DNA of 64,000 nucleotides from positions 1 to 64,000 of the forward strand of contig CAUYUJ010000199.1 of NCBI GenBank assembly GCA_963575745.1. Direction: 5' to 3'. Under the pieces are notes generated by a model, which was not told the origin of the DNA, did no database searches, and saw only the letters and a list, made by a program, of their open reading frames with translations. Of the stretch, positions 1 to 64,000 are shown piece after piece. Position 1 is the first letter of the stretch. Each line of letters opens with the position of its first letter. The translations under genes and the position numbers were made by a program. The DNA is from Prorocentrum cordatum (Eukaryota).

Positions 1-401
1 ACCCCGGGTAAGGGGACCCAGTGAGTGGTAGGGCCCCGGAGCCCCTAAACTGGCTAGAATCGCCAAACCAGGCCTGCCGTAGCTCGTGTTTTTTCGGGTG
101 ACGGCAGTTCTGGTTCGTGGAACGGGGCGGGGGGGCGTCCCCCAGTACACATCACTAAACCAGGTCCCTCTAAACCCAGTTCTGCCAACGCCCGAGGAGC
201 AGCAGTTCCAGAGCGTTCCGGGGCGACCTCCTAGCATTCCCGAGCTGTCCGAGAGGACCGCGGCGCCCGATAGCTCCGCCAGGACCGCCAGATCTCGTTC
301 GGCGGTCGCCGAGAGTCCGGGGGAGCTCCTCGCCCCCGGGTCGCGTTGGAGGGGGCCTCTGGCTGCTCGTGGTTCATCAGGAAGGAAAAAAAGAGAACCG
401 C

Positions 402-460
402 CAGATCTCAGAGATCCCCGATTTCTTTGGGAGATCTCAGAGGTCCCCGATTTCTTTGGG
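402..460. repeat. 29-bp tandem duplication
   Basis: AGATCTCAGAG(A/G)TCCCCGATTTCTTTGGG occurs twice in tandem. Confidence 0.85.
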
Positions 461-1429
461 ACTCAATGGACTGGGGTCAATGCAAACGGGGGTCAGCATG
501 GGCGCCGGATCTTGTAGCATCCTGCAGAGCCAGGGGTGCACCGACCCGGGCTAGCGCGTGGGATCACGCAGGATCCTGCAGGATCTTGCAGCATCCTGCA
601 AGGAATAACGGACCCAGGTCGGTGCGTCCCCGATTTATTCCTGTCCGATGTTTTTTCTGTATGTATTTCTCTGTCTGTCTTTCTCGAGGCCTCGGTCACA
701 TGTTGGACGGCCGTCTGCCTATTTCAAGCGGGAGTTTCCTCCAAGCCTCGACCGCTCCATCGAGAGCCATCGATTCGGCCGCGAAGGAAGAAGAAGAAGA
801 AGAAGAAATAATAAGAAGAATAATAAGAAAACGCATAAGAAGAACTAGACGAAGTCGGACCCTTGACACAAGTTCCTGCTATCCCAGTCCCTGTCCTCCT
901 CCTCCTCCTCCTCCTTCTCTTCCTCCTCCTCCTCTTCCTCCTCTGCCTTTTCATCCTCCCCCGTCTGCTATGTCCCTCCTCCTCCTCCTCCTCCTGGCTT
1001 CATCCCCCCCCCCCCGCCAGGAGGCCGCGGCGGAGGCGGGGCGCGGGCGCGGGGAGGCCGCTGGCGCCGCGGCGGGGCCTCGCGGCGCCGAGGAGGGCGG
1101 CGCGGCCTCGCCCGCGCCCGCGCCCGCGGCGGCGGGCGGGGGCGGCGAGGAGGGCGCCGGCGCGGGGGCGTGCGGGGCTGCTGGGGAGGAGAGCACGGGC
1201 GGCGGGCGGGGCCCGCGAGAGAGAGAGAGAGAGAGAGTCTTCTCTTCGAGCAGGGGGGCCCCTGCGGAGCTGATTTGCTCCAACATTGGTTTCTCTCTTC
1301 GTCGGATCCATGCAACATACTGCGTCTTTGGGAGTAGATTCGACGAGGAGATCAATTTTGGGGTAAATAATTTCTGTAGTCGATCCCCTACTCGATTTCT
1401 CCTTCCTCCGCCTCCTCCTCCTCCTGCTC

Positions 1430-2640
1430 CTCCTCCGTCCCGTGGCACGTCCATTGGCGCGTTCCGTAGCGCGTCCCCTTGGCCCGTCCCGCGGTGCGTC
1501 CCCATGGCACGTCGCCTGGCACGTCGCCTGGCGCGTCCCTTGGGGCGTACCGCGGCGCGTCCTCCTGGCATGTCCCCTTGTAAGGTAGCTCCGGGGCAGC
1601 TACTACGTGCTCAGGCAGCTCGACCTTAAGATCCAGATCAGTTCGGTCAGGACTCGGATGCAAAGGACCACTCGATCCACAACGCTATAGAGCACAATCG
1701 CGCCATGGCACATCGCAGTTCAGCATGGCGCACAACAGCACAGCCGTTGGCACGGTACATCACGATCGTTACATTCAGTACTGCAACTTGGCACGTGCCC
1801 GGGCACGTTCCGTGGCGCGTCCCGTGGCGAGTCCACTTGGCACGTCGCGCGGCGCGTCCCCTGACACGTCACGTCCATTGGCGCGTTCCGTAGCGCGTTC
1901 CCTTGGCACGTCCCGCGGTGCGTCCCCATGGCACGTCCCCTGGCATGTCGCCTGGCGCGTCCCTTGGGACGTTCTGCGGCGCGTGCGCAGGTCTTGAGGA
2001 TGTCTCGAGTGAGACGCTTGGTTTCGCGCGTCCAGGTTGCGCAGGCAGATGTCTAGCATGAGGATGTGTTGAGGATGTCTCGAGTGAGACGCTTGTTTGC
2101 ACGTGTCCAGGCTGCCCAGGCTGATGTCTAGCATGAGGATGTGTCGAGAAAGTCTTGAGCGAAATGCTTGTTGTCACGTGTCCAGTTCGCCCAGGCACAG
2201 CAAGGCCCTCGGCACGGTACATCACGATCGATACACTCAGTATTGCAACCTGGCACGGTCCCTGGCACGTTCCGTGGCGCGTCCCGTGGCGAGTCCCCCT
2301 GGCACGTTGCGCGGCGCGTCCCCTGGCACGTCCCGTGGCACGTCCATTGGCGCGTTCCGCAGAGCGTCCTCTTGGCCCGTCCCGCGGTGCGTCCCCATGG
2401 CACGTCCCTTGGCACGTCGCTTGGCGCTTCCCTTGGGACGTACCGCGGCGCGTCCTTCTGGCATGTCCCCCTGTCAATTAGCGCTGGGGCAGCTACTACG
2501 TGCTCAGGCAGCTCGACCTTAAGATCCAGAGCAGTTCGGTCAGGACTCGGATGCAAAGGAGGACTCGATCCACAACGCTATAGAGTACAACCGCGGCATG
2601 GCATATCGCAATTCAGCAGCGCAGCACAGCGCAGCCCTCG
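1430..2640 (+). repeat. Composite repeat of degenerate GGCACGTCCC/GGCGCGTCCC units with a duplicated unique block
   Basis: GGGCAGCTACTACGTGCTCAGGCAGCTCGACCTTAAGATCCAGA...GGACTCGGATGCAAAGGA occurs at about 1594 and about 2487, each copy preceded by the same short-unit array. Confidence 0.8.
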
Positions 2641-2762
2641 ACACTGTACAACAAGATCGATGCATTCAGCAGAGCATTCGCCCGTCGCCCAATCAGGTGT
2701 CTTGGACACGTCGCCATGCCTTACATTCCTATATTCCTTTTCGGGTTCGTGGGTCGATCATG

Positions 2763-2818
<56 letters not shown>

Positions 2819-2820
2819 GT
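2763..2820. repeat. (CAT)n microsatellite
   Basis: Read directly from the sequence. Confidence 0.95.
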
Positions 2821-3019
2821 CGCTATCATCTAGTGGATATCATTGTCACCTCAGTCGTCACCGCCACTACAATCGCATACAATCACCACAATCATTACCA
2901 CCGCTATCATGCTACCATCTCATCATCCAGGCGTGAGGCAGAGGAAGCCACCTGGTTAGCTTGAAGCCAGGCGCGATGCAGAGGAACACACTGCTGTTCT
3001 CCATCATCGGCATCATTCT

Positions 3020-3041
3020 ACCTAGCCGCTGTTGGCTCAAG
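3020..3041 (+). other. Relic dinoflagellate spliced leader
   Basis: ACCTAGCCGCTGTTGGCTCAAG compared with DinoSL DCCGTAGCCATTTTGGCTCAAG; the 3' TTGGCTCAAG is identical; about 60 nt upstream of the ATG at 3102. Confidence 0.65.
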
Positions 3042-3101
3042 TCGCGATTGCAGTCTCTCCAGCCACAAGTTCTGGCAGCTTCAACCAGCACGTGCGAGGC
3101 A

Positions 3102-4530
3102 ATGACACCAACGACATCAAGTGACACCAACGCCCAATCGCGCTGCAGCGGCGCCCTGTTTCTCCTAGTTGCAGCTTATGTGCTCTGCGTCATAGCCGGC
3201 GCTGCCGGAGCTTACACTTGCGTCAACGACCAGGACTCCATCGGAGAGATTGTTTATTGGTTCAATGAGGTTGTTGCCTACTCGCCTGTTGGCTTGATGC
3301 TGGCTTGGTTCTTGGCCAACCAGCGCCGCCTCAATTTCGAGCTGCCGCTTCACAAGTGGACTTGGCGATATGGAATTGCCAGCGCCCTGATGGCGGGAAC
3401 AACTCCGTTTTTCCTGTAGCTCTTCTTGTGCCACCCTGGCTACCCCGCCGGCATCGCTACGTGTTCGGCAAAATCGTGTCTTTGTCTCTCAGCATAAGCT
3501 CAGGGCACTCGGGAGTAAGCGGTCCGCGAAGCGTACCCGAGTCTACGTGCTCTGTACCTCTGAGTTTCGCCTTCTTATGCTACTCATGTTTGTCATGCCC
3601 GAGATGCTCTTTCTATCGCCAGCGCAGAGCGAATTTACCATGATGGCCTTTCGGTACGGATCCATGGTCACGGGCGACATGGCGTTCGGTATCATTTTCG
3701 CTTGGCTGGCGTTGCGCGTCGGGCGCGGGCTTCGCTCTCCTAACAAGACCAAGAAGAATGCAGTAAAGTTGGTTGCTTTCACAGCAGTTGTTTCCATGGT
3801 CTCGTTCACTAGCTTCAGCGTAATCGGTTACGCGGTCTGGGCTTGGGGCCCGAGCCCCGACACCACGCTCGATTGCATCAGCGTGATGGTCTTCTCAGGT
3901 CTCGTCGGTCCACCTAGGCTCCGGCGCTTGGCGCACGAAGCGTTTTCGGCGATTAACACTTACGACGAACTTCTGCAGTCGTTCTACGAAGGTTTCTTGA
4001 AGCAGCTCGATGATGCGCAGATCAGATGGGTGCGGTGCGGCTTCTTGCGCCACCTTGCCAAAGGTGGACGGTTGCTAATGCGCTGTCGGGACGTCCCGAC
4101 TTCCGAGACGATCCTTGGCAATGTTGGTTTTTAACGTTCTAGGACCGATCGGAAGGGCCGATTCGTGTGTTCACATCCTTGGCTCTCCAAGTGGTATCCA
4201 GACCCCGCTGGCGTGAAACTGCGCACGCTTGTTGAGCAGCTAGACAAGCTGAGCGACCGCGACGACGATGCCGTCTCCATGGCCTTCTTCGGCATGCCGC
4301 AGCACGATTTCCAGAACCACGAAGTACCATTGTTGGATAGCCAAGGTGGCTGGCCCTGGCCGGGCACACGCGCAGCCCTTCGCACTCTCGGAGAGAAGAC
4401 CGTGCTCAGGAAGCCTCTCGGGCCGTTCGGGGCAATGCACGGCGTGGGTCGCACGCCCGTGATCGTCCTGCCAGTGAACGAGTGTCCGGATGAAGGCTCG
4501 TCGCAGTACCAGGGGCCCACAGAGCGAAGT
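3102..4530 (+). pseudogene. Processed pseudogene: multi-pass membrane N-terminus plus HET (heterokaryon-incompatibility/TIR-like) domain
   Basis: Hydrophobic segments in ORFs 2961..3419 and 3547..4134. Then IRWVRCGFLRHLAKGGRLLMRCRDVP, an in-frame TAA at 4132-4134, and FVCSHPWLSKWYPDPAGVKLRTL...AFFGMPQ, which resembles the SHxW-x(3)-HPDP...F-x-D-x(3)-PQ pattern of HET-like domains. Disrupted by stops/frameshifts and apparently truncated near 4530. Confidence 0.6.
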
Positions 4531-4734
4531 GAACCCCCCCCTCCCCCCCTCAGAAATCGTGGGGGGTAGGGGTAGGCTTCGCATGTGGCCCCTTAGTACA
4601 TCAACCGTGGTTGGTGCTATTGTGAAGGCCTTACGGCCGGTGCTGCCGACCCTGAAGGGAGATGCCGACGATGGCGGCGGTGACGACGACGACGCTGACG
4701 TTTGTTAGAGTCCTCAGGGATGCTTTTTGGGTCC

Positions 4735-4970
4735 CTTCGGGGTAGTCTCGTGAGCCTCTGGGGGGCAGTTTGGGGGCCTCTTGGGAGCCTCTTGGGAGCC
4801 TCTTGGGGGCCTCTTGGGAGCCGTTTGGGGACCTCTTGGGGTTTCCGGAGGGCCTTTTGAGGGCCTCTTGGAGGCTTCTCGGGGCCTCCTGGGAGCCTCT
4901 CGGGACCGAGGGCTTGGAATGTCGGTTCGGGTCCCCCGCCTGGGCACCCTTTTGATACAGGCGGGGCAGG
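4735..4970 (+). repeat. GGGGCCTCTTG 11-mer satellite-type interspersed repeat
   Basis: Degenerate 11-bp units. The same family recurs at about 29250-29780, 32240-32370, 55900-56260 (reverse-like), 58445-59100 and 59340-59840. The motif GAGGGCTYGRAATGTCGGTTCGGGTC is shared at about 4908 and about 59491. Confidence 0.8.
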
Positions 4971-5006
4971 CCCCCCCGGGGAGTGGGGCGAGGGGGGGAG
5001 GGAACG

Positions 5007-5043
5007 ACAACAACAACAACCACAACAACCACAACAACAACAA

Positions 5044-5108
<65 letters not shown>

Positions 5109-5147
5109 ACAGCAACAACAACAGCAACAGCAACAGCAACAACAACA
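5007..5147. repeat. (CAA/CAG)n microsatellite
   Basis: Read directly from the sequence. Confidence 0.95.
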
Positions 5148-5714
5148 ATTATCATTGTATGACTGTTCGGTCCTATCTGCTCACGTTCTACAGTCGGCCC
5201 GGATTTGTATGTCGACCCTGCCAGCTCAAGGGTACCCTTGTGTCCTGTGCCTCGCGACACGTGTCTTCTTATACTCCTATGGCGATGTGGCCCTCGGAAG
5301 GGTCTTGTGTCCTCTCGCGTGTCCTGTCCAATCAAGGCCGACTGTAATCAATACGTATATCCCAAACCCTCGGTACCAGCCCTCGTCGTCTTCGATCGTA
5401 CGTACCCCCTTGGGGGCATATCTTCCTTACCTGCCAGGCGTATTTAGTGCAGCCTTTAACACAGGGGAAGAGAGGACGGGTGGAAGGGGGAGCGAGAATG
5501 ATGGAGCACGAGAGAAATTAGCAGGAGGGGGGCAAGGAGCAGAAATCAAGTGGTAGAACCAGACGGGCAGATCGGGTGGGCAGACCCATAGCGGGCAGGT
5601 CGGGAAGGCAGGCCCAGGCGACATCGGTGGTCCTGCGTGAATCGCAAGGAAGTCTCGAGCGATAGCGCGAGGAATATTTAAGCGAAAGCGCGAATCGATT
5701 GCATGATCAGCATT

Positions 5715-6495
5715 TCCAAGGATCCCCTTGGGATTCATATGGATTCCTAGGGGATCCTGAGGATTCCGATGGATTCCCCATGATTCCAATCGATCCCAAT
5801 GGAACCCTAAGACTTATTACGAACTCATATGGATTCCTCAGGCCTCCTATGGATTCCTGAAGGATCCTCTAGATTCCTAAGGTATCCCAGGGAGTCCTAT
5901 GGATTCCTTGGGATTCATACGAATCCCGAGAGATGCCTATGTATTCTTTTTGGGTTCCCAAGGATTCCTCTGGATTCCTAGTGCCCACAAATTCCTAAGG
6001 ATTCTTAGTAATTCCTAACGATTCCGAGGGAATCCTAAGGATTCCGATGGATTCCTATGTATTCCTAGGGGTTCCTACGGATCCCTAAGGATTCTAAAGG
6101 ATTCCTAAGGATCCCTAAGGACTCCTAAGGAGTCTCGAGGATTCCGAAGGAATCCCAAGGATTTCTTTAAGCTCCTAAGGGCTCCTAACCTAAGGGATCC
6201 CTATGGCTTCCTGGGGATTCCTTTGGATTCCAAAAGATCCCCAAGGATTCCCATTGATTCCGAAGGATTCCTAGGGGGTCATAAGGACTCCTGATCCCCA
6301 AGGATTCCTAAGAATTTCCAGGGATTCTCACGGATTCCTAAGGATCCCGCTGGATTCCTAAGGAACGATTTCCTAGGGATTTCTTGGGATTTCGAAGGAT
6401 CCCAAAGGATTCCTATGGATTCCGAGGGATCCGTAAACAACATTCTGGAGGATTCTTATAGATCACCAAGGATCCCAGAGATTCCTCAGGATGCC
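5715..6495. repeat. Degenerate 10-bp satellite (GGATTCCTAA)n
   Basis: Repeated GGATTCCTAA/GGATCCCTAA units. Confidence 0.9.
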
Positions 6496-6519
6496 AAGGT
6501 GTGTCGGTTGCGTTGTTGA

Positions 6520-7130
6520 ATTCTCATTTTTGAAGAATGATTATTGTTGATCCCCCCTCACGGGTGCAGATCGTTTTTGTCCATCAAAGTGTGCCCCTCG
6601 ACACTCGCACCCTGTTTTTTGACAGGGGAAGTCTTCGTGCTCAAACTGGGCCCCTGGCCCCCCGGATTACAACAACGGCTCCCGCTTGAGACTTCTTCAG
6701 AATTTACTCAGGAGCCCCGCTCCTGAGACTCCCTCACAATTTACTCAGGATTGGTGCTCCCGCCTGTGATTCCCTCGCAATTTAGTCAGGACCCCCGCTC
6801 CCATCTGAGACTTCCTCACAATTTACTCAGGAACGGCGCTCCCGCTTGAGACTTCCTCGCAATTGGGTCAAGACTCCCTCGCAATTTAATCAAGACCCCC
6901 GCTCCCGCCAGAGAAGCCCTCACATTTCATTCAGGAATTGCGCTCTCGCCTGTGACTTCCATGCAATTTATTCAGAACTCGCGCTGTCGACGCTCAGGAA
7001 ACACGCTGCGCCAAGGACGCCGTTACAATTTACTTAGTAAGCGCGCTCTCGCCACACTCAGGCATCCCGCTTGAATGTCCCACCCGCCCGACCCGCCCGT
7101 CAGGGGATCGCCCGCCCGTCGTGGGCTCCT
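6520..7130 (+). repeat. Interspersed repeat family A (unique head plus CTCCCGC..GAGACTT..CAATTT units)
   Basis: The head TGAAGAATRATTATTGTTG...CTCGCACCCTG...CTCAAACT...ACAACAAC recurs at about 9345-9515 (+) and about 10320-10510 (-); the body recurs at 10130-10320 (-) and 10510-10850 (+). Confidence 0.75.
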
Positions 7131-7929
7131 GCCCGAGACTTCTTTCAGGAACGGCGCTTTCGCCTAGGACTTCTTCGAACGTTCACGCCTTTACCTTCCT
7201 GCTTCTCCTCCCTCTCCTTCCTCCCTCCTCCCTCCTCTCCTCCCTTCTCTCTCCCTCCTCTCTTCCCTCATCCTTATGCCTCTCTACCCTATCCCCTCTC
7301 CCACCTCTCCCTCCCTTCTCCCTACCCTCTCTTGCCTCCTCCCTATTTCTTTCTCTCTCTCTCTCTCTCTTTCTCTCCCCTCTCTCTCTTGCTCTACCTC
7401 TCTTGTCTGTCTTTTTCTTTCTGCCTCTAATCAACCGCCCCCCTCTTCGCTCCTTCTCTCCGGGCGCTTTCCCTCTTCCTTCGTCCCTCCCCCTCTCTTA
7501 CTCCCGCTCTCCCTCGTTCTCCCCCTCTTATTTGTGCAGGGCCCACACTAATTCCAATGGCGGGCACATGTACGCCCACGAAGGCTTGTCCGCCCGTTCA
7601 GGTTTGCCCGCCTGTCTAAGCCCGCCGCCTCCCCGCAAAGGGAAAGAATCCCCCCAAAGGGGGTGTGACCGAAGACAAACTTGGCGGGTATCAAGTCAAA
7701 GCGAAGAGTCTTAGAATGATTGTTGCTGCTGTTTTTGTTGAATGTTCATTACTAAACAATTATCATTATTGTTGGACCCCTTAAAGGCGCCCTGGCGCTC
7801 TCGCCGAGGCGCCGGCTACACTTTCATTGGAAATGAGGCTCACGCTCGAGCGGTTTGGGGGATCGCCAAAACCGGCCCCCCAACACCAACACCAACACCA
7901 ACACCAACAACAACAACAACAACAGCGCT

Positions 7930-9060
7930 CCCGCTCGAGATTTCTGCCTTGTTTTACTCCGTGTTGGTGCTCTTGCTCGCCGCCGAAGGCCGCCGTCCTC
8001 TCAAAGCCAGCGCTCCCGCTCGAGACCTCCCGTTTTACGTCGGACTGGCGCGCTCGTTTTTCTGTCACTGGCGCCGCCCCCCGCAATACAACAGGTTCCC
8101 GCTCGAGGTTTCTCTTCCTTTTCTTTACCTCGAGGCGGTGCTCGTCCCCGCCGCAAAAAAAAAAAAACGCCGCCCCGACAAAAACGCCGCGCGCCCGCCC
8201 GAGACTTCCCCTTTCGTTTCACGCCAGGCTGGCGCCCAACTCTGTTTTGAATTGGCGCCGCTCCCAGCATGAACAGCGTTTCTAGTCGAGATTTCCTGTC
8301 GCTCCCGCCCGAGACTCCCTTCCGTTTTACGCCAGGCTCCAGCTCTCTTTTGGGTTGGCGCCGCCCCCGGCAAGAACAACGCTCCCGCTCGAGGTCTCTT
8401 CCTCCCTTTTTCCTGAAGACGGTGCTGTTCCTCGCCGCCGACAACTCTCTTTTGAATTGGCGCCGCTCCCAACAAGAACAACGTTCCCGCTCGAGGTTTC
8501 CTCCCTTTTTCCGGAAAGCGGTGCTGTTCCTCGCCGCCGACAGCCCCCGTCCCGACAGAATCACAGCTCCCGCTCGACGCTCCCTCCCTTCTTGCTCAAG
8601 GCGGTGTTCCTCCTCGCCGCTGAAAACAGCCGCCTCGACAAAACCAGCGCTCCCGCCCGAGAGTTCCTTCTGTTTTACGCTGGGCTGGCGCCCAATTCTC
8701 TTTTGAATCGGCGCCGCTCCCAGCAAGAACAGCGCTTCTGGTCGAGATTTCCCCTCTTTTCCTCGGGGCGGTGTTGTTCTTCGCCGCCGACAGCCCCCGT
8801 CCAGACAAAACCACGGCTCCCGCTCGATGCTTCGTCCTTTGTTGCTCAAGGCGGTGTTCCTCCTCGCCGCCGAAAACAGCCGCCCCGACAAAACCAGCGC
8901 TCCCGCTTGAGACTTCGTTTTGGTTTACGCTGGACTAGCGCCCTACTCTCTTCAGCATTGGCCCCTCCCCCAGCAACAGCAGCAGCCCTGCTCGAGATTT
9001 CCTCCCTTTCTATTCAGGGCCAGGTCCTTGCCTCACCGCCGACAGCTCCCATCCCCACCA
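7930..9060 (+). repeat. Degenerate minisatellite
   Basis: Recurring TTGAATTGGCGCCGCTCCCARCAAGAACA, CGCTCCCGCTCGAG and GGCGGTGYTGTTCCTCGCCGCCGA blocks. Confidence 0.8.
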
Positions 9061-12000
9061 CGGCAATCCTGTCGTTCGATACTTCCTTGTGCTTTACCCT
9101 TCGCTGGGGTTCCACTGGCGGTCTCGCATCGGCGCAGCAAGGCGCGGGCATGTGTTTTCGAGGCGGGATGTCTTTAATTGTCCTCGGAGGAAGTGTTTGC
9201 AAGACCTCATTGGGCGGGATACCTGGGAATGGGAATAACGGACCCCGCTATAGAACAAGAGTCCCCCATGATGTGGATGGTTATCATGATGGTCGCATGC
9301 TTCGTGTGGGAACATGGCGCATGAGGGTAAAACGATTGTTGTTGTTATTGACATCTCAGTTCTGAAGAATAATTATTGTTGTTCCCCCCGCCCTGTGCAC
9401 ATGGTATTTGTGTCGATTGAAGTGCCCTTCCCGGGGCTCGCACGACCCTTTACAGCAGGAAGATTTTGGAGGCTCAAACTCTGTCGTTGACCCCCGTATT
9501 ACAACAACAACAACAATCAGTTTAACACTGTTCGCCCTTATCTGCTCGAGTGTCCAATAACGCGTATTTCCGAAACCCTCGATACCCGCCCTCTTCGTCT
9601 TCGATCAAAAACACCTCTTGGGAGGTATACCTTTCATCCATGCAGGCCGGGCCCCGGCAAGCGGCGGGGCGGCCGCGCACCGTCGGCCTGGCCAGCGGCA
9701 GCGCTGATCGGCGGGGCGGCCGCGGACCGTCGACCCGACCCCAAGAGGGACGGACAGGGGACCGACCACGACGACGACGACGACGTCGACGACGACGGCG
9801 ACGACGACGACGACGGCGACGACGAGCGAGAGCGAGAGCGAGAGAGAACGACAACAGGGCCACGAAGGACACGAAGTAGGCCACGAATGGCGACAGCGGG
9901 GACACGAAGGGAACGCGTATGGGGCCACGAAGAGCGCGAACCAGCGGGGGCCACGAAGGGTAGATAATGCGGGGCCACAGAACGCAACGATGGGGCCAAT
10001 GAGGGTAGCAACTGGGCCACGTAGAACGTTGAGGGGACCACAAACGGCGACAGCGGGGCCGCGAAGGGCATGCACATGGGGCCACAACGGGTGCGACTCT
10101 TGGGTGCCTGGGTGTCGGGAGCGCGGCGCTTGAGCAAATTGCAGGAAATTCCCGCGCAAGGGCGTTATTCTTAATAAATTGCAGGCAAGTCTCCAGCGAG
10201 AGCGCGACTCCAGAGCGCCGGGAGAGCGATTCCTGAATAAATTGTAACGAAGTCCCAAGCGAGAGCGCGAATCCTGACTGAAATGCGAGAGAGTCTCGGG
10301 CGGGAGCGGGGGTCCTGGCTAAATTGTGAAGAAGTCTCAGGGGGGAGCCGTTGTTGTTGTGACCCGGGGGCCAGGCTTAGTTTGAACATGAAGATTTTCC
10401 TTGAGAAACAAACAGGGTGCGAGCGTCGAGGGGCGCATTTTGATTTTGAGAAACATCAGTATGCATTGGTGGGGGGGGATCAACAATTATTTTTTTCAGA
10501 AGTGAGAGCTTCACAACAACAACAACAACTTCCGCTTAGTATTTCCTCACAAGTTATTGAAGAATCGCGCTCTCGTTTGGGACCTCCTGGCAACTTCCAC
10601 CGATTCGCGGTTCCCGCTGGATACTCCTGACAATTGGTTGCAGAATCGCGTTCTCGGTTGGGACTTCCTCGCAATGTACCACCCAACCGTTTCGCTTGAT
10701 ATTTCTTCGGAGTGTATTCCGGTTCCGGTCCTTGACACTCAGGAATCGCGCCTTCCGCTACATATTGCCTGGCGGTTTAAGAAGCAGGACTCACGCTTCA
10801 ACGACCCCCCCGTTCGACCCGCCCGTCGGGGCCTGCCCGCCCAACGAGTCCGTTAATGACTGCAATCGCCGCTCGTTGCCCTTCGCCCGCCGTCGGTGCC
10901 CTTCGCTGCCCGTACTGGTTCCGCGGTCGCCTTCGCTCGCTGCCCTTCGTGGCCCCGTTGCTGTCCTCGGTGGCCCCGCATTATTTGCCCTTCGTGGCCC
11001 CCGCTCGCACGCCCCCGTCGTGGCCCCATACGCATGCCTTTCGTAGCCCTGCTGTCGCCCTTCGTGGTCCCTGTCGCTGCCCTTCGTGGCCCCTTTGCTG
11101 CCCTCAGTGGCCCCGCTGTCGCCCTTTGTGGCCCTGTACGCAAATGCCCGTCGTGGCCCCCGCTCGCTCGCGCCCGCGAACATGTCTCGCGCGCCTGAAT
11201 ATCGGACCCTGAAACGCAAGTCGTGCAGATGATGCCCGTTCGGGTGACCATGGCTGAGATGGGCTTTGCAGCGGAGCTACACGGAGCGAGGTCCGCGGAG
11301 TGGGAACTTCGGAAAGATGGCGAGGGGAATGGCGACGATTATGGGAAGGATAATGCGGACAGGAGGATGAGGCGGAGGAGAAGGAGGAGGGGGAGAAAGA
11401 GAAGGGGGGGCAGGAGGAAGGGGAAGAGGAGGAGGACGACAAAAGGGAAAAGGAAGGGCAGGAGGAAGAGGACGGAGGAGAGAGAGGAACAGGAGGATGA
11501 GGGGGAGGACAAGGTACGCTGCAGCCTCCCATGCCATGAAACATCGGATGACTTTCGGGCTGCCCCGCCACCGTGTGTCGGGTTGTGGGTCTGGGCCTTC
11601 ATGGGGAGCTCTTGCGGCTCTCTGCCCGACCTCTTCCCGAGGACCGTTTCATGGGGGCCCTTTCACCCCCCTGTCCTCGTGACAGCAGTTGTGAGGCTTC
11701 GCCGGGCGTGCTCTGGGCCCCTGCGGCGCTTCCTTGGGGCCTCTTGGGTGCCTGATGCATCGCAGGGGCGTCTGGAGAGCTCGTGGGTGCACTTGGTGGC
11801 GGTGAACTCGAATTGTCGGTCCTGGCTCCCCCTCCTGGGGCGCCTCTGGGGCCGTCTGGGGCCTTTCCTGCTGTTTTTTTGTTGGGTCGGTCTTGGGCGC
11901 CAGAGGCGCCGTTTTCAACGCCGCGGAGGCCGAAGAGTCGTGTGTAGTGTTTTCCAATCGGAATTGGACGAATTTTGATGTTCGGGGCCATCTTGGGAGG

Positions 12001-12114
12001 CTTCTGAGAGGCTTTGTCAAGCGTCCTGAAGCGTCCGGTTTGGGGTCCCGGGGGGGATGATGGGAGGGGGAATCGAACCTCTCACGCCTGGAGACCCACA
12101 AGGGGTCGGCGGAT

Positions 12115-12503
12115 TTCATGGACGCCCGACGCGGTGGAGCCTGGAACCCTCCGCAGCGGTTCCGCCACAGCGGTCGTGTTCATGATTTTCGGTGGTCCAG
12201 TGGTCATTCCTCCTCGTGCTCGCCCTCGCTCTCTTCGTCCTCGTCCTTGTGCTTCTCTTCCTCCTCGTTGTCCTCATGCTCCTCCTCGCTATCCTCACGT
12301 TCGCCACGTCGTCCTCGTCAGCGACTCCTCGTTGTCCTCGCTTGCCTTTCCTTCTTCGCCCAATACGCCCCACTAGACTACAGCGGCGCTTCCCATTCTT
12401 GTCCGATCAGGCTTCATGGACGCCCGACGCGGTGGAGCCTGGGACCCTCCGCGGCGGTTCCGCCACAGCGGTCGTGTGCATGATTCTCGGTGGTCCAGTG
12501 GTC
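12115..12503 (+). repeat. Pair of ~90-bp direct repeats flanking a CCT-rich spacer
   Basis: TTCATGGACGCCCGACGCGGTGGAGCCTGG...GGTGGTCCAGTGGTC at 12115-12205 and 12413-12503. Confidence 0.85.
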
Positions 12504-12697
12504 GTGCACATCACTTCCTGCGCCGCGCGGCACCTGCGATTCGCATGGGCCCGCAGACCTCTCCTCCCATCGGCGAGCCCGCCGGCTCCACAGCAGCAGC
12601 CGCGCTGGCAGGAGCTGGGGCCCGATGGCTGCCAGGAAGGCTCCCGGCTTGCCGAGATCTCACCACAGGCTCACAAGTTGGCAGCGACACGTTTAGG

Positions 12698-12832
12698 CCT
12701 CAGTGGGCCCTGGAAACGACAGGGCCTTTTTTTACCGGTTCCGTTCTGCCGTTTATTAACCGGCTCCGACGCCGTTTTTTTACCCAGAGGTCCCTCATGT
12801 TCGTTTTTCGGACATGAGTGCCATGTTCATTT
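12698..12832 (+). repeat. Left bipartite terminal inverted repeat
   Basis: Outer ~45 bp (12698-12743) pair with 22589-22636; inner TACCCAGAGGTCCCTCATGTTCGTTTTT...CCATGTTCATTT pairs with 22421-22473. Confidence 0.85.
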
Positions 12833-13067
12833 GTAATGAACATGGCATCATGATCGCCATGTTCGTTTTTGAACATGACGTAACGCGTTTGCACACAACG
12901 CGGTCTGAACGGCACGAGTGCCATTCGTTCTTGCCGCGGCTGTCCGCCGCGCACACGATCAGCTTGATCGACGGGCTTACGGGCCCGACGTTTACGGCAT
13001 GCATGCAAGCAGAAAAATCGGGGCTAGGATCCAGTCCAACGCCGATTCGAATCTAGGAGGAGGAGGA

Positions 13068-13099
<32 letters not shown>

Positions 13100-13746
13100 G
13101 AGGAGGAGGAGGAGGAGGAGGAGGAGGAGGAGGAGGAGGGATATCGAGGATCGGGGATCGATCGAGGGTCGGAGGAAGAGGGGAAGGAGGAGGAGGAGCC
13201 TCGAGGAGGAGGAGGAAAAGGAAGAGGAAAGGAGGGGAGAAGAGGGAGGAGGAGGACGGGGAGGAGGAGGAGGAGGAGGAGGAGGAGGAGAATGAAGAGG
13301 GGGAGAAAGGGAAGGAGGAGGAAGATTGGGAGAGGCGGCAAACGATCAGAATTGTTCAAACTTCTCTGACATGCGATTTCGGACCAAGGGCGAGTGGTCT
13401 TGGGGGAAAGGGAGGAAGGCAGCGGCAGCAGCAGCAGCAGCAAGAAGAGAAGGAGGAGGCGAAGGAGGAGGAGGAGGACAGGGGTGGACCTGGGACCCCG
13501 CTTTTACTATGTCCTTGAAGTCTCGAGCGGGGTTCGGCGGTGGCGTGCCGCAGGCTTGTCCATAGATCTTGGGAATCGTGCAATACCCCCTATAACCTGT
13601 GTCTCGATTCTTATGGCGTGTTACCTGAATCAGAGTGGAAGTAACCCAGATGAAACACTGCGGAGATCATTGTGGGCCAGATGTGTTCAGCCAGGGCCCT
13701 ATGGGGATCTTTTTTTCTTTTTGGAGGCTCACGCTCCTGGCGCCGC

Positions 13747-15915
13747 TCAAAACCACATCTCTGTGGGCAGTGCGTGTTCAGTCTGGGCGAGGTGAAACTT
13801 GGCGAACAATCTTCGCTCAAAGGTAAGTCTATGGCAACGCGCGGCTATGTGCACAATTGTTTTGTTTAAGCCTTCATCGGAATATGAATGATATGCCCTT
13901 GGGTTCCCTTTGAATGCAGAGTCAATTGAAGAATGTACGAATCCATGATGCTTGGGTTTCACTGGAACTCCCGCCTGCTGAGCAAAACGATTGTGCGCCA
14001 GTGAACAACGAACCAACAGCTCAGACGCTGCTATCGGTAGGAGCCTTGTGTGTGCAGCGACTGTACCCATCCAGGTCTCAATGGCCTCGCCAGCCTGGAT
14101 CAGAGCACCCGCGTCAGTTATTTCAAACAAGCGCTCGCGGAACTGCCTCAACATCTTCAACACGTATGGGAAAAAATGCTTCGTTTCAGCAGCTTTGAGG
14201 CTCAAGGACGGGTCATCGTACTGCCCCAACATACTCGGCACCAAGCGTCCAACACGCGTGATGCCTCCTCTCCTCTCGGGCGGCAGTGTCCTCGGGAGCG
14301 ATTGAAAATCAATTGTCACCTCTTTTTCTGCGCCCCTCCCCCAGGACCCCAGATGATATGTCCAAATGTCATGTGCTGCGTGCGCACCACATGCAATTTG
14401 GACCCCCTCCTCAAACACAACACTAGATAGTGGGTGGCTAATGTTTCAGGTGCTGAGCGGTCCTAGTGTATTCGGGATACCATCTGTGAAGGCCTGCGGT
14501 AAGGGACAACACTGTTTGCCTCATTTTTTCTCGTCGGGTTGTTGCACCAGAATTAAACACACCAATTTCGCTCATGTACCAAATCGAAGTCCCCAAATAG
14601 TCTTGCAGCACTCCAAGATGCACCGTGTGTAGGATGTCAATCCCTATACAGTCTAGCCCAATGCCAAGATACAATACGAACAATGGGTGCCTCCTGCTGG
14701 CCATGATAGGTTTTTGAGATCTCCAAAATAGAACTATGCACGGAAACTTGGTAATACTCTCAAATGCCATTGTGTGAGGGAGTTGGCAGGATGGTTCCAA
14801 ACGATCACCCTGACGCAACAGAGTGTCCCCGACCTTGATGTCACGCGATAACACCCTACCCTTCTGTTTTGGTTTGCTTTCTAGTGCGGACCTGATTTCA
14901 AAATGACTACCGCGATCTGGGATGGAAACCCATATCTCGCACGACGTGCAATATTTATCGTAATCATCTTGTGTTTTTTCTGCCACGTGTTCACGTCGAG
15001 CGAATTAAAGTCCTTCTTTTGAATATGGCATTTGAAACAACAATGGAAGTTCGCACTCCAAGATGTTAAGCCCCACCGCTGAACTATTTCAGCCCAGTCA
15101 CCAATAATATCAAGAACCACGACCCTAAAACCTAAAGGCTTTCCACTCTTGAGTGCGCGGCCCCCATCTGAGAACAACCAGTCGGCCCCGTCGTGCCTCG
15201 CAGAGGGCCAGCGCCCCTGAGCGAGAGCCTCTAAGCTCCACTTGACAAATTCAAAAAATGAGAACAGCGAGTCCCAACCCCCGCAGCCGCAGTTGCAGAA
15301 GTCCGACTTTCGGACTGAAAAACATAAATGTCTGAAGGCACTGTTGATAAACCGCACAGTGAAGGCCAGCACGCTATCCCGTGACTGATATTCAGACGCG
15401 TCTACATATAAAACCAACGGGATCGTCGCACATCTTTCTTCGTTCGCAAGCCCGACAATAAGGGGATGCTTCTCGAAACATTCGACCCACTCTCTTCCAG
15501 AAATCGCATCTCTCCAAGCTGTTCGAATTTCAGGGTGGGCCTCCAATTCTCTTGCCAAGGCTTCGTGGGGTGGCATAGTACAAGACTCAACCATTTCAAT
15601 ATCACCAGCATATTTTGAATACATCGGAACTTTGATGCGGTACAGTTTCTCGTCTTCCTTAGCGAACCCGAGCGCCCGGTCTAGTTTTCTCTGGAAGTGG
15701 CCCGAGGGGCTCTCGGGGGGTAATCCGTATTTCCTCGCTTCTCGCACCCCAGCTTCAGCAGCATAGTGACATAAGATACAAGCCCTTCGGGCGCTGATCT
15801 CGCCTGCCAAATACGGTTCAATGATCTCTTGAACAAAGAGCTCCCCAGGATTCGGGCCAGGTGGTCCGTCCCCAGCGTCCCAAGGGGGGACATCCCATTC
15901 AGCATGTCGCTTCAT
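13747..15915 (-). CDS. DDE transposase of the CMC (CACTA/EnSpm/Mirage/Chapaev)/Plavaka type, ~665 aa reconstructed with one intron and one homopolymer frameshift
   Basis: Joins ORFs 14881..15966 (from ATG 15915), 14438..14986 and 13747..14418. Motifs: PLVLYVD (first Asp), IIGDW (second Asp), CCFKC (C-x2-C), DILHTVHLG ([M/L]H), KPKHHGFVH (H-x3/4-H), NPRAYHSYSDE (Glu). The frame is restored by adding one A to the A6 run at 14974-14979. Confidence 0.75.
14291..14462 (-). other. Predicted 172-nt intron with a non-canonical GA donor (AG|GA...AG|G)
   Basis: Removing it fuses ...HRWYPEYTR to TLPPERRGGITRV in frame and removes the stop at 14438. AGGAC is repeated at both junctions. An alternative in-frame GT donor lies 18 nt upstream. 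Confidence 0.6.
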
Positions 15916-15925
15916 GAATGCAAGG

Positions 15926-15946
15926 TTTGGGCTAAAATGCTTCGGA
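15926..15946 (-). other. Spliced-leader-like 21-mer upstream of the transposase
   Basis: TCCGAAGCATTTTAGCCCAAA versus TCCGTAGCCATTTTGGCTCAAG (17/22 with one gap); ends 10 nt before ATG 15915. Confidence 0.6.
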
Positions 15947-16277
15947 ACCAATGGCGATAAATACACCGATGCATCCCCTCCACGCTTATACTCCCTCCTA
16001 CCTCCTCCGTCTTTGCCTCCTCCACATCCTCCTCCCTTCCTTTGCTGTGACTACCCAGCTTCGTCTGCGCTCAGTCCCTTGTGATCCCACGCTCTCTCCA
16101 ACGCCCCCCCCCCCGTCTCTCATTGTTCAGTTGCTACGTGGGCGGCGACGGTGTTCTTGGCATGGGGCGTTTTGTTAGGGGAGAAGGATGGCCGAGGGAG
16201 AGAAGGGAGGAGAGGTTTCCGATCGTTGATCATTGCGACATTCTGAATGGGATGTAGATTCAGTCCGAGTGCGAACC

Positions 16278-17009
16278 CTACGCCGAGCGATCCACGCCTG
16301 GCAGGACGCCTCGATTAAGATCTACAAGCGTTTGCACAAACTGCTCTGGGTAAGCGCTGGATGCAGTCGTGCGTTTTTTGTTGCCGTTGAAACGTCCCCT
16401 CTTGCATTTAGAAGTTAGGCGCTGCGAGGGTCTGGGCATGTTATGATACTTCGAACTTGCCAGGCGTTCAAACTGCGACGCCCATGCAGCATTCGTGAAA
16501 CCCACCTGCGGCTTGGGCGACGCGTGTCCGAAAACAAATATGTGCCACTTCACGCGCTGAGCCCCCGTGCGAGAAATGGCATCTTCGATTGCAGGATGGT
16601 GCCAAAATACTGAATTGGCAGGCTGTTCGACGAAGAACACGAGACCCAAATAGCTACACAGCATGATGTAATCGGCAACGAACTCTGCCACTCTATTGAA
16701 AATTATTGTCAATTTGTTGTCGTGCCCCAGAGGGTTCTTCAGCGTGCGCCCATGAGACCGTCTCGAAAGCCCAACGAAGTTCTTGCACGGAGGATCCAAA
16801 AGCACCAAACTGCCAGAGACACATCGCACGAGCATGGCCACAGCGCTGCGAACCCCTGGAGGCCGAGTAATATCATGAGATTTGTCGAGAGTTCCCGAGT
16901 CGAAAGCCCCGCAGTCCAGACCGCTGTTCTGCATGAAATCAGAGAAGGTTCCAACGCCAGCAAACCCATCTACCCCGTACAGGCGAGGCTGGTCGCGCGT
17001 GATCGCCAT
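16278..17009 (-). CDS. C5 cytosine DNA methyltransferase-like protein (~243 aa from ATG 17009)
   Basis: Motif I VDGFAGVG (FxGxG), AFD...HDIT, motif IV LDPPCKNF (catalytic PC), motif VI FFVEQPANS, SPKPQ..FTN and C-terminal SSAYPEQF, in canonical order in an uninterrupted ORF. Confidence 0.8.
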   Translation of the reverse strand: MAITRDQPRLYGVDGFAGVGTFSDFMQNSGLDCGAFDSGTLDKSHDITRPPGVRSAVAMLVRCVSGSLVLLDPPCKNFVGLSRRSHGRTLKNPLGHDNKLTIIFNRVAEFVADYIMLCSYLGLVFFVEQPANSVFWHHPAIEDAISRTGAQRVKWHIFVFGHASPKPQVGFTNAAWASQFERLASSKYHNMPRPSQRLTSKCKRGRFNGNKKRTTASSAYPEQFVQTLVDLNRGVLPGVDRSA

Positions 17010-17099
17010 CAGCTCAAACAGGAGGCAACCCCAGCCAACAGGAATGCATCCAGATAGCGGCATCCCAGTGAGCGTTTCGTTCCTCAGCGGCCCGAAAAT

Positions 17100-17120
17100 C
17101 TTGAGCCAGATGGCTACGGA
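17100..17120 (-). other. Spliced-leader-like 21-mer upstream of the methyltransferase
   Basis: TCCGTAGCCATCTGGCTCAAG, one deletion and one mismatch from DinoSL; 90 nt before ATG 17009. Confidence 0.85.
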
Positions 17121-17824
17121 GACCAAGGTGCCCTGGGACCATGGATTTGCAAGACATTCTCAATTGGGGGCGGCTCTCGATCTCATCCTCCGTCCCACTC
17201 GCAGTCTAATCCTCGAGGTCACAGCCCCTGAGGCGTTTTCGAAGGGCCTTCCCTCCCAAGCATTGCAAAAAAGAGAAGGGTGGGCATCAACTTCTCTCGG
17301 GTCAGCCGTTGCATACACGCGTGTTTCCAGCGTGCTAAGACGTTGGGAGAGAGCGAGACGCGAGAGTGGGAAAGGAAGCATGCACATGGACGACAATGGG
17401 GGGAGGGGGTGTGTGAGGATATGTTTCTTGTTTTGCAGGCTGCTTGCTTCCCCTCGCGCTGCTCCTGCAGCGCTGTAGCGTTCCAAACCAGCGAAAGTAC
17501 GTCGGGCCATCAGAAATTGCATCCGATTCAGAGCTGATTTGGACCTTGTCAAAAGTCATCGCAACCTCATCGAAAAAGTCATCGCTAACATGTAACACCT
17601 CATCGCATAACTCACCGGTCGTTTTTGAGGAATGTATCAGGGATTCTGCCTACCTCATCGCAAAGTCATCGCAAACCTCATCGGTGCGAACTCATCGCCA
17701 AACTCATCGGTCCGAAATCGCTCGAGGCCCTGGGAAAACCGGTCTGGATCCTAAAATTCTGGCAACCGCTGCAAACATTCGATATACCTGCGATGGCAGG
17801 CCCCCAGGCACACAGCTGTATGGC

Positions 17825-19118
17825 TCAAGCGGAAGTGGCCGAGTACTCCGAGTGCATCTTCGTGATCCTCTGGCACCTGGCGTGCACCTGATCGAGCAGC
17901 GGCTTCAGGATGGCGACGCAATTGCTGACCTGCTTCACGAACTCCGAGTCTCCAAGGCCCCTCTTGGTGTTGATAATGTTGTTGCTGATCGGAACTGTGT
18001 TCAGTATCGATGGGCACGCTGCCTTGGCTTTCCCCACGTCGTTTTTCAACTGAACTGCTATTGGTGAATCCTCGTGGAACCAGTCCTTCCAGATCGGATG
18101 CCTCTCGGTGGCCGCCTTCATAATCTCGTCGGCGCTCCCAATGCTGTTGCGCCAGCTGGCGAGGATATCCTTGAGGTCCCTCTCCGACTTGCTGACCATC
18201 TTCTTGTCTGGCGTGGCTGGCTCGAGATCATCGACGGGGCCCGCGTCAGCCGTAGGCTGCTTCCTCTTCTTATTTGGTCTCACAGGCTTCCTGGGGGCAT
18301 CGTCGTCATCGTCATCCTTGCCCAGTTCCTGCTTGATGCCCCACGCCCTCTCCAGAATCTCGGTGAAGCCCTCCTCCTGGTGAGCGAACCTCTGCCCGAG
18401 CTTGACGCAGTGCTTGGCTATGTTGATCCCCACTGTCTCGTCGTGCTCCTTGGCGATGATCTGCTTCAGCGAGCGGTAGTACGTCTTGCTCCAGTCGATT
18501 TGTCTGGTGATTTCTGTCTGCGTGATCTTCTCCCTGAGCACCTTCGCCTTAGTTTCTGCCCACTTTTTGCGGCGCTCCTTCTTCTCGTCTGGATCCATTT
18601 TCTGGTATTTCTCGAGCTCCTTGGCGTTGATCTTCTTTCTGAGCCACCTGTCGAAAGCTGAATACTCGGGAGTCCTCGCCACAACTCCATGCACGGATGC
18701 GTGCTCGTAGGTCCGAACCCGCTGATCCGTCTCTTGCTTGACCTCCCCAGCCTCTGCGGCTTCCTCCTGCAGCTCCTCTTCGATCTTCTCCAGGGTGCTC
18801 GGCTCCATGCCCGTCATGCTAGATGGGAAGGCGGCGTGCTCTTGGCCTTGGTCGCTGCCGTACTGACGATCGAGCTCGCTGACCTCCATGTGCTGTTGGC
18901 TGACGGCGCCTGGCTGCTGTCCAAGGTCACTCGGCTGCGGGATGGGCTGCGGGTTCACGGGCTCCGAGACAGAACCCGCGAGTGCGATGGCGGCGGCCCC
19001 GAAGTCGGCGTCGCCCGGTGGCGGCATCGGCAGTTGCGTTGAAGTCGCGGCGGAGGGTGCGGGCTCTGCTGGCGCTGCTGGCGCCGCCTGACCGCTGGCG
19101 CCGCCTGGCGTTGGCGCT

Positions 19119-19151
<33 letters not shown>

Positions 19152-19270
19152 GCGTTGGAGTCGTCTTCGATCTCGATGATGGGCGCCTGGGGATACACGA
19201 CCTCCACGAGGCCCGATGCTCCAAGCCGACGGCCCACGCCGCTGAAAGGCACGAAGCGACGATCGCCCAT
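17825..19270 (-). CDS. Transposon accessory protein (481 aa): SHP-box-like and SIM-like motifs, polyQ/Pro-rich linker, charged helical C-terminal region
   Basis: Long ORF, mostly non-repetitive, with GC-rich third positions; N-terminus FVPFSGVGRRLG...IIEIEDD; basic patch KPVRPNKKRK; SL-like sequence upstream. Confidence 0.7.
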
Positions 19271-19328
19271 GGCGAGGATTGCTCGACAACAATCGAGTGT
19301 CGGTTGTTTGGCTTGGCCCTAGGCTGAG

Positions 19329-19350
19329 TTTGAGCCAACATGGTTACGGA
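19329..19350 (-). other. Spliced-leader-like 22-mer upstream of ORF 17825..19270
   Basis: TCCGTAACCATGTTGGCTCAAA, 19/22 identical to DinoSL; 58 nt before the ATG. Confidence 0.8.
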
Positions 19351-20497
19351 AAGAGGGCGTTGACCGAAATTGGAAACGCAGTTTCAAGCTAGCAGGCGAC
19401 CGTTCGGGCAGGACCAGGACCATGCCGCCGATGAAAGCAACGCGGCGAAATTTCGGAAGGGAAGGGATCAGCAGCACAAAGGAGGAGGAGGAGGAGGAGG
19501 AGAAGGAGGAGGGGTACTCTCAAGAACAGTCCCAAAGTCTGTGCAATCCCACCCTTGTCAGATTTCGGCATACTGAATCTGGAATTCTTCGGGCGAAGCA
19601 CGTGAGATGAGATGGGGTCAACGCGTGATCCAAACGGGGCGGGTATTGAAACTTGATTGCTACCTCATTGCCACCTCGCTGCCCTGTTCAGTAAGCGACC
19701 CCCTATAATCGTTTCGCCTACCTTTGCATTTTTCGATTGGGTGAGAGGGCCTGGACGTTTTCACTCGCGTTGCTTGATTTCTGCGAGAGCCCCGAACACA
19801 AGCACTTCAAATGATCCCGATTTTGCTTACAAGGTTGCCTCTTTTGCTCATGCTGCTGCTGCCGCTGCTGCTCTGGCTCTTCCTCATCCTCCTCTGTCTC
19901 ATCCCTCTCCTCCCACCTTCCCTCCTCGCTGTCCTCATCCGCTTCCTCGTGTTCCTCCTTCCTTTCCTGATCCTCCTCGCTCCTAGCATGGTCCTCTTCT
20001 TTCCATCTGAACATGGTCACCGCCGTCCTTGTCGCGAGTTTCGTCGCCTGCCGCCCTCCCCAGCGCGCTCTCAAGACTGCAGTCGGAGGTGCAGGAAGGA
20101 CGGCGATCGAGAGGGGCCAGGAGGAGACGTGGGTAGCAGGATGGCCAATCTGAGAATTCAGGAGGTCCCTGGAAGAGCATCCGATACGTTCAAAAGGCCC
20201 TTGGGTCCGGCGTTTCAGGCATACTCCCCCACTCTCTTCCTCCATCTCTGTCCTCCCTCCTCCCCTCCCTTGCTACCCCTCTTCGATGCTGGTGGGTGCG
20301 ATGTGACTGGATGCGATGTCACTGGGCACATGCTTAACTTGTGACCAACTGCTGCTGAAAGGCAGTTCGAAGTGAATGCACGCAGTCGCAAGGCTGAGGA
20401 CAAACTGACATGCTCGAGAAAATATGGATGGGCATGCGTGGCGAAACTGGGACGCCCTGTACACTCTGCAGTGTAAAGCTCAACTGAAGTAGGAATA

Positions 20498-21868
20498 TCA
20501 CTCAACCGATTTGTGAAGTTTCTCGACCTCCTTTGCGCCGAACGCTTTCATGGCATCAAGGTCCTTGATTTTGTTACTGCACAACTTTTTAGCGATGCCA
20601 GTTGCAACTTTCACACGCGTCTCTTCCATGCCCCCTCGAAGAACTGGCACTGCAAACCTCTGTTTGCCGTTCACGGCGATGTAGATCAGGAAACCTGTGT
20701 GGTTCACGCTATTGGCGCGGTCCTTCTTCCGCTTCACGACGATGTTCTCTTTGCCCCACGCGCCCTCGAAGTACGTCACCGATCCGCGAGGGGCCCTCGG
20801 CCCGCGACCAGGGCTGGCTTGGACGTAAGCTAAGTCCTCGTGGAAGAAGTCTTGGATGATATAGGATCGGCCGCCGCTGAAATTGCCAACCACCCTGTCG
20901 TTGGCGGTGGGCTGCACGTCCGTCGTGAACTCCTTCGGTTCGCCTGGGAAGCGAAACCAAGCGCCCTGCCCTCTCTCGAATCCCGTCTCGGGCTGCTCTT
21001 CTCCTCTGGCACCTTCGGGATCCTCGAGCGGCGGGGGGCCTGCTGGCACTGCCGACGGCGCTGCAGCTGGTAGGTCGTCAGCTGGTTCTTCTTCTGAGCT
21101 TTGGACCTCCTGGCGGTACTTGTCGAAGACGAAGGACTTCGGCATGCTCAGGTCGTAGAACGTCTCGGTGCCTGACGGCCTCTTGGAAGCTGCAGCATGA
21201 GCTACAGCTGGACGCTTCTTGACCTCGGCGTCCTCTGCACCATCGGGCTGTCCGACTCCCTCTTCCTCAGGGTCCTCTTCCTCAGGGTCCTCTTCATGCT
21301 CTTCCTCCTCCTCACCTTCGTCTTCGCAGTCGTCCTCGTCGTTGGATGGGCCGCCCAACTCTTCCGCTGCAGCTGGCTTCTTGGACGTACATCCGCTGGG
21401 CCGTTTCATGGGTGGAGCCGTAGCCGCGGTAGCGCTAGCTGGCCTCTTGCGAACGGCGTCGGCCTGGCTCTCAGGTTGGACGAGGTCGCTGATCTTCGCC
21501 GCCCACGACGGAACAGAAACCTGGCCGCATGCCCTGTTGTAGTGGCAGATCATGGTGCGCAATCGTTTGGCCAGCTGGCATGAAGCGGCCTTGTAGTCTT
21601 GTTGCAGGTCCCATTGTTTTGCTTTGTACACGCCAATGATTGCTCCCTTGGCCGTGCCCTGCGTGAGCCTATCTAACCCACGAGCTTGCAGGAACGTGAC
21701 TGTAGCTACGATCAGATCTTTTTGCTTCTCGATCAGCGTCACCTCGAGCGGTTCCTGCTTCATCTGATCACCATATTGAACGAAACCTGTTGTTGTTGCG
21801 AAGGGGAGCAGGACGGACGTAAGCGCTGACGTAACAGTTGCATTCTCACCATCATCTGAATCTGACAT
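20498..21868 (-). CDS. Transposon accessory protein (456 aa) of unknown function; KRP[AS] repeats and an acidic tract
   Basis: Uninterrupted ORF with RKRPAS, MKRPSG, KKPAA, KKRPAV and SKRPSG around an E/D-rich tract; basic C-terminal domain. Confidence 0.7.
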   Translation of the reverse strand: MSDSDDGENATVTSALTSVLLPFATTTGFVQYGDQMKQEPLEVTLIEKQKDLIVATVTFLQARGLDRLTQGTAKGAIIGVYKAKQWDLQQDYKAASCQLAKRLRTMICHYNRACGQVSVPSWAAKISDLVQPESQADAVRKRPASATAATAPPMKRPSGCTSKKPAAAEELGGPSNDEDDCEDEGEEEEEHEEDPEEEDPEEEGVGQPDGAEDAEVKKRPAVAHAAASKRPSGTETFYDLSMPKSFVFDKYRQEVQSSEEEPADDLPAAAPSAVPAGPPPLEDPEGARGEEQPETGFERGQGAWFRFPGEPKEFTTDVQPTANDRVVGNFSGGRSYIIQDFFHEDLAYVQASPGRGPRAPRGSVTYFEGAWGKENIVVKRKKDRANSVNHTGFLIYIAVNGKQRFAVPVLRGGMEETRVKVATGIAKKLCSNKIKDLDAMKAFGAKEVEKLHKSVE

Positions 21869-21893
21869 TGGTAGAAGAATTCGAGCACGCCCC

Positions 21894-21914
21894 TATAAGC
21901 CAAAAAGCTATGCA
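21894..21914 (-). other. Degenerate spliced-leader-like sequence upstream of ORF 20498..21868
   Basis: TGCATAGCTTTTTGGCTTATA retains TAGC and TTTTGGCT; about 25 nt before the ATG. Confidence 0.45.
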
Positions 21915-22420
21915 CAGATGACGCTACAATCGTTGAAGGCGTGTTGCTTCAGATGCTCACCCGTCCCTACTCTTCCTCCTCCTCTCCAAACACAGCCTCA
22001 AGCATTCACCTGGGACCGCTAGATCAATGACTTTGGGGCCGAGGACCCCCACAACGATAACTGAGAGGATGTCTCTGGTATGACATTGGAACCGCACAAG
22101 ACTAGTTGAGAGGATGTCTCTAGCATAACGCGACGACGCATGATATTGATATATCCATTTTGGGACCCCTACAACAGTAATTGAGAGGAGTTCTCTAGCG
22201 GGATGCGCCTGAATGCGAATCGTGGATCATGTTCGTAAATTCAATGGTGTTTCGACCGTTGGTGTGTGATCTGTGTACAACGTGACGTGCGCATGCGCAT
22301 GTTTTAACAGCGATGTATGTGCGTATGTGTTTTGTTGTTTTGTTTTTGGTTATCGTCCCTTTTTGTGTGGAATCAGTTGCGCTCACCTAGCAATGTAATT
22401 CCAGGTTTTAAATCTCCCCA

Positions 22421-22636
22421 AAATGGACATGGTGATCCAGGTTCAAAAAACGACCATGAGGGACCTCTGGGTACCCGTTCCGTCGCCGTTTTTTGACCGG
22501 TTCCGGTTCCGGTTCCAATCCTGGAGCCGTTTCTTTGCCGTTTCTGGTCGCCTTTTTTTGTCGTTTCCATTTTCAAAGGGCATTTTTTCAGAAATGGTGG
22601 AAAAACGGCTCTGCCGTTTTCCGGGGCCCACAGAGG
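22421..22636 (-). repeat. Right bipartite terminal inverted repeat
   Basis: Reverse complement matches 12698-12743 and 12781-12832. Confidence 0.85.
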
Positions 22637-22968
22637 TTCAGGCCATTCTTCCGAGGAAGCAAGTCCACCCGCCCGCGAGCCCGCCCGCCCGCCCTCCCTC
22701 CCTCCCGCCCGCCCTCCCTCCCCCTCCCTCCCCCCCCCCCCCCCTCCCTCCCTCCTCCCTCCCCCCTCCCTCCCTTCTCCCTCCTCCCTCCCCCCTCCCC
22801 CCCTCCCCTCCCCCCTCCCTCCCGCTCTCCACGCCGCATTGTAGCAGTGGCGCGCCGAGGCGGGAGAGTGGATGGGCGGGTTTTCCCAGGAGGCTCTGAA
22901 GGTCTCCGGACCTCTGAGATGGCTTGCGAGCCTCCTCCGAAGCTGCAGGCGGTTTCAGCCACGTGCAG

Positions 22969-23110
22969 AGGGGGTCGGGGGAGGGGGGAGGGCTTCTTAG
23001 AAGCACCCCTGCTTTTTCGAAGGCGCGGGCCTTATCTGTAGATGTAAGGCCAGCGCCTTCTAAGAAGCAGGGGTGCTTCTAAGAAGCCCTCCCCCCTCCC
23101 CCCACCCCCT
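22969..23110. mobile_element. Near-perfect palindromic (hairpin) MITE-like element
   Basis: Arms of about 66 bp (22969-23034 and 23045-23110) with about 4 mismatches and a 10-nt loop; a diverged copy lies at about 34378-34505. Confidence 0.75.
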
Positions 23111-23385
23111 TGTGCGCGCCGCCAACGGTTTCTCAGAAGGGCGGAGGGCCTTGAAGAAGCCCCGCCAACTTCCGAGGCGGCCTGCCCCCTCTCACTCCCC
23201 CCCCCGCCGCGCCGCCGATCGCACTTTTGCGTCGCGGCACGGCAGAGGCGGTCCGCACGTGCGCTCGGGCAGAGCCGGGAGACGGCGTATATGCCGGGAG
23301 GCAGGAGGGGAAGGCGCAGCCGATCACACGGATGCGGCAACTCTCTAAGGGTGCCTTCGCAACCTCGTCTCCCAGCCCATCCTTA

Positions 23386-23540
23386 ATGGGCCAATTTTCA
23401 CCACCACTACCATGGGTAGGAGGGGGGAGAAGGGAGGATGGGGAGGTCCTCCTCCTCCTCCTCCTCCTCCTCCTCCTCTTCTTCCTCCTCCTCCTCCTCC
23501 CTATCCTGCCTATGGTAGTGGTGGTGGTAAATCGGCCCAT
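23386..23540. mobile_element. Small MITE-like element with ATGGGC...CACCACCACTACCAT inverted ends
   Basis: ATGGGCCAATTTTCACCACCACTACCAT pairs with ATGGTAGTGGTGGTGGTAAATCGGCCCAT; related ends at about 26442, about 26560 and 26708-26737. Confidence 0.65.
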
Positions 23541-23557
23541 CAGTCCTGACCCTTCGG

Positions 23558-25961
23558 CATGAAGGGGTCGGCTCGGTTCGGTTCGGTCCGGTTCTGCAGC
23601 CGGGTCGGTTTTGCTTGGCCGGTTCGGTTTGGCATCGGTCCGGTTTCGGCCGGTTCGGCTTGGGCCTGCCGCCGGTTCGGTTCGGTTCCAGTATTCGCGC
23701 AGTTGGGTCCGACCGGTTCGGTTCGGTTCGAGTGGCCGCTCCGGTTCGGTTCGGCCCGACGGGTCAGGTGCGACGTTGGGCGCCCCGTCTGCGTAAGCGA
23801 CGACCCAGTTTGAAAAAAAGGGAGGGAGGAGGACGAGGAGGAGGAGGAGGCGGAGGCGGAGGAGGGAGGGGAGGACGACGAGGAGGAGGAGAAGGAGGAG
23901 GAGGAGAAGGAGAAACGTGGAGGCGTGGAGGCGCGAGGCCCTCCAGCGACGTGCCCCGACGGGGGTCGCAGCCCCGAGGGGGGTCGCAGCCCCGAGGGGG
24001 GTCGCAGCCCCGAGGGGGGTCGCGCCCGCGAGGGGGGTCGCGCCCGCCAGGGGGGTCGCACCCGCCAGGGGGGTGGCGCCCGCCAGGGGGGTTGCGCCCG
24101 CCAGGGGGGTTGCACCCGCCAAGGGGGTTGCACCCGCCAGGGGGGTTGCGCCCGCCAGGGGGGTTGCACCCGCCAGGGGGGTTGCGCCCGCCAGGGGGGT
24201 TGCGCCCGCCAGGGGGGTTGCACCCGCCAGGGGGGTTGCGCCCGCCAGGGGGTTTGCACCCGCCAGGGGGGTTGCGCCCGCCAGGGGGGTTGCGCCCGCC
24301 AGGGGGGTTGCACCCGCCAGGGGGGTTGCGCCCGCCAGGGGGGTTGCACCCGCCAGGGGGGTCGCAGCCCTCTCAGGCGCTCCCGGCACGCCCCCAGGCG
24401 CTCCCAGGCGCTCCCTGGCGCTCCCAAGCGCTCCCAGGTACTCCCAAGCGCTCCCAAGCGCTCCCAGGCGCTCCCAAGCGCTCCCAAGCGCTTCCAGGCG
24501 CTCCCAGGCGCTCCCCGGCGCTCCCCGGCGCTCCCGGGCGCTCCCTGGCGCGTCCCGGCGCTCCCGGGCGCTCCCAAGCGCTCCCCGGCGCTCCTAGGCG
24601 CTCCCCGGCGCTGCCAGGGAGGTCGCAGCCCGCCAGGGGGGTTGCGCCCGCCAGGGGGGTTGCACCCGCCAGGGGGGTTGCGCCCGCCAGGGGGGTCGCG
24701 CCCGCCAGGGGGGTCGCGCCCGCCAGGGGTGTCGCAGCCCGCCAGGGGGGTTGCACCCGCCAGGGGGGTTGCACCCGCCAGGAGGGTTGCACCCGCCAGG
24801 GGGGTTGCGCCCGCCAGGGGGGTTGCGCCCGCCAAGGGGGTTGCGCCCGCCAGGGGGGTTGCACCCGCCAGGAGGGTTGCGCCCGCCAGGGGGGTTGCAC
24901 CCGCCAGGGGGGTTGCGCCCGCCAGGGGGGTTGCACCCGCCAGGGGGGTTGCGCCCGCCAGGGGGGTTGCACCCGCCAGGGGGGTTGCGCCCGCCAGGGG
25001 GGTTGCACCCGCCAGGGGGTTGCACCCGCCAGGGGGGTTGCACCCGCCAGGGGGGTTGCACCCGCCAGGGGGGTGCGCCCGCCAGGGGGGTTGCGCCCGC
25101 CAGGGGGGTTGCACCCGCCAGGGGGGTTGCGCCCGCCAGGGGGGTTGCGCCCGCCAGGGGGGTTGCACCCGCCAGGGGGGTTGCACCCGCCAGGGGGGTT
25201 GCGCCCGCCAGGGGGGTTGCACCCGCCAGGGGGGTTGCACCCGCCAGGGGGGTTGCACCCGCCAGGGGGGTTGCACCCGCCAGGGGGGTTGCACCCGCCA
25301 GGGGGGTTGCACCCGCCAGGGGGGTTGCACCCGCCAGGGGGGCCAATTGCGCCCGCCAGGGGGGTTGCACCCGCCAGGGGGGTTGCACCCGCCAGGGGGG
25401 TTGCGCCCGGGGGGGTTGCGCCCCAGGGGGGTTGCGCCAGGGGGGTTGCGCCCACCCGCCAGGGGGGGTTGCGCCCGCCAGGGGGGTTGCACCCGCCGGG
25501 GGGGCTGCACCCGCCAGGGGGGTTGCGCCCGCCAGGGGGGTTGCACCCGCCAGGTGGGTTGCGCCCGCCAGGGGGGTTGCGCCCGCCAGGGGGGTTGCAC
25601 CCGCGAGGGGGGTCGCGCCCGCCAGGGGGGTCGCACCCGCCAGGGGGGGCGCACCCGCGAGGGGGGTCGCACCCGCCAGGGGGGTCACAGCCCGCGAGGG
25701 GGGTCGCGCCCGCCAGGGTGGTCGCATCCCGCCAGGGGGGTCGCAGCCCGCCAGAGGGGTTCGGTTCGGTTCCCGTCGGTTCGGTTCAGGGGCCGCCCGG
25801 TTCCGGTTCGGTTCCGGTTCTGGTTCGGTTCGGTCCTCGCCGGTTCGGTTCTGAATGAATTCGGTTCGGTCCGGTTCGGTTTTCTACGTTCCTGGTTTTG
25901 GACCGGTTCGGTCCGGTTCGGTCACGGTTCTCGGTTCTCGGTTCGGTGCGGTCCCTTCATG
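23558..25961. mobile_element. Non-autonomous TIR element (CATGAAGGG...CCCTTCATG) with a perfect CTTCGG target duplication, filled with minisatellites
   Basis: CTTCGG at 23552-23557 and 25962-25967; (GGTTC)n arrays inside both ends. Confidence 0.8.
23960..25755 (+). repeat. 18-bp minisatellite (TTGCRCCCGCCAGGGGGG)n interrupted by a 10-bp (GCGCTCCCAG)n block at about 24375-24612
   Basis: Read directly from the sequence. Confidence 0.95.
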
Positions 25962-28900
25962 CTTCGGGGGTGGACAGAACCCCCACCCTGACACGTCGAT
26001 TAGTGAATTTTCCGCTTTCGCTTCTCGAAGGGGCGCCGCGGCCGCCACTGTCCGGGCCTGCGCCCATCAGTTTCGGGCCCGAGTTCGTCTTCACTAAACC
26101 ACGTTTTGCTAACGGGGGTTCTGTCCATCCCCGATGCGGCAATTCTCCAAGGGTGCCTTCGCGCCCTTGGAGACCGGCCTGACGGAGGGGAGGAGGAGGA
26201 AGAGGAAGAGGAGGAGGAGGAGGAGGAGGAGGAGGAGGAGGAGGCACCCTCGCCTCCATGGGAGACCAGCCGATGCACCCACGTCTCCCAGCCCATCCTG
26301 ACCACTTGGCCCGGGGCCAGGCTGCCCAGCTCGGCTGCGGCTCGGGCGTTCCAGGGCCCTGCACATCCCGACCGCGCATCCTCGTGCTGCGCTGCACGCT
26401 GCCTCAGAGCGAGCGCCCCCTGGGAGGGAGGGGAGGAGGAGGATGGGCAAGTGTTCCACCACCACTACCATGTGCAGGTCGGGGGAGGGAAACGGGAGGA
26501 TGAGGAGGTCCTCCGCGAGCGCCCCCTGGAAGGGAGGGAGGGAGGGAGGGAGGAGGAGGATGGGCAAGTGTTCCACCACCACTACCATACGTAGGTCGGG
26601 GGAGAAGGGAGGATGAGGAGGTCCTCCTCCTCCTCCTCCTGCTCCTCCTCCTGCTCCTCCTCCTCCTCCTCCTCCTCCTCCTCTTCCTCTCCCTGTCTTT
26701 TCTACATCCGGTAGTGGTGGTGGAAAACGGGCCCATCAGAGGAGGGCCGTTACTTGCCTGAACTGTGTCCCTGTTCACAGTATTGGCATCACGTTGTCCC
26801 GATGCCGAGATTAAGGGTACGCCCAATTTCTGAAGGCACATCACTGAGATCGCCATCGCCATGGGCTTGTCAACCTTAGCAGGCATGGGGAAGGGGCCGA
26901 GGCTGGTCGGGAAGCGCAGCCGCTCCTGCCGGGCAGGAGGAGGGGACCTTGGAGGCCGAGCAGAAGAGCTCTGCGGCGCCAGGGCCTGCGTACCAGTATT
27001 CGACAGGCTAGTGCCTTGGATGCCGCCCGCGCTGCCTGTGGAGCCCACAGGGCAGAAGTCCCAAGAGCGGGACCTCCTCCTCCTCCTCCTCCTCCTCCTC
27101 CTCCTCCTCCTCCTCCTCCTCCTCCTCCTCCTCCTCCTCCTCCTCCTCTCCTCCTCCTCCTCCTCCTCCTCCTCCTCCTCCTCCCCCTCCTCCTCCTCCT
27201 CCTCCTCCTCCTCCTCCTCCTCCTCCTCCTCCTCAGCGTTGGCGGGCCACGGGCGGCCAAGGCCGCTGGCACGGGTGAGGCAGGAGCCGGGCGGAGGCTG
27301 GCAGAAGCCGCGGCTGCGACAGCGGAGCTCCGGGAAATGCTTCGGTGTCGTTCCACCAATCCCCATCCCCATCCCTATCCCTTTTCGAGACCCCCACCAA
27401 GTGACCCCCCCAGTTGGGGATACGCCCATCGAAACACGAATGGAACGAACGGCCTATATTTCAGAGGAGCATGAAATATTGATATTGATAGCTTTCAACA
27501 TTTCCAGGTTTTCCTGTTCTTCCGCGCGGGCTCCAGGGACGAATGGTCGAGCGCATTCCGTCGCGCAGGTTCTTTGCGTGATGTGCGCGGTGCATTTTCT
27601 GCGCATCGGAGCGCCCTCGCAGATTCCAAGCTGCATGCTGTGTTGCTCTTGGGGAGTCCTTGAGTCGCAGTTACCGTGGCGCTGTTTTTGAGGCGACCCC
27701 ATTCGAGTGCTGTTCGCGGGCGCAACGCGCGGCGCGCGCTGCGCCCAATCGCGCGCTGCGCGGTGCGTGAATCAGCCGGCCGCGCCCGTCGGACCGCCCG
27801 GAAATTATTTCTGGATTGTAGAATGTTTCAGAAAACGCTTCCGTTGTTTTGGCGCAAGCGGTTCTGGAATTTTTCAAAAAAGGAGCCCGGGAATTTTCAA
27901 AAAAACATAGTTTTGAGGGGTGGAATGCGCCCGCCTCGCATGACGTCGGAGGAATTCTGAAATCCGGAATTTTTCAAAATTGATTCTGGAATTTGTCAAA
28001 ATCGATCCCGGACTTGTTCAAAATCGATTCTGGGATTTTTCAAACAATAGGCCGGACATGTTCAAAAACCTTCCCCGGATTTTCCAAATTTTCCCCCGGA
28101 GAATTTGCCAGAGCCGCGCGTGATTTTACTTACCAGGTCTTTGGAATTCCGCATAGGCGCGCGGTGCGCGGCGGCGGGCGATGGGACGGTGCGCCACCGT
28201 CCCCCCGCGCTCGGCAACGAGAAGGGGGATCAGCAACTGCCAAATAGCCGTTTACGGGCGACCACTCGATTGCGAATGGGTGACCAACTGGCGACGCCAG
28301 TCAGAGTAGACAAGACTTCGACGCACAGTGTACCCCGTACGAGGCAGTTAGAAATCCCGGAATCCCCGGAACGTATCAATAGCACGCTGTGTCAATAGAT
28401 TTTGCTCGTCCTAATATCCACATCTAGGGGGTAAGCCGGCCATTGGGGCCCAGGCCACGCCGCTGGGAATGGGGATCGGTTGAACGATACTCAATGTTTT
28501 TACCCTTCTGGGAAGCAGGTCGTTTACTTCGTAGTGCGTTGAGCTTGATTCCGGGCATTTTTTTCCCCCCCGGGAGGGCCGTTTTAGCAGCCACGGATTC
28601 GCCAACCTTCGCCGTAGTCCCTGTGGATTTCGCGGGGCATCATGGCGAGCGCCACGGCGAATCGGTCCTCGCCGAGCCCAGGGCCTTCCTGGGCGCCCCA
28701 AGGACGTCATGTGACGATCACTGGGCTTCTGGGAGCTCCCAGGGCCGGAGGGCGCACGACACTGTGAATTGGCCAGTAGGTTCTTCTCGTGTCGACGCGG
28801 CAGCGACCCTGCCGTGGGCGTTCGAGGTGGATCGTCGCCAAGTGCCCATGTAATCGTCAAGTTCCTCACGCTTCGCGTATCCCCACCGGCGCCAGCCCCC

Positions 28901-31900
28901 TCCACTCGCCGGTCCGCCGCTGAGATGCTGCGCGAGGCTCCGCCTAGCCGCTTTAGGTGAGGCTGCGCCCCGCTGCTTTAGGTGAATTTGTCGCTGCGTG
29001 CCCCGCTTTGACTGGACTCGCCGCTGGCGCGCTCGCTTGCGGCCGCTGGCTAAAAGGTATCCTCACCAGCCCGTTCAGAAACCCTGGCCATGAGAGCTCA
29101 CAGGACAAAAAGAAACAGGCTAAACAGACACGCGTACATGTAGTAAAGCAGAGCGGGCCACCAGGATGAACAGAGAGATCTCTGGGAGCAAGGCGGTGGC
29201 CTTCGGGCGGGGCCCGCGGGGGGAACGAGGGGAGGAGGAGGAAGATGAAGCCTCTCGGTGCCGTCGTGGGGCGCTCGTGGGGCGCTCTTGGGTCCTCTTT
29301 GGGCCGTCTCGGGGTAGTCTTGGGGCACTCGCGGGGCCCTCTTGAGGATGTTTTAGGGCTTCTCTGGGAGCCATGGGGGGCCTCCTGGGGCCATCACCCC
29401 TCTGCGACCCGCAGAACCTCCTCTTGGGGCCCTCTTGGGCGGTCTTGGTGCCGTCCCCGGGGATCTCTTGGGGTTCTCTTGGGCCTCAAGAGTTTCTCTG
29501 GGGGCCCTTAGGCTCTCTGGGGGCTCTTGGGGCTCTTGGGCTCTCTTGGGGCAACCTTGAGGCCCCAAGAACGCATCGAGAGCGATTCGGGCAAGACGAC
29601 GCAACTATGTTTGAAGACAGTTGGCCTCTTTGGGGTGTCCTGACGGGGCTCTGAGAGCACTTGGAACCGTCTTGTGACCCTCGTCGGGCCTCTTGGAGGG
29701 TTGTCGGAAGCTGTCTTGAATCGTTTTCGTTCATCTTGAGCCGCTTTGGAGGCCAGCTTGGAGCATAGGAGGGCCTCTTGTCAAGTGCGTGACAAAACGC
29801 ATCTACCTTGGTTTATGAGGCGCTGTGCGCTGAACCCTTTTGTGGGCTGTCATGGTAAACCCTGCGTACCGCGTGTGTCGCGCGGCGTCCTGGCGGCTAT
29901 CTGACTTTTGTGGGCTCCCAGGAGGCTTACAGACCACTCACTTGTAACCCAGGGTAGGGGCGTCTTTTCATCCCTCCATCTTGGCGCCATAAGCGAAAAC
30001 GGACCATCTGGCACATCGCGGCCCATCAACAACGCCTCATGGAGGGGAGGGGCCAGGAGGGGAGGGTACCCTTCCCCAAACGGTAGAGGGCTTTGGAAGA
30101 GGGAAGAAAGACATCGTTAGACCACCTTCGCCCAAAGGGCTGTTGGGATGTGTAACGACCTGGCGATCGACTAGCCGCCGATTGTTGGAGGTTGAACCAT
30201 CCGCGCGGTGTCAGAAACCAACGTCGAGGATATGACACGAGCTTCCTGTAGGTGACCCCCTTCCTTTCCGAGCTGCCCGCTTGAGGTCGCGCGTAAGCGC
30301 CCTCGTTTCCAATGCATCTTGCCGCACGGGAGGCCCGCGCGAGCCGCGGCACAAGGGCGCCATGTCTTCTCGCGTAAGACCCGCTCCTTTTTCGTCGCGC
30401 GCCCATTGTCAAAAGTGTCGCTGCCCTAGTATTTTTCGTCGCGCACCTTTTTCGTTGCTTCTCGGTTCATCCTCTCAGGTCCTCCCGCCTACTGTCAACG
30501 CTGTGGCACTGCAAACGAGGACACTTTCAGGTCCAGCGGATGATAGTCAGCGGAGGAAAAGGTACCCCTACCTCTAGTCCGTCCTCGTTTTCCCCTTTTT
30601 GGGCCTCCTGGGACGCCCTCGTTGCCCCCGCTGGATTCGCCTCGAAGTCCTGGTCAGAACGCACTCGGGGAGAGGCCTGGGGAGCAGCGGCATCGGTACC
30701 TTTTGGTTTCCCCAGATGGTGGAGGAGGGGCGGGGGAGTGCAAGCTGGCAGCAAAGAGCAGGAGGGAGGGACGAGGGAGCGAGGAGGAGGCAGACGGAGA
30801 AACGAGGAGGACGAGGAGGAGGACGAGCAGGAGGAGTGCGGAAGGACGAGGAGGACGAGGAGTACGAGGAGGACGAGGAGGACGAGGAGGAGGACGAGGA
30901 GGACGAGGAGGACGAGGAGGAGGAGGACGAGGAGGAACGCGGAAGGCGCGGGAGACCCCTGCCGCTGCCTCCCGGAGACCCCCCCGAGGCGGCTCTGGCC
31001 CGGCGGGCCTCCCGCGGGCACCCATCGGCAGCCCTCCCGAGGCCCAGGGGGCGCGGTCGGCGGCTCTCGGGAGCCGTCGGCGGCCCTGGGAGGCCACGGG
31101 CGGGATGCCTTACCAGCCTGGAGCATGTCCCTGTCCCTGTGCTGGGCACCTCCTCATCACGGTGCCAATCTTAGGGATTCCCTTATGCTTTGAGGGCGAA
31201 TCCGTAAGATTGTCATCGCCTTTTGGCGTGTCAATCTTAGGGATAGGGACACGTGCGAGGCTGGTGAATGCCAGAGGCATCGGGGGCGGCTGAGATCATG
31301 ATGCTCCAACCTACTTCGGCCTGAGGCACCAGAAAGAGTTTCGAGCACCAGGAGAGTACCCCAAAACTCAAGGGTTTTCACGTGTCGGGCCCTGGGGGAC
31401 ACTCGTCCGACACTGTTTCGACACTATTTCGACACTCTTTTGACACTCTTCCGGGTGCTCGAAATCATTTCTGGGATGTCGTCCTTAAGTACGATGGGGG
31501 CAACATGAGGCTAAGTGGGGATTCACCGCCCACCAAACCACCCCAACCCAACCCGACGCCGAAGGCCCTGCTTTGCCCCCCATCCCTGGTGGGGGGGGGT
31601 CGGGGAGCATGGGAAAAGCGCACCTGAAGCTCGTACCCTCCCAGACCGAACTTCAGGTCTGATTCGGGTCTTCGGGTTGGGCTGGGGTGGTCTGGTAGGC
31701 AGTCAGGGGTGAGACCCACGGGCGTTTGGATACAACATGGCTCGGCCGTGACTCAGGAGGGTAAAAAACAAACAGACACAATTAATCGTCGATTCCCCAG
31801 AAAATACTGGGAACTATGGGTAGTGGGCGGGAAGACAAAAAACCCGAAAATATGGGGACAATCTTTTGTTTGTGTGTGTATTTATTTGTGTGTCCCAGGG

Positions 31901-34659
31901 CCCCTTCAAGGTAGTCAGGGGTGAGGCCCACGGGCCTTTGGATGCCACGTGGCCCGGCCGTGGCGCCTCCCGGGCTTCGTGGCTTCCCCTTTATAGTGCA
32001 TCCCGTGGCCCCCGCTCGTCTGCCTGGAGGCCTCGCGGGCCTTGCCGCGCCCCCCCCACAAAGCTCAGGAGGGGCAAAAACACACACAGACACAAGGAAT
32101 CGTCGATTCCCCCGAAAATGAGAAAATATGGGAAGTGGGGGAAGGCAAAAAACAAGAAAATACAGGAACATACGGAGAATCCTGTTATTTGTGTGTGTAA
32201 CTATTTATTTAATCGCTTCGCTCATCCCGCCGGCCCTGGAGCGCTATTTGGGGCCTCTTGGGGCCGTCTTGGGGGCTTCTTGGGGGCTTCTTGGGAGCGT
32301 CCTGGGGCTCCTTGGCGGCGTATTGGGCTCCCCTGGGGTCTCTTGGGGGGCTCTTAGGGGCCCCTTGGGGCGGGAGGGGGGGTAGTCGTTGGCAGCCCCC
32401 CCCTTGGAGGCCACGATCCTCGTGAAGGGTGGCGAAAAATAGCCCCCCCTGGGGATCGCCCGGGGGTCAGCGGGGGATCGGCCAGGGTACTGTTCGTCCA
32501 GGGCCCCCCAGGGGCCGCCCCGCGCGCGCGAACTAGAAATATTGTTAAGTAGTTACCGGAGATCTTAGCACGCCTCTGGCCCGTTGGGCCGGCGAATTTA
32601 TGTGTTTGTGGGCCCCTTTAAAAGCTTCTTCCTGGCCGCCCTTCTTCTCTTCGGGCACCTCGAAGCTTCCGGCGTCTTGGTGTCTTTGTCGTAAGGGCCA
32701 GCGGCAGTCCGAGCCTCTCCCTGGGGCTTTTCCCATCCCGAGTCTACAATGGAGGCCCATGCCAAGGAGCACCCTGCTTGCCTCCAGAGTGCCCGGGGTT
32801 TCTTTGGATTCGGCGGTTTTGCCTCGGAGAGCGTGACGCTCCCACACCAGAAATCAATGGACGTCCTGGGGTCTCAGGGTTGGGTTTCTAGTGGAAGGTT
32901 TCTTGTGGACTGGCCTCCACTGTATCTTTGACGGCCCAAGACCCAGCTGCATTGGTTTCCATGCTTCTTCAAGGCGTTGGACGTCTGAGGAGGGGACCCA
33001 GACCCATGACGTCGTGAGTTTGCTCATGACGTGCACTTCAAGTGGTCTCGACCACTTCCCTGGGATTGGTTTTCGGCTTTTCATCCCGAGTCGTCGTCTA
33101 GTGGTCCCGCGGCAGAGTGAGGGCCCATGGAGGCAGAACTTGCTGAAGGTCTCCCGTCGTGATTTTGTCGCGACCCGAGAGGGCCTGGGGAGGAGGAAGG
33201 GGGAAGTGGAGGGCTCCTGGAGGCAGAAGATGCAGAACGCCGCCCGTCGCCAGTTTGGTGCGACCCGAGAGGAAGGGGCAACGATAGGGGAGGATAGGCA
33301 TAGGGGGGACGCATCGACCCCCAATTGCCCATTGATCGCCATACGGGCCCGATAGCCTGAACCTGCCCAGAAAGGTGCCGATTCGCTACCGGGGCCGATC
33401 GCCGATCGATCTGCTATGTATCGCCGATTCCAGGTCGATGTGTCCCTCTGAGCCGTTTTTCAGTTCATAACTCTCAGGCGATCGCAAACATGGATTCAGG
33501 AGGCGTGGATTAGCGACGGGTCCCGTTTCAATGGTAAATCGCAGATTTCCGCCGCCGAACGAGGCGGCGCTGGCCGCATTTTGGGGAGGGCACCTCCCCC
33601 GATCCATGGATTTGGTGACCGCGCGCCAAATTCATGGATCGCTAATCCATGTTTGCGCGCGCCCGAAACTTGGGCCTCAGGTGGCCGGTTCGGGACGATC
33701 CCAGAACCTCCAGAACGCTCTCTCGGCGGGGCGCAGCCGCGGGAATGCATCCCGAGGCCCGAACGCCGCCGAGAACCAGGCGTCCGACACGTGGAGCTTC
33801 GAGCTTTCGAACGTCACCCCCCTCCCCTTGTCGTGGCGCCTTAGGAAGAGGGAAGAGGGAAGAGGGAGGAGGAGGAGGAGGAGGAGGAGGAGGAGGAGGA
33901 GGAGGAGGAGGGGGAGGAGGGGAAGGAGGAGAGGAGGAGGAGGAGGAGGAGGAGGGGGAAGGAGGAGGAGGAGGAGGAGGAGGAGGAGGAGGAGGAGGAG
34001 GGCCCCGAAGCGGGCGGGGCCCAGCGGGCAACCTTCGCACGCGCACGACGCGGCAACAGCGCTTGGCTCGATCTGCCCCAAGGAGCGGCCCGGGCCCCCG
34101 CGCAGAGGGGGCGGGGTCGAGGATCGAGGGTCGAGGGCTCGAGGCGGGGACTTATACATGACCACCGCCTGGAGGATCGATGGTGGCGGGCCTCCAGAGG
34201 CGGTGCATGTATGTGTGTACATGTGGATATGCATAGACGTATGTACGTATATGTTTATAGTTTGGTATACCTATACATGTATCTATATACATATACATAT
34301 GCAGATTGGCCCCCGGGGCCCAGATATGTCCGTGTCCACCGCCCCCTGGGTCCCCAGGACGGCGGCTCCCAGTCGGTGAAGGCTTCTTCGAAGCGCCCCT
34401 GCTTCTCAGAAGGCGCGGGCCTTGTCTGCCGATGCAGATGTAAGGCTGGCGCCTTAAAGGAAGCAGCCTCCCTGTAAGAGGCCTTCCCCCCTCCCCCCTA
34501 CCCCTTCGAGGAGGAGGAGGAGGAGGGGGAGGAGGAGGAGGAGGAGGTCGCCGCGAGGATCGCGGGGGCAGGACCGAGGGCCCTCATCGCTGCCGTAGTC
34601 TGTGTTGTTCGGCTCGGGCGTCTTCCCTCGATCTCCGGCTCGGGGGCCCGATGCATCCA

Positions 34660-34672
34660 CTCTATATACGTA

Positions 34673-34713
<41 letters not shown>

Positions 34714-35245
34714 GTGTATACATACATGCACACATACAAGCAGCCATACGTACATGCATGCATGCATGCAAACTTACATGCATCCATACATACGCGTACA
34801 TACATACATGCATACATACATACATACATGCATGCATGCATGCATGCATGCATGCATACATACATACATACATACGTACATACATTCCTTCATACATACA
34901 TACATACATACATACATACATACATACATACATACATACATACATACATACATGCATACATACATACATACATACACACACATACATACATACATACATG
35001 CATTCATGCATGCATGCATACATACATACATGCATACAGATATACACACCATACATACATACATGTATGCATGCATACACCTACCTACCTACCTACCTAC
35101 CTACCCACCTACCTACCTACCTACCTACCGACCTACCCACATACAAACATACTTACATGCATCCATACATGCATGCATACATACATACATGCATACATGC
35201 ATGCATACATACATACATGCATACATGCATACACACATATATGTG
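34660..35245. repeat. Compound microsatellite (TA)n/(CATA)n/(CATG)n/(CTAC)n
   Basis: Read directly from the sequence. Confidence 0.95.
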
Positions 35246-35654
35246 AACACATCTGTTTGTATGTCATACTCGTATATTTACAGATGACGAGGGTCGAGGA
35301 CAGAGGTCGGGGGGCTCCAAACGGTGTGCTGACCATACCGTTTTGTGAGTCGTTGGGCATCCAGGGTCGCCGCACGATTTTGTGACTTGTGTCGGTCTCA
35401 GTCTCGGGCGACTGGGGCTTCCGAGATCCCAAATCCGTGTAGTGACGGACCTTGCGGTGAGGTCTTCGCGGATTTCGATGCCACCGCTGGGTCTTTCACC
35501 ACACGGTTCTGGGATCCCCAAAGAGGGCCCGCATTTCCGACGCAGTTTTGGTTTTCGGTCCGGGCATTTTCTGGGGTCAAACACATACACACATGAATAC
35601 ATATATATATATATATATATGCATATATATATATATATATGTATATATATATGA

Positions 35655-37260
35655 TCGAAGACCGAACTATTGACCAGTGATATTTGCGATCTGTTTAACA
35701 ATTCTTCCAACTATTTCGATTAAACAAAGTCAATACTTAATTGCGTTAATTAGTTTTTGATCTTCAAGGTTTACAGTATTTTCAAACAGCGTCACGTTCT
35801 TTATCTTTTGTTACGCATTCATCTACATCATATTTACATGTTCGTATCATCTAATGTTTTGTCTACCTCAAAAGAATTAACCCGTTTGAATAATTTACGA
35901 CATCAGATATCAAAAGGATGTATTCTAATATCGTTTTGATACCGTTTACTTTATATGAGGTATTTTCAAACTCATTCCTCTTATTCTTAGAACTTCCCAG
36001 GCTATCTAGTACTTGAATACTACTTTTGCGAAGCCAAGGTAAACATCAAGCACATGAAGAATTTTTGGATTTCGATCAACTTTAGGGTGGTGCTGGTTAT
36101 TCAAAAAACAAGAACATCGTCCTAAAGTGATACAGATTCGTAATATAATATTATTTGAATAATCTCAAGTATTGAAACATTTTTTGCATATACACATATT
36201 CAATAATTTCAACGGGTAAGACCATTGAATAGCTTGGTTAATCGAATAATTAAACCACTTAACATTACCATCGCCCGCCCCGAGGTAGTGCAGAGCCGTA
36301 ATATTGTATTAATGCAACTATTTCGTTTCAAACTATCATTTGATTTTTTTCTACGGAAGCAACTCAATGCAGTAGATAACCACTTACACGTACCACCGTC
36401 TGAGAGATGAGGCATATTCGTAACAGTTTATGAGTTATGTTATCGAAATCATTAAAATTCTAAAATATTCCAGATTCAATTTTCCAAAATTAGTTATACA
36501 AGGAAAACGTGACGACTCTGTTACAATTGAGGACGGCTCCGATTTTCAATGATCTATTTTGTTTTATTTTATTTGCCATTCAATAATTTGAATTATGTTT
36601 AACTTGTGGGATTTGCTAAACATCAAAATATTGTAAACATTTAGTGATTTTTTCGATAGTTAAAGTGGTAATCGAATTAAACCATTTATCGTTCACATCG
36701 TTCTGAAATGAGGCAGGATATCAATATGCGATTAATTATCAAGAAGATATGTGTTTTTGAATTGCTAAGTAGTTAACACAATAACGAATTCAATCACGCA
36801 CATAATATTTGGTGAACTATCAATAACTCACATCGTAATTGGTGAGCTATCTCGACTCTGCCGCACTTCAGGGCGATGCCGACTAACGTAATTTTCATAA
36901 TTTAATACTGTTTCCGAACATAACATGAACTTTTGAATTATTCAAATGTTCACTGGTTTTTAACATTTCCACAATCTTATTCAATTGAGTTAATCAAATA
37001 ATTAATCAAATCAATCATAAGTAACATAGTTGAAAGTGAGGCAGGGTCGTACTATCATATCATTTTTATAACAATATTGAATATTGACATATTTCATTAG
37101 CGATTACGGCTCTGCTACAATTTTGGACGATGCCGATTTGAAATGATTTGGGTTTATGAAATAGATTCGAAGCAGCTTATGCGTTACATTAGTTTTTTTT
37201 TCAAGCTTTTTGAATTATGTAAATATTTTTGTCTATTAATTCGAATGATTTCTTTAGCTT
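35655..37260. repeat. AT-rich island containing a degenerate dispersed ~35-bp motif
   Basis: Abrupt drop in GC content; ATTACGGCTCTGCCTCACTTCAGGACGATGCCGATT-like copies on both strands; the same motif occurs at 46390-46860. Confidence 0.65.
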
Positions 37261-37309
37261 GGCGGAGGATCCAAACGTATGCAGTTGTGAATGCCGCAAA
37301 TGTGAATGC

Positions 37310-37560
37310 CATCATCGCCCGCGCCCCCTACGTGGCCACGGCTTCCCGCCGGAGGTCGACGTGCTCAGGGGCGCGTTCGTGGCCGTCTTCGCGGGCGCCG
37401 ACGACGACAAAGAGGGCGCCCCTCTCACCGAGGGGCAGAAGCAGGAGAGGGATTTGAGAGCCATGAGGGAGGAGGCGTCGGTGCACGTCGAGAAGGCGGA
37501 GTACGACGCCCAGGCGCGGTTGTTGAAGCAGCGCAACGATGGGCCCACGATCCTCGCGAG
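37310..37560 (+). pseudogene. Degenerate coding fragment, possibly from the Rep-side region of a Helitron-like element
   Basis: GC-rich coding-like PPEVDVLRGAFVAVFAG...EEASVHVEKAEYDAQARLLKQRN near a helicase remnant; the family assignment is recollection only. Confidence 0.3.
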
Positions 37561-38430
37561 GGGTGTGCCGACATGGTGATCGATACTTAGCCCGGGAAAA
37601 TCGAACATTCCCCGAGGAAAACGAACATGCCCCGGTAGCACCAGGGAATGTACGATTTCTGCGGCGCTTCTTTTGCGAATGTTTCGAGCGGGGTCGGGCT
37701 GCAGAATCTTCGAAAGCCAACTGGTTGGCTTACGTGCGACCATTCGGTTTCTGAAAAAATTAGCCTGGCGAAGGACCCAACCATATGCAGCTGCGAGTAC
37801 CGCGCGGATATGAGGCGAAGGAGGGGGCACGCAAACTAGGCCCCTCTTCTCATAGGCACCGCGCCACTGCATGGGCGAGGCACAGGGCGGCGCGGGCAGG
37901 AGGTGGCGGGCGGAGGAGGGGAGCTCACTGGGGCGAGCCAACACATCAGCATCATCATCGCATCATGAGACCTGTCACTGGGCACGCAGGAAGAGGTGAC
38001 GGAGACGCCGTGTAGATGTCGAGGGCAGGTCAGCAGCGGCAGAAAAGAGACGGGGAAGCGCGCGGTCAAGAAGCGATGGGAAGCAGGAGGAGCGAGAGAC
38101 GAGGGGGGGCCTCCAGACCGACAGCGAGCCACGCAGAACGCAGCGCGCAGGCGGCGCCGCGCGAAAGTGCCTGGGAAGTCCTCGCCGACGCGGTCTGGTC
38201 ATCCCGAGGGAATCCCATCGACGCGCGGGGGTTGTCCACTGCGACTCTGAGCCAACGGAAAGCGCCCCCGTACTGCGTGGCGAGGCGTGCGAAAATGGCG
38301 CGATCTGGGAGAAATCCCCCGACAGGCGCCGGTCATCCTCTGGCGGGAAATCCCGACGATGAGCTGGGGTCATCCAAGCGTCAGCGACAACCAGCGCGCG
38401 CCGCTGGCTCGCGCGGGGCCGCTCCCCAGG

Positions 38431-39710
38431 TCAGGCCTCGCGGATGGACTCGCTGAAGCCCAGCTCGCTGGCGAGGGCCGTCGCCTCCCTCCTGCGCCGC
38501 TTCGCGCGCGCAGCAAACTGGTCCTGCTGCCTCCGCAAGCCCCCCGGCGGCCCTGCCAGGAAGAACTCGACGAACGGCGCCCGCATGAGCAGGAGATCCT
38601 CGTGGCGCGTGGCGCGCGAGAGCAGCGCGTAGAGCTCCAGCCACCAGTCGTCGTCCTCCTTCTTGCCGTGCCCGACCTCGCGGCGGCCGCAGTCCAGGAT
38701 CACGCCTGGGCGGCGTCGGTCGAGGGAGCGGCGCGCAAGACAGCCGACGGCCCAGGGCGAGAGTCCACGGGGCCGAGGAGGTCCGGCTGCGGACCGCTCG
38801 CGTTCGAAGGGCTCGGCCGTAGACTGCCCGGTGGCGCCGTTCCCCCGCCCCGCCGCCTTCCCGCATGGTGCGCCCCTGGCACGCCACCGTGGTGATGACC
38901 CTGCCGTGTGAAAACGGGGGGCCCGCCCGGGTGACCTTGGAGGTGCGGAAGGTGAACGGCCCCGACGTGCGGGGCTCGATGAACACCAGCGGGCCCGCGA
39001 GGTCCCCCGTGAGGCTGTCGTCGTGGCGCTTCAGGTCGTCCACGAAGGGCGCGCCCGCGTACTTCTCCATGCGCGCCCGGAACCCCTGGGGCAAGCGCTT
39101 CAGATATATCCTCTTCTCTCCGCCCCTCTCGGCCCTCTCGGCGTCGCCCCGATCCCGAGGGTTCACGACGATGTGCACGATCTGCCCCTCGGCGTCTTTG
39201 ACGAGGCCGTCCTTGAGATCCAGCGCCTCCAGGAGCCGGGTCCGCATGCCCACGTGCGCCGGGGGCAGTCCGTGCATGCCACCGGTGTTCTTCGGGTTGG
39301 CACAGTTCATCATCTTGGCGGCGTCCTTCTTGCTCATCGTCGGGGCAGACCTGTCGGCGGCCTGCGCGAGGAAGAGGGGCTTCTTCAGGACGTCCGCGTC
39401 CCGCTGGGCACGCGCGTTCATCCATCGCGCCACGGTGTCCCAATGCGACCCAATCATGTGGCCGTTCTGGAACCTTTCCCCCCGGCGCCGGCGATCATCG
39501 GGTTGCGGCTGAATGGCGTTCCACGTGGCCCGGATGGCCGGAGGGGCCTGCTTCCCCGGTTTGCGCAAGAACGCCATGAGATCCTTGAGCTTCGGGTCTT
39601 TGAAGCGGTTGGACGCCTGGAGCTCGAAGCACAGCGGCGCGTTGCAGAAGAGCTTCATCACGGCCTGGCACTCTGGAGCGAGGTCGATGCCATAGCTACG
39701 TCGGGTCCAG
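38431..39710 (-). pseudogene. PIF1-family (SF1B) helicase C-terminal fragment, probably Helitron-derived
   Basis: TGGMHGLPPAHVGMRTRLLEAL...GLVKDAEGQIV, motif V-like ITTVACQGRTM, and after a frameshift ILDCGR...LYALLSRAT (motif VI); the N-terminal Walker motifs are missing. Confidence 0.7.
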
Positions 39711-39964
39711 AGAGACCATGGACTGATAGAGATCAAAATTACAAGGTACGGAAGACGCGCTTCATATACTGGGGACGCCCTGAGTTGGAAGCAGAAGCGT
39801 CAAACCTGATGCTCTGCCCGTGGACTGGGACCGTGAGATGGAGTGGCTGGGCCCTCAGAAGCGACTTCCACAGCCCATTCTCTAGGGATTGCCCCAGCGG
39901 TTCCAGCCGCCCGATAGCCACCCAGACGTGCCAACGCATGTGTCACCAGAGTCTCGAGCTCCCC

Positions 39965-41078
39965 CCGACCTTCGGTGGAGCTCCCTGTGGGGCCACGAAA
40001 CGCGTGAGGGGTGTGCCGAAATGGGCGCGGCGGGCGGCATGCGAGGTCTGCCACTGGGGCCTTCGGTCGAGCTCCCTATGGGGCCACGAAACGTGTGCCG
40101 AAATGGGGTGGCGGCGGCGTGCGAACGCAGCCATTTGGGCCTTCGGTGGAGCTCCCTGTGGGGCCACGCAACGTGTGAGGGGTGTGCCAAAATGGGGTGG
40201 CGGCGGCATGCGAACGCAGCCATTTGGGCCTTAGATGGAGCTCCCTATGGGGCCACGAAGCGTGTGTGGGGTGTACCAAAAGTGGGTGGCGGCGGCATGC
40301 GGACGCAGCTCGGTGGAGCTCCCCATGTGGCCACGAAGCGTGTAAGGGGTGTGCCAAAAATGGGGTGGCGGCGGCATGCGGACGCAGCCATTTGGGCCTT
40401 AGATGGAGCTCCCTATGGGGCCACGAAACGTGTGAGGGGTGTGCCAAATTGGGCGGCGGCGGGCATGCGGACGCAGCATTTGGGCTTCGGAAGGCCATCC
40501 CATGGGGCAACGAAAACGTAAGGGTGTGCCAAAACATTGGGCGGCGGCGGGCATGCGGACGCAGCATTGGGCCTAAGATGGAGCTCCCTATGGGGCCACG
40601 AAGCGTGTGGGGTGTGTGTGTGTGTGTGTGCCAAAATTGGGTGGCGGCGGCATGCGGACGCAGCCATTTGGGCCTTCGGTGGAGCTCCCTATGGGGCTAC
40701 GAAGCGTGTGAGGGGTGTGCCAAAATTGGGTGGCGGCGCAATGCGGACGCAGCCATTTGGGCCTTCGGTGGAGCTCCCCATGGGGCCACGAAGCGTGTAA
40801 GGGGTGTGCCAAACATGGGGTGGCGGCGGCATGCGGACGCAGCCATTTGGGCCGTAGATGGGGCTCCCTATGGGACCACGAAACGTGTGAGGGGTGTGCC
40901 ACAATTGGGTGGCGGCGGCATGCGGACGCAGCCATTTGGGCCTTCGGTGGAGTTCCCTATGGGGCCACGAAGCGTGTGAGGGGTGTGCCAAAATTGGGCG
41001 GTGGCGGCATGCGGACGCAGCCATTTGGGCTTTCGGTGGGGCTCCCTATGGGGCCACGAAACGTGTGAGGGGTGTGCC

Positions 41079-41159
<81 letters not shown>

Positions 41160-41343
41160 AGTGATGATGATGATCATGATGACCGACAGCCACGATGTGG
41201 ATGATGATGATGACGATACTCATGATGATGAGCATGATGAGGATGGTGATGATGATGGGAGGAGGGGGGAGGGGGCAGCGGGAGGAGGAACGCGGGGCAC
41301 CGTCTCTTCAAAACGAGGACCCAACACCACAGGATGGTTGGGA
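39965..41343 (+). repeat. ~89-bp satellite array followed by (GAT)n and a conserved terminal hairpin motif
   Basis: Unit core GCCTTCGGTGGAGCTCCCTATGGGGCCACGA; terminus GTCTCTTCAAAACGAGGACCCAACACCACAGGATGGTTGGGA at 41302-41343. Confidence 0.85.
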
Positions 41344-41399
41344 AAAAAACACACCGGGGAATGTCTGATCTCGGTGTGCTCGCGCGTTGTAGTACTGCT

Positions 41400-41506
41400 A
41401 TTGGTAATGGTGGTGGAAATGATCGTGGTAATGGTTGCGGTAGTGGACGTGGTAGTGGTAGTGGCCGCGGTAGTAGTAGTGGTAGTAGTGGTAGTAGTAG
41501 TAGTAA

Positions 41507-41553
<47 letters not shown>

Positions 41554-41579
41554 CGTAGTAGTAGTGGTAGTAGTAAGTC

Positions 41580-41631
<52 letters not shown>

Positions 41632-41636
41632 TCGTG

Positions 41637-41674
<38 letters not shown>

Positions 41675-41675
41675 C

Positions 41676-41716
<41 letters not shown>

Positions 41717-41781
41717 CGTCGTAGTGGTAGTAGTACTAGGAGTAGGAGTCGGAATAGGAGTAGGAGTAGGAGTAGGAGTAG

Positions 41782-41830
<49 letters not shown>

Positions 41831-41851
41831 CGTAGTCGTAGTCGTAGTCGT

Positions 41852-41883
<32 letters not shown>

Positions 41884-41890
41884 TAGAAGC

Positions 41891-41943
<53 letters not shown>

Positions 41944-41967
41944 CAATCGTAGTAGTAGTAGTAGTAG
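41400..41967. repeat. (TAG)n microsatellite
   Basis: Read directly from the sequence. Confidence 0.95.
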
Positions 41968-42443
41968 TTGTTGTTCTCCTCCTCCTCCCCCTCCTCCTCC
42001 TCCTCCTCCTCCTCGTTGTTTTTCTCTTCCTGGCCGAACCGAACGGGCGGGCGGGCCGTCCGACGCGGTTTCGCACCTTGGGGACATGTTTCAGGCCCCG
42101 CGGCCCGAACATGGCTTCCAGGGTCCGCAGAAGCCTTTCAGAAACCCGTGCACAAGCCTTTCGGAAGCCTCCCAGAAACCCATTCAGAAGCCTCTCGGAA
42201 GCCTCCCAGAAACGCTTCTCAGAAACCCATTCAGAAGCCTCTCGGAAGCCTATCAGAAACCCATTCAGAAGCCTCTCGGAAGCCTATCAGAAACCCATCC
42301 AGCAGCTTCTCAGAAGCCTCATAGAGTACTCTCAGAAGCCTCATATAATATTCTCAGAAACCCCATCAGAAGCTTCTCAGAAGCCTCATTTGAGGGAGTT
42401 TCTGTGGAACTCACGTCATCCTCACCCCCGGCGCGAAGAGCAC

Positions 42444-44510
42444 GAGCCCAGAGCGGCCTCCGGCACCGTTTCCGGACGGATCCGCTGGATCCGCTGGATC
42501 CGCTGGATCCGCTGGATCCGGTGACGAATCCCAAACCGGCGCCCTCGCCTGAGACATCCTCACAAAACGGGCCCCGGGGGGGATGCCCAGAGGAGCCCAG
42601 AGCGGCCTCCGGCACCGTTTCCGGACGGATCCGCTGGATCCGCTGGATCCGCTGGATCCGGTGACGAATCCCAAACCGGCGCCCTCGCCTGAGACATCCT
42701 CACAAAACGGGCCCCGGGGGGGATGCCCAGAGGAGCCCAGAGCGGCCTCCGGCACCGTTTCCGGACGGATCCGCTGGATCCGCTGGATCCGGTGACGAAT
42801 CCCAAACCGGCGCCCTCGCCTGAGACATCCTCACAAAACGGGCCCCGGGGGGGATGCCCAGAGGAGCCCAGAGCGGCCTCCGGCACCGTTTCCGGACGGA
42901 TCCGCTGGATCCGCTGGATCCGGTGACGAATCCCAAACCGGCGCCCTCGCCTGAGACATCCTCACAAAACGGGCCCCGGGGGGGATGCCCAGAGGAGCCC
43001 AGAGCGGCCTCCGGCACCGTTTCCGGACGGATCCGCTGGATCCGCTGGATCTGGTGACGAATCCCAAACCGGCGCCCTCGCCTGAGACATCCTCACAAAA
43101 CGGGCCCCGGGGGGGATGCCCAGAGGAGCCCAGAGCGGCCTCCGGCACCGTTTCCGGACGGATCCGCTGGATCCGCTGGATCCGCTGGATCCGGTGACGA
43201 ATCCCAAACCGGCGCCCTCGCCTGAGACATCCTCACAAAACGGGCCCCGGGGGGGATGCCCAGAGGAGCCCAGAGCGGCCTCCGGCACCGTTTCCGGACG
43301 GATCCGCTGGATCCGCTGGATCCGCTGGATCCGGTGACGAATCCCAAACCGGCGCCCTCGCCTGAGACATCCTCACAAAACGGGCCCCGGGGGGGATGCC
43401 CAGAGGAGCCCAGAGCGGCCTCCGGCACCGTTTCCGGACGGATCCGCTGGATCCGCTGGATCCGCTGGATCCGGTGACGAATCCCAAACCGGCGCCCTCG
43501 CCTGAGACATCCTCACAAAACGGGCCCCGGGGGGGATGCCCAGAGGAGCCCAGAGCGGCCTCCGGCACCGTTTCCGGACGGATCCGCTGGATCCGCTGGA
43601 TCCGGTGACGAATCCCAAACCGGCGCCCTCGCCTGAGACATCCTCACAAAACGGGCCCCGGGGGAGGTGCCCAGAGGAGCCCAGAGCGGCCTCCGGCACC
43701 GTTTCCGGACGGATCCGCTGGATCCGGTGGATCCGCCGACGAATCCCAAACCGGCGCCCTCGCCTGAGACATCCTCACAAAACGGGCCCCGGGGGAGATG
43801 CCCAGAGGAGCCCAGAGCGGCCTCCGGCACCGTTTCCGGACGGATCCGCTGGATCCGGTGGATCCGCCGACGAATCCCAAACCGGCGCCCTCGCTTGAGA
43901 CATCCTCACAAAACCGGCCCCGGGGGAGGTGCCCAGAGGAGCCCAGAGCGGCCTCCGGCACCGTTTCCGGACAGATCCCGATCCGGTGGATCCGCCGACG
44001 AATCCCAAACCGGCGCCCTCGCTTGAGACATCCTCACAAAACCGGCCCCGGGGGAGGTGCCCAGAGGAGCCCAGAGCGGCCTCCGGCACCGTTTCCGGAC
44101 AGATCCGCTGGATCCGGTGGATCCGCCGACGAATCCCAAACCGGCGCCCTCGCTTGAGACATCCTCACAAAACCGGCCCCGGGGGAGGTGCCCAGAGGAG
44201 CCCAGAGCGGCCTCCGGCACCGTTTCCGGACAGATCCGCTGGATCCGGTGGATCCGCCGACGAATCCCAAACCGGCCCCGGGGGAGGTGCCCATGGAGCC
44301 CAGAGCGGCCTCCGGCACCGTTTCCGGACAGATCCGCTGGATCCGGTGGATCCGCCGACGAATCCCAAACCGGCGCCCTCGCTTGAGACATCCTCACAAA
44401 ACCGGCCCCGGGGGAGGTGCCCAGAGGAGCCCAGAGCGGCCTCCGGCACCGTTTCCGGACAGATCCGGACAGATCCGGTGGATCCGCGCCCCGGGGGAGG
44501 TGCCCAGAGG
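42444..44510 (+). repeat. Young tandem array of about 16 units, mostly 131/140 bp, with an internal 9-bp (GGATCCGCT)n VNTR
   Basis: Near-identical units beginning GAGCCCAGAGCGGCCTCCGGCACCGTTTCCGGAC; embedded in (TCAGAAGCCTC)n satellite at 42130-42390 and 44740-44865. Confidence 0.95.
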
Positions 44511-44969
44511 AGGAATGAGGAGGGAGGAGGAGGAGGAGGAGGAGGAGGAGGAGGAGGAGGAGGAGGAGGAGAAGATGATGGAGCTGTGGGGTGGAGGAGG
44601 ACAGACGGAGGCAAGAGAAGGATGGAGGAGGAGGAGGAGGAGGAGGAACCTCATCCTCACCCTCGCCAACAAGCGCACGCACCTTCTTCTATATACAGAA
44701 ACTCCCGATCAACCGCAGAGCGGCCGGCTAGTATAATACTTTCAGAAACCCAATCAGAAGCCTCTCAGAAGTCTCATAAAAAACATTCAAAAACCCAATC
44801 AGAAGTCTCATAGAATACTCTCAGAAACCCAATCAGAAGCCTCTCAGAAGCCCTTCAGAAGTCTCTCACATATTCTACATGGGAATCAAGCCTGGGAAGG
44901 GTTGTCCCGGGGAATGTTCGATTTTCCCGGGGAATGTTCGATTTTCCCGGGGAAAGTATTTTTGTCTGC

Positions 44970-46366
44970 CGACATGGCCCGTGGCCGCCGTGGGGGCCCT
45001 GCCGCTGGGGGCCTTCGGTGGAGCTCCCTATGGGGCCACGATCCCCGTGGGGGGTGTGCCGAAATGGCCCGAGGCCGCCGTGCGAAACCCCGCCGCTGGG
45101 GGCTTTCGGTGGAGCTCCCTATGGGGCCGCGATCCTCGTGAGAGCGTGCCGAAATGGCCTGAGGCCGCCATGCGCAGTTTGCCATTGGCGCCGCCGGTGA
45201 AGCTCCCTATGTGGCCACGATCCTCGCGAGGGGTGCGCCGAAATGGCCCGGGGCCGCCGCGCGAGCCCTGCCGCTGGCGCCTTCGGCGGAGCTCCCTATG
45301 GGGCCACTATCCTCGCGAGGGGTGCTCCGAATTGGCCCGAGGCCGCCGTGGGGACCCAGCCACTGGGACCTTCGGTGGAGCTTCTATGGGGCCACGATCC
45401 TCGCGAGGGGTGCGCCGACATGGCACGGGGCCGCCGTGCGCGCTTTGCTATTGGCGCCTTCGGTGGAGGTCCTATGGGGCCGCGATCTTCGTGGGGGGTG
45501 TGCCGAAATGGCCCGGGGCCGCCATGCGCACTTTGCTACTGGCGCCTTCGGTGGAGCTCCTATAGGGCCCCGATCCTCGTGGGGATGTGCCGAAATGGCC
45601 CGAGGCCGCCATGCGCACTTTGCTACTGGCGCCTTCGGTGGAGCAGCTACGGGGCCACGATCCCCGTGAGGGGTGTGCCGACGTGGCCCGACGCCGCCAT
45701 GAGCGCTCTGCTACTGGCCCCCTCGGTGGAGCCCCTGCGAGGCCTAGACCCCCGCGAGGGGTGCGCCGACGTGGCCCGGGGCCGCCATGCGCACATTGCT
45801 ACTGGCGCCTTCGGTGGAGCTCCTATGAGGCCACGATCCTCGCGGGGGGTGCGCCGAAATGGCCCGAGGCCGCCATGCGCACTTTGCCACTGGCGCCGCG
45901 ATCCCCGTGAGGGGTGCGCCGAAATGGCCCGAGGCCGCCGTGCGCACTTTGCTATTGGCGTCTTCGGTGGTGCTCCTATGGGGCAGCGATCGTCGTGGGG
46001 GGCGCGCCGAACTGGCCCGAGGCCGCCATGCGCACTTTGCTACTGGCGCTTTCGGCGGAGCTCCTACAGGGCCAGGGCCAGGGCCCTCGCGGGGTGTGTG
46101 CCGAAATGGCCCGAGGCTGCCGCGCGCACTTTGCTACTGGCGCCTTCGGTGGAGCTCCTGTGGGGCCTCGTTCCCCGTGGGGGGTGTGCCAAAGTGGCCC
46201 GAGGCCGCCATGCGCGCTCTGCTACTGGCGCCTTCGGCGGAGCTCTTATGGGGCCGCGATCGTCGCGAGAGTGGCGATGATGACGATGGCGATGATGCGA
46301 GGGGGGGGGGGGGGCGCGGGGCGCTGTCTCTTCAACGAGGACCCAAAACCACAGGATGGTTGGGGG
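44970..46366 (+). repeat. ~90-bp satellite array ending in the same terminal hairpin motif
   Basis: Same core as 39965-41343; terminus at 46326-46364. Confidence 0.85.
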
Positions 46367-47257
46367 AAACTAGAAAACATCTAATCTTTAGTATCGTCCT
46401 GAAGTGAGGCGGAGCATTGATATTGGGTTCATGAAAGTTCAAAGTTAGTTTAACTTAGTATGCTATTCAATTTATAAATAATTCTAACACTTTGAATCGT
46501 TTAATGTAATGCGTAAGATATTGCAGCCCTGCCGCGCTTCAGGAAGATACCGATTACATTATGTTTAACTGCTATTGATTACCGCTTTGCGCTAGTAGTT
46601 CCTAGTAATATTCAAGGGGGGAGCTTCTATTATTTTTTTAAACATTGAATTCATATAATATTATGACCCTGCACCAATTCAGGATGGTGTTAGCTATTTT
46701 TTGTTAGGTTTCAATTACGGTCCTCAAGTATACATATTGAGAATTGATCTTCAGTTAAATAAGCGTCTGACGTTATACATGTTTGGTATTTGAAATACAT
46801 AGTACGAAAACTTGAATTAATGAAGTATTACGCATCCGCTTCACTTTAGAATGTCACGGTTTCAAGTATGTAAAAGGTTTTATCAAGTTGTCCCCGCGCA
46901 AATGCTTTAACAGTTTGTATTCGAAATGCAAAGACATGCGTCATAAACTGCAATATATGTTCAGCGACGTTATATATGCGACTTGCTCACCCGCGTTGCG
47001 GCGCAAATGCCGCTCGACATGGCAGTGGCAAGGCAGTCGTTCTGCTGCAAATTAGATTGCAACTACTCGCGCGCACTCAGAATAATCTTACTTCACTGCT
47101 CTTGACTTAAGGAGCGCGATCTCATCGTTCCAGCGGCGCTTCCGACTGGCGGAAAAAAGGCGCGCGCTTGCGCTGCTTGGCCGCGCCCGGCCGCAAAAGG
47201 CAACGCGCGGCGTCTCTTTCCATTGCCGGCTTCCGCTCAACCACCATGCGCATATGA

Positions 47258-48457
47258 TTATCCGTCCACTTGCTTGCTCGCCGGGGGCTCAGCGGCTCTG
47301 CGCTGCAGCGCCAGCGAGGGTCGCGCCTGCTGCGGCGCTCCCTGCTCGCGCGCCTGAGTGGAGCAGCGGTTTGCCCGCCCGTCCGAAGGTGTCTTAAAGG
47401 GACGCGCTACATTAGCTGCAACCGGTGGCGAAGACAACTGACGCAGAGTAGGGGCGTCCATTGCCATATTATGCGCCATCTGCTTGCCGATTATATTGGC
47501 GCTGAGCTGAAGTTCCAGAGCATGCGCCCGCAACTCTGGTTGATTTCTACACCGCCTGTTCATCTCATGATGCAGCGCCTCTTTTGGGCTCGTGCCCGAA
47601 ACGAGCAACGGCGGCGCGCCAGGCATCATATTGCCGCCAACGCCTCGATGAAATCAAGCTCTCTCACGAATGGCGCATTGGCATCAAGACCTCCAATGGA
47701 CTTTTGCGCTCGGTGCTTCTGCGCGCTGCCGGTTGTTATCGTCGACTGCGCTTTGCTCTCGGCGGCAGTCTGCGAGTTGGCGTCGAGGGGCGCCCCGCGC
47801 GGCGCAGGTCAGATCTGCGCTCACCTCAGTGAATTTATGGAAATAATTCGCAAATTTGCTTGGCCTGGAGAATATTCCCCCCAGTGCGCCTGGTTAATTA
47901 ATTGCGAGGTGATGAGCCGGGTCTAGGCGCAACAATTTCAGCTGAGGCATGATGTGCTCGAGTTCGGCAAACATTGTCGCCGGCGGGTCATGCGACGCCG
48001 CGGAGACGCACTGCTGTAGAGCTCGCTCTGGCAAGTGCTGTTGAAGAGCCGCCTTCGCCGCAGATGCCGCCTCGCTGGTTGCGGGCTTCGTGCCGACGGC
48101 GGCCGGCGCGCGACCTGTTGCAGTTAAAATGTGTCTTTCGGCAGCGCCGTCTGGAAGTGGCGCCGCCGCCCGAATCTCTGCCGATTTCTGTAGTTCGCCC
48201 GACCTTTTGATGCGCGCGGCAGCGCGCAAGGTCGCGCCCGAGGAAATATGCTCAAACGCCGCGTTGTCAACGAGCTCGCCCATGAGAGCCGCTCGCAATT
48301 CGCTTATGAGAGGAGACGAGAATACGTCCTCCATCAATGATAGCCACTGAACGACATTTCCTGGTAGTAAATGCGTGGCGCAATTGCCGGCTCCCTTAAG
48401 GCGCGTCACAATCCTCGCCCTCGTCGGGCGCACTCGACCTTCGTGCAGGATGGACAA
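47258..48457 (-). pseudogene. Decayed DDE transposase-like gene of the C/D-x2-H class (Mutator/ISL3-like)
   Basis: FEHISSGAT (decayed first Asp), ASHDPP (second Asp), LDPAHHL (DxxH) and SGTSPKEALHHEMN (Glu), spread over broken ORFs 47894..48457 and 47258..47629. Confidence 0.55.
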
Positions 48458-48952
48458 AAATTGCGGTGTAAGTAAAAACGGTCATAGCATTGACAATCGT
48501 ATTTCGAGTTTTTATGTTGTCAAATCATAATATCGAGTAAATGGCCACTCGCGTATTTTTCGCACCGAAGCCCGGAAACCTTCGGCCGCCGGAGGTACCG
48601 CCGGGGAAAATTCAATATCGCAAGTTGCAGCGAACGCAATGGAAAAAAACACAACACATTCGAAGTTACCTCCGGAGGGCCTTTGTTCACTCCCCTGGAT
48701 ATCGGAAAACTTGCGGCCCCCAGCAGAAAAATCCAGATAACGATGCACGCTGTAATAGTCATAGTAGTTGTAATAATAATTATGGTTGCTACGCTGGCAA
48801 ATCGACTGAAGGGCCACGGGCGTATTTTTTGCCCCAGGACAAACAATGACCCGGCCACTGGCTCCACCTCCGGAAACCAAAACATCCACAGTGAAAATTG
48901 CAGCAATTGCTATGATAAGCGATACCAATTGGAAGTCAATTGCGGATGTTTT

Positions 48953-50470
48953 TCCCAACCATCCTGTGGTGTTTGGTCCTCGTTTTGAAGAGACAGCGCC
49001 CCGCGTTCCTTCCTCCTCCCGCATCTCCCTCCCCCTCCTCCCTCCCCCCCTCATGGCCTCTGCTCTCGGCGCGCCCCTCGCGCGTTTCGTAGCCCCATAG
49101 GGGGCTCCACCGAAGGCCCCAGTGGTTGCTCTCGTATGCGGCCCCCCCACCCAGAGCAGCGTTTCGTGGCCCCATAGGGGGCTCCACCGAAGGCCCCAGC
49201 GGCTGCTCTCGCAAGCGGTTCCCCCGCACAGGGCAACGCTTCGTGGCCCCATGGGGAGCTCCACCGAAGGCCCCACTGGCTGCTCTCGCATGCGGTTCCC
49301 CCACCCAAGGCAGCGCTTCGTGGCCCCATAAAGAGCTCCACCGAAAGCTCCAGTGGCTGCTCCCGCATGCGCTTCCCCCACCCAAGGCAGCGTTTCGTGG
49401 CCCCATAGGGAGTTCCACCGAAGGCCCCACTGGCTGCTCTCGCATGCGGCTCCCCCACCCAGGGCAGCGTTTCGTGGCCCTATAAAAAGCTCCACCGGAG
49501 GCCCCAGGTGCTGCTCCCGCATGCGGTTCCCCCACCCAGGGCAGCGTTTCGTGGCCCCATAGGGAGTTCCACCGAAGGCCCCACTGGCTGCTCTCGCATG
49601 CGGCTCCCCCACCCAGGGCAGCGTTTCGTGGCCCTATAAAAAGCTCCAGTTCCCCCACCCAGGACAGCGCTTCGTGGCCCCATGGGGAGCTCCACCGAAG
49701 GCCCCAGCGGCTGCTCTCGCATGCGGTTCCCCCACCCAAGGCAGCGCTTCGTGGCCCCATGGGGAGCTCCCCCGAAGGCACCAGGCGCAGTTCGCATGCG
49801 GTTCCCCCACCCAGGGCAGCGCTTCGTGGCCCCATAGGGGGCTCCACCGAAAGCCCCAGTGGCTGCTCTCGCATGCGGTTCCCCCGCCCAGGGCAGCGTT
49901 TCGTGGCCCCATAGGGAGCTCCACCGAAGGCCCCAGTGGCTGCTCTCGCATGCGGTTCCCCCGCCCAGGGCAGCGCTTCGTGGCCCCAAAAGGAGCGCCA
50001 CCGAAGGCCCCAGTGGCTGCTCTCGCATGCGGTTCCCCCATCCAGGGCAATGCTTCGTGGCCCCGTAGTGAGCTCCACCGAAGGCCCCAGGCGCAGTTCG
50101 CATGCGGGTCCCCCACCCAGGGCAGCGCTTCGTGGCCCCATGGGAAGCTCCACCGAAGGCCCCAGTGGCGCAGTTCGCAAACGGTTCCCCCACCCAGGGC
50201 AGCGCTTCGTGGCCCCATCGGGAGCCCCCCCGAAGGCCCCAGTCCCCAGTGGCTGCTCCCGCATGCGGTTCCCCCACCCAGGGCAGCGTTTCGTGGCCCC
50301 GTAGGGAACTCCACCGAAGGCCCCAGTGGCTGCTCTCGCATGCGGTTCCCCCACCCAGGGCAGCGTTTCGTGGCCCCATAAAAAGCTCCACCGAAGGCCC
50401 GCCCCAGTGGCTGCTCCCGCATGCGGTTCCCCCACCCAGGGCAGCGTATCGTGGCCCCATGGGGGGCCCC
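48953..50470 (-). repeat. ~77-bp satellite array (reverse orientation) ending in the same terminal hairpin motif
   Basis: TCGTGGCCCCATAGGGAGCTCCACCGAAGGC units; reverse-complement terminus at 48953-48994. Confidence 0.85.
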
Positions 50471-53400
50471 ACGGAAAGTGGCACCCACAACACGTTACGA
50501 ACAATTGCTTATGGTTGGGTCCTTCGCCAGAGTTATTCTGCCCCGGGGCCACCCGGAAAACCTTTGCCCCCCGACAGAGAGACACTGCAAACACTGAAGT
50601 AGCAATAGCCATCATAGTTGTAGTAGTATTACTAGTTGTTGTTTTGTAGATGGTGATGCAATAGTAGTAGCAGCGACAGTAATGGGCGAATCGCAGCGAC
50701 ATGACTTTACATAGAAAACAAACCCAGTTGCGCCAGATACCCCGCCGGTATCTGGCGCAACCGCGTCGTAGAAAAACATAGTTTCGGTGTTTGCGTTTCG
50801 TATGAAATCCGTCTTGTTTTAGTGTTTTGGCAAATGCGTTATGATCCCATGTTGTTCAGTCAGTAAAAATTGTTTAGTTTCCTTGAAAGGAACAAGCCCA
50901 CTTGCACCAGATACCAAGTTTTTTTAATCATTCGTATCCACGCTAGTCTGTTACTCTGTTTTGCTTATATTGCAAATGTAGCTGCCGCGGGTAGGCCCAG
51001 GATCCGAATCTCCAGTTGTATTTTGTCGTACGCCATGGCGTACGACTTTACCTTCTTCGAAGTCGGGGCCGCGATGGGGCCCATGCCTAACCTGCCTCCT
51101 TCCATCGCTTGGAACAAATTAGGACAGCGTCGACAAGATCGTATTGCCAACGGCGAGGATTCTAGGAGTGTTGAATATAGACTACATCATGTTTTAACTT
51201 ATCTTTTGATCGTATCCATACGTTTTAGCATTCTCCATCCCGGTAACCTAGAGGACAAGCTTTGGATCTCGTGCAATTTCCAGTGCGCATGGAAGAAGTG
51301 GAGCTTCCAGCGCTACGACGGTTATTTTGGATATCATCCGGAACCCTCCTAGGAGCTCTCGGGATCTTTCGGGATCTCCTGAGAGCCCCTGGCCCTCCCC
51401 CGCCCCCCCTCTCCCCCGGAAGCTCCCGAGGCCAAGGCCAGGAGTCTCGGGGCCGTCTTGGGCGTCGTGGAAATGTTTTGAGGAGAAGAGGATGAGGATA
51501 TATGGAGGAGGACAGTGAGGAAGAGGGGAAAGAGGCAGAGGAAGAAGAGGAGATAATGGAAACATATGAGGATGATGAGGAGGAGGCGGAGGAGACATAG
51601 GAGGAGGAGGAAGTCACAGATAATGAGCATGATAAAGAAGAAGGGAAGGGTGAGGATATTGGCGGAAGAGCAAGAGATGTGAGACTATGAAAAATGGCAA
51701 GGGAGAAAAAGGGTCGTATGTGACCCGTTTCGTCCTTCCACACACACATATATATACACATAGATGTATAGACATCACCGCCTTCGGCCTTCGGAATCGT
51801 TGTTGGTTGCTTATTCGGGCCCAGTTCCCAGTCGTTTTGCGACGGTGGACCCCGAGGCCAGCCGAAAGCAGTCACAGGCAGTTGCTTCTCCTTTCCGCTT
51901 CCCTTGCCGCCGCTCCAGCTCTTGCTCCTCGGGTTACCTTTGGGTCATGCTCTTCTCGGGAGCAGTGCTGCAACGTGCGGGTGCGAATCGCACGAAAATG
52001 GTGCTGCTGGGGCGCTGTGAGCATGTCCTTCAAGCGCGACGCCGCTCTCCCACGGAAAGCGGGGATGCCGCGCCGAAGAGGCCTCGGCCCAGGGCGGGCG
52101 GCGGGCGGCGGGCGGCGCACGCGGGGGAGGGGGGGGCGCGGCCCCGTCCCGTGCGGGGCCCTTTTCGGACGGCTGCCCCCGCGCCGTCGACGTCGTGTCC
52201 GCTGCCGCCGACGTCGACGTCTCCATCGCCGCCGCCGTCGTCGATGTCGATGACGTCGCCGCGGCGGCGACGATCCCGACAGAGACGACGAGCACGACGG
52301 TGGCTGTCGGCAGCGACGACAACAACGACCGCGACGGGCTCGCCGCAGGGACGACGGCCGACGTCGGCGGCGACGACACCGACGTCGGTCGTCGTCATGG
52401 TGGTGGCGGGTCCGCTCGGGCGCGCGGGCCCCGTGCGCGACCCCCTTTGGCCCAGGGGGCCCCTGCCAGGGGACGCGGGGGGGCCTCGGCAGCCCGGGCT
52501 CGCGGCCCGCGGGGAGGCGGTTCGGCCCCGCCAGGGCCGCCCGGGAGGCCTCGGCCCCGTGGCGGCGGCGGCGGCGGCGGCGGCGGCCCGCGGGGGGCGC
52601 GGCCCCCGCGCAGCGAGGAGGCGGAGGAGGAGGAGGAGGAGGAGGAGGAGGAGGCGGAGGAGGAGGAGGAAGAGGAGGAGGAGGAGGAGGAGGAGGAGGA
52701 GGAGGAGGAGGAGGAGGAGGCGGGGGGGTCGGAGGAGGGGGGGAAGGAGGCGGAGGAGGAGGCCGAAGAGGAGGAGAGAAGCGAGGATGAGGAGGAGGAG
52801 GAGGAGGAGGAGGGGGGAGGAGGCGGAGGAGGCGGAGGCGGAGGAGGCGGGGGGGCCGACGACGGCCCGGATGGCGCTCTGGCGACGAGCGGCGACGGGC
52901 GGGGCCAGCCACGGGAGCTCGCGCGGGCCTGTCGCGGCGGGGGCCCGCGGCGGCTGCCCGCGCTCGGCTTGGTCAGGGCCGAGGAGGCGCCTGCCTCGCG
53001 CGGGGCGCTGGGGCTCGGGGCGCTGGGGCTCGTGCCGTGCCGGCACGGCAGCGGGCCCGCCCTTCTCCTCCTCCTCCTCCTCTCCTCCCTCCTCCTCCTC
53101 CTCCTCCTCCTCCTGCCCCTCCTCCTCCTCCCTCCTCCTGCCTCCTCCTCCTCCTCCTCCTGCTCCTCTTCCTCCTCCTCCTCCTCCTCCTCCTCCTCCT
53201 CCTCCTCCTTCCTGCTCCTCCTCCTCCTCCTCCTCCGCAGCGCAGGCGTTCAAGACTGAGCGCCGCAGTTGGCCCAGAACCCGGCAACGAAAGATTCTGC
53301 GCGAGAGCCGCCGATAGTCCAAGGCGTGAAACAAATTGGCGCTGGGGTCGTCACGACGCGAACCTGCCGTACCGAGGCCGCTGCCCCGCCCTCGTCGGTT

Positions 53401-53654
53401 GCGACTGGCGGGTCGGCAAAGCCAGCCGTCGACGAAACCAGCTGGCGGGTCGGCGAAACCAGCCAGGCGAAACCAGCGTCGGCGAAACCTAGCAGTCGCC
53501 GTCGCCACGGCCGGATTCGCCTCGAAATCTTGGCTTCGGAAGCCGAGAGTCGGAAAAGGAAGTCGAACAGACAGTTGCATAAGCATAAGTTCGCTGAGGT
53601 CCGTTCGGATTTCTTGTGTTGGCCTCTGGCGCCACCCCCGGCGCGCTCCACGCG

Positions 53655-53817
53655 CCTGGGATGGGGTCCAGAGCCGATCCAAGGAATCCGCGCGGACCTC
53701 CGAGAAGTTATGACTCTGCAGTATTTCGTTGCGGCCTGGGATGGGGTCCAGAGCCGATCCGAGGAATCCGCGCAGACCTCCGAGAAGTTATGATTATGCA
53801 GTATTTCGTTGCGGCCG
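53655..53817 (+). repeat. 80-bp tandem duplication
   Basis: CCTGGGATGGGGTCCAGAGCCGATCC...CAGTATTTCGTTGCGG at 53655 and 53735. Confidence 0.9.
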
Positions 53818-53925
53818 CCCTCACCGAGGCAGGACCACCCCGGTCTCGTCGTTGGTGGTGCTACTCGGCCCTCGGGCTTCCCGGGTGGCCGGAAGACAGC
53901 CAAGAGCACCGACCTCTTGGATCAA

Positions 53926-54106
53926 GTCGGGCCTGTCCCCCTACAGGGGGAGGTTCGACGAATAATGAAACATGCCATCAAAATAGTAAAGCAAAAAAAA
54001 AAACTCCTGGGGACTGCTTTTTTAGTATTTTTTGACCTTTGTGGGGTATCGTTGGTGTATGTTATATTTTTCGTCGAAAATCCCCCTGTAGGGGGACACG
54101 CCCGAC
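53926..54106. mobile_element. MITE-like element with ~37-bp inverted repeats and an AT-rich core
   Basis: GTCGGGCCTGTCCCCCTACAGGGGGAGGTTCGACGAA versus right-end reverse complement GTCGGGCGTGTCCCCCTACAGGGGGATTTTCGACGAA. Confidence 0.7.
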
Positions 54107-55261
54107 ATAAATCTTGGAGCACCTCCCCCTGGCGGAGGCACCCCCCTGAGTTGGTGAGGGTGCCATTTTCGAGGCCCCCAGTGGTCAGATCGCGCCCCAC
54201 GAGAGGTCCAGGGATCCGCGGGCGACGTGTGTGCACCGTAAGGCGTTGGCCTCTCCCGAGGCCCGGTCGATCTTCGACCCAGGAACGGTGCGCTGCAGAG
54301 TTCTGCGGCCCGTGCGGAGCCGAAAAATGATGCACCGTGCGGCGTCGGAGTGGGTCCTAAAGGGAGTCCAAGCGTGGTGCGGTGCACGGGCGCCGTTTTC
54401 GTGGGGGGGCCCGTTTTTGCCCCCCCGCCGCCCTGGCCGGGTGCCACCCGCAGGGCCGCCCCTCCCTCAACCCCAGCTCTCGGGAGTGGCTCAAAGTGCC
54501 CCTGGCCTAAGTCGAGGGAGAAACAGACACCCGGACCAGACAATTGGCGTGTATTACACGGCCTTGGGCGTTTCCCAAACAGCCCTGCCTTGTTCGATTC
54601 CTCCAGCGAGGGCGTTTAGTAAACGGCTTCGCGTGTCAGGGTGGTTATTCAGGGGGTGGATTTTTCGCCCTCCACCAAGGGACCCAAAGAGCAGCCTTGC
54701 GCTCCAGACTGGAGCCCCTGGGGCCCTGTGGGCCTCGCGAGTGGTGCTCTGGAGGCCGCGGGGCCCGCCCTAGAATAGGTCGGGAGTCTCTGGAAGAAGC
54801 CGATAAGATAGGCACGAATTGTCAAACAAATAGTCAGAAGAGCGCGAAGAATCGCCCCCAGACTATTTTCTTCACTGTTCTTGGAGATTCCTTCTGTAGA
54901 GGGACATGCCCGACGGAACCTTAGAAATCTTGGGGAGCATCTTGGGCCTGGGGCACTTCAAGCAACACCTGAGCCCCCACCCCCGCCCCGCGGCGAGGAG
55001 CAGGAGCCGCGGCCGCCCGGAGCAGGGCGCCGCAGGCGCGGTGCGTCCCCCATGCTTGTTGTCCGACCGTCCGCCCCCGCGCTCCCTTCGGACGGCTTGA
55101 AGGGGCGGCGGGGACTGAAAGTGCAGGGGAGGCCTGGTATGCGGAGGGGGAGGAGAGGATGATGATGAAGCATGAGGAGGAGGAGGAGGAGGAGAAGGGG
55201 AAGGAGGAGGAGGAGCAGGGAGGAGGAGGAGGAGGTTGAGGAGGATGGGTAGGATGATGAG

Positions 55262-55440
<179 letters not shown>

Positions 55441-56471
55441 GAAACCAATTGCCCTAGCCAGCTCAACCTGCCAACCCGTCCAACCAGCCAGCCAGCCCAC
55501 CCAGCCACCCCGCCACCCAGCCAACCCGTCAGCCAACCAGCCCAGCCGCCCACCCCGTCATCCCGCCAACCAGCCGATCCCCTCCGCCTGCTCTCCGTGC
55601 CCAACCAGCCACCCTGCCAACCCGCTCTCCCCCGCCGCCTGCCCTCCGTCACCGCCGAGAGGGGGGGGAAGTGTTTCTTACCAGCGAAAACCAGAAAACT
55701 AGCCCTCCCGGGGACCGGCGGGACAGCGGGGAGGGGGCAAATCGCACCGTACTATGCAGGACCGGGAATGGCGGGGGGGGGGCCCGGCACGGTTTTGGGC
55801 CTCAAGTGTGTAACTGTCGTCATTTTTCAACGTCCACCGCGCCCTCTTTCTCAATGGGAAGGCTCCCATCCTTGAAACTGTCGCCAATTTTGAGGCCCCG
55901 CGCGTGGCTTCTTAGAGAGCCGCCAAGAGGCCCCAGGAGGTCTCAGGAGGCATCAGGAAGCTCCAGGAGGCTTCAGGACGTCCCCGGAGGCCGTGGGAAT
56001 CCTAAGGAGGCTCCAGGACGCTCCAGGAGGTCCCAGGATGCCCCGCGAGGTCCCACAAGGCCCCAAGAGGTCCCATCACGCTCCGGGCGTATCCTGAACG
56101 ACCCAAAAGTTCCAGAACGCTGCGGACGCCCCTGGAGGGCTGAGGATACCCTAGGAGAGCCCAGGAGGTTTCAAGAGGCCGCAGGAAGTCCCCAAAGGTT
56201 GCTATCCCAGGAGGCCCCTGGGATTCCCAGGAGGCTCCATGAGGTCCCATGGTCCATCACGCCCGAGGTAGGGAGGGGGAGGCGGAGGAGGAGGAGGACG
56301 TGGACGAGGAGGAGGAGGACAAGGAAAAGGAGGAGGAGGAGGAGGAGGACGAGGAGAAGGATGAGAAGGAGGAGGACGAGCATGATGAGGAAAATATGAG
56401 CAGAGTGACAGCGTGACGCCCGAGCAAATACACTTGGTTCAATGGGCTTCTACCCCCGCGAGGGGCGTTAC

Positions 56472-56472
56472 A

Positions 56473-56553
<81 letters not shown>

Positions 56554-56591
56554 CAGTAGTAGTAGTAGTAATAGTAGTAGTAGTCGTAGTC

Positions 56592-56635
<44 letters not shown>

Positions 56636-56684
56636 CGTAGTAGTAGCAGTAGTAGTAGTGGTAGTCGTAGTCGTAGTCGTAGTA

Positions 56685-56723
<39 letters not shown>

Positions 56724-56774
56724 ATAGTAGTAATCGTAGTATTAGTAGTAGTAGTAGTAGTAGTAGTAGTCGTC

Positions 56775-56807
<33 letters not shown>

Positions 56808-56932
56808 ATAGTAGTAGCAGTAGTAGAAGTAGTAGTAGTAGTAGTAGGAGAAGTAGTAGTAGTAGCCGTAGTCGTAATCGTAGTAGTAATAGTAATAGCG
56901 GTAGTAGTAGTAGTAGTAGTAGCAGTAGTAGC

Positions 56933-56964
<32 letters not shown>

Positions 56965-57142
56965 AAAAGTAGTAGTCGTAATCGCAGCAGGAGCAGTGTC
57001 AGTAGCAGTAGCAGTAGCATTCGCAGTAGTAGTAGGTAGTAGTACTAGTAGTACTAGCCGTAGTCCAAGTCGTAGTAGTAGTACTCGTTTTAGTACTAGT
57101 AGTAGTAGCAGTAGTAGTAGTAGTAGTAGTAGTAGCGGTAGC

Positions 57143-57187
<45 letters not shown>

Positions 57188-57251
57188 CGTAGTAGTAGTA
57201 GTCGTAGTAGTTGTTGTAGAAGTAGTGGTGGTGGTGGTAGTAGTAGTCGTC

Positions 57252-57286
<35 letters not shown>

Positions 57287-57302
57287 CATAGTAGTATGTA
57301 GC

Positions 57303-57344
<42 letters not shown>

Positions 57345-57410
57345 CGTAGTAGTAGCCGTAGGTAGTAGGTAGGTAAGTAGGTAGGTAGGCAGGCAGGCAG
57401 GTAGGTAGTG

Positions 57411-57444
<34 letters not shown>

Positions 57445-57630
57445 AGGTAGTANNNNNNNNNNNNNNNNNNNNNNNNNNNNNNNNNNNNNNNNNNNNNNNN
57501 NNNNNNNNNNNNNNNNNNNNNNNNNNNNNNNNNNNNNNNNNNNNNNNNNNNNTCGTCGTCGTCGTCGTCGTCGTCGTAGTAGTAGTAGTAGTAGTAGTAG
57601 TAGCCGTATAGTAGAAGTCGTAGTCGTATA
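56472..57630. repeat. Long (TAG)n microsatellite spanning the assembly gap
   Basis: Read directly from the sequence. Confidence 0.95.
57453..57552. other. Scaffold gap (100 N)
   Basis: Run of exactly 100 N, probably a placeholder of unknown true size. Confidence 0.99.
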
Positions 57631-60600
57631 GTGTTCTGGTGGGTCATGTTGGCGGGGAAGAAGGTGGAGGTGAAGGAGGAGGATGATGAGGAGGAGGAGG
57701 GGGAGGGGGAGGGGGAGGTTAGCGATGATGAGGAAGGCGGTGGGGCACGGGAAGGCAAGGTGGATGTGAGATTATTTTTGCTCCTGACGCCTCCGCGCCC
57801 AGGGCTGCCCGCCGCGGTCGCTCCCGTGGCCAAGCGACGCCTGGTGTCGAAGGCCAGTCACAGAGCCGTGGCCGCGGTGCCGCAGGAGAAAGCCCGTGTG
57901 GGGCTGGGGGGGCCTCGTTCGGCGACGGACGATCTTCATCGAAGAAGAGAAATCCTACAGTGGGGGCGCGCATCAAGAAACCATGTATTTTTCGCCAGGG
58001 TATCCTAGTTTTTGTTCGCTCCTCGTGCTGCGCGGTGACTTCCCGCAGCCGTTGAAGGAGCTGCTGCGTTCAGGGTGCTCCATGTTTCCCCAGGTGCACC
58101 TCGCGCGCGGGTTCTCAGGGTTGGGTTTCTTGCGAGGGTTTCTTGCGGCCGTGCCCGCACTGTAACACTGGATTGTCGGAGTTCCGGATCGATCTCTTGT
58201 ATCGAAGTCGCCTGCGTCGAATCACCGCCGACCTTTTGAATCGCCCATGTGGCCAACCATGTGGCCGAGCGTTGTTGCAAGAGCTCTGCCAAGCTATCGG
58301 ATCATGTGTTCCCCCAGCCTTTGTGTAAACTTTTCGGAGCTTACTTGGGGGAGGATGGCGGGGAATATCATGAGGAGGAGGGTGAGGAGGAGGAGGGTGA
58401 AGAGGAGGAGGAGGAGGAGGAGGAGGAGGAGGAGGAGGAGGAGGGGGCATCTTGGGAGCCTCTTGGAGGCATCTTGGGGGCCTCCTTGGGCCTCTTGGGA
58501 GCCTTTAGGTCGGGGGCCTTTGCCTGCTTAGTTAGGGTGTTCCTGGCGCGTCTGTCGCCGTCGGAAGCCGTCTTGGGGGCTTCTCTGGGCCGACTTCGGG
58601 CCTTCTTGGGGTACTCCAGGGCTGTCTTGGCGGCCATCTAGGGTATTTTGGAGGCCTCGTAGGCCTTCTTGGAGCCCCCTTGGAGCCGTCTTGGGGGCCT
58701 CTCGGACTGTTCTGGGGCCATTTTGGAACCCTCTTGGGCGATCTTGGGGCGATCTTTGGGGCTCATGGGCTGTCTCTGGCCGTCGGAAGCTCGAACAGAA
58801 ACAACTTCTAAAATCCTTCACAGACCTAAGGCAAGTCAATGATTTTGGCCTCTTCGAGCCTTCCTGTAGGCCCTCTTGGGGGCCTCTTGGGGGCCTCTTG
58901 GGCCGTCTTGGGGGCCTCTTGGGGGCCTCGTGGGCCGTCTTCCGTCATCACAGTGCCGTCTTGGGCCGTTTTGGACGGTTCATTGGCAAATTTGGAGGCG
59001 TCTTGGACGCTCTTGGACCGTCTTGGAGGCCATATTAGACCATATTGGGCGAAATGGAGGGCCATCTTGGCCGTCTTGGAGGCCATCTTGGAGCCATCTG
59101 GAGCGGGAAAAGCGTTTACAACCACTTCCGGTCAAGCCTTCCAGGCAAGCCTTCCGGGTGGCCTGCGCGCTGTGCCGAAGCCCCAGGGGAAGCTCTTTTG
59201 GCAAAGAACCGAAACCGAGCTGGCTATGATTCAGTACGCCAGATACCCCTGTGATAAATGAACAGGAGGCGGCGGATTTAATTGCTTTCGGACAATCCCG
59301 CCACCGTGCCTGGGTTGTGGGTCAGAGTTCTCAGGGATGCTTCTCGGGGTCTCTTCGGAGCGCTCTCGGGGGCCTCTTGGGAGCATTTTTGGGGCTTCTT
59401 GGGGGCCTCTTGGGGCCTCTTGAGGGCCTCTTGGGGCCTCTTTGGGGCCTCTTGGGTGCCTCTTGGGGCTTCCTGGGGCCTCTCGGGGCCGAGGGCTCGA
59501 AATGTCGGTTCGGGTCACCCGTCTGGGCCCCCTCTTGGAGCCGTCGCTGCGGCCTCTTGGGCCGTCTTGGGCGCTTCTTGGGTTGTCTTGGGGCCCTCGT
59601 GGGCCGTCTTGGGGCCCTCTTGGAGACCTCTTGGACCGTCTTGCGGCGAACTTGGGGGGCCGTCCGTCATGGAGCGTCGGGAAACCGAAAAGGCGAGAAA
59701 GCCAGAAACCTTCGAAAACCAATGCCGCATTCATATTTTTCCCTCTTGGAGCCCTCTTGGGAGGCCTCTTAGCGGCCTCTTGGGGGGTCTTGGGGGCCTC
59801 TTGGGCCGTTTGGGGGCAATCCCTTCTTGGGGCTCTCTTGGGCCGGGCTCAGTTGGGAGGCCTGTCGCCGATGCGTCGGCGACGTCGGGATGGAGAAAGG
59901 CGTGCTTCCTCTTCGAGTGGACTCCTGCCAGTGCCGCCGATCCGTGGCGCTCGTGCCCCCCGTCGGGGTGCACTGGGCGGGTCCCGGGGGGAGGGTCCCG
60001 GGGGGGTCCGCTGTGTTTCCTTGGCATCGCTCGGACGTGTGCATTTTTCCTTCGGCGAGGACAATCGAGGAGCATCCTTGATCATTTGGCGAAAAAATCA
60101 CGCTCGGACGTCCATTCCGAATGGACGTCCGAGCGATGGCGAGTTTCTTTTTGTGCCTGTCGCGGTTCTCTCGATCGTCGTCCCTCCCGGTCTGTCCGCC
60201 CTGTCCTTTTCCTCCCCTCTGTGCCTCCCTCCTGCCGGTCCCTGCTCTCGCGGTGTCCTGCTGCTGCGCTCCCCCGCTCCTGCTCCCTGTTGTCTCTGCG
60301 ACGATCCCGCTCGCGAAGCGAGGTTGTGGGTCGAATAGCGTCTCCATCGCTGGCTGTATTGTGTTTTTAAACCTCTGGCCAGTACGCTTGCGGCTGGCTC
60401 CTGTCAGGACAAAAAGTCTCTAGGCCTCGCCCCCCTGTTCTCTGCTGCTTGCCCCTCTTCTTTTTACTTTCTTGCGGTTCCCCTGCATTCGGCAGTCCTC
60501 TGGCCCGAGGTGGAACCAGCGCTCCCGACCCAGTCCCGTGGAAGGATGCTGTCCCTGTTCGCTGTCCGTCGCTTGCGGAGCCGAGGATGTCCATGGGGTC

Positions 60601-60857
60601 GTTCTTTGGTGCTGAGCAGGGCGATCGCTGGCATCCCAGGATCGTCGGCGTGTCAGGGCACTTATTCAAGCCGTTCGCTCTGGAGTGCGGGGCAAACTGG
60701 GACAGCTGCCACTGGTGGCTCCATCACCAGACGGCTGAGATTCGTGACCACATGGAGGACGTCGTCCTGGCTCAGCTGACTGCAGAGCACCACCCGTGGT
60801 ACTCGTGAGTTCCCCAGGGCAGTGGGCGGCGGCGGCGGGGAGCGTCGACGAGGACGA

Positions 60858-61530
60858 CGGTGGTGGTGGTGGTGGTGGTGGTGGTGGGTTGTTGTGGTGG
60901 TGGTGGTGGTGGCGGTGGTGGTGGTTGTGGTGGTGTTGTGTTGGTGGTTTTGTTTGTGGTGGTGGTGTTTGTGGTGGTGGGTGGTGGGGGTGGTGGTGGT
61001 GGTGGTAGTGGTGGTGGTGGTGGTGGTCGTGGTGGGGGTGGTGGTGGTGGTGGTAGTGGTGGTGGTGGTGGTGGTTTGGTGATGGTGGTGTGGCGATTTG
61101 TTGTGGCGGTGGTGGTGGGTTGTGGTGGCGGCGGTGGTGGTGGTTTGGTGGTGGTGTGGTGGTTGTTTGGTGGTGGTGGTGGGTTGTGATGGTGGTGGTG
61201 GTTTGTGGAGGTGGTGCTGGTGGTGGTGGCGGTGGTGATGGTGGTGTTGTGGTTTGTGGTGGTGGTTGTGGCGGTGGTGGTAGTGTGGTGGTGGTTGCGG
61301 CGGTGGCGGTGGTGGTGGTGTGGTAGATTGGTTGTGGTGGCAGTGGTGGTGGGTTTTTGTGGTGGTGGTGGTGGTGGTGGTGAGTTGTGGTGGTGGTGGT
61401 TGTGGTGGTGGTGGCTGTGGTGGTTGTGGTTGTGTGGTGGGTTGGTGGTGGTGGTGGTGGTGGTTGTGTGGTGGGTTGGTGGTTGGTGGGTTGAGGTGGT
61501 GGTGGTGGTGGTAGTGGTGGTGGTGGTGGT
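60858..61530. repeat. Degenerate (GGT)n microsatellite
   Basis: Read directly from the sequence. Confidence 0.95.
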
Positions 61531-62079
61531 GCTGGCAATCGTCGCTGCGTCTCCGCCGTCGCCGGCGACGGCGCGAGGGTGGTGCTTTGAACCTGCCCCC
61601 CCCCCCCTTGGGTTGGTTCTGGCCATCGTCGCTGCGTCCCCGCCGTCGGCGCTGCTGGCGGCCGCCAGCGCCGGCGCCGGCCCCGGGGGGCGGGGGGGTG
61701 TTTTGAACCCCCCCCGTCCCCTTTGGGAGGTTGGAGGGAAGGAGGGCTTCGGGAGGGGGCGGGAGGGAGGGGGTTGGGGGGGAGAGGGGCACGGCGCCGA
61801 GTGTTGGGGGCGGCCCACCCCCGTGCTCGAAACGCGCCGCCGACTGTTCCCAATTCGAGCGCCCGTGAAACGCGCTCTCTCTCGGACTTATCGACTCCCG
61901 GGGAACCTATGCAACATACATATGATTCTGACCCAATGTCCATCCGAACTGCGAATTCATTCTATCCCAGCCAAGCCTGTATCGGTCCCCCTTCGGCTCC
62001 CTTACAAAGAATAACTATGCGCGCGCACTCGTTTATCAAAATCATACACTGTCATAAATCCTTTGCAACAGATCTGACG

Positions 62080-64000
62080 AAGTGCGCACGCGCGCGTCGT
62101 CGCGCGCGCATGCCGAAGTCTTTTGTTTTTGAAAGGACTTCAAAGTTGAGTGTGCAGAGCACACAAACACAGGGTTTCGCAACACGGATGTTTAACAACA
62201 ACATGCGGTTTTTGCAACTTTCCAAGACAACATGTTTTTTTTTTACATTTCAATACATGCTACCAAGCGGGCTTCGCGCGCGCGCGTGTCGAAATCGATC
62301 GAACGCCCTTGCGCGCGTGCTGGGGTGGCACGATCCGTACCAAGTAACACCATGCGGGCCACTCTCGCGCGACTGCCGCGCGCGCATTTTGAAGCCCTCC
62401 CTAAACCCTTATCGCCGACGCGAAGACGCCGTCATCGTCGTCGGCGTGATCAGCATCGGCGCCGTCACATGCTGCCCCGTCGTCGCTGTCAGCATCATTG
62501 CCAGCATCGCTATTATCAGCATCGTGTCTACCGTTGTCGACGTTGTCATGATACCGCGCCCGCCCAAGTCGCCGACTCGCACTGCAGTGCCCGCTGGGCG
62601 CGCCGAGCGGTCAGCGCCACCGCGTTCGCGTCGGTCGCGCCAAACTTGCCGGGCGCTGCCCGCGCGAGCATGCGCGGGCTAGCGCGGCCGCAGGGATGCA
62701 CCAGCCAAAACCCAGCACTTCGCAATCGCTCCCGCATGGGGTTTGCAACCCAAGTTGCAGGTAGGTGGGTGCGATGATTGCGAGAGCAGTGGAGTTGACA
62801 ACTTCGCGTTCGGCAAGTGGATTGCACGACATAGATGGCACCGCGTAGGATGCACCATGTAGATTGCACCACGTACGACGCACCACCTATAGTGTTCCAC
62901 ATACGTTGCATGGCGTCCATTGCTCCATCTGGATTGCATCGTGTCTAGTGCACGACGTATGCGGCACATCATTTTCTTTGCATCGTATTTCGCACATGGT
63001 TGAGTGCACGACGTATGTGGCACGGCACAGTTTTTCCCCACACAAGTTGCACCACGTAGGTTCTCCTTGTTTGAACAATAAAGACTCCCTCCCTTCGGGG
63101 ATCATCCGTTCGCCCTTTCGCGTTGCAGTTGACATGTGGTTTTGTCCCATCGTTTATCCTAAAGTTGCATTTGCGCCGTCCCACGGGGGCCGGCATCGGC
63201 ACCTCCCGCCATCCCGTGCAAAAGTATTCAGCGCGCGCAGTGGTTTACCACACCTCATAAGTTGTCAAGAGTACCTTGTGCAACAATTTTGCGAAGCGCA
63301 CGCGCGCGTCGTCGGGCGCGCGCGCCGAAACCCTTCAAGCGCATTGGACTTCCGAGGGATTTTTAAAACGAGCGACCAGATAACATGTAAAACACAAGGC
63401 TTCGCCACGCGGGCATTCAAAATAGAAACTCGCGCGCGACTTCTTGCGAATTCTGAAGGATACCATTTGGTTTTTCAGCAATTTTAAGTTGCGCTACCAA
63501 GCGGGCTTCGCGCGCGCACGTCGAAATCGCGCAAGCCCCATGCGCGCGCGCCGTCGCGAGAATCGTTTGCAACAACTGGGGCGAAGTGCGCGCGGGCGTC
63601 GTCGCGCGGGCATGTCAAAATTAGCGAAACACTTTCGGTGCCGAATGTCCAAAACCATACGACAAACGCATGGTTTCGCAACATCAGTTTTCAAAACAGC
63701 GGTCGCTCGCGCTCTTGCGAAATTCTGCGGGTACACAAGGTGTTCTTCTCTTCTTCTTCTTAACATCCCCATTCGATTCTGCTAAACGGGCCTTTCGCGC
63801 CGCGTGCCGACATCATTGGCGCGCCTTTGCGCGCGGTTTGGGAGGGGGGGGCGCGGCCCGAGTCGCATGATGCCGCGCGGGCCACTCGCGCGTCGGCCGC
63901 GCGCGCATGTCGAACTCATTCTAAAACCTTCATCACCGACGCGAGAGCGCCGTCATCGTCGTCGCCGCGATCAGCGTCGGCGCCGCGCCGGCCGCGCATT
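62080..64000 (+). repeat. CGCG-rich interspersed repeat in three partial direct copies
   Basis: GCGCGCGTCGTCG...AAAACRCANGGYTTCGCAAC...CCAAGCGGGCTTCGCGCG at about 62085, 63297 and 63585; CGACGCGA...CGCCGTCATCGTCGTC at about 62415 and 63936. Confidence 0.7.

What the first reader, a model, noticed from the sequence alone, without database searches (positions are those of the whole stretch)
12698..22636. 10-kb DNA transposon carrying its own cytosine methyltransferase and two accessory genes
Seen: bipartite TIRs, an imperfect target duplication and four co-oriented genes (CMC/EnSpm-like transposase, C5-MTase with FAGxG/PPC/EQP motifs, two unknown proteins). Established: dinoflagellate retrotransposons are known to have captured cytosine methyltransferase domains. 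Inference: here a stand-alone DNMT gene sits inside a cut-and-paste class II element, an arrangement I do not recognise as described. It could methylate new copies so they match the methylated host genome, or regulate its own CG-containing ends.
Basis: partly seen in the sequence, partly recalled or inferred. Interest (0 to 1): 0.92.

Follow-up and report, generated by a model that had tools for sequence, protein, structure and literature searches.

The report
Dinoflagellate DNA transposon carrying minimal cytosine-methyltransferase gene
A 10-kb cut-and-paste transposon copy in a dinoflagellate genome contains, beside its (now interrupted) transposase gene, a very short cytosine-methyltransferase-like gene from a large family that standard domain searches miss, but only this one locus could be examined.

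Summary
The anatomy is real. Two-part inverted ends (12698-12734/22599-22636 and 12781-12832/22421-22473) beat all 500 shuffles, and a GCCGTTT motif is concentrated in them. Four co-oriented minus-strand ORFs lie between. The transposase has no Pfam hit, but 18 homologues share a D..D..C(2)C..HxxH..E pattern, and the nearest named structures for a 40%-identical homologue are Plavaka and RAG1 (the CMCT clade). Its frame is interrupted twice here. The methyltransferase ORF also has no Pfam hit, yet 982 cluster representatives match it. An AlphaFold model (pLDDT 95) matches C5 DNA methyltransferases first (M.HhaI Z 11.2). It keeps FxGxG, PPC and EQP but has no target-recognition domain. New here: remnants of the dinoflagellate spliced leader lie just upstream of the methyltransferase gene, ORF3 and, more decayed, the transposase. 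So these genes once passed through processed mRNA. In one related DNA run the ends are about 10-20 times deeper than the interior, with possible MITE-like joints. Not shown: other full copies, a clean target duplication, linkage of the two genes elsewhere (0 of 11 short loci), or enzyme activity. A virus-borne mariner element with a C5 methylase is already in print. Verdict: partly supported, a new variant of a known kind.

The parts
12692..12697 (.). Candidate left target-site duplication TTTAGG
   Evidence: It matches 5 of 6 with TTCAGG at 22637-22642. This is weak evidence.
12698..12734 (+). Outer terminal inverted repeat, left arm (CCTCAGTGGGCCC...)
   Evidence: Score 40 against a shuffle maximum of 20, with 0 of 500 shuffles reaching it.
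12698..12833 (.). Left terminal region with subterminal GCCGTTT motifs (2 copies)
   Evidence: In run X1 the depth is 273 at 12756, against about 12-20 in the interior.
12781..12832 (+). Inner inverted repeat, left arm
   Evidence: 83% identity over 53 nt; score 59 against a shuffle maximum of 25.
13747..15966 (-). DDE-type transposase gene (CMCT/Plavaka-like), about 700 codons. It is interrupted by a frameshift near the T6 run at 14974-14979 and by an extra, intron-like stretch of about 130-165 nt at 14293-14458.
   Evidence: Homologues. tblastn layout. Conserved D, D, C(2)C, HxxH and E. Atlas look-up.
15927..15946 (-). Probable decayed remnant of the dinoflagellate spliced leader, about 12 nt upstream of the transposase's first ATG
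   Evidence: Score 12, with 17 of 22 positions matching and one gap. The search was targeted to 390 nt. Whole-window shuffles reach 11-13, so this is probable and not certain.
16278..17063 (-). C5-cytosine-methyltransferase-like gene without a target-recognition domain (261 codons from the first ATG; a second ATG is at 17009)
17100..17120 (-). Spliced-leader remnant TCCGTAGCCATCTGGCTCAAG, upstream of the methyltransferase gene
   Evidence: Score 17 against a maximum of 13 in 10 shuffles. The leader sequence was confirmed in the abstract of PMC2606063.
17825..19270 (-). ORF3, 481 aa, unknown function (Gln/Ala/Pro-rich N-terminus, charged K/E-rich middle)
   Evidence: No Pfam hit and no PDB hit. 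The copy in X1 carries an in-frame 36-nt insertion.
19330..19350 (-). Spliced-leader remnant TCCGTAACCATGTTGGCTCAA, 60 nt upstream of the ORF3 ATG
   Evidence: Score 17; 19 of 22 positions match.
20498..21868 (-). ORF4, 456 aa, unknown function (acidic low-complexity middle)
   Evidence: No real Pfam hit and no real PDB hit.
22421..22473 (-). Inner inverted repeat, right arm
22421..22636 (.). Right terminal region with 5 GCCGTTT motifs
   Evidence: In X1, 10 contigs with summed depth 152 cover 22590-22595.
22599..22636 (-). Outer terminal inverted repeat, right arm
22637..22642 (.). Candidate right target-site duplication TTCAGG

Best explanation
This is one copy of a cut-and-paste DNA transposon in a dinoflagellate nuclear genome. 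Its ends are two-part inverted repeats studded with GCCGTTT motifs. Its transposase is a DDE enzyme of the EnSpm/Plavaka/Transib-RAG1 (CMCT) kind, and it would bind those ends and excise and reinsert the element (inferred). In this copy the transposase frame is interrupted twice, so the copy is probably no longer autonomous. Short derivatives that share the ends appear to be more numerous than the full element. Between the ends lie three more co-oriented genes. One encodes a 243-261-aa protein with the catalytic core of C5 cytosine DNA methyltransferases: the SAM-binding FxGxG, the Pro-Cys nucleophile and the conserved Glu. It lacks the target-recognition domain, and it belongs to a large family that PF00145 does not detect. 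If active (inferred, not shown), it would transfer a methyl group from SAM to cytosine C5, either with little sequence specificity of its own or guided by a partner. The methyltransferase gene, ORF3 and probably the transposase gene each carry a spliced-leader remnant just upstream. Ancestors of these gene copies were therefore transcribed, trans-spliced, reverse-transcribed and put back into DNA. That route (cDNA insertion or cDNA-mediated conversion) is how the cargo most likely entered or was renewed in the element. Whether the methyltransferase is a constant, selected part of this transposon family or a passenger of this lineage is open.
For: Ends: the inverted repeats stand well above shuffles. 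The 17-mer is unique to the two arms. 7 of the 18 GCCGTTT sites in the window lie in about 350 bp of termini.

Transposase: 7 homologues and 12 in the profile search, one of them found before. These are 560-710 aa proteins. D, D, C(2)C, LHxxHLG and KAAE are conserved in the aligned homologues and in the window's pieces. For P0002 (40% identical to the window's transposase), the Atlas's nearest named cluster by structure is Plavaka (96% of its members; TM 0.56, 417 residues aligned). By features the nearest named clusters are Plavaka at 0.89 and RAG1 RNase H at 0.88. The CMCT definition was taken from PMC12730594 (passages).

Methyltransferase: 982 cluster representatives at E<=1e-3. Invariant P72, C74, E127, Q128, P129, K165 and near-invariant F15, G17. 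AlphaFold2 with 81 sequences gave pLDDT 95.1 and pTM 0.91. The Foldseek PDB hits shown at the top are all DNMT1, DNMT3, DIM2 or MET1, with E from 1.6e-6. The independent VIA search put C5 methyltransferases in its first 12 rows (M.HhaI Z 11.2, 200 residues aligned), with generic Rossmann folds at Z<=9.3. BFVD hits are viral cytosine methyltransferases, including short ones of 210-260 aa. phrog_757 'DNA methyltransferase' matches 17 of 81 members, best E 3e-8. hhalign against Dcm plus 6 phage C5 methyltransferases gave probability 88.6% and E 2.7e-6 over motifs I-IV.

Spliced-leader remnants: the only two matches with score >=13 in the 64 kb both lie on the coding strand 5' of the methyltransferase gene and ORF3 (score 17 against <=13 in 10 shuffles). 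A weaker third lies 5' of the transposase ATG.

Abundance in run X1: depth is 273 at 12756 and 152 (10 contigs) at 22590, against about 12-20 from single contigs across the interior. Four contigs join 12732-12781 directly to 22472-22477.

No inverted or direct repeats of its own bracket the methyltransferase gene.
Against: Only one locus was seen. No genome is held. The second copy, in X1, is about 1% different and may be the same locus in another strain.

The target duplication is only 5 of 6 and is 6 bp long. The outermost matching bases are CCTC, with CAGTG/CACAG three bases inside. Neither fits the usual 5'-CA..TG-3' termini and 2-5 bp duplications of CMCT elements.

No Pfam transposase or DNA_methylase hit was found at any threshold used: 0 of 6 window ORFs, 0 real hits among 17 transposase homologues, and 0 real hits among 81 methyltransferase-family members.

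The flanks outside the ends are themselves repetitive in X1 (depth 305 at 12321), so the high depth of the ends is not clean proof of mobile derivatives. The joints have only 21-27 letters on their shorter side. The two ends also share a directly oriented similar stretch (12733-12768 and 22472-22505) that could produce such joints.

0 of 11 metagenome loci (1.1-7.8 kb) that encode relatives of the methyltransferase also encode a transposase relative.

Among the 25 listed coding differences between the window and X1, 17 change the amino acid and 8 do not. In the methyltransferase the split is 6 to 1. That is no sign of purifying selection (only 40 of the 259 differences were listed).

The window's copy has D where the family consensus and X1 have G before PPC. 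The protein has no target-recognition domain and no QxRxR motif.

Co-orientation of neighbouring genes is the rule in dinoflagellate genomes (PMC5890265, section 6) and is no evidence by itself.
Confidence: 0.55

Rival explanations
1. The methyltransferase-like gene (and ORF3) is an incidental retrogene that landed in, or was converted into, one old and decaying transposon copy. It is a passenger of this lineage only. It is not a trait of the transposon family and has no role in the element's life cycle.
For: Spliced-leader remnants mark both genes as having come from processed mRNA. About 23% of genes in two Symbiodinium genomes are such retrogenes (PMC5585692, abstract only). The transposase is interrupted. 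The differences from X1 look neutral. Relatives of the methyltransferase occur without a transposase in 11 of 11 short metagenome loci.
Against: The transposase gene itself probably carries a leader remnant too. The remnants may therefore reflect cDNA recycling of the element's own genes and not foreign capture. All inserted genes share the transposase's orientation. All family-invariant catalytic residues are intact in the 261-codon ORF.
Confidence: 0.3
2. There is no composite transposon. Two solitary copies of a short repeat lie by chance in inverted orientation around an ordinary one-directional dinoflagellate gene array that happens to include a transposase-derived retrogene.
For: The terminal sequences are multi-copy in X1 while the interior is covered by single contigs. 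The target duplication is imperfect. Three of the four genes look like retrogenes. The flanks are repeat-rich.
Against: Each end is only half of an element: outer arm then inner arm on the left, and the mirror order on the right. Neither is a complete short element with two arms of its own. No other copy of either end lies in the remaining 54 kb. A transposase of a clade known for CA..TG-type ends and subterminal repeats sits between them.
Confidence: 0.12
3. The protein has the C5-methyltransferase core but is not a DNA cytosine methyltransferase. It might act on RNA or another substrate, or serve as a non-catalytic subunit.
For: It has no target-recognition domain and no QxRxR motif, and it is shorter than any solved active DNA C5 methyltransferase among the hits. 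Dnmt2-type tRNA methyltransferases are among the fold matches (6fdf Z 9.6, 3qv2 Z 9.5). Sequence-profile similarity to true C5 methyltransferases covers motifs I-IV only.
Against: The catalytic Cys and Glu are invariant across 81 members. The top fold hits and the PHROG name are DNA methyltransferases. Short viral proteins annotated as cytosine DNA methyltransferases have the same compact build, but those annotations are themselves untested.
Confidence: 0.25

Closest known systems
Mariner-1_OLpv, a Tc/mariner DNA transposon in a giant algal virus (Bao & Jurka 2013, PMC3627910; passages read)
   Same: A cut-and-paste DNA transposon that encodes a separate C5 cytosine DNA methylase gene beside its transposase.
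   Different: It belongs to another transposase superfamily (mariner). It sits in a virus genome. Its methylase is a canonical 344-aa Cyt_C5_DNA_methylase paired with an EcoRII-like endonuclease, that is, a restriction-modification-like module. The element here sits in a cellular genome, has a CMCT-like transposase and no endonuclease, and its methyltransferase lacks the recognition domain and is not detected by PF00145.
SymbioLINE-Dnmt and SymbioDIRS-Dnmt3 retrotransposons of Symbiodinium (de Mendoza et al. 2018, PMC5890265; section 6 read)
   Same: Dinoflagellate mobile elements that encode C5 methyltransferase domains with conserved catalytic residues.
   Different: Those are retrotransposons whose DNMT was found with PF00145 and lies in ORF1 or within Pol. 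The element here is a TIR DNA transposon with a stand-alone gene of a family that PF00145 misses (0 of 81).
TET/JBP-carrying DNA transposons of fungi (Plavaka, EnSpm, KDZ and others; Kojima 2025, PMC12730594; passages read)
   Same: DNA transposons, including CMCT-clade ones, that carry a separate gene for a DNA-base-modifying enzyme acting on cytosine methylation.
   Different: The cargo there is a dioxygenase that removes or alters 5mC, and complete elements with clear target duplications exist in many copies. The cargo here is a putative writer of 5mC, and only one locus was seen.
Short phage and giant-virus C5-methyltransferase-like proteins (phrog_757; BFVD entries of 199-260 aa such as those of Tetraselmis virus 1 and Lactococcus phage P087)
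   Same: A compact C5-methyltransferase core without a large recognition domain. phrog_757 matches 17 of 81 family members. Structure matches reach TM 0.51-0.69.
   Different: Identity is only 12-15%. Their activities are, as far as I know, untested (recalled). They are viral and not transposon-borne.
Dinoflagellate retrogenes tagged by spliced-leader remnants (PMC5585692 and PMC12014239, abstracts only)
   Same: A DNA-encoded remnant of the 22-nt leader lies directly 5' of an intronless ORF.
   Different: Here the tagged genes lie inside the inverted ends of a DNA transposon, and they probably include the transposase gene itself.

Membership tests
C5 cytosine DNA methyltransferase (DNMT, PF00145) | Motif I, FxGxG SAM-binding loop after strand 1 | tested here: met
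   The window has FAGVG. F15 and G17 are at least 90% conserved in 81 sequences. hhalign aligns it to FAGiGG of Dcm and the phage methyltransferases.
C5 cytosine DNA methyltransferase (DNMT, PF00145) | Motif IV, Pro-Cys catalytic nucleophile | tested here: met
   The window has DPPC. C74 is at least 90% conserved in the 81-sequence alignment and, with P72, invariant among the 10 closest sequences. It aligns to GFPCQ.
C5 cytosine DNA methyltransferase (DNMT, PF00145) | Motif VI, ENV glutamate | tested here: inconclusive
   E127 is invariant but sits in EQP, not ENV. Its equivalence rests on its position in the fold match. The local hhalign alignment stops before it.
C5 cytosine DNA methyltransferase (DNMT, PF00145) | Motif VIII, QxRxR | tested here: not met
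   No such motif is present. Only K165-P166 is conserved at about the corresponding place. The equivalence is inferred.
C5 cytosine DNA methyltransferase (DNMT, PF00145) | Target-recognition domain between motifs VIII and IX | tested here: not met
   The whole protein is 243-261 aa. Only about 45 residues with one helix and a small hairpin (residues 172-215) lie there. M.HhaI is aligned over 10-326 with only 200 residues matched.
C5 cytosine DNA methyltransferase (DNMT, PF00145) | Overall fold of the catalytic domain | tested here: met
   Foldseek top hits are DNMT1 and DNMT3 at probability 1.0. VIA rows 1-12 are C5 methyltransferases at Z 9.4-11.2, above generic Rossmann folds.
C5 cytosine DNA methyltransferase (DNMT, PF00145) | Match to the Pfam model PF00145 | tested here: not met
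   0 of 81 family members at E<=0.1. The window ORF has none either.
C5 cytosine DNA methyltransferase (DNMT, PF00145) | SAM-dependent methylation of cytosine C5 in DNA | not testable with these tools
   This needs an enzyme assay or methylome data.
CMCT clade of DNA transposons (EnSpm/CACTA, Mirage, Chapaev, Transib, Plavaka, ESTA, Lanisha), as defined in PMC12730594 | DDE catalytic triad | tested here: inconclusive
   Conserved D (YxDA), D (GDW) and E (KAAE) sit at spacings of about 98 and about 250 residues in the homologues and the window. No structure of the window's own protein was made. The assignment is by pattern.
CMCT clade of DNA transposons (EnSpm/CACTA, Mirage, Chapaev, Transib, Plavaka, ESTA, Lanisha), as defined in PMC12730594 | [quoted passage not shown] | tested here: inconclusive
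   C(2)C is present (CFKC in the window, CFCC in P0002). The histidine pair is HxxH, two residues apart and not 3-4.
CMCT clade of DNA transposons (EnSpm/CACTA, Mirage, Chapaev, Transib, Plavaka, ESTA, Lanisha), as defined in PMC12730594 | Termini 5'-CA..TG-3' and 2-5 bp target duplications | tested here: inconclusive
   CAGTG/CACAG lies 3 nt inside the outermost matching bases. With those inner ends the 3-bp flanks are CCT and AGG, not a duplication. With the outer ends the flanks match 5 of 6 over 6 bp. Other copies are needed to fix the ends.
CMCT clade of DNA transposons (EnSpm/CACTA, Mirage, Chapaev, Transib, Plavaka, ESTA, Lanisha), as defined in PMC12730594 | Sequence match to Transposase_21 or Plavaka Pfam models | tested here: not met
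   No hit for the 3 window pieces or for 17 homologues at E<=1.
CMCT clade of DNA transposons (EnSpm/CACTA, Mirage, Chapaev, Transib, Plavaka, ESTA, Lanisha), as defined in PMC12730594 | Structural likeness to a clade member | tested here: inconclusive
   The Atlas model of homologue P0002 against a Plavaka cluster gave TM 0.56 over 417 residues. Feature scores were 0.89 (Plavaka) and 0.88 (RAG1).
Dinoflagellate retrogene | DNA-encoded spliced-leader remnant 5' of the ORF on the coding strand | tested here: met
   Met for the methyltransferase gene (17120-17100) and ORF3 (19350-19330), both with score 17 against <=13 in shuffles. Probable for the transposase. None for ORF4.
Dinoflagellate retrogene | Poly(A) remnant at the 3' end | tested here: not met
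   No A-run follows the methyltransferase stop or the ORF3 stop.

The most novel reading that the evidence does not exclude
A family of CMCT-type DNA transposons in dinoflagellates carries its own minimal C5 DNA methyltransferase without a recognition domain. That enzyme belongs to a very large protein family, invisible to PF00145, that earlier DNMT censuses missed. It writes 5mC on the element or on newly replicated or inserted DNA, so cut-and-paste elements as well as retrotransposons would contribute to the heavy cytosine methylation of these genomes. The element's genes are renewed through spliced-leader-tagged cDNA.
Probability: 0.22. Interest if true: 0.8.

Novelty: new variant of a known kind. 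Interest (0 to 1): 0.6.

Why it matters
Mobile elements that carry enzymes for DNA modification show how genomic parasites manipulate the marks meant to silence them. In print I found C5 methyltransferases in eukaryotic retrotransposons (PMC5890265; the 2026 preprint 10.64898/2026.05.21.726589, passages). I also found TET/JBP enzymes in fungal DNA transposons (PMC12730594) and one virus-borne mariner element with a canonical C5 methylase (PMC3627910).

My three full-text searches turned up no DNA transposon of a cellular eukaryote with a C5-methyltransferase gene. That is not proof that none is described.

Separately from the transposon question, the methyltransferase-like family is large (982 representatives at 50% clustering) and escapes PF00145, the model used to count DNMTs in Symbiodinium. 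If it is active, it changes the inventory of possible 5mC writers in dinoflagellates. The spliced-leader remnants inside a TIR element also bear on how dinoflagellate mobile elements acquire or renew genes.

Tried and rejected
- Own-genome search: no genome is held. Copy number, other target duplications and empty sites could therefore not be examined.
- The search for homologous proteins with the methyltransferase ORF found nothing by word search. The exhaustive HMMER search then found the family.
No fold of the transposase, ORF3 or ORF4 could then be made.
- phmmer against PDB gave nothing for the methyltransferase or ORF3, and noise for ORF4. The profile of the transposase family against PDB gave only chance hits.
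- NCBIfam: 0 of 81.
- Pfam on 16 longer family members with N-terminal extensions: none.
- Viral contig scan: 26 pattern matches, none confirmed.
I did not pursue it.
- No RNA holder was listed for the element, so there are no transcript or splice data.
- Runs X7 and X8 (other organisms of the same study as X1) showed only low-complexity matches. Contigs show presence and not absence, so this is not used as evidence.
- No spliced-leader remnant was found in the 11 metagenome loci.
- No leader-derived peptides were found at the N-termini of the 168 homologues.
- CpG observed/expected is 0.88 in the element against 0.90 in the window, and the listed differences from X1 show no CpG bias. This is uninformative about methylation.
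- No paralogous empty site lies in the window.
- Removing the 17 nt that X1 lacks at 15014 puts the downstream frame in register but creates a stop and removes the second Cys of C(2)C. It is therefore not a simple repair.
- Pfam on 15 other ORFs of the window: none.

Full report
**Observation.**
- The outer arms (12698-12734 and the reverse complement of 22599-22636) match at about 31 of 37 columns. Their local score is 40, against a maximum of 20 in 500 shuffles (83% over 36 nt).
- The inner arms (12781-12832 and 22473-22421) are 83% alike over 53 nt. Their score is 59, against a shuffle maximum of 25.
- A 17-mer from the inner arm occurs exactly twice in the 64 kb, once per arm.
- Between and within the arms the heptamer GCCGTTT is concentrated. 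7 of its 18 sites in the window fall in about 350 bp of termini. This resembles the subterminal repeats of EnSpm/CACTA-type elements (that resemblance is recalled).
- The flanks read TTTAGG and TTCAGG, a 5-of-6 match. It is suggestive and nothing more.
- Four ORFs lie on the minus strand. They have the least biased amino-acid make-up of all long ORFs in the window.

**Host.** The window's assembly is not held. A near-perfect copy of the 22-nt dinoflagellate spliced leader (sequence confirmed in the abstract of PMC2606063) lies at 17120-17100 on the minus strand, and another at 19350-19330. These are the only two matches with score 13 or more in the window. Each scores 17, against at most 13 in 10 shuffles. 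The leader is specific to dinoflagellates (established knowledge; abstracts), so the host is a dinoflagellate.

**Transposase.**
- The three pieces 15966-15013, 14986-14459 and 14292-13945 align in order to one 618-aa homologue, P0002.
- 7 homologues were found with the N-terminal piece. The profile search found 12, one of them already known. These are mostly 560-710 aa.
- None has a Pfam hit, and the PDB profile search gave only chance hits.
- The alignment shows conserved D (YxDA), D (GDW), C(2)C, LHxxHLG and KAAE in the homologues and in the window's pieces.
[quoted passage not shown] Here the histidines are two residues apart.
- For P0002, the Atlas's nearest named cluster by structure is Plavaka (TM 0.56, 417 residues). 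By features the nearest named clusters are Plavaka (0.89) and RAG1 RNase H (0.88).
- I read the protein as a CMCT-like DDE transposase of no named superfamily.
- In the window its frame is broken twice. At about the T6 run 14974-14979, 26 nt stand where homologues have 8 residues. Between 14459 and 14292, about 130-165 nt with stops stand where all homologues are continuous. This second stretch may be an intron or an insertion.

**Methyltransferase-like gene.**
- The ORF shows FAGVG, DPPC and EQP.
- Pfam, NCBIfam and phmmer against PDB found nothing, and the word-indexed search found nothing.
- The exhaustive HMMER search found 982 cluster representatives at E<=1e-3 and 190 at E<=1e-10.
- In 81 aligned members E127 is invariant, and F15, G17, C74, Q128, P129 and K165 are nearly so. 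The consensus reads ExFxG...GPPCSSW...EQPxSS...SxKP...SxAYPxxF.
- AlphaFold2 with this alignment gave pLDDT 95.1.
- Foldseek against PDB returned DNMT1, DNMT3A/B, DIM2 and MET1 in the top rows shown (E from 1.6e-6, probability 1.0, TM by query about 0.4).
- An independent all-against-representatives search put C5 methyltransferases in rows 1-12, ahead of generic Rossmann enzymes at Z<=9.3. These were M.HhaI (Z 11.2, 200 residues, rmsd 4.2), DNMT3A/B, M.MpeI, DIM2, MET1, Dnmt2 and DNMT5.
- The match to M.HhaI runs from residue 10 to 326 of the enzyme while aligning only 200 residues. The model lacks the target-recognition domain.
- BFVD gave viral cytosine methyltransferases, including compact ones of 199-260 aa.
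- phrog_757 'DNA methyltransferase' matches 17 of 81 members (best E 3e-8).
- Profile-profile comparison with E. coli Dcm plus six phage C5 methyltransferases gave probability 88.6% and E 2.7e-6 over motifs I-IV only.
- The Atlas's nearest clusters for member P0020 include one automatically named 'DNA (cytosine-5-)-methyltransferase family protein'. The nearest cluster with a Pfam family has PF00145 in 35% of its members, at score 0.85, which is a lead.
- So the C5-methyltransferase core is present with its nucleophile and glutamate. QxRxR and the recognition domain are missing. Activity on DNA is an inference.

**Is the gene part of the element?** No inverted or direct repeats of its own bracket it. 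It lies 312 bp upstream of the transposase ORF and in the same orientation.

**Spliced-leader remnants, the new fact.** One lies 37 nt before the first in-frame ATG of the methyltransferase gene. One lies 60 nt before the ORF3 ATG. A more decayed one (17 of 22 with one gap, score 12 in a targeted 390-nt search) lies about 12 nt before the first ATG of the transposase. ORF4 has none.

Such remnants mark gene copies that went through a trans-spliced mRNA and reverse transcription (abstracts of PMC5585692 and PMC12014239). They show that ancestors of these genes were expressed. They also give a route by which cargo can enter a DNA transposon. Because the transposase probably carries one too, the remnants do not by themselves show that the methyltransferase is foreign. 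cDNA-mediated conversion of the element's own genes would give the same picture. No poly(A) remnants were seen.

**Copies.** Only public-run contigs could be used.
- One DNA run (X1) holds 66% of the element's sampled words.
- Laid on 11000-24000, it covers the interior with single contigs that differ by about 1%, at depth about 12-20.
- Inside the terminal regions the depth is 273 (at 12756) and 152 in 10 contigs (at 22590).
- Four contigs join 12732-12781 directly to 22472-22477. A short derivative made of the two ends would look like this.
- Caveats: the shorter side of these joints is only 21-27 letters. The two ends share a directly oriented similar stretch. The flanks outside the element are themselves repetitive (depth 305 at 12321).
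- X1 has in-frame indels in the transposase (3 nt) and ORF3 (36 nt), and a 17-nt deletion at 15014 that leaves a stop.
- Of the 25 listed coding differences, 17 change the residue and 8 do not (40 of 259 differences were listed). The two copies therefore diverge about neutrally.
- A marine metagenome run (X2) holds pieces of the transposase gene and ORF3 at 99-100% identity.

**Linkage elsewhere.** 11 metagenome loci (1.1-7.8 kb) encode relatives of the methyltransferase at 23-54% identity. None encodes a relative of the transposase, ORF3 or ORF4, by tblastn or by HMM. The loci are short and the relatives distant, but this speaks against an obligate association.

**Mechanism.**
- Shown: inverted ends with subterminal repeats, a conserved DDE-type pattern, a C5-methyltransferase core with catalytic residues, and leader remnants.
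- Inferred: the transposase binds the ends and cuts and pastes the element and its short derivatives. This copy is no longer autonomous. The small methyltransferase transfers methyl from SAM to cytosine C5, with little specificity or with a partner. The cargo came in through cDNA.

**Known relatives.** C5 methyltransferases are known in dinoflagellate LINE and DIRS retrotransposons, where they were found with PF00145 (PMC5890265, section 6). TET/JBP genes are known in fungal DNA transposons, including Plavaka and EnSpm (PMC12730594). A canonical C5 methylase with an endonuclease is known in a giant-virus mariner element (PMC3627910). Three full-text searches found no cellular-genome DNA transposon with a C5-methyltransferase gene.

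**Verdict.** I rate it a new variant of a known kind, with moderate-to-high interest. The limits are the single locus, the interrupted transposase, the weak target duplication and the untested enzyme.

Noticed in passing
window 23133-25991: About 2.8 kb at 78% G+C made of short tandem units. It is open in several frames on both strands, giving PPWRVQ/GATPLA-type repeat 'proteins'. It looks like a satellite and not a gene.
   Followed up: no
window 22969-23034 / 23045-23110, and 34375-34506: A 66-nt-arm palindrome (94% complementary, 10-nt loop) lies 330 bp right of the element. A 74-77% similar copy lies at 34375-34506. It may be a small foldback or MITE-like repeat family.
   Followed up: partly
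window 12115-12205 and 12413-12503: A 91-nt direct repeat, 96% identical and 298 bp apart, lies in the left flank. The flank is highly repeated in run X1 (depth about 300).
   Followed up: no
window 15890-15910 / 16235-16255: A 21-nt inverted repeat (95% complementary, arms 324 nt apart) brackets the 5' end of the transposase gene and the spacer to the methyltransferase gene. It has no explanation.
   Followed up: no
window 17547-17712: A cluster of CTCATCGC(N)AA-type short direct repeats on the + strand, in the spacer between ORF3 and the methyltransferase gene.
   Followed up: no
window 11000-11433: Extremely high contig depth in runs X1 (about 6800) and X2 (about 600), with many 'goes back' joints. 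This is a very abundant short tandem repeat.
   Followed up: no
window 12813-12852: A 40-nt near-palindrome (88%) lies just inside the left inner repeat.
   Followed up: no
L007 1090-2460 and L008 1375-2745: Two metagenome loci encode 457-codon open frames in which the methyltransferase-like core is embedded in a longer protein. The extensions of 16 longer family members have no Pfam domain.
   Followed up: partly

What the first reader, a model, noticed from the sequence alone, without database searches (positions are those of the whole stretch)
19160..19270. Accessory protein begins with an SHP box plus a SUMO-interacting-like motif: possible Cdc48/p97 recruiter
Seen: MGDRRFVPFSGVGRRLG...LVEVV...IIEIEDD. 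Established: F-x-G-x-G-x-x-L-G is the SHP box that Ufd1, p47/Shp1 and Wss1/SPRTN use to bind Cdc48/p97, and a hydrophobic core followed by acidic residues is the SIM consensus; the two occur together in Wss1 and yeast Ufd1. Inference: the element may recruit the host segregase to remove SUMOylated proteins, for transpososome disassembly (as ClpX does for Mu), clearance of trapped DNMT-DNA adducts, or anti-silencing.
Basis: partly seen in the sequence, partly recalled or inferred. Interest (0 to 1): 0.72.

Follow-up and report, generated by a model that had tools for sequence, protein, structure and literature searches.

The report
Orphan protein with Cdc48-docking motif
An uncharacterised protein family seen in dinoflagellate-type genomes, probably carried by a mobile element, begins with a short conserved motif that matches the one cellular adaptors use to dock onto the protein-unfolding machine Cdc48/p97, so the element may borrow that machine.

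Summary
A 481-aa ORF on the minus strand (17825-19270) starts MGDRR-FVPFSGVGRRLG, followed by LVEVV and IIEIEDD.

The SHP-box reading is well supported:
- All five positions that matter in human Ufd1 (F1, F4, G6, G8, L11; PMC5042407) are present.
- The pattern occurs once in the six-frame window, against 0.09 expected.
- Exhaustive HMMER found 15 homologues. Of 8 sequences that reach an N-terminal Met upstream of the central domain, 3 carry the full motif, 1 distant member (24% identity) carries the core, 1 has a decayed remnant and 3 have none.
- The linkers after the motif align no better than shuffles.
- A 24-position profile of the four N-termini, searched against 177,635 PDB sequences, hit p47 first (E 0.0014). 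8 of 11 hits are SHP-bearing Cdc48/p97 cofactors, aligned on their SHP boxes.
- AlphaFold places the motif in a disordered tail.

The SIM reading is weak: 4 cores against 4.1 expected, with partial conservation. Cdc48 binding, SUMO binding and the transposon role are untested. The neighbouring "transposase" and "DNMT" ORFs match no family. This window copy carries a 12-aa deletion in the conserved core.

The parts
17825..19270 (-). ORF481: 481-aa CDS including the stop codon. Founding member here of an uncharacterised family.
   Evidence: ORF listing. 15 homologues at E<=1e-3 by exhaustive phmmer, best 4e-43. No Pfam family for it or for 6 homologues.
19220..19255 (-). SHP-type box, residues 6-17 (FVPFSGVGRRLG).
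   Evidence: Has F1, F4, G6, G8 and L11 as in Ufd1 225-FRAFSGSGNRL-235 (PMC5042407). One hit against 0.09 expected in the window. Full motif in P0002 and P0006, core in P0019. Profile hits on the SHP boxes of p47, PUX5, Ufd1 and UBX1.
19196..19210 (-). First hydrophobic stretch LVEVV, residues 21-25 (SIM-like core).
   Evidence: Regex. Comparable stretches VPVVI in P0002 and VPLLE in P0011; none in P0006.
19160..19180 (-). IIEIEDD, residues 31-37: hydrophobic core with an acidic tail (SIM-like).
   Evidence: Regex. BLASTP second HSP aligns it with SIELSSQSDAEQE of P0019 (E 0.029). Not above chance by count.
19118..19147 (-). Poly-Q run (residues 42-51), part of the low-complexity disordered linker (residues about 18-128).
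   Evidence: Translation. pLDDT below 50 for residues 1-17 and 20-128. Linkers align like shuffles.
18320..18802 (-). Central helical domain, residues 157-317. Conserved, includes the ARTPEYS.F and RFAH motifs.
   Evidence: AF2 helices with pLDDT mostly 80-96. Alignments A1 and A7. No informative fold match.
18392..18393 (-). Site where the related strain (run X1) has 36 more bases. The window copy therefore lacks 12 conserved residues just before RFAH.
   Evidence: tables 5 and 5c. Gap in the query row of alignment A1 at the PFIxWDxxGKVW block. Codon phase checked.
18260..18292 (-). Basic patch RKPVRPNKKRK (residues 327-337) in a disordered linker. NLS-like by inference only.
   Evidence: Regex KKRK at residue 334. 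pLDDT below 50 for residues 316-344.
17831..18205 (-). C-terminal helical bundle, residues 356-480. Conserved.
   Evidence: AF2 pLDDT about 90-98. Only generic helical matches, Z<=8.7.
20498..21868 (-). Upstream ORF of 456 aa, same strand. Context only.
   Evidence: Its C-terminal 150 aa match the N-terminal part of the Prorocentrum cordatum model P0017 (E 1e-20, 30% identity). The rest of P0017 is the ORF481 homologue, so the gene order is conserved.
16278..17063 (-). Context, unverified.
   Evidence: By eye only: FAGVG, PPCKNF, VEQP strings. No Pfam hit even at E<=10, no PDB hit, no phage tblastn hit.
13747..16050 (-). Three abutting ORFs in different frames (14881-16050, 14438-15004, 13747-14445). 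Cys-rich, possibly a broken or intron-bearing transposase. Context, unverified.
   Evidence: ORF lists. Atlas feature search: unnamed clusters at 0.93-0.94, a Plavaka transposase cluster at 0.89, lead only. Pfam none. AF2 single-sequence model useless, pLDDT 35.
12781..12833 (+). Left arm of an inverted repeat of about 53 nt. Possible element terminus.
   Evidence: blastn self-match at 83%. Alignment A6. Sequence read.
22421..22473 (-). Right arm of the same inverted repeat. Possible element terminus.

Best explanation
ORF481 is a real protein of an uncharacterised, multi-copy family. The only named relatives are from the dinoflagellate Prorocentrum cordatum.

Architecture:
- a canonical SHP box at the extreme N-terminus (residues 6-17);
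- about 110 residues of unconserved, disordered, low-complexity linker;
- two conserved all-helical domains joined by an acidic and basic (NLS-like) linker.

The most likely mechanism is that the SHP box docks as a short beta-strand onto the Nc lobe of the N domain of the host AAA+ unfoldase Cdc48/p97, as the SHP boxes of Ufd1, p47 and PUX5 do. The helical domains would hold an as yet unknown partner. The protein would then act as an adaptor that brings Cdc48 to that partner, or as a client handed to Cdc48.

Shown here: the motif, its conservation, its disordered setting and its profile-level likeness to proven SHP boxes.

Inferred: binding to Cdc48, nuclear location, and carriage by a mobile element.
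For: 1. All five positions that contact p97 or are strictly conserved in Ufd1 225-FRAFSGSGNRL-235 (F1, F4, G6, G8, L11) are present in FVPFSGVGRRL. The wider consensus F-x-G-x-G-x-x-h is given in PMC8181520.
2. Conservation. Exhaustive phmmer gave 15 homologues and one longer cluster member, P0019. P0002 (FLPFQGQGYKLG, residues 4-15) and P0006 (FSAFSGRGWRLG, residues 5-16) keep all five positions. P0019 keeps the core FEGVGHKL at residues 7-14; it is 24% identical to ORF481 over the folded domains (BLASTP E 1e-16).
3. The island is 5-8 of 12 identical without gaps. The linkers behind it score like shuffles: 3 to 70 of 100 shuffles reach the observed score in the six pairs. BLASTP of ORF481 against P0002 aligns only residues 164-473.
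4. An independent test: a 24-position profile of the four N-termini against 177,635 PDB sequences gave 11 hits at E<=10. 8 of the 11 are Cdc48/p97 cofactors matched on their SHP boxes: p47 7r7s_I (E 0.0014) and 9mpu_B (0.0017), both p47 boxes aligned; the CDC48A-PUX5 fusion 9v9o_A (0.015); the Ufd1 peptide 5c1b_V (0.73); Ufd1 9yrc_H, 9yw2_I and 11sy_P (1.8-1.9); and UBX1 6opc_Z (1.9).
5. AF2 with the family alignment: residues 1-17 and 20-128 have pLDDT below 50, while the helical domains 157-317 and 356-480 reach pLDDT up to 98. This is the usual setting of a linear motif.
6. Start codon: GCCATGG context, stop 16 codons upstream, and homologues start 3-6 residues before the motif.
7. Multi-copy and linked genes. 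Three members at 90% identity or more sit on three P. cordatum contigs. The model P0017 joins a homologue of the upstream window ORF to the ORF481 homologue.
Against: - Only 4 of 8 Met-started N-termini that reach upstream of the central domain carry the core. P0011 has a decayed remnant (F...RL spacing kept, glycines lost). P0009, P0014 and P0015 have none. These are gene calls on contigs of about 1 kb, so their starts are unreliable, but the misses stand.
- A lone SHP box binds weakly (Kd 221 uM for the Ufd1 peptide, PMC5042407). Most adaptors add a second module. No UBX-type domain (Pfam none) and no VIM or VBM pattern was found.
- This window copy lacks 12 conserved core residues that the related strain X1 has. 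4 of the 6 listed differences from X1 inside the ORF are non-synonymous. This particular copy may be decaying.
Confidence: 0.55

Rival explanations
1. The N-terminal island is conserved for a reason other than Cdc48. It could be a docking strand for the protein's own helical domains, for the neighbouring element proteins, or for another host factor. Its likeness to SHP boxes would then be convergence on a Phe/Gly/Leu beta-turn.
For: The motif has only five fixed positions. 3 of the 11 profile hits are unrelated proteins: two DNA helicase fragments and a kinesin-like protein. No second p97-binding module was found. AF2 draws a weak hairpin at residues 14-16 and 22-24, at low confidence.
Against: The best three profile hits, and 8 of 11 in all, are proven SHP boxes. 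The extra upstream Phe and the trailing Gly, which are not needed for a generic turn, also match Ufd1 and p47. No other function is known for this pattern (ELM lists it only as a VCP ligand; PMC10767929 passages).
Confidence: 0.27
2. The protein is a dual SHP plus SIM reader, as in Wss1, that brings Cdc48 to SUMOylated chromatin proteins. It is a sub-case of the best explanation.
For: IIEIEDD is a textbook psi-psi-x-psi core with an acidic tail. 3 of the protein's 4 SIM-like cores lie within residues 21-34, right after the SHP box. P0002 (VPVVIDVE) and P0011 (VPLLE) have similar stretches at the same distance. P0019 aligns SIEL plus an acidic/Ser tail with it. Wss1 does combine SHP, VIM and two SIMs (PMC4559962 passages).
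Against: The count of cores equals the chance expectation (4 against 4.1). P0006 has none in its first 60 residues. There is no WLM/SprT protease domain or any other Pfam domain. SUMO binding was not testable.
Confidence: 0.15
3. ORF481 is a host gene of an expanded cellular gene family, that is a lineage-specific Cdc48 cofactor, and not part of a mobile element.
For: Neither neighbour matches a transposase or methyltransferase family. The only repeat evidence is one inverted pair of 53 nt at 83%, with no clear target-site duplication. No second copy lies in the window. From general knowledge: dinoflagellate genomes hold many multi-copy, same-strand host gene arrays.
Against: - Three near-identical copies sit on three contigs in P. 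cordatum.
- The gene order with the upstream ORF is conserved across about 30% protein identity.
- Indels and frame-breaking variants separate the window from strain X1.
- The family is patchy and often truncated or decayed in assemblies.
- There is a weak Plavaka-transposase lead for the downstream ORF.
Confidence: 0.25
4. It is a chance motif in a non-functional or non-coding ORF.
For: The window is GC-rich with many spurious long ORFs. One pattern hit against 0.09 expected is not decisive alone. No RNA evidence is at hand.
Against: Homologues reach E down to 4e-43 over two folded domains. The AF2 domains are confident. The motif recurs at the same N-terminal place in 3 further proteins.
Confidence: 0.03

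Closest known systems
p47 / NSFL1C (yeast Shp1) SHP boxes
   Same: Linear F-x-G-x-G-x-x-L-G motif in a disordered stretch. Best PDB profile hits (E 0.0014 and 0.0017), with both p47 boxes aligned to the family profile.
   Different: By its known architecture (recalled), p47 carries UBA, SEP and UBX domains and binds p97 through two modules. ORF481 has no Pfam domain, has its motif at the very N-terminus, and has unrelated helical domains.
Ufd1 SHP box (BS1), human 225-FRAFSGSGNRL-235
   Same: All five key positions, including the upstream Phe, plus Ser at position 5 and Arg at position 10, are shared with FVPFSGVGRRL. The Ufd1 peptide and three Ufd1 chains are among the profile hits.
   Different: Ufd1 works as a heterodimer with Npl4, whose UBX-like domain supplies the second contact (PMC5042407 passages). 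No such partner or domain is seen here.
Arabidopsis PUX5 SHP box (solved as the CDC48A fusion 9v9o)
   Same: 14 aligned residues, NPFQGVGRTLGASG, against the family profile. This is nearly the ORF481 string FSGVGRRLGASG. Like P0019, PUX proteins lack the upstream Phe (PMC8181520 passages).
   Different: PUX5 is a UBA-SEP-UBX protein (PMC8181520 passages). There is no homology outside the motif.
Wss1 / SPRTN (DVC1)
   Same: SHP box combined with SUMO- or ubiquitin-reading motifs, acting on chromatin-bound proteins (PMC4559962 passages).
   Different: No WLM/SprT metalloprotease domain and no VIM. The SIM is unproven.
Phage Mu transposase and ClpX (functional analogy only, recalled knowledge)
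   Same: A mobile element that depends on a host AAA+ unfoldase to take apart its own stable DNA-protein complex.
   Different: In Mu the tag is on the transposase itself and the machine is bacterial ClpX. Here a separate protein carries a Cdc48 motif. Neither the transposon nature nor any role in transposition is shown.

Membership tests
SHP-box (BS1) ligands of the Cdc48/p97 N domain (ELM LIG_VCP_SHPBox_1) | Sequence pattern F-x-G-x-G-x-x-h. In the extended 11-residue form: F1, F4, G6, G8, L11. | tested here: met
   FVPFSGVGRRL at residues 6-16. Pattern definitions from PMC5042407 and PMC8181520.
SHP-box (BS1) ligands of the Cdc48/p97 N domain (ELM LIG_VCP_SHPBox_1) | Profile-level likeness to experimentally proven SHP boxes. 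| tested here: met
   8 of 11 PDB hits at E<=10 are p47, PUX5, Ufd1 or UBX1, aligned on their SHP boxes. Best E 0.0014.
SHP-box (BS1) ligands of the Cdc48/p97 N domain (ELM LIG_VCP_SHPBox_1) | Motif is accessible (disordered context) and conserved among homologues. | tested here: met
   pLDDT below 50 for residues 1-17 and 20-128. Core present in 4 of 8 N-termini, decayed in 1, absent in 3. Flanking linkers align at shuffle level.
SHP-box (BS1) ligands of the Cdc48/p97 N domain (ELM LIG_VCP_SHPBox_1) | Physical binding to the Nc lobe of the Cdc48/p97 N domain. | not testable with these tools
   No eukaryotic Cdc48 sequence could be obtained, so no complex prediction was run.
Bipartite p97 adaptors of the p47 / Ufd1-Npl4 type | A second N-domain-binding module (UBX, UBX-like, VIM or VBM) beside the SHP box. 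| tested here: not met
   No Pfam domain at E<=0.1. No R-x5-AA-x2-R or loose VIM pattern. The only basic runs are RRKK inside a folded helix and KKRK in the linker. So it is not filed in this subgroup. From PMC5042407, Derlin-1 and DVC1 also bind p97 via SHP boxes.
SIM-bearing SUMO readers (Wss1-like SHP+SIM) | Hydrophobic core psi-psi-x-psi or psi-x-psi-psi with an acidic flank. | tested here: met
   LVEV/VEVV at residues 21-25 and IIEI plus EDD at residues 31-37.
SIM-bearing SUMO readers (Wss1-like SHP+SIM) | Occurrence above chance and conservation in homologues. | tested here: inconclusive
   4 cores against 4.1 expected, but 3 of them within residues 21-34. Similar stretches in P0002 and P0011, a partial one in P0019, none in P0006.
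SIM-bearing SUMO readers (Wss1-like SHP+SIM) | WLM/SprT protease domain (for membership of Wss1/SPRTN proper) and SUMO binding. | tested here: not met
   No Pfam family. SUMO binding itself is not testable here. So it is not a Wss1/SPRTN member.
Accessory gene of a DNA transposon (Plavaka/KDZ/CACTA-like) | DDE transposase gene in the same unit. | tested here: inconclusive
   Atlas: Plavaka cluster at 0.89, lead only, with unnamed clusters at 0.93-0.94. Pfam none, even at E<=10. PDB phmmer gave only chance hits. AF2 model pLDDT 35.
Accessory gene of a DNA transposon (Plavaka/KDZ/CACTA-like) | Terminal inverted repeats, target-site duplication, several copies. | tested here: inconclusive
   One inverted pair, 12781-12833 / 22421-22473, at 83%. 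No clear duplication seen by eye. No second copy in the window. Homologues on three P. cordatum contigs.

The most novel reading that the evidence does not exclude
A family of dinoflagellate DNA transposons encodes its own Cdc48/p97 adaptor. The SHP-box protein binds the element's post-transposition nucleoprotein complex, or host chromatin and silencing proteins (possibly SUMO-marked), and hands them to the host segregase. This would be the eukaryotic counterpart of phage Mu's dependence on ClpX, and the first mobile-element-encoded p97 cofactor.
Probability: 0.15. Interest if true: 0.85.

Novelty: new variant of a known kind. Interest (0 to 1): 0.6.

Why it matters
SHP boxes are known from a small set of cellular Cdc48/p97 cofactors; ELM lists 17 instances (PMC10767929 passages). 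Here the same motif heads an orphan, multi-copy protein family that has no other known domain and is probably linked to a mobile element.

If it binds Cdc48, two things follow. It adds a new adaptor class in a lineage with highly unusual chromatin. It also makes testable the idea that eukaryotic mobile DNA recruits the host segregase. I found no report of this in the library searched: 2 of 2 papers with 'SHP box' and 'transpos*' are unrelated; 0 papers hold 'transpososome' and 'p97'; none of the 12 listed titles of 20 papers with 'SHP box' and 'virus' describes a viral or element SHP protein, judged from listings only.

A practical point also follows. The deposited P. cordatum gene model P0017 runs from the upstream gene straight into the ORF481 homologue and carries no SHP motif. 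Deposited annotations can therefore hide the motif.

Tried and rejected
- Word-index homologue searches gave nothing new: single protein, N-terminal alignment A2 (only P0011 back), C-terminal alignment A5 (only P0007 back).
- Context searches found no locus. Metagenome contigs with A4 (122 pattern matches, 0 confirmed) and A2 (131 matches, 0 confirmed). Viral contigs with the protein (600, 0), A2 (0) and A4 (0). Alignments A1 and A3 were too diverse for the tool.
- No whole genome is held for the window.
- Earlier findings of this scan: none by place or by sequence.
- ESM Atlas gave no usable hit for ORF481.
- Sequencing runs: no RNA holder is listed, so nothing can be said on expression. The metagenome runs X2-X4 showed no cover over 19180-19463.
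- Fold searches with the ORF481 model gave only generic helical bundles: Foldseek PDB, no hit at E<=0.001; VIA-align wide, best Z 8.7, below the level that means anything for helical bundles; BFVD, none at E<=0.001.
- Neighbouring ORFs: Pfam nothing at E<=0.1 or E<=10; PDB phmmer nothing or chance; phage tblastn nothing; AF2 of the 344-aa ORF without an alignment gave pLDDT 35, unusable. Pfam on 57 other long ORFs of the window gave only low-complexity noise.
- Long inverted repeats in 12000-23500 are mostly GGA/TCC simple repeats.
- Linker identity from global alignment is inflated by composition, so I replaced it with a shuffle control.
- I first read the 17-nt indel at 15014 as joining two transposase-like ORFs. 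On rechecking, a stop at 15005-15007 would follow at once, so I dropped that claim.
Full report
**The observation**

The window is GC-rich (about 0.43-0.78 per 2 kb) and looks eukaryotic, with many low-complexity ORFs. No genome is held for it. On the minus strand, 17825-19270 is a 481-aa ORF that starts MGDRRFVPFSGVGRRLGASGLVEVVYPQAPIIEIEDDSNAE, followed by ten Gln. The ATG lies in GCCATGG, an in-frame stop lies 16 codons upstream, and the next in-frame Met is residue 82.

**Is it more than chance?**

- The extended SHP pattern F..F.G.G..L occurs once in the six-frame translation of the window, against 0.09 expected. F.G.G..LG occurs once against 0.28. The short F.G.G..L occurs three times against 1.9 (200 block shuffles).
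- The SIM-like part is not above chance by count. There are 4 psi-psi-x-psi or psi-x-psi-psi cores in the protein against 4.1 expected. Three of them do crowd into residues 21-34.

**Is the ORF real? Its relatives**

- Pfam finds nothing. The word-index search finds nothing.
- The exhaustive phmmer over 1.84 billion representatives finds 15 proteins at E<=1e-3, 6 at E<=1e-10, best 4e-43.
- Named members are three proteins from Prorocentrum cordatum, at least 90% identical to each other, on three different contigs. One of these is also labelled Polarella glacialis. A 92-aa fragment filed under a Pyramimonas transcriptome is identical by eye to the P. cordatum sequence.
- The rest are unnamed calls on contigs of about 1 kb from ENA, JGI, Logan and NCBI.
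- AlphaFold2 with the family alignment gives a disordered N-terminal third (pLDDT below 50 for residues 1-17 and 20-128). It also gives two confident helical domains (157-317 and 356-480, pLDDT up to 98), joined by a disordered acidic and basic linker with KKRK.
- Neither Foldseek (PDB, BFVD) nor the wide VIA-align search gives more than generic helical bundles. So the gene is real and its folded parts are of unknown kind.

**The key test: is the motif kept?**

Eight sequences start with Met and extend upstream of the central domain.

| Sequence | N-terminal motif | State |
|---|---|---|
| ORF481 | FVPFSGVGRRLG, residues 6-17 | F1, F4, G6, G8, L11 all kept |
| P0002 | FLPFQGQGYKLG, residues 4-15 | all five kept |
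| P0006 | FSAFSGRGWRLG, residues 5-16 | all five kept |
| P0019 | FEGVGHKL, residues 7-14 | core kept, Pro for the first Phe |
| P0011 | PFDEAGETAQRL | remnant with the same F-to-L spacing, glycines lost; the protein ends in what looks like a frameshifted tail |
| P0009, P0014, P0015 | none | no motif |

- P0019 is a 425-aa full-length member of a distant cluster. It is 24% identical to ORF481 over the folded domains (E 1e-16).
- That makes 4 of 8 with the core.
- The P. cordatum models either start downstream of this region or, in P0017, are fused to the preceding gene. They are uninformative here.
- The island is 5-8 of 12 identical without gaps between the four carriers.
- The 76-162-residue linkers behind it align no better than shuffled versions. 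Observed identity is 0.24-0.39 against 0.23-0.31, and 3 to 70 of 100 shuffles reach the observed score.
- BLASTP of ORF481 against P0002 aligns only residues 164-473.
- The chance of the core in the first 13 start positions of any one of these proteins is about 6e-5 to 1.6e-4.

So the island is under selection, at least in the intact-looking members. Translation also starts at Met1.

**Is it an SHP box in particular?**

- From passages of PMC5042407: the human Ufd1 SHP box is 225-FRAFSGSGNRL-235. F225, F228, N233 and L235 contact the Nc lobe of the p97 N domain. G230 and G232 are strictly conserved. F225, F228 and L235 are conserved in Ufd1, p47 and DVC1.
- From passages of PMC8181520: the consensus is F-x-G-x-G-x-x-h, and plant PUX proteins lack the upstream Phe, as P0019 does.
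- To avoid leaning on memory, I built a profile from the four N-termini (24 positions) and searched the 177,635 distinct PDB sequences. It gave 11 hits at E<=10.
- The top two are p47 (E 0.0014 and 0.0017, with both p47 SHP boxes aligned). Third is the Arabidopsis CDC48A-PUX5 fusion (E 0.015, aligned stretch NPFQGVGRTLGASG). Next come the Ufd1 SHP peptide of 5c1b (0.73), three further Ufd1 chains and UBX1 (1.8-1.9).
- Eight of the 11 hits are Cdc48/p97 cofactors matched on their SHP boxes. The other three are two DNA-helicase fragments and a kinesin-like protein.
- This supports the identification as far as sequence can.

**What is missing**

- A lone SHP peptide binds weakly (Kd 221 uM). The classical adaptors add a UBX-type domain or a VIM. 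I find no Pfam domain and no VIM or VBM pattern. Avidity through oligomerisation of the helical domains is possible but untested.

**The SIM**

- IIEIEDD is a textbook core with an acidic tail.
- P0002 (VPVVIDVE) and P0011 (VPLLE) have similar stretches at the same distance after the box. P0019 aligns SIEL plus a Ser/acid tail with it (E 0.029 for that HSP). P0006 has none.
- Wss1 does combine SHP, VIM and two SIMs (passages of PMC4559962).
- This is compatible with a SIM but not shown. It could equally be an extension of the docking strand.

**Context**

- All ORFs from 21868 down to 13747 lie on the minus strand.
- The C-terminal 150 residues of the upstream 456-aa ORF match the N-terminal part of the P. 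cordatum model P0017 (E 1e-20, 30% identity). The rest of P0017 is the ORF481 homologue. So the gene pair is conserved across distant relatives.
- The downstream 261-aa ORF has strings that look like methyltransferase motifs I, IV and VI by eye. The three abutting Cys-rich ORFs at 13747-16050 look transposase-like by eye.
- Nothing confirms either reading. Pfam gives nothing at E<=10, the PDB gives nothing, and phage genomes give nothing. The unaligned AF2 model is unusable.
- The only lead is an Atlas feature match to a Plavaka-transposase cluster at 0.89, below the tool's own level of trust.
- An inverted repeat of about 53 nt at 83% (12781-12833 against 22421-22473) would bound a unit of 9.7 kb. 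I saw no clear target-site duplication and there is no second copy in the window.
- 'Accessory protein of a transposon' is therefore likely, but not established.

**State of this copy**

- A DNA run of 'organism A' (X1) holds 73% of the sampled words of 13500-22000. Its listed contig pieces over this stretch differ from the window at about 1 base in 100. Three metagenome runs (two studies labelled marine and freshwater, one unlabelled) hold short pieces at about 90-100% (mostly 96-100%).
- X1 has 36 extra bases between 18392 and 18393. In the ORF's phase (checked) they encode the 12 residues of the conserved block PFIxWDxxGKVW. Every other homologue that covers this region has that block except P0013, which lacks two of its residues, and the window copy lacks it entirely.
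- Of the six listed substitutions inside the ORF, four change the residue. 172 further differences over the whole 13500-22000 stretch were not shown by the tool.
- X1 also differs by a 17-nt indel at 15014 in the transposase-like region.
- The window copy thus looks like a slightly decayed member. Its N-terminal motif is intact.

**Verdict**

It is a conserved, disordered-tail SHP box that matches proven ones.
- The most likely mechanism is docking onto the Nc lobe of host Cdc48/p97. I put this at 0.55, because binding is untested and half of the available N-termini lack the motif.
- The SUMO link (0.15) and the transposition-related roles are open.
- I found no report of a mobile-element or viral SHP-box protein in the library searched (listings; ELM passages). 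Papers outside that library were not searched.

Noticed in passing
window 18392/18393 (inside ORF481): The window copy lacks 36 nt that the related strain X1 has. In frame, these encode the conserved 12-residue block before RFAH that every other homologue covering this region has, complete or nearly so (P0013 lacks two of its residues). This copy therefore carries an in-frame deletion in the folded core.
   Followed up: yes
window 15014 and 14524: X1 differs by a 17-nt indel at 15014. Part of its contigs also differ by a 1-nt insertion at 14524, inside the three abutting Cys-rich ORFs. These are frame-changing variants between near-identical copies, as expected for a decaying or intron-bearing mobile gene. 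The effect on the reading frame is unresolved, because a stop at 15005-15007 follows.
   Followed up: partly
window 16278-17063 (-): A 261-aa ORF with by-eye strings resembling C5-methyltransferase motifs I (FAGVG), IV (PPCKNF) and VI (VEQP). It has no match in Pfam, the PDB or phage genomes.
   Followed up: partly
window 12781-12833 and 22421-22473: An inverted repeat of about 53 nt at 83% brackets a 9.7-kb unit that holds all the same-strand ORFs. The flanks on both sides are similar CCGTT-rich repeats. No clear target-site duplication.
   Followed up: partly
window 22030-22200: By eye, three units of about 60 nt (GGGACCCC.ACAAC..TAA.TGAGAGGA..TCTCT...) repeated in tandem just inside the right inverted repeat. 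Possibly subterminal binding sites.
   Followed up: no
window 24594-25727 (and 23531-25991 in several frames): A block at 78% GC, open in all frames, made of short tandem units that read as GATPLA and PPWRxQ repeats in one frame.
   Followed up: no
P0017 (Prorocentrum cordatum CAK0832648.1): The deposited gene model joins the homologue of the upstream window ORF directly to the ORF481 homologue, and it carries no SHP motif. Such models can hide the motif in annotated proteomes.
   Followed up: partly
P0018 (EukProt, filed under Pyramimonas sp. CCMP1952): A 92-aa transcriptome-derived fragment that is identical by eye to the P. cordatum protein. This is either cross-contamination of the transcriptome or a shared element. 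It hints that the family is transcribed.
   Followed up: no
window, whole: The window holds 100 N. Near-identical short pieces of the 13500-22000 stretch occur in runs labelled marine and freshwater metagenome.
   Followed up: no
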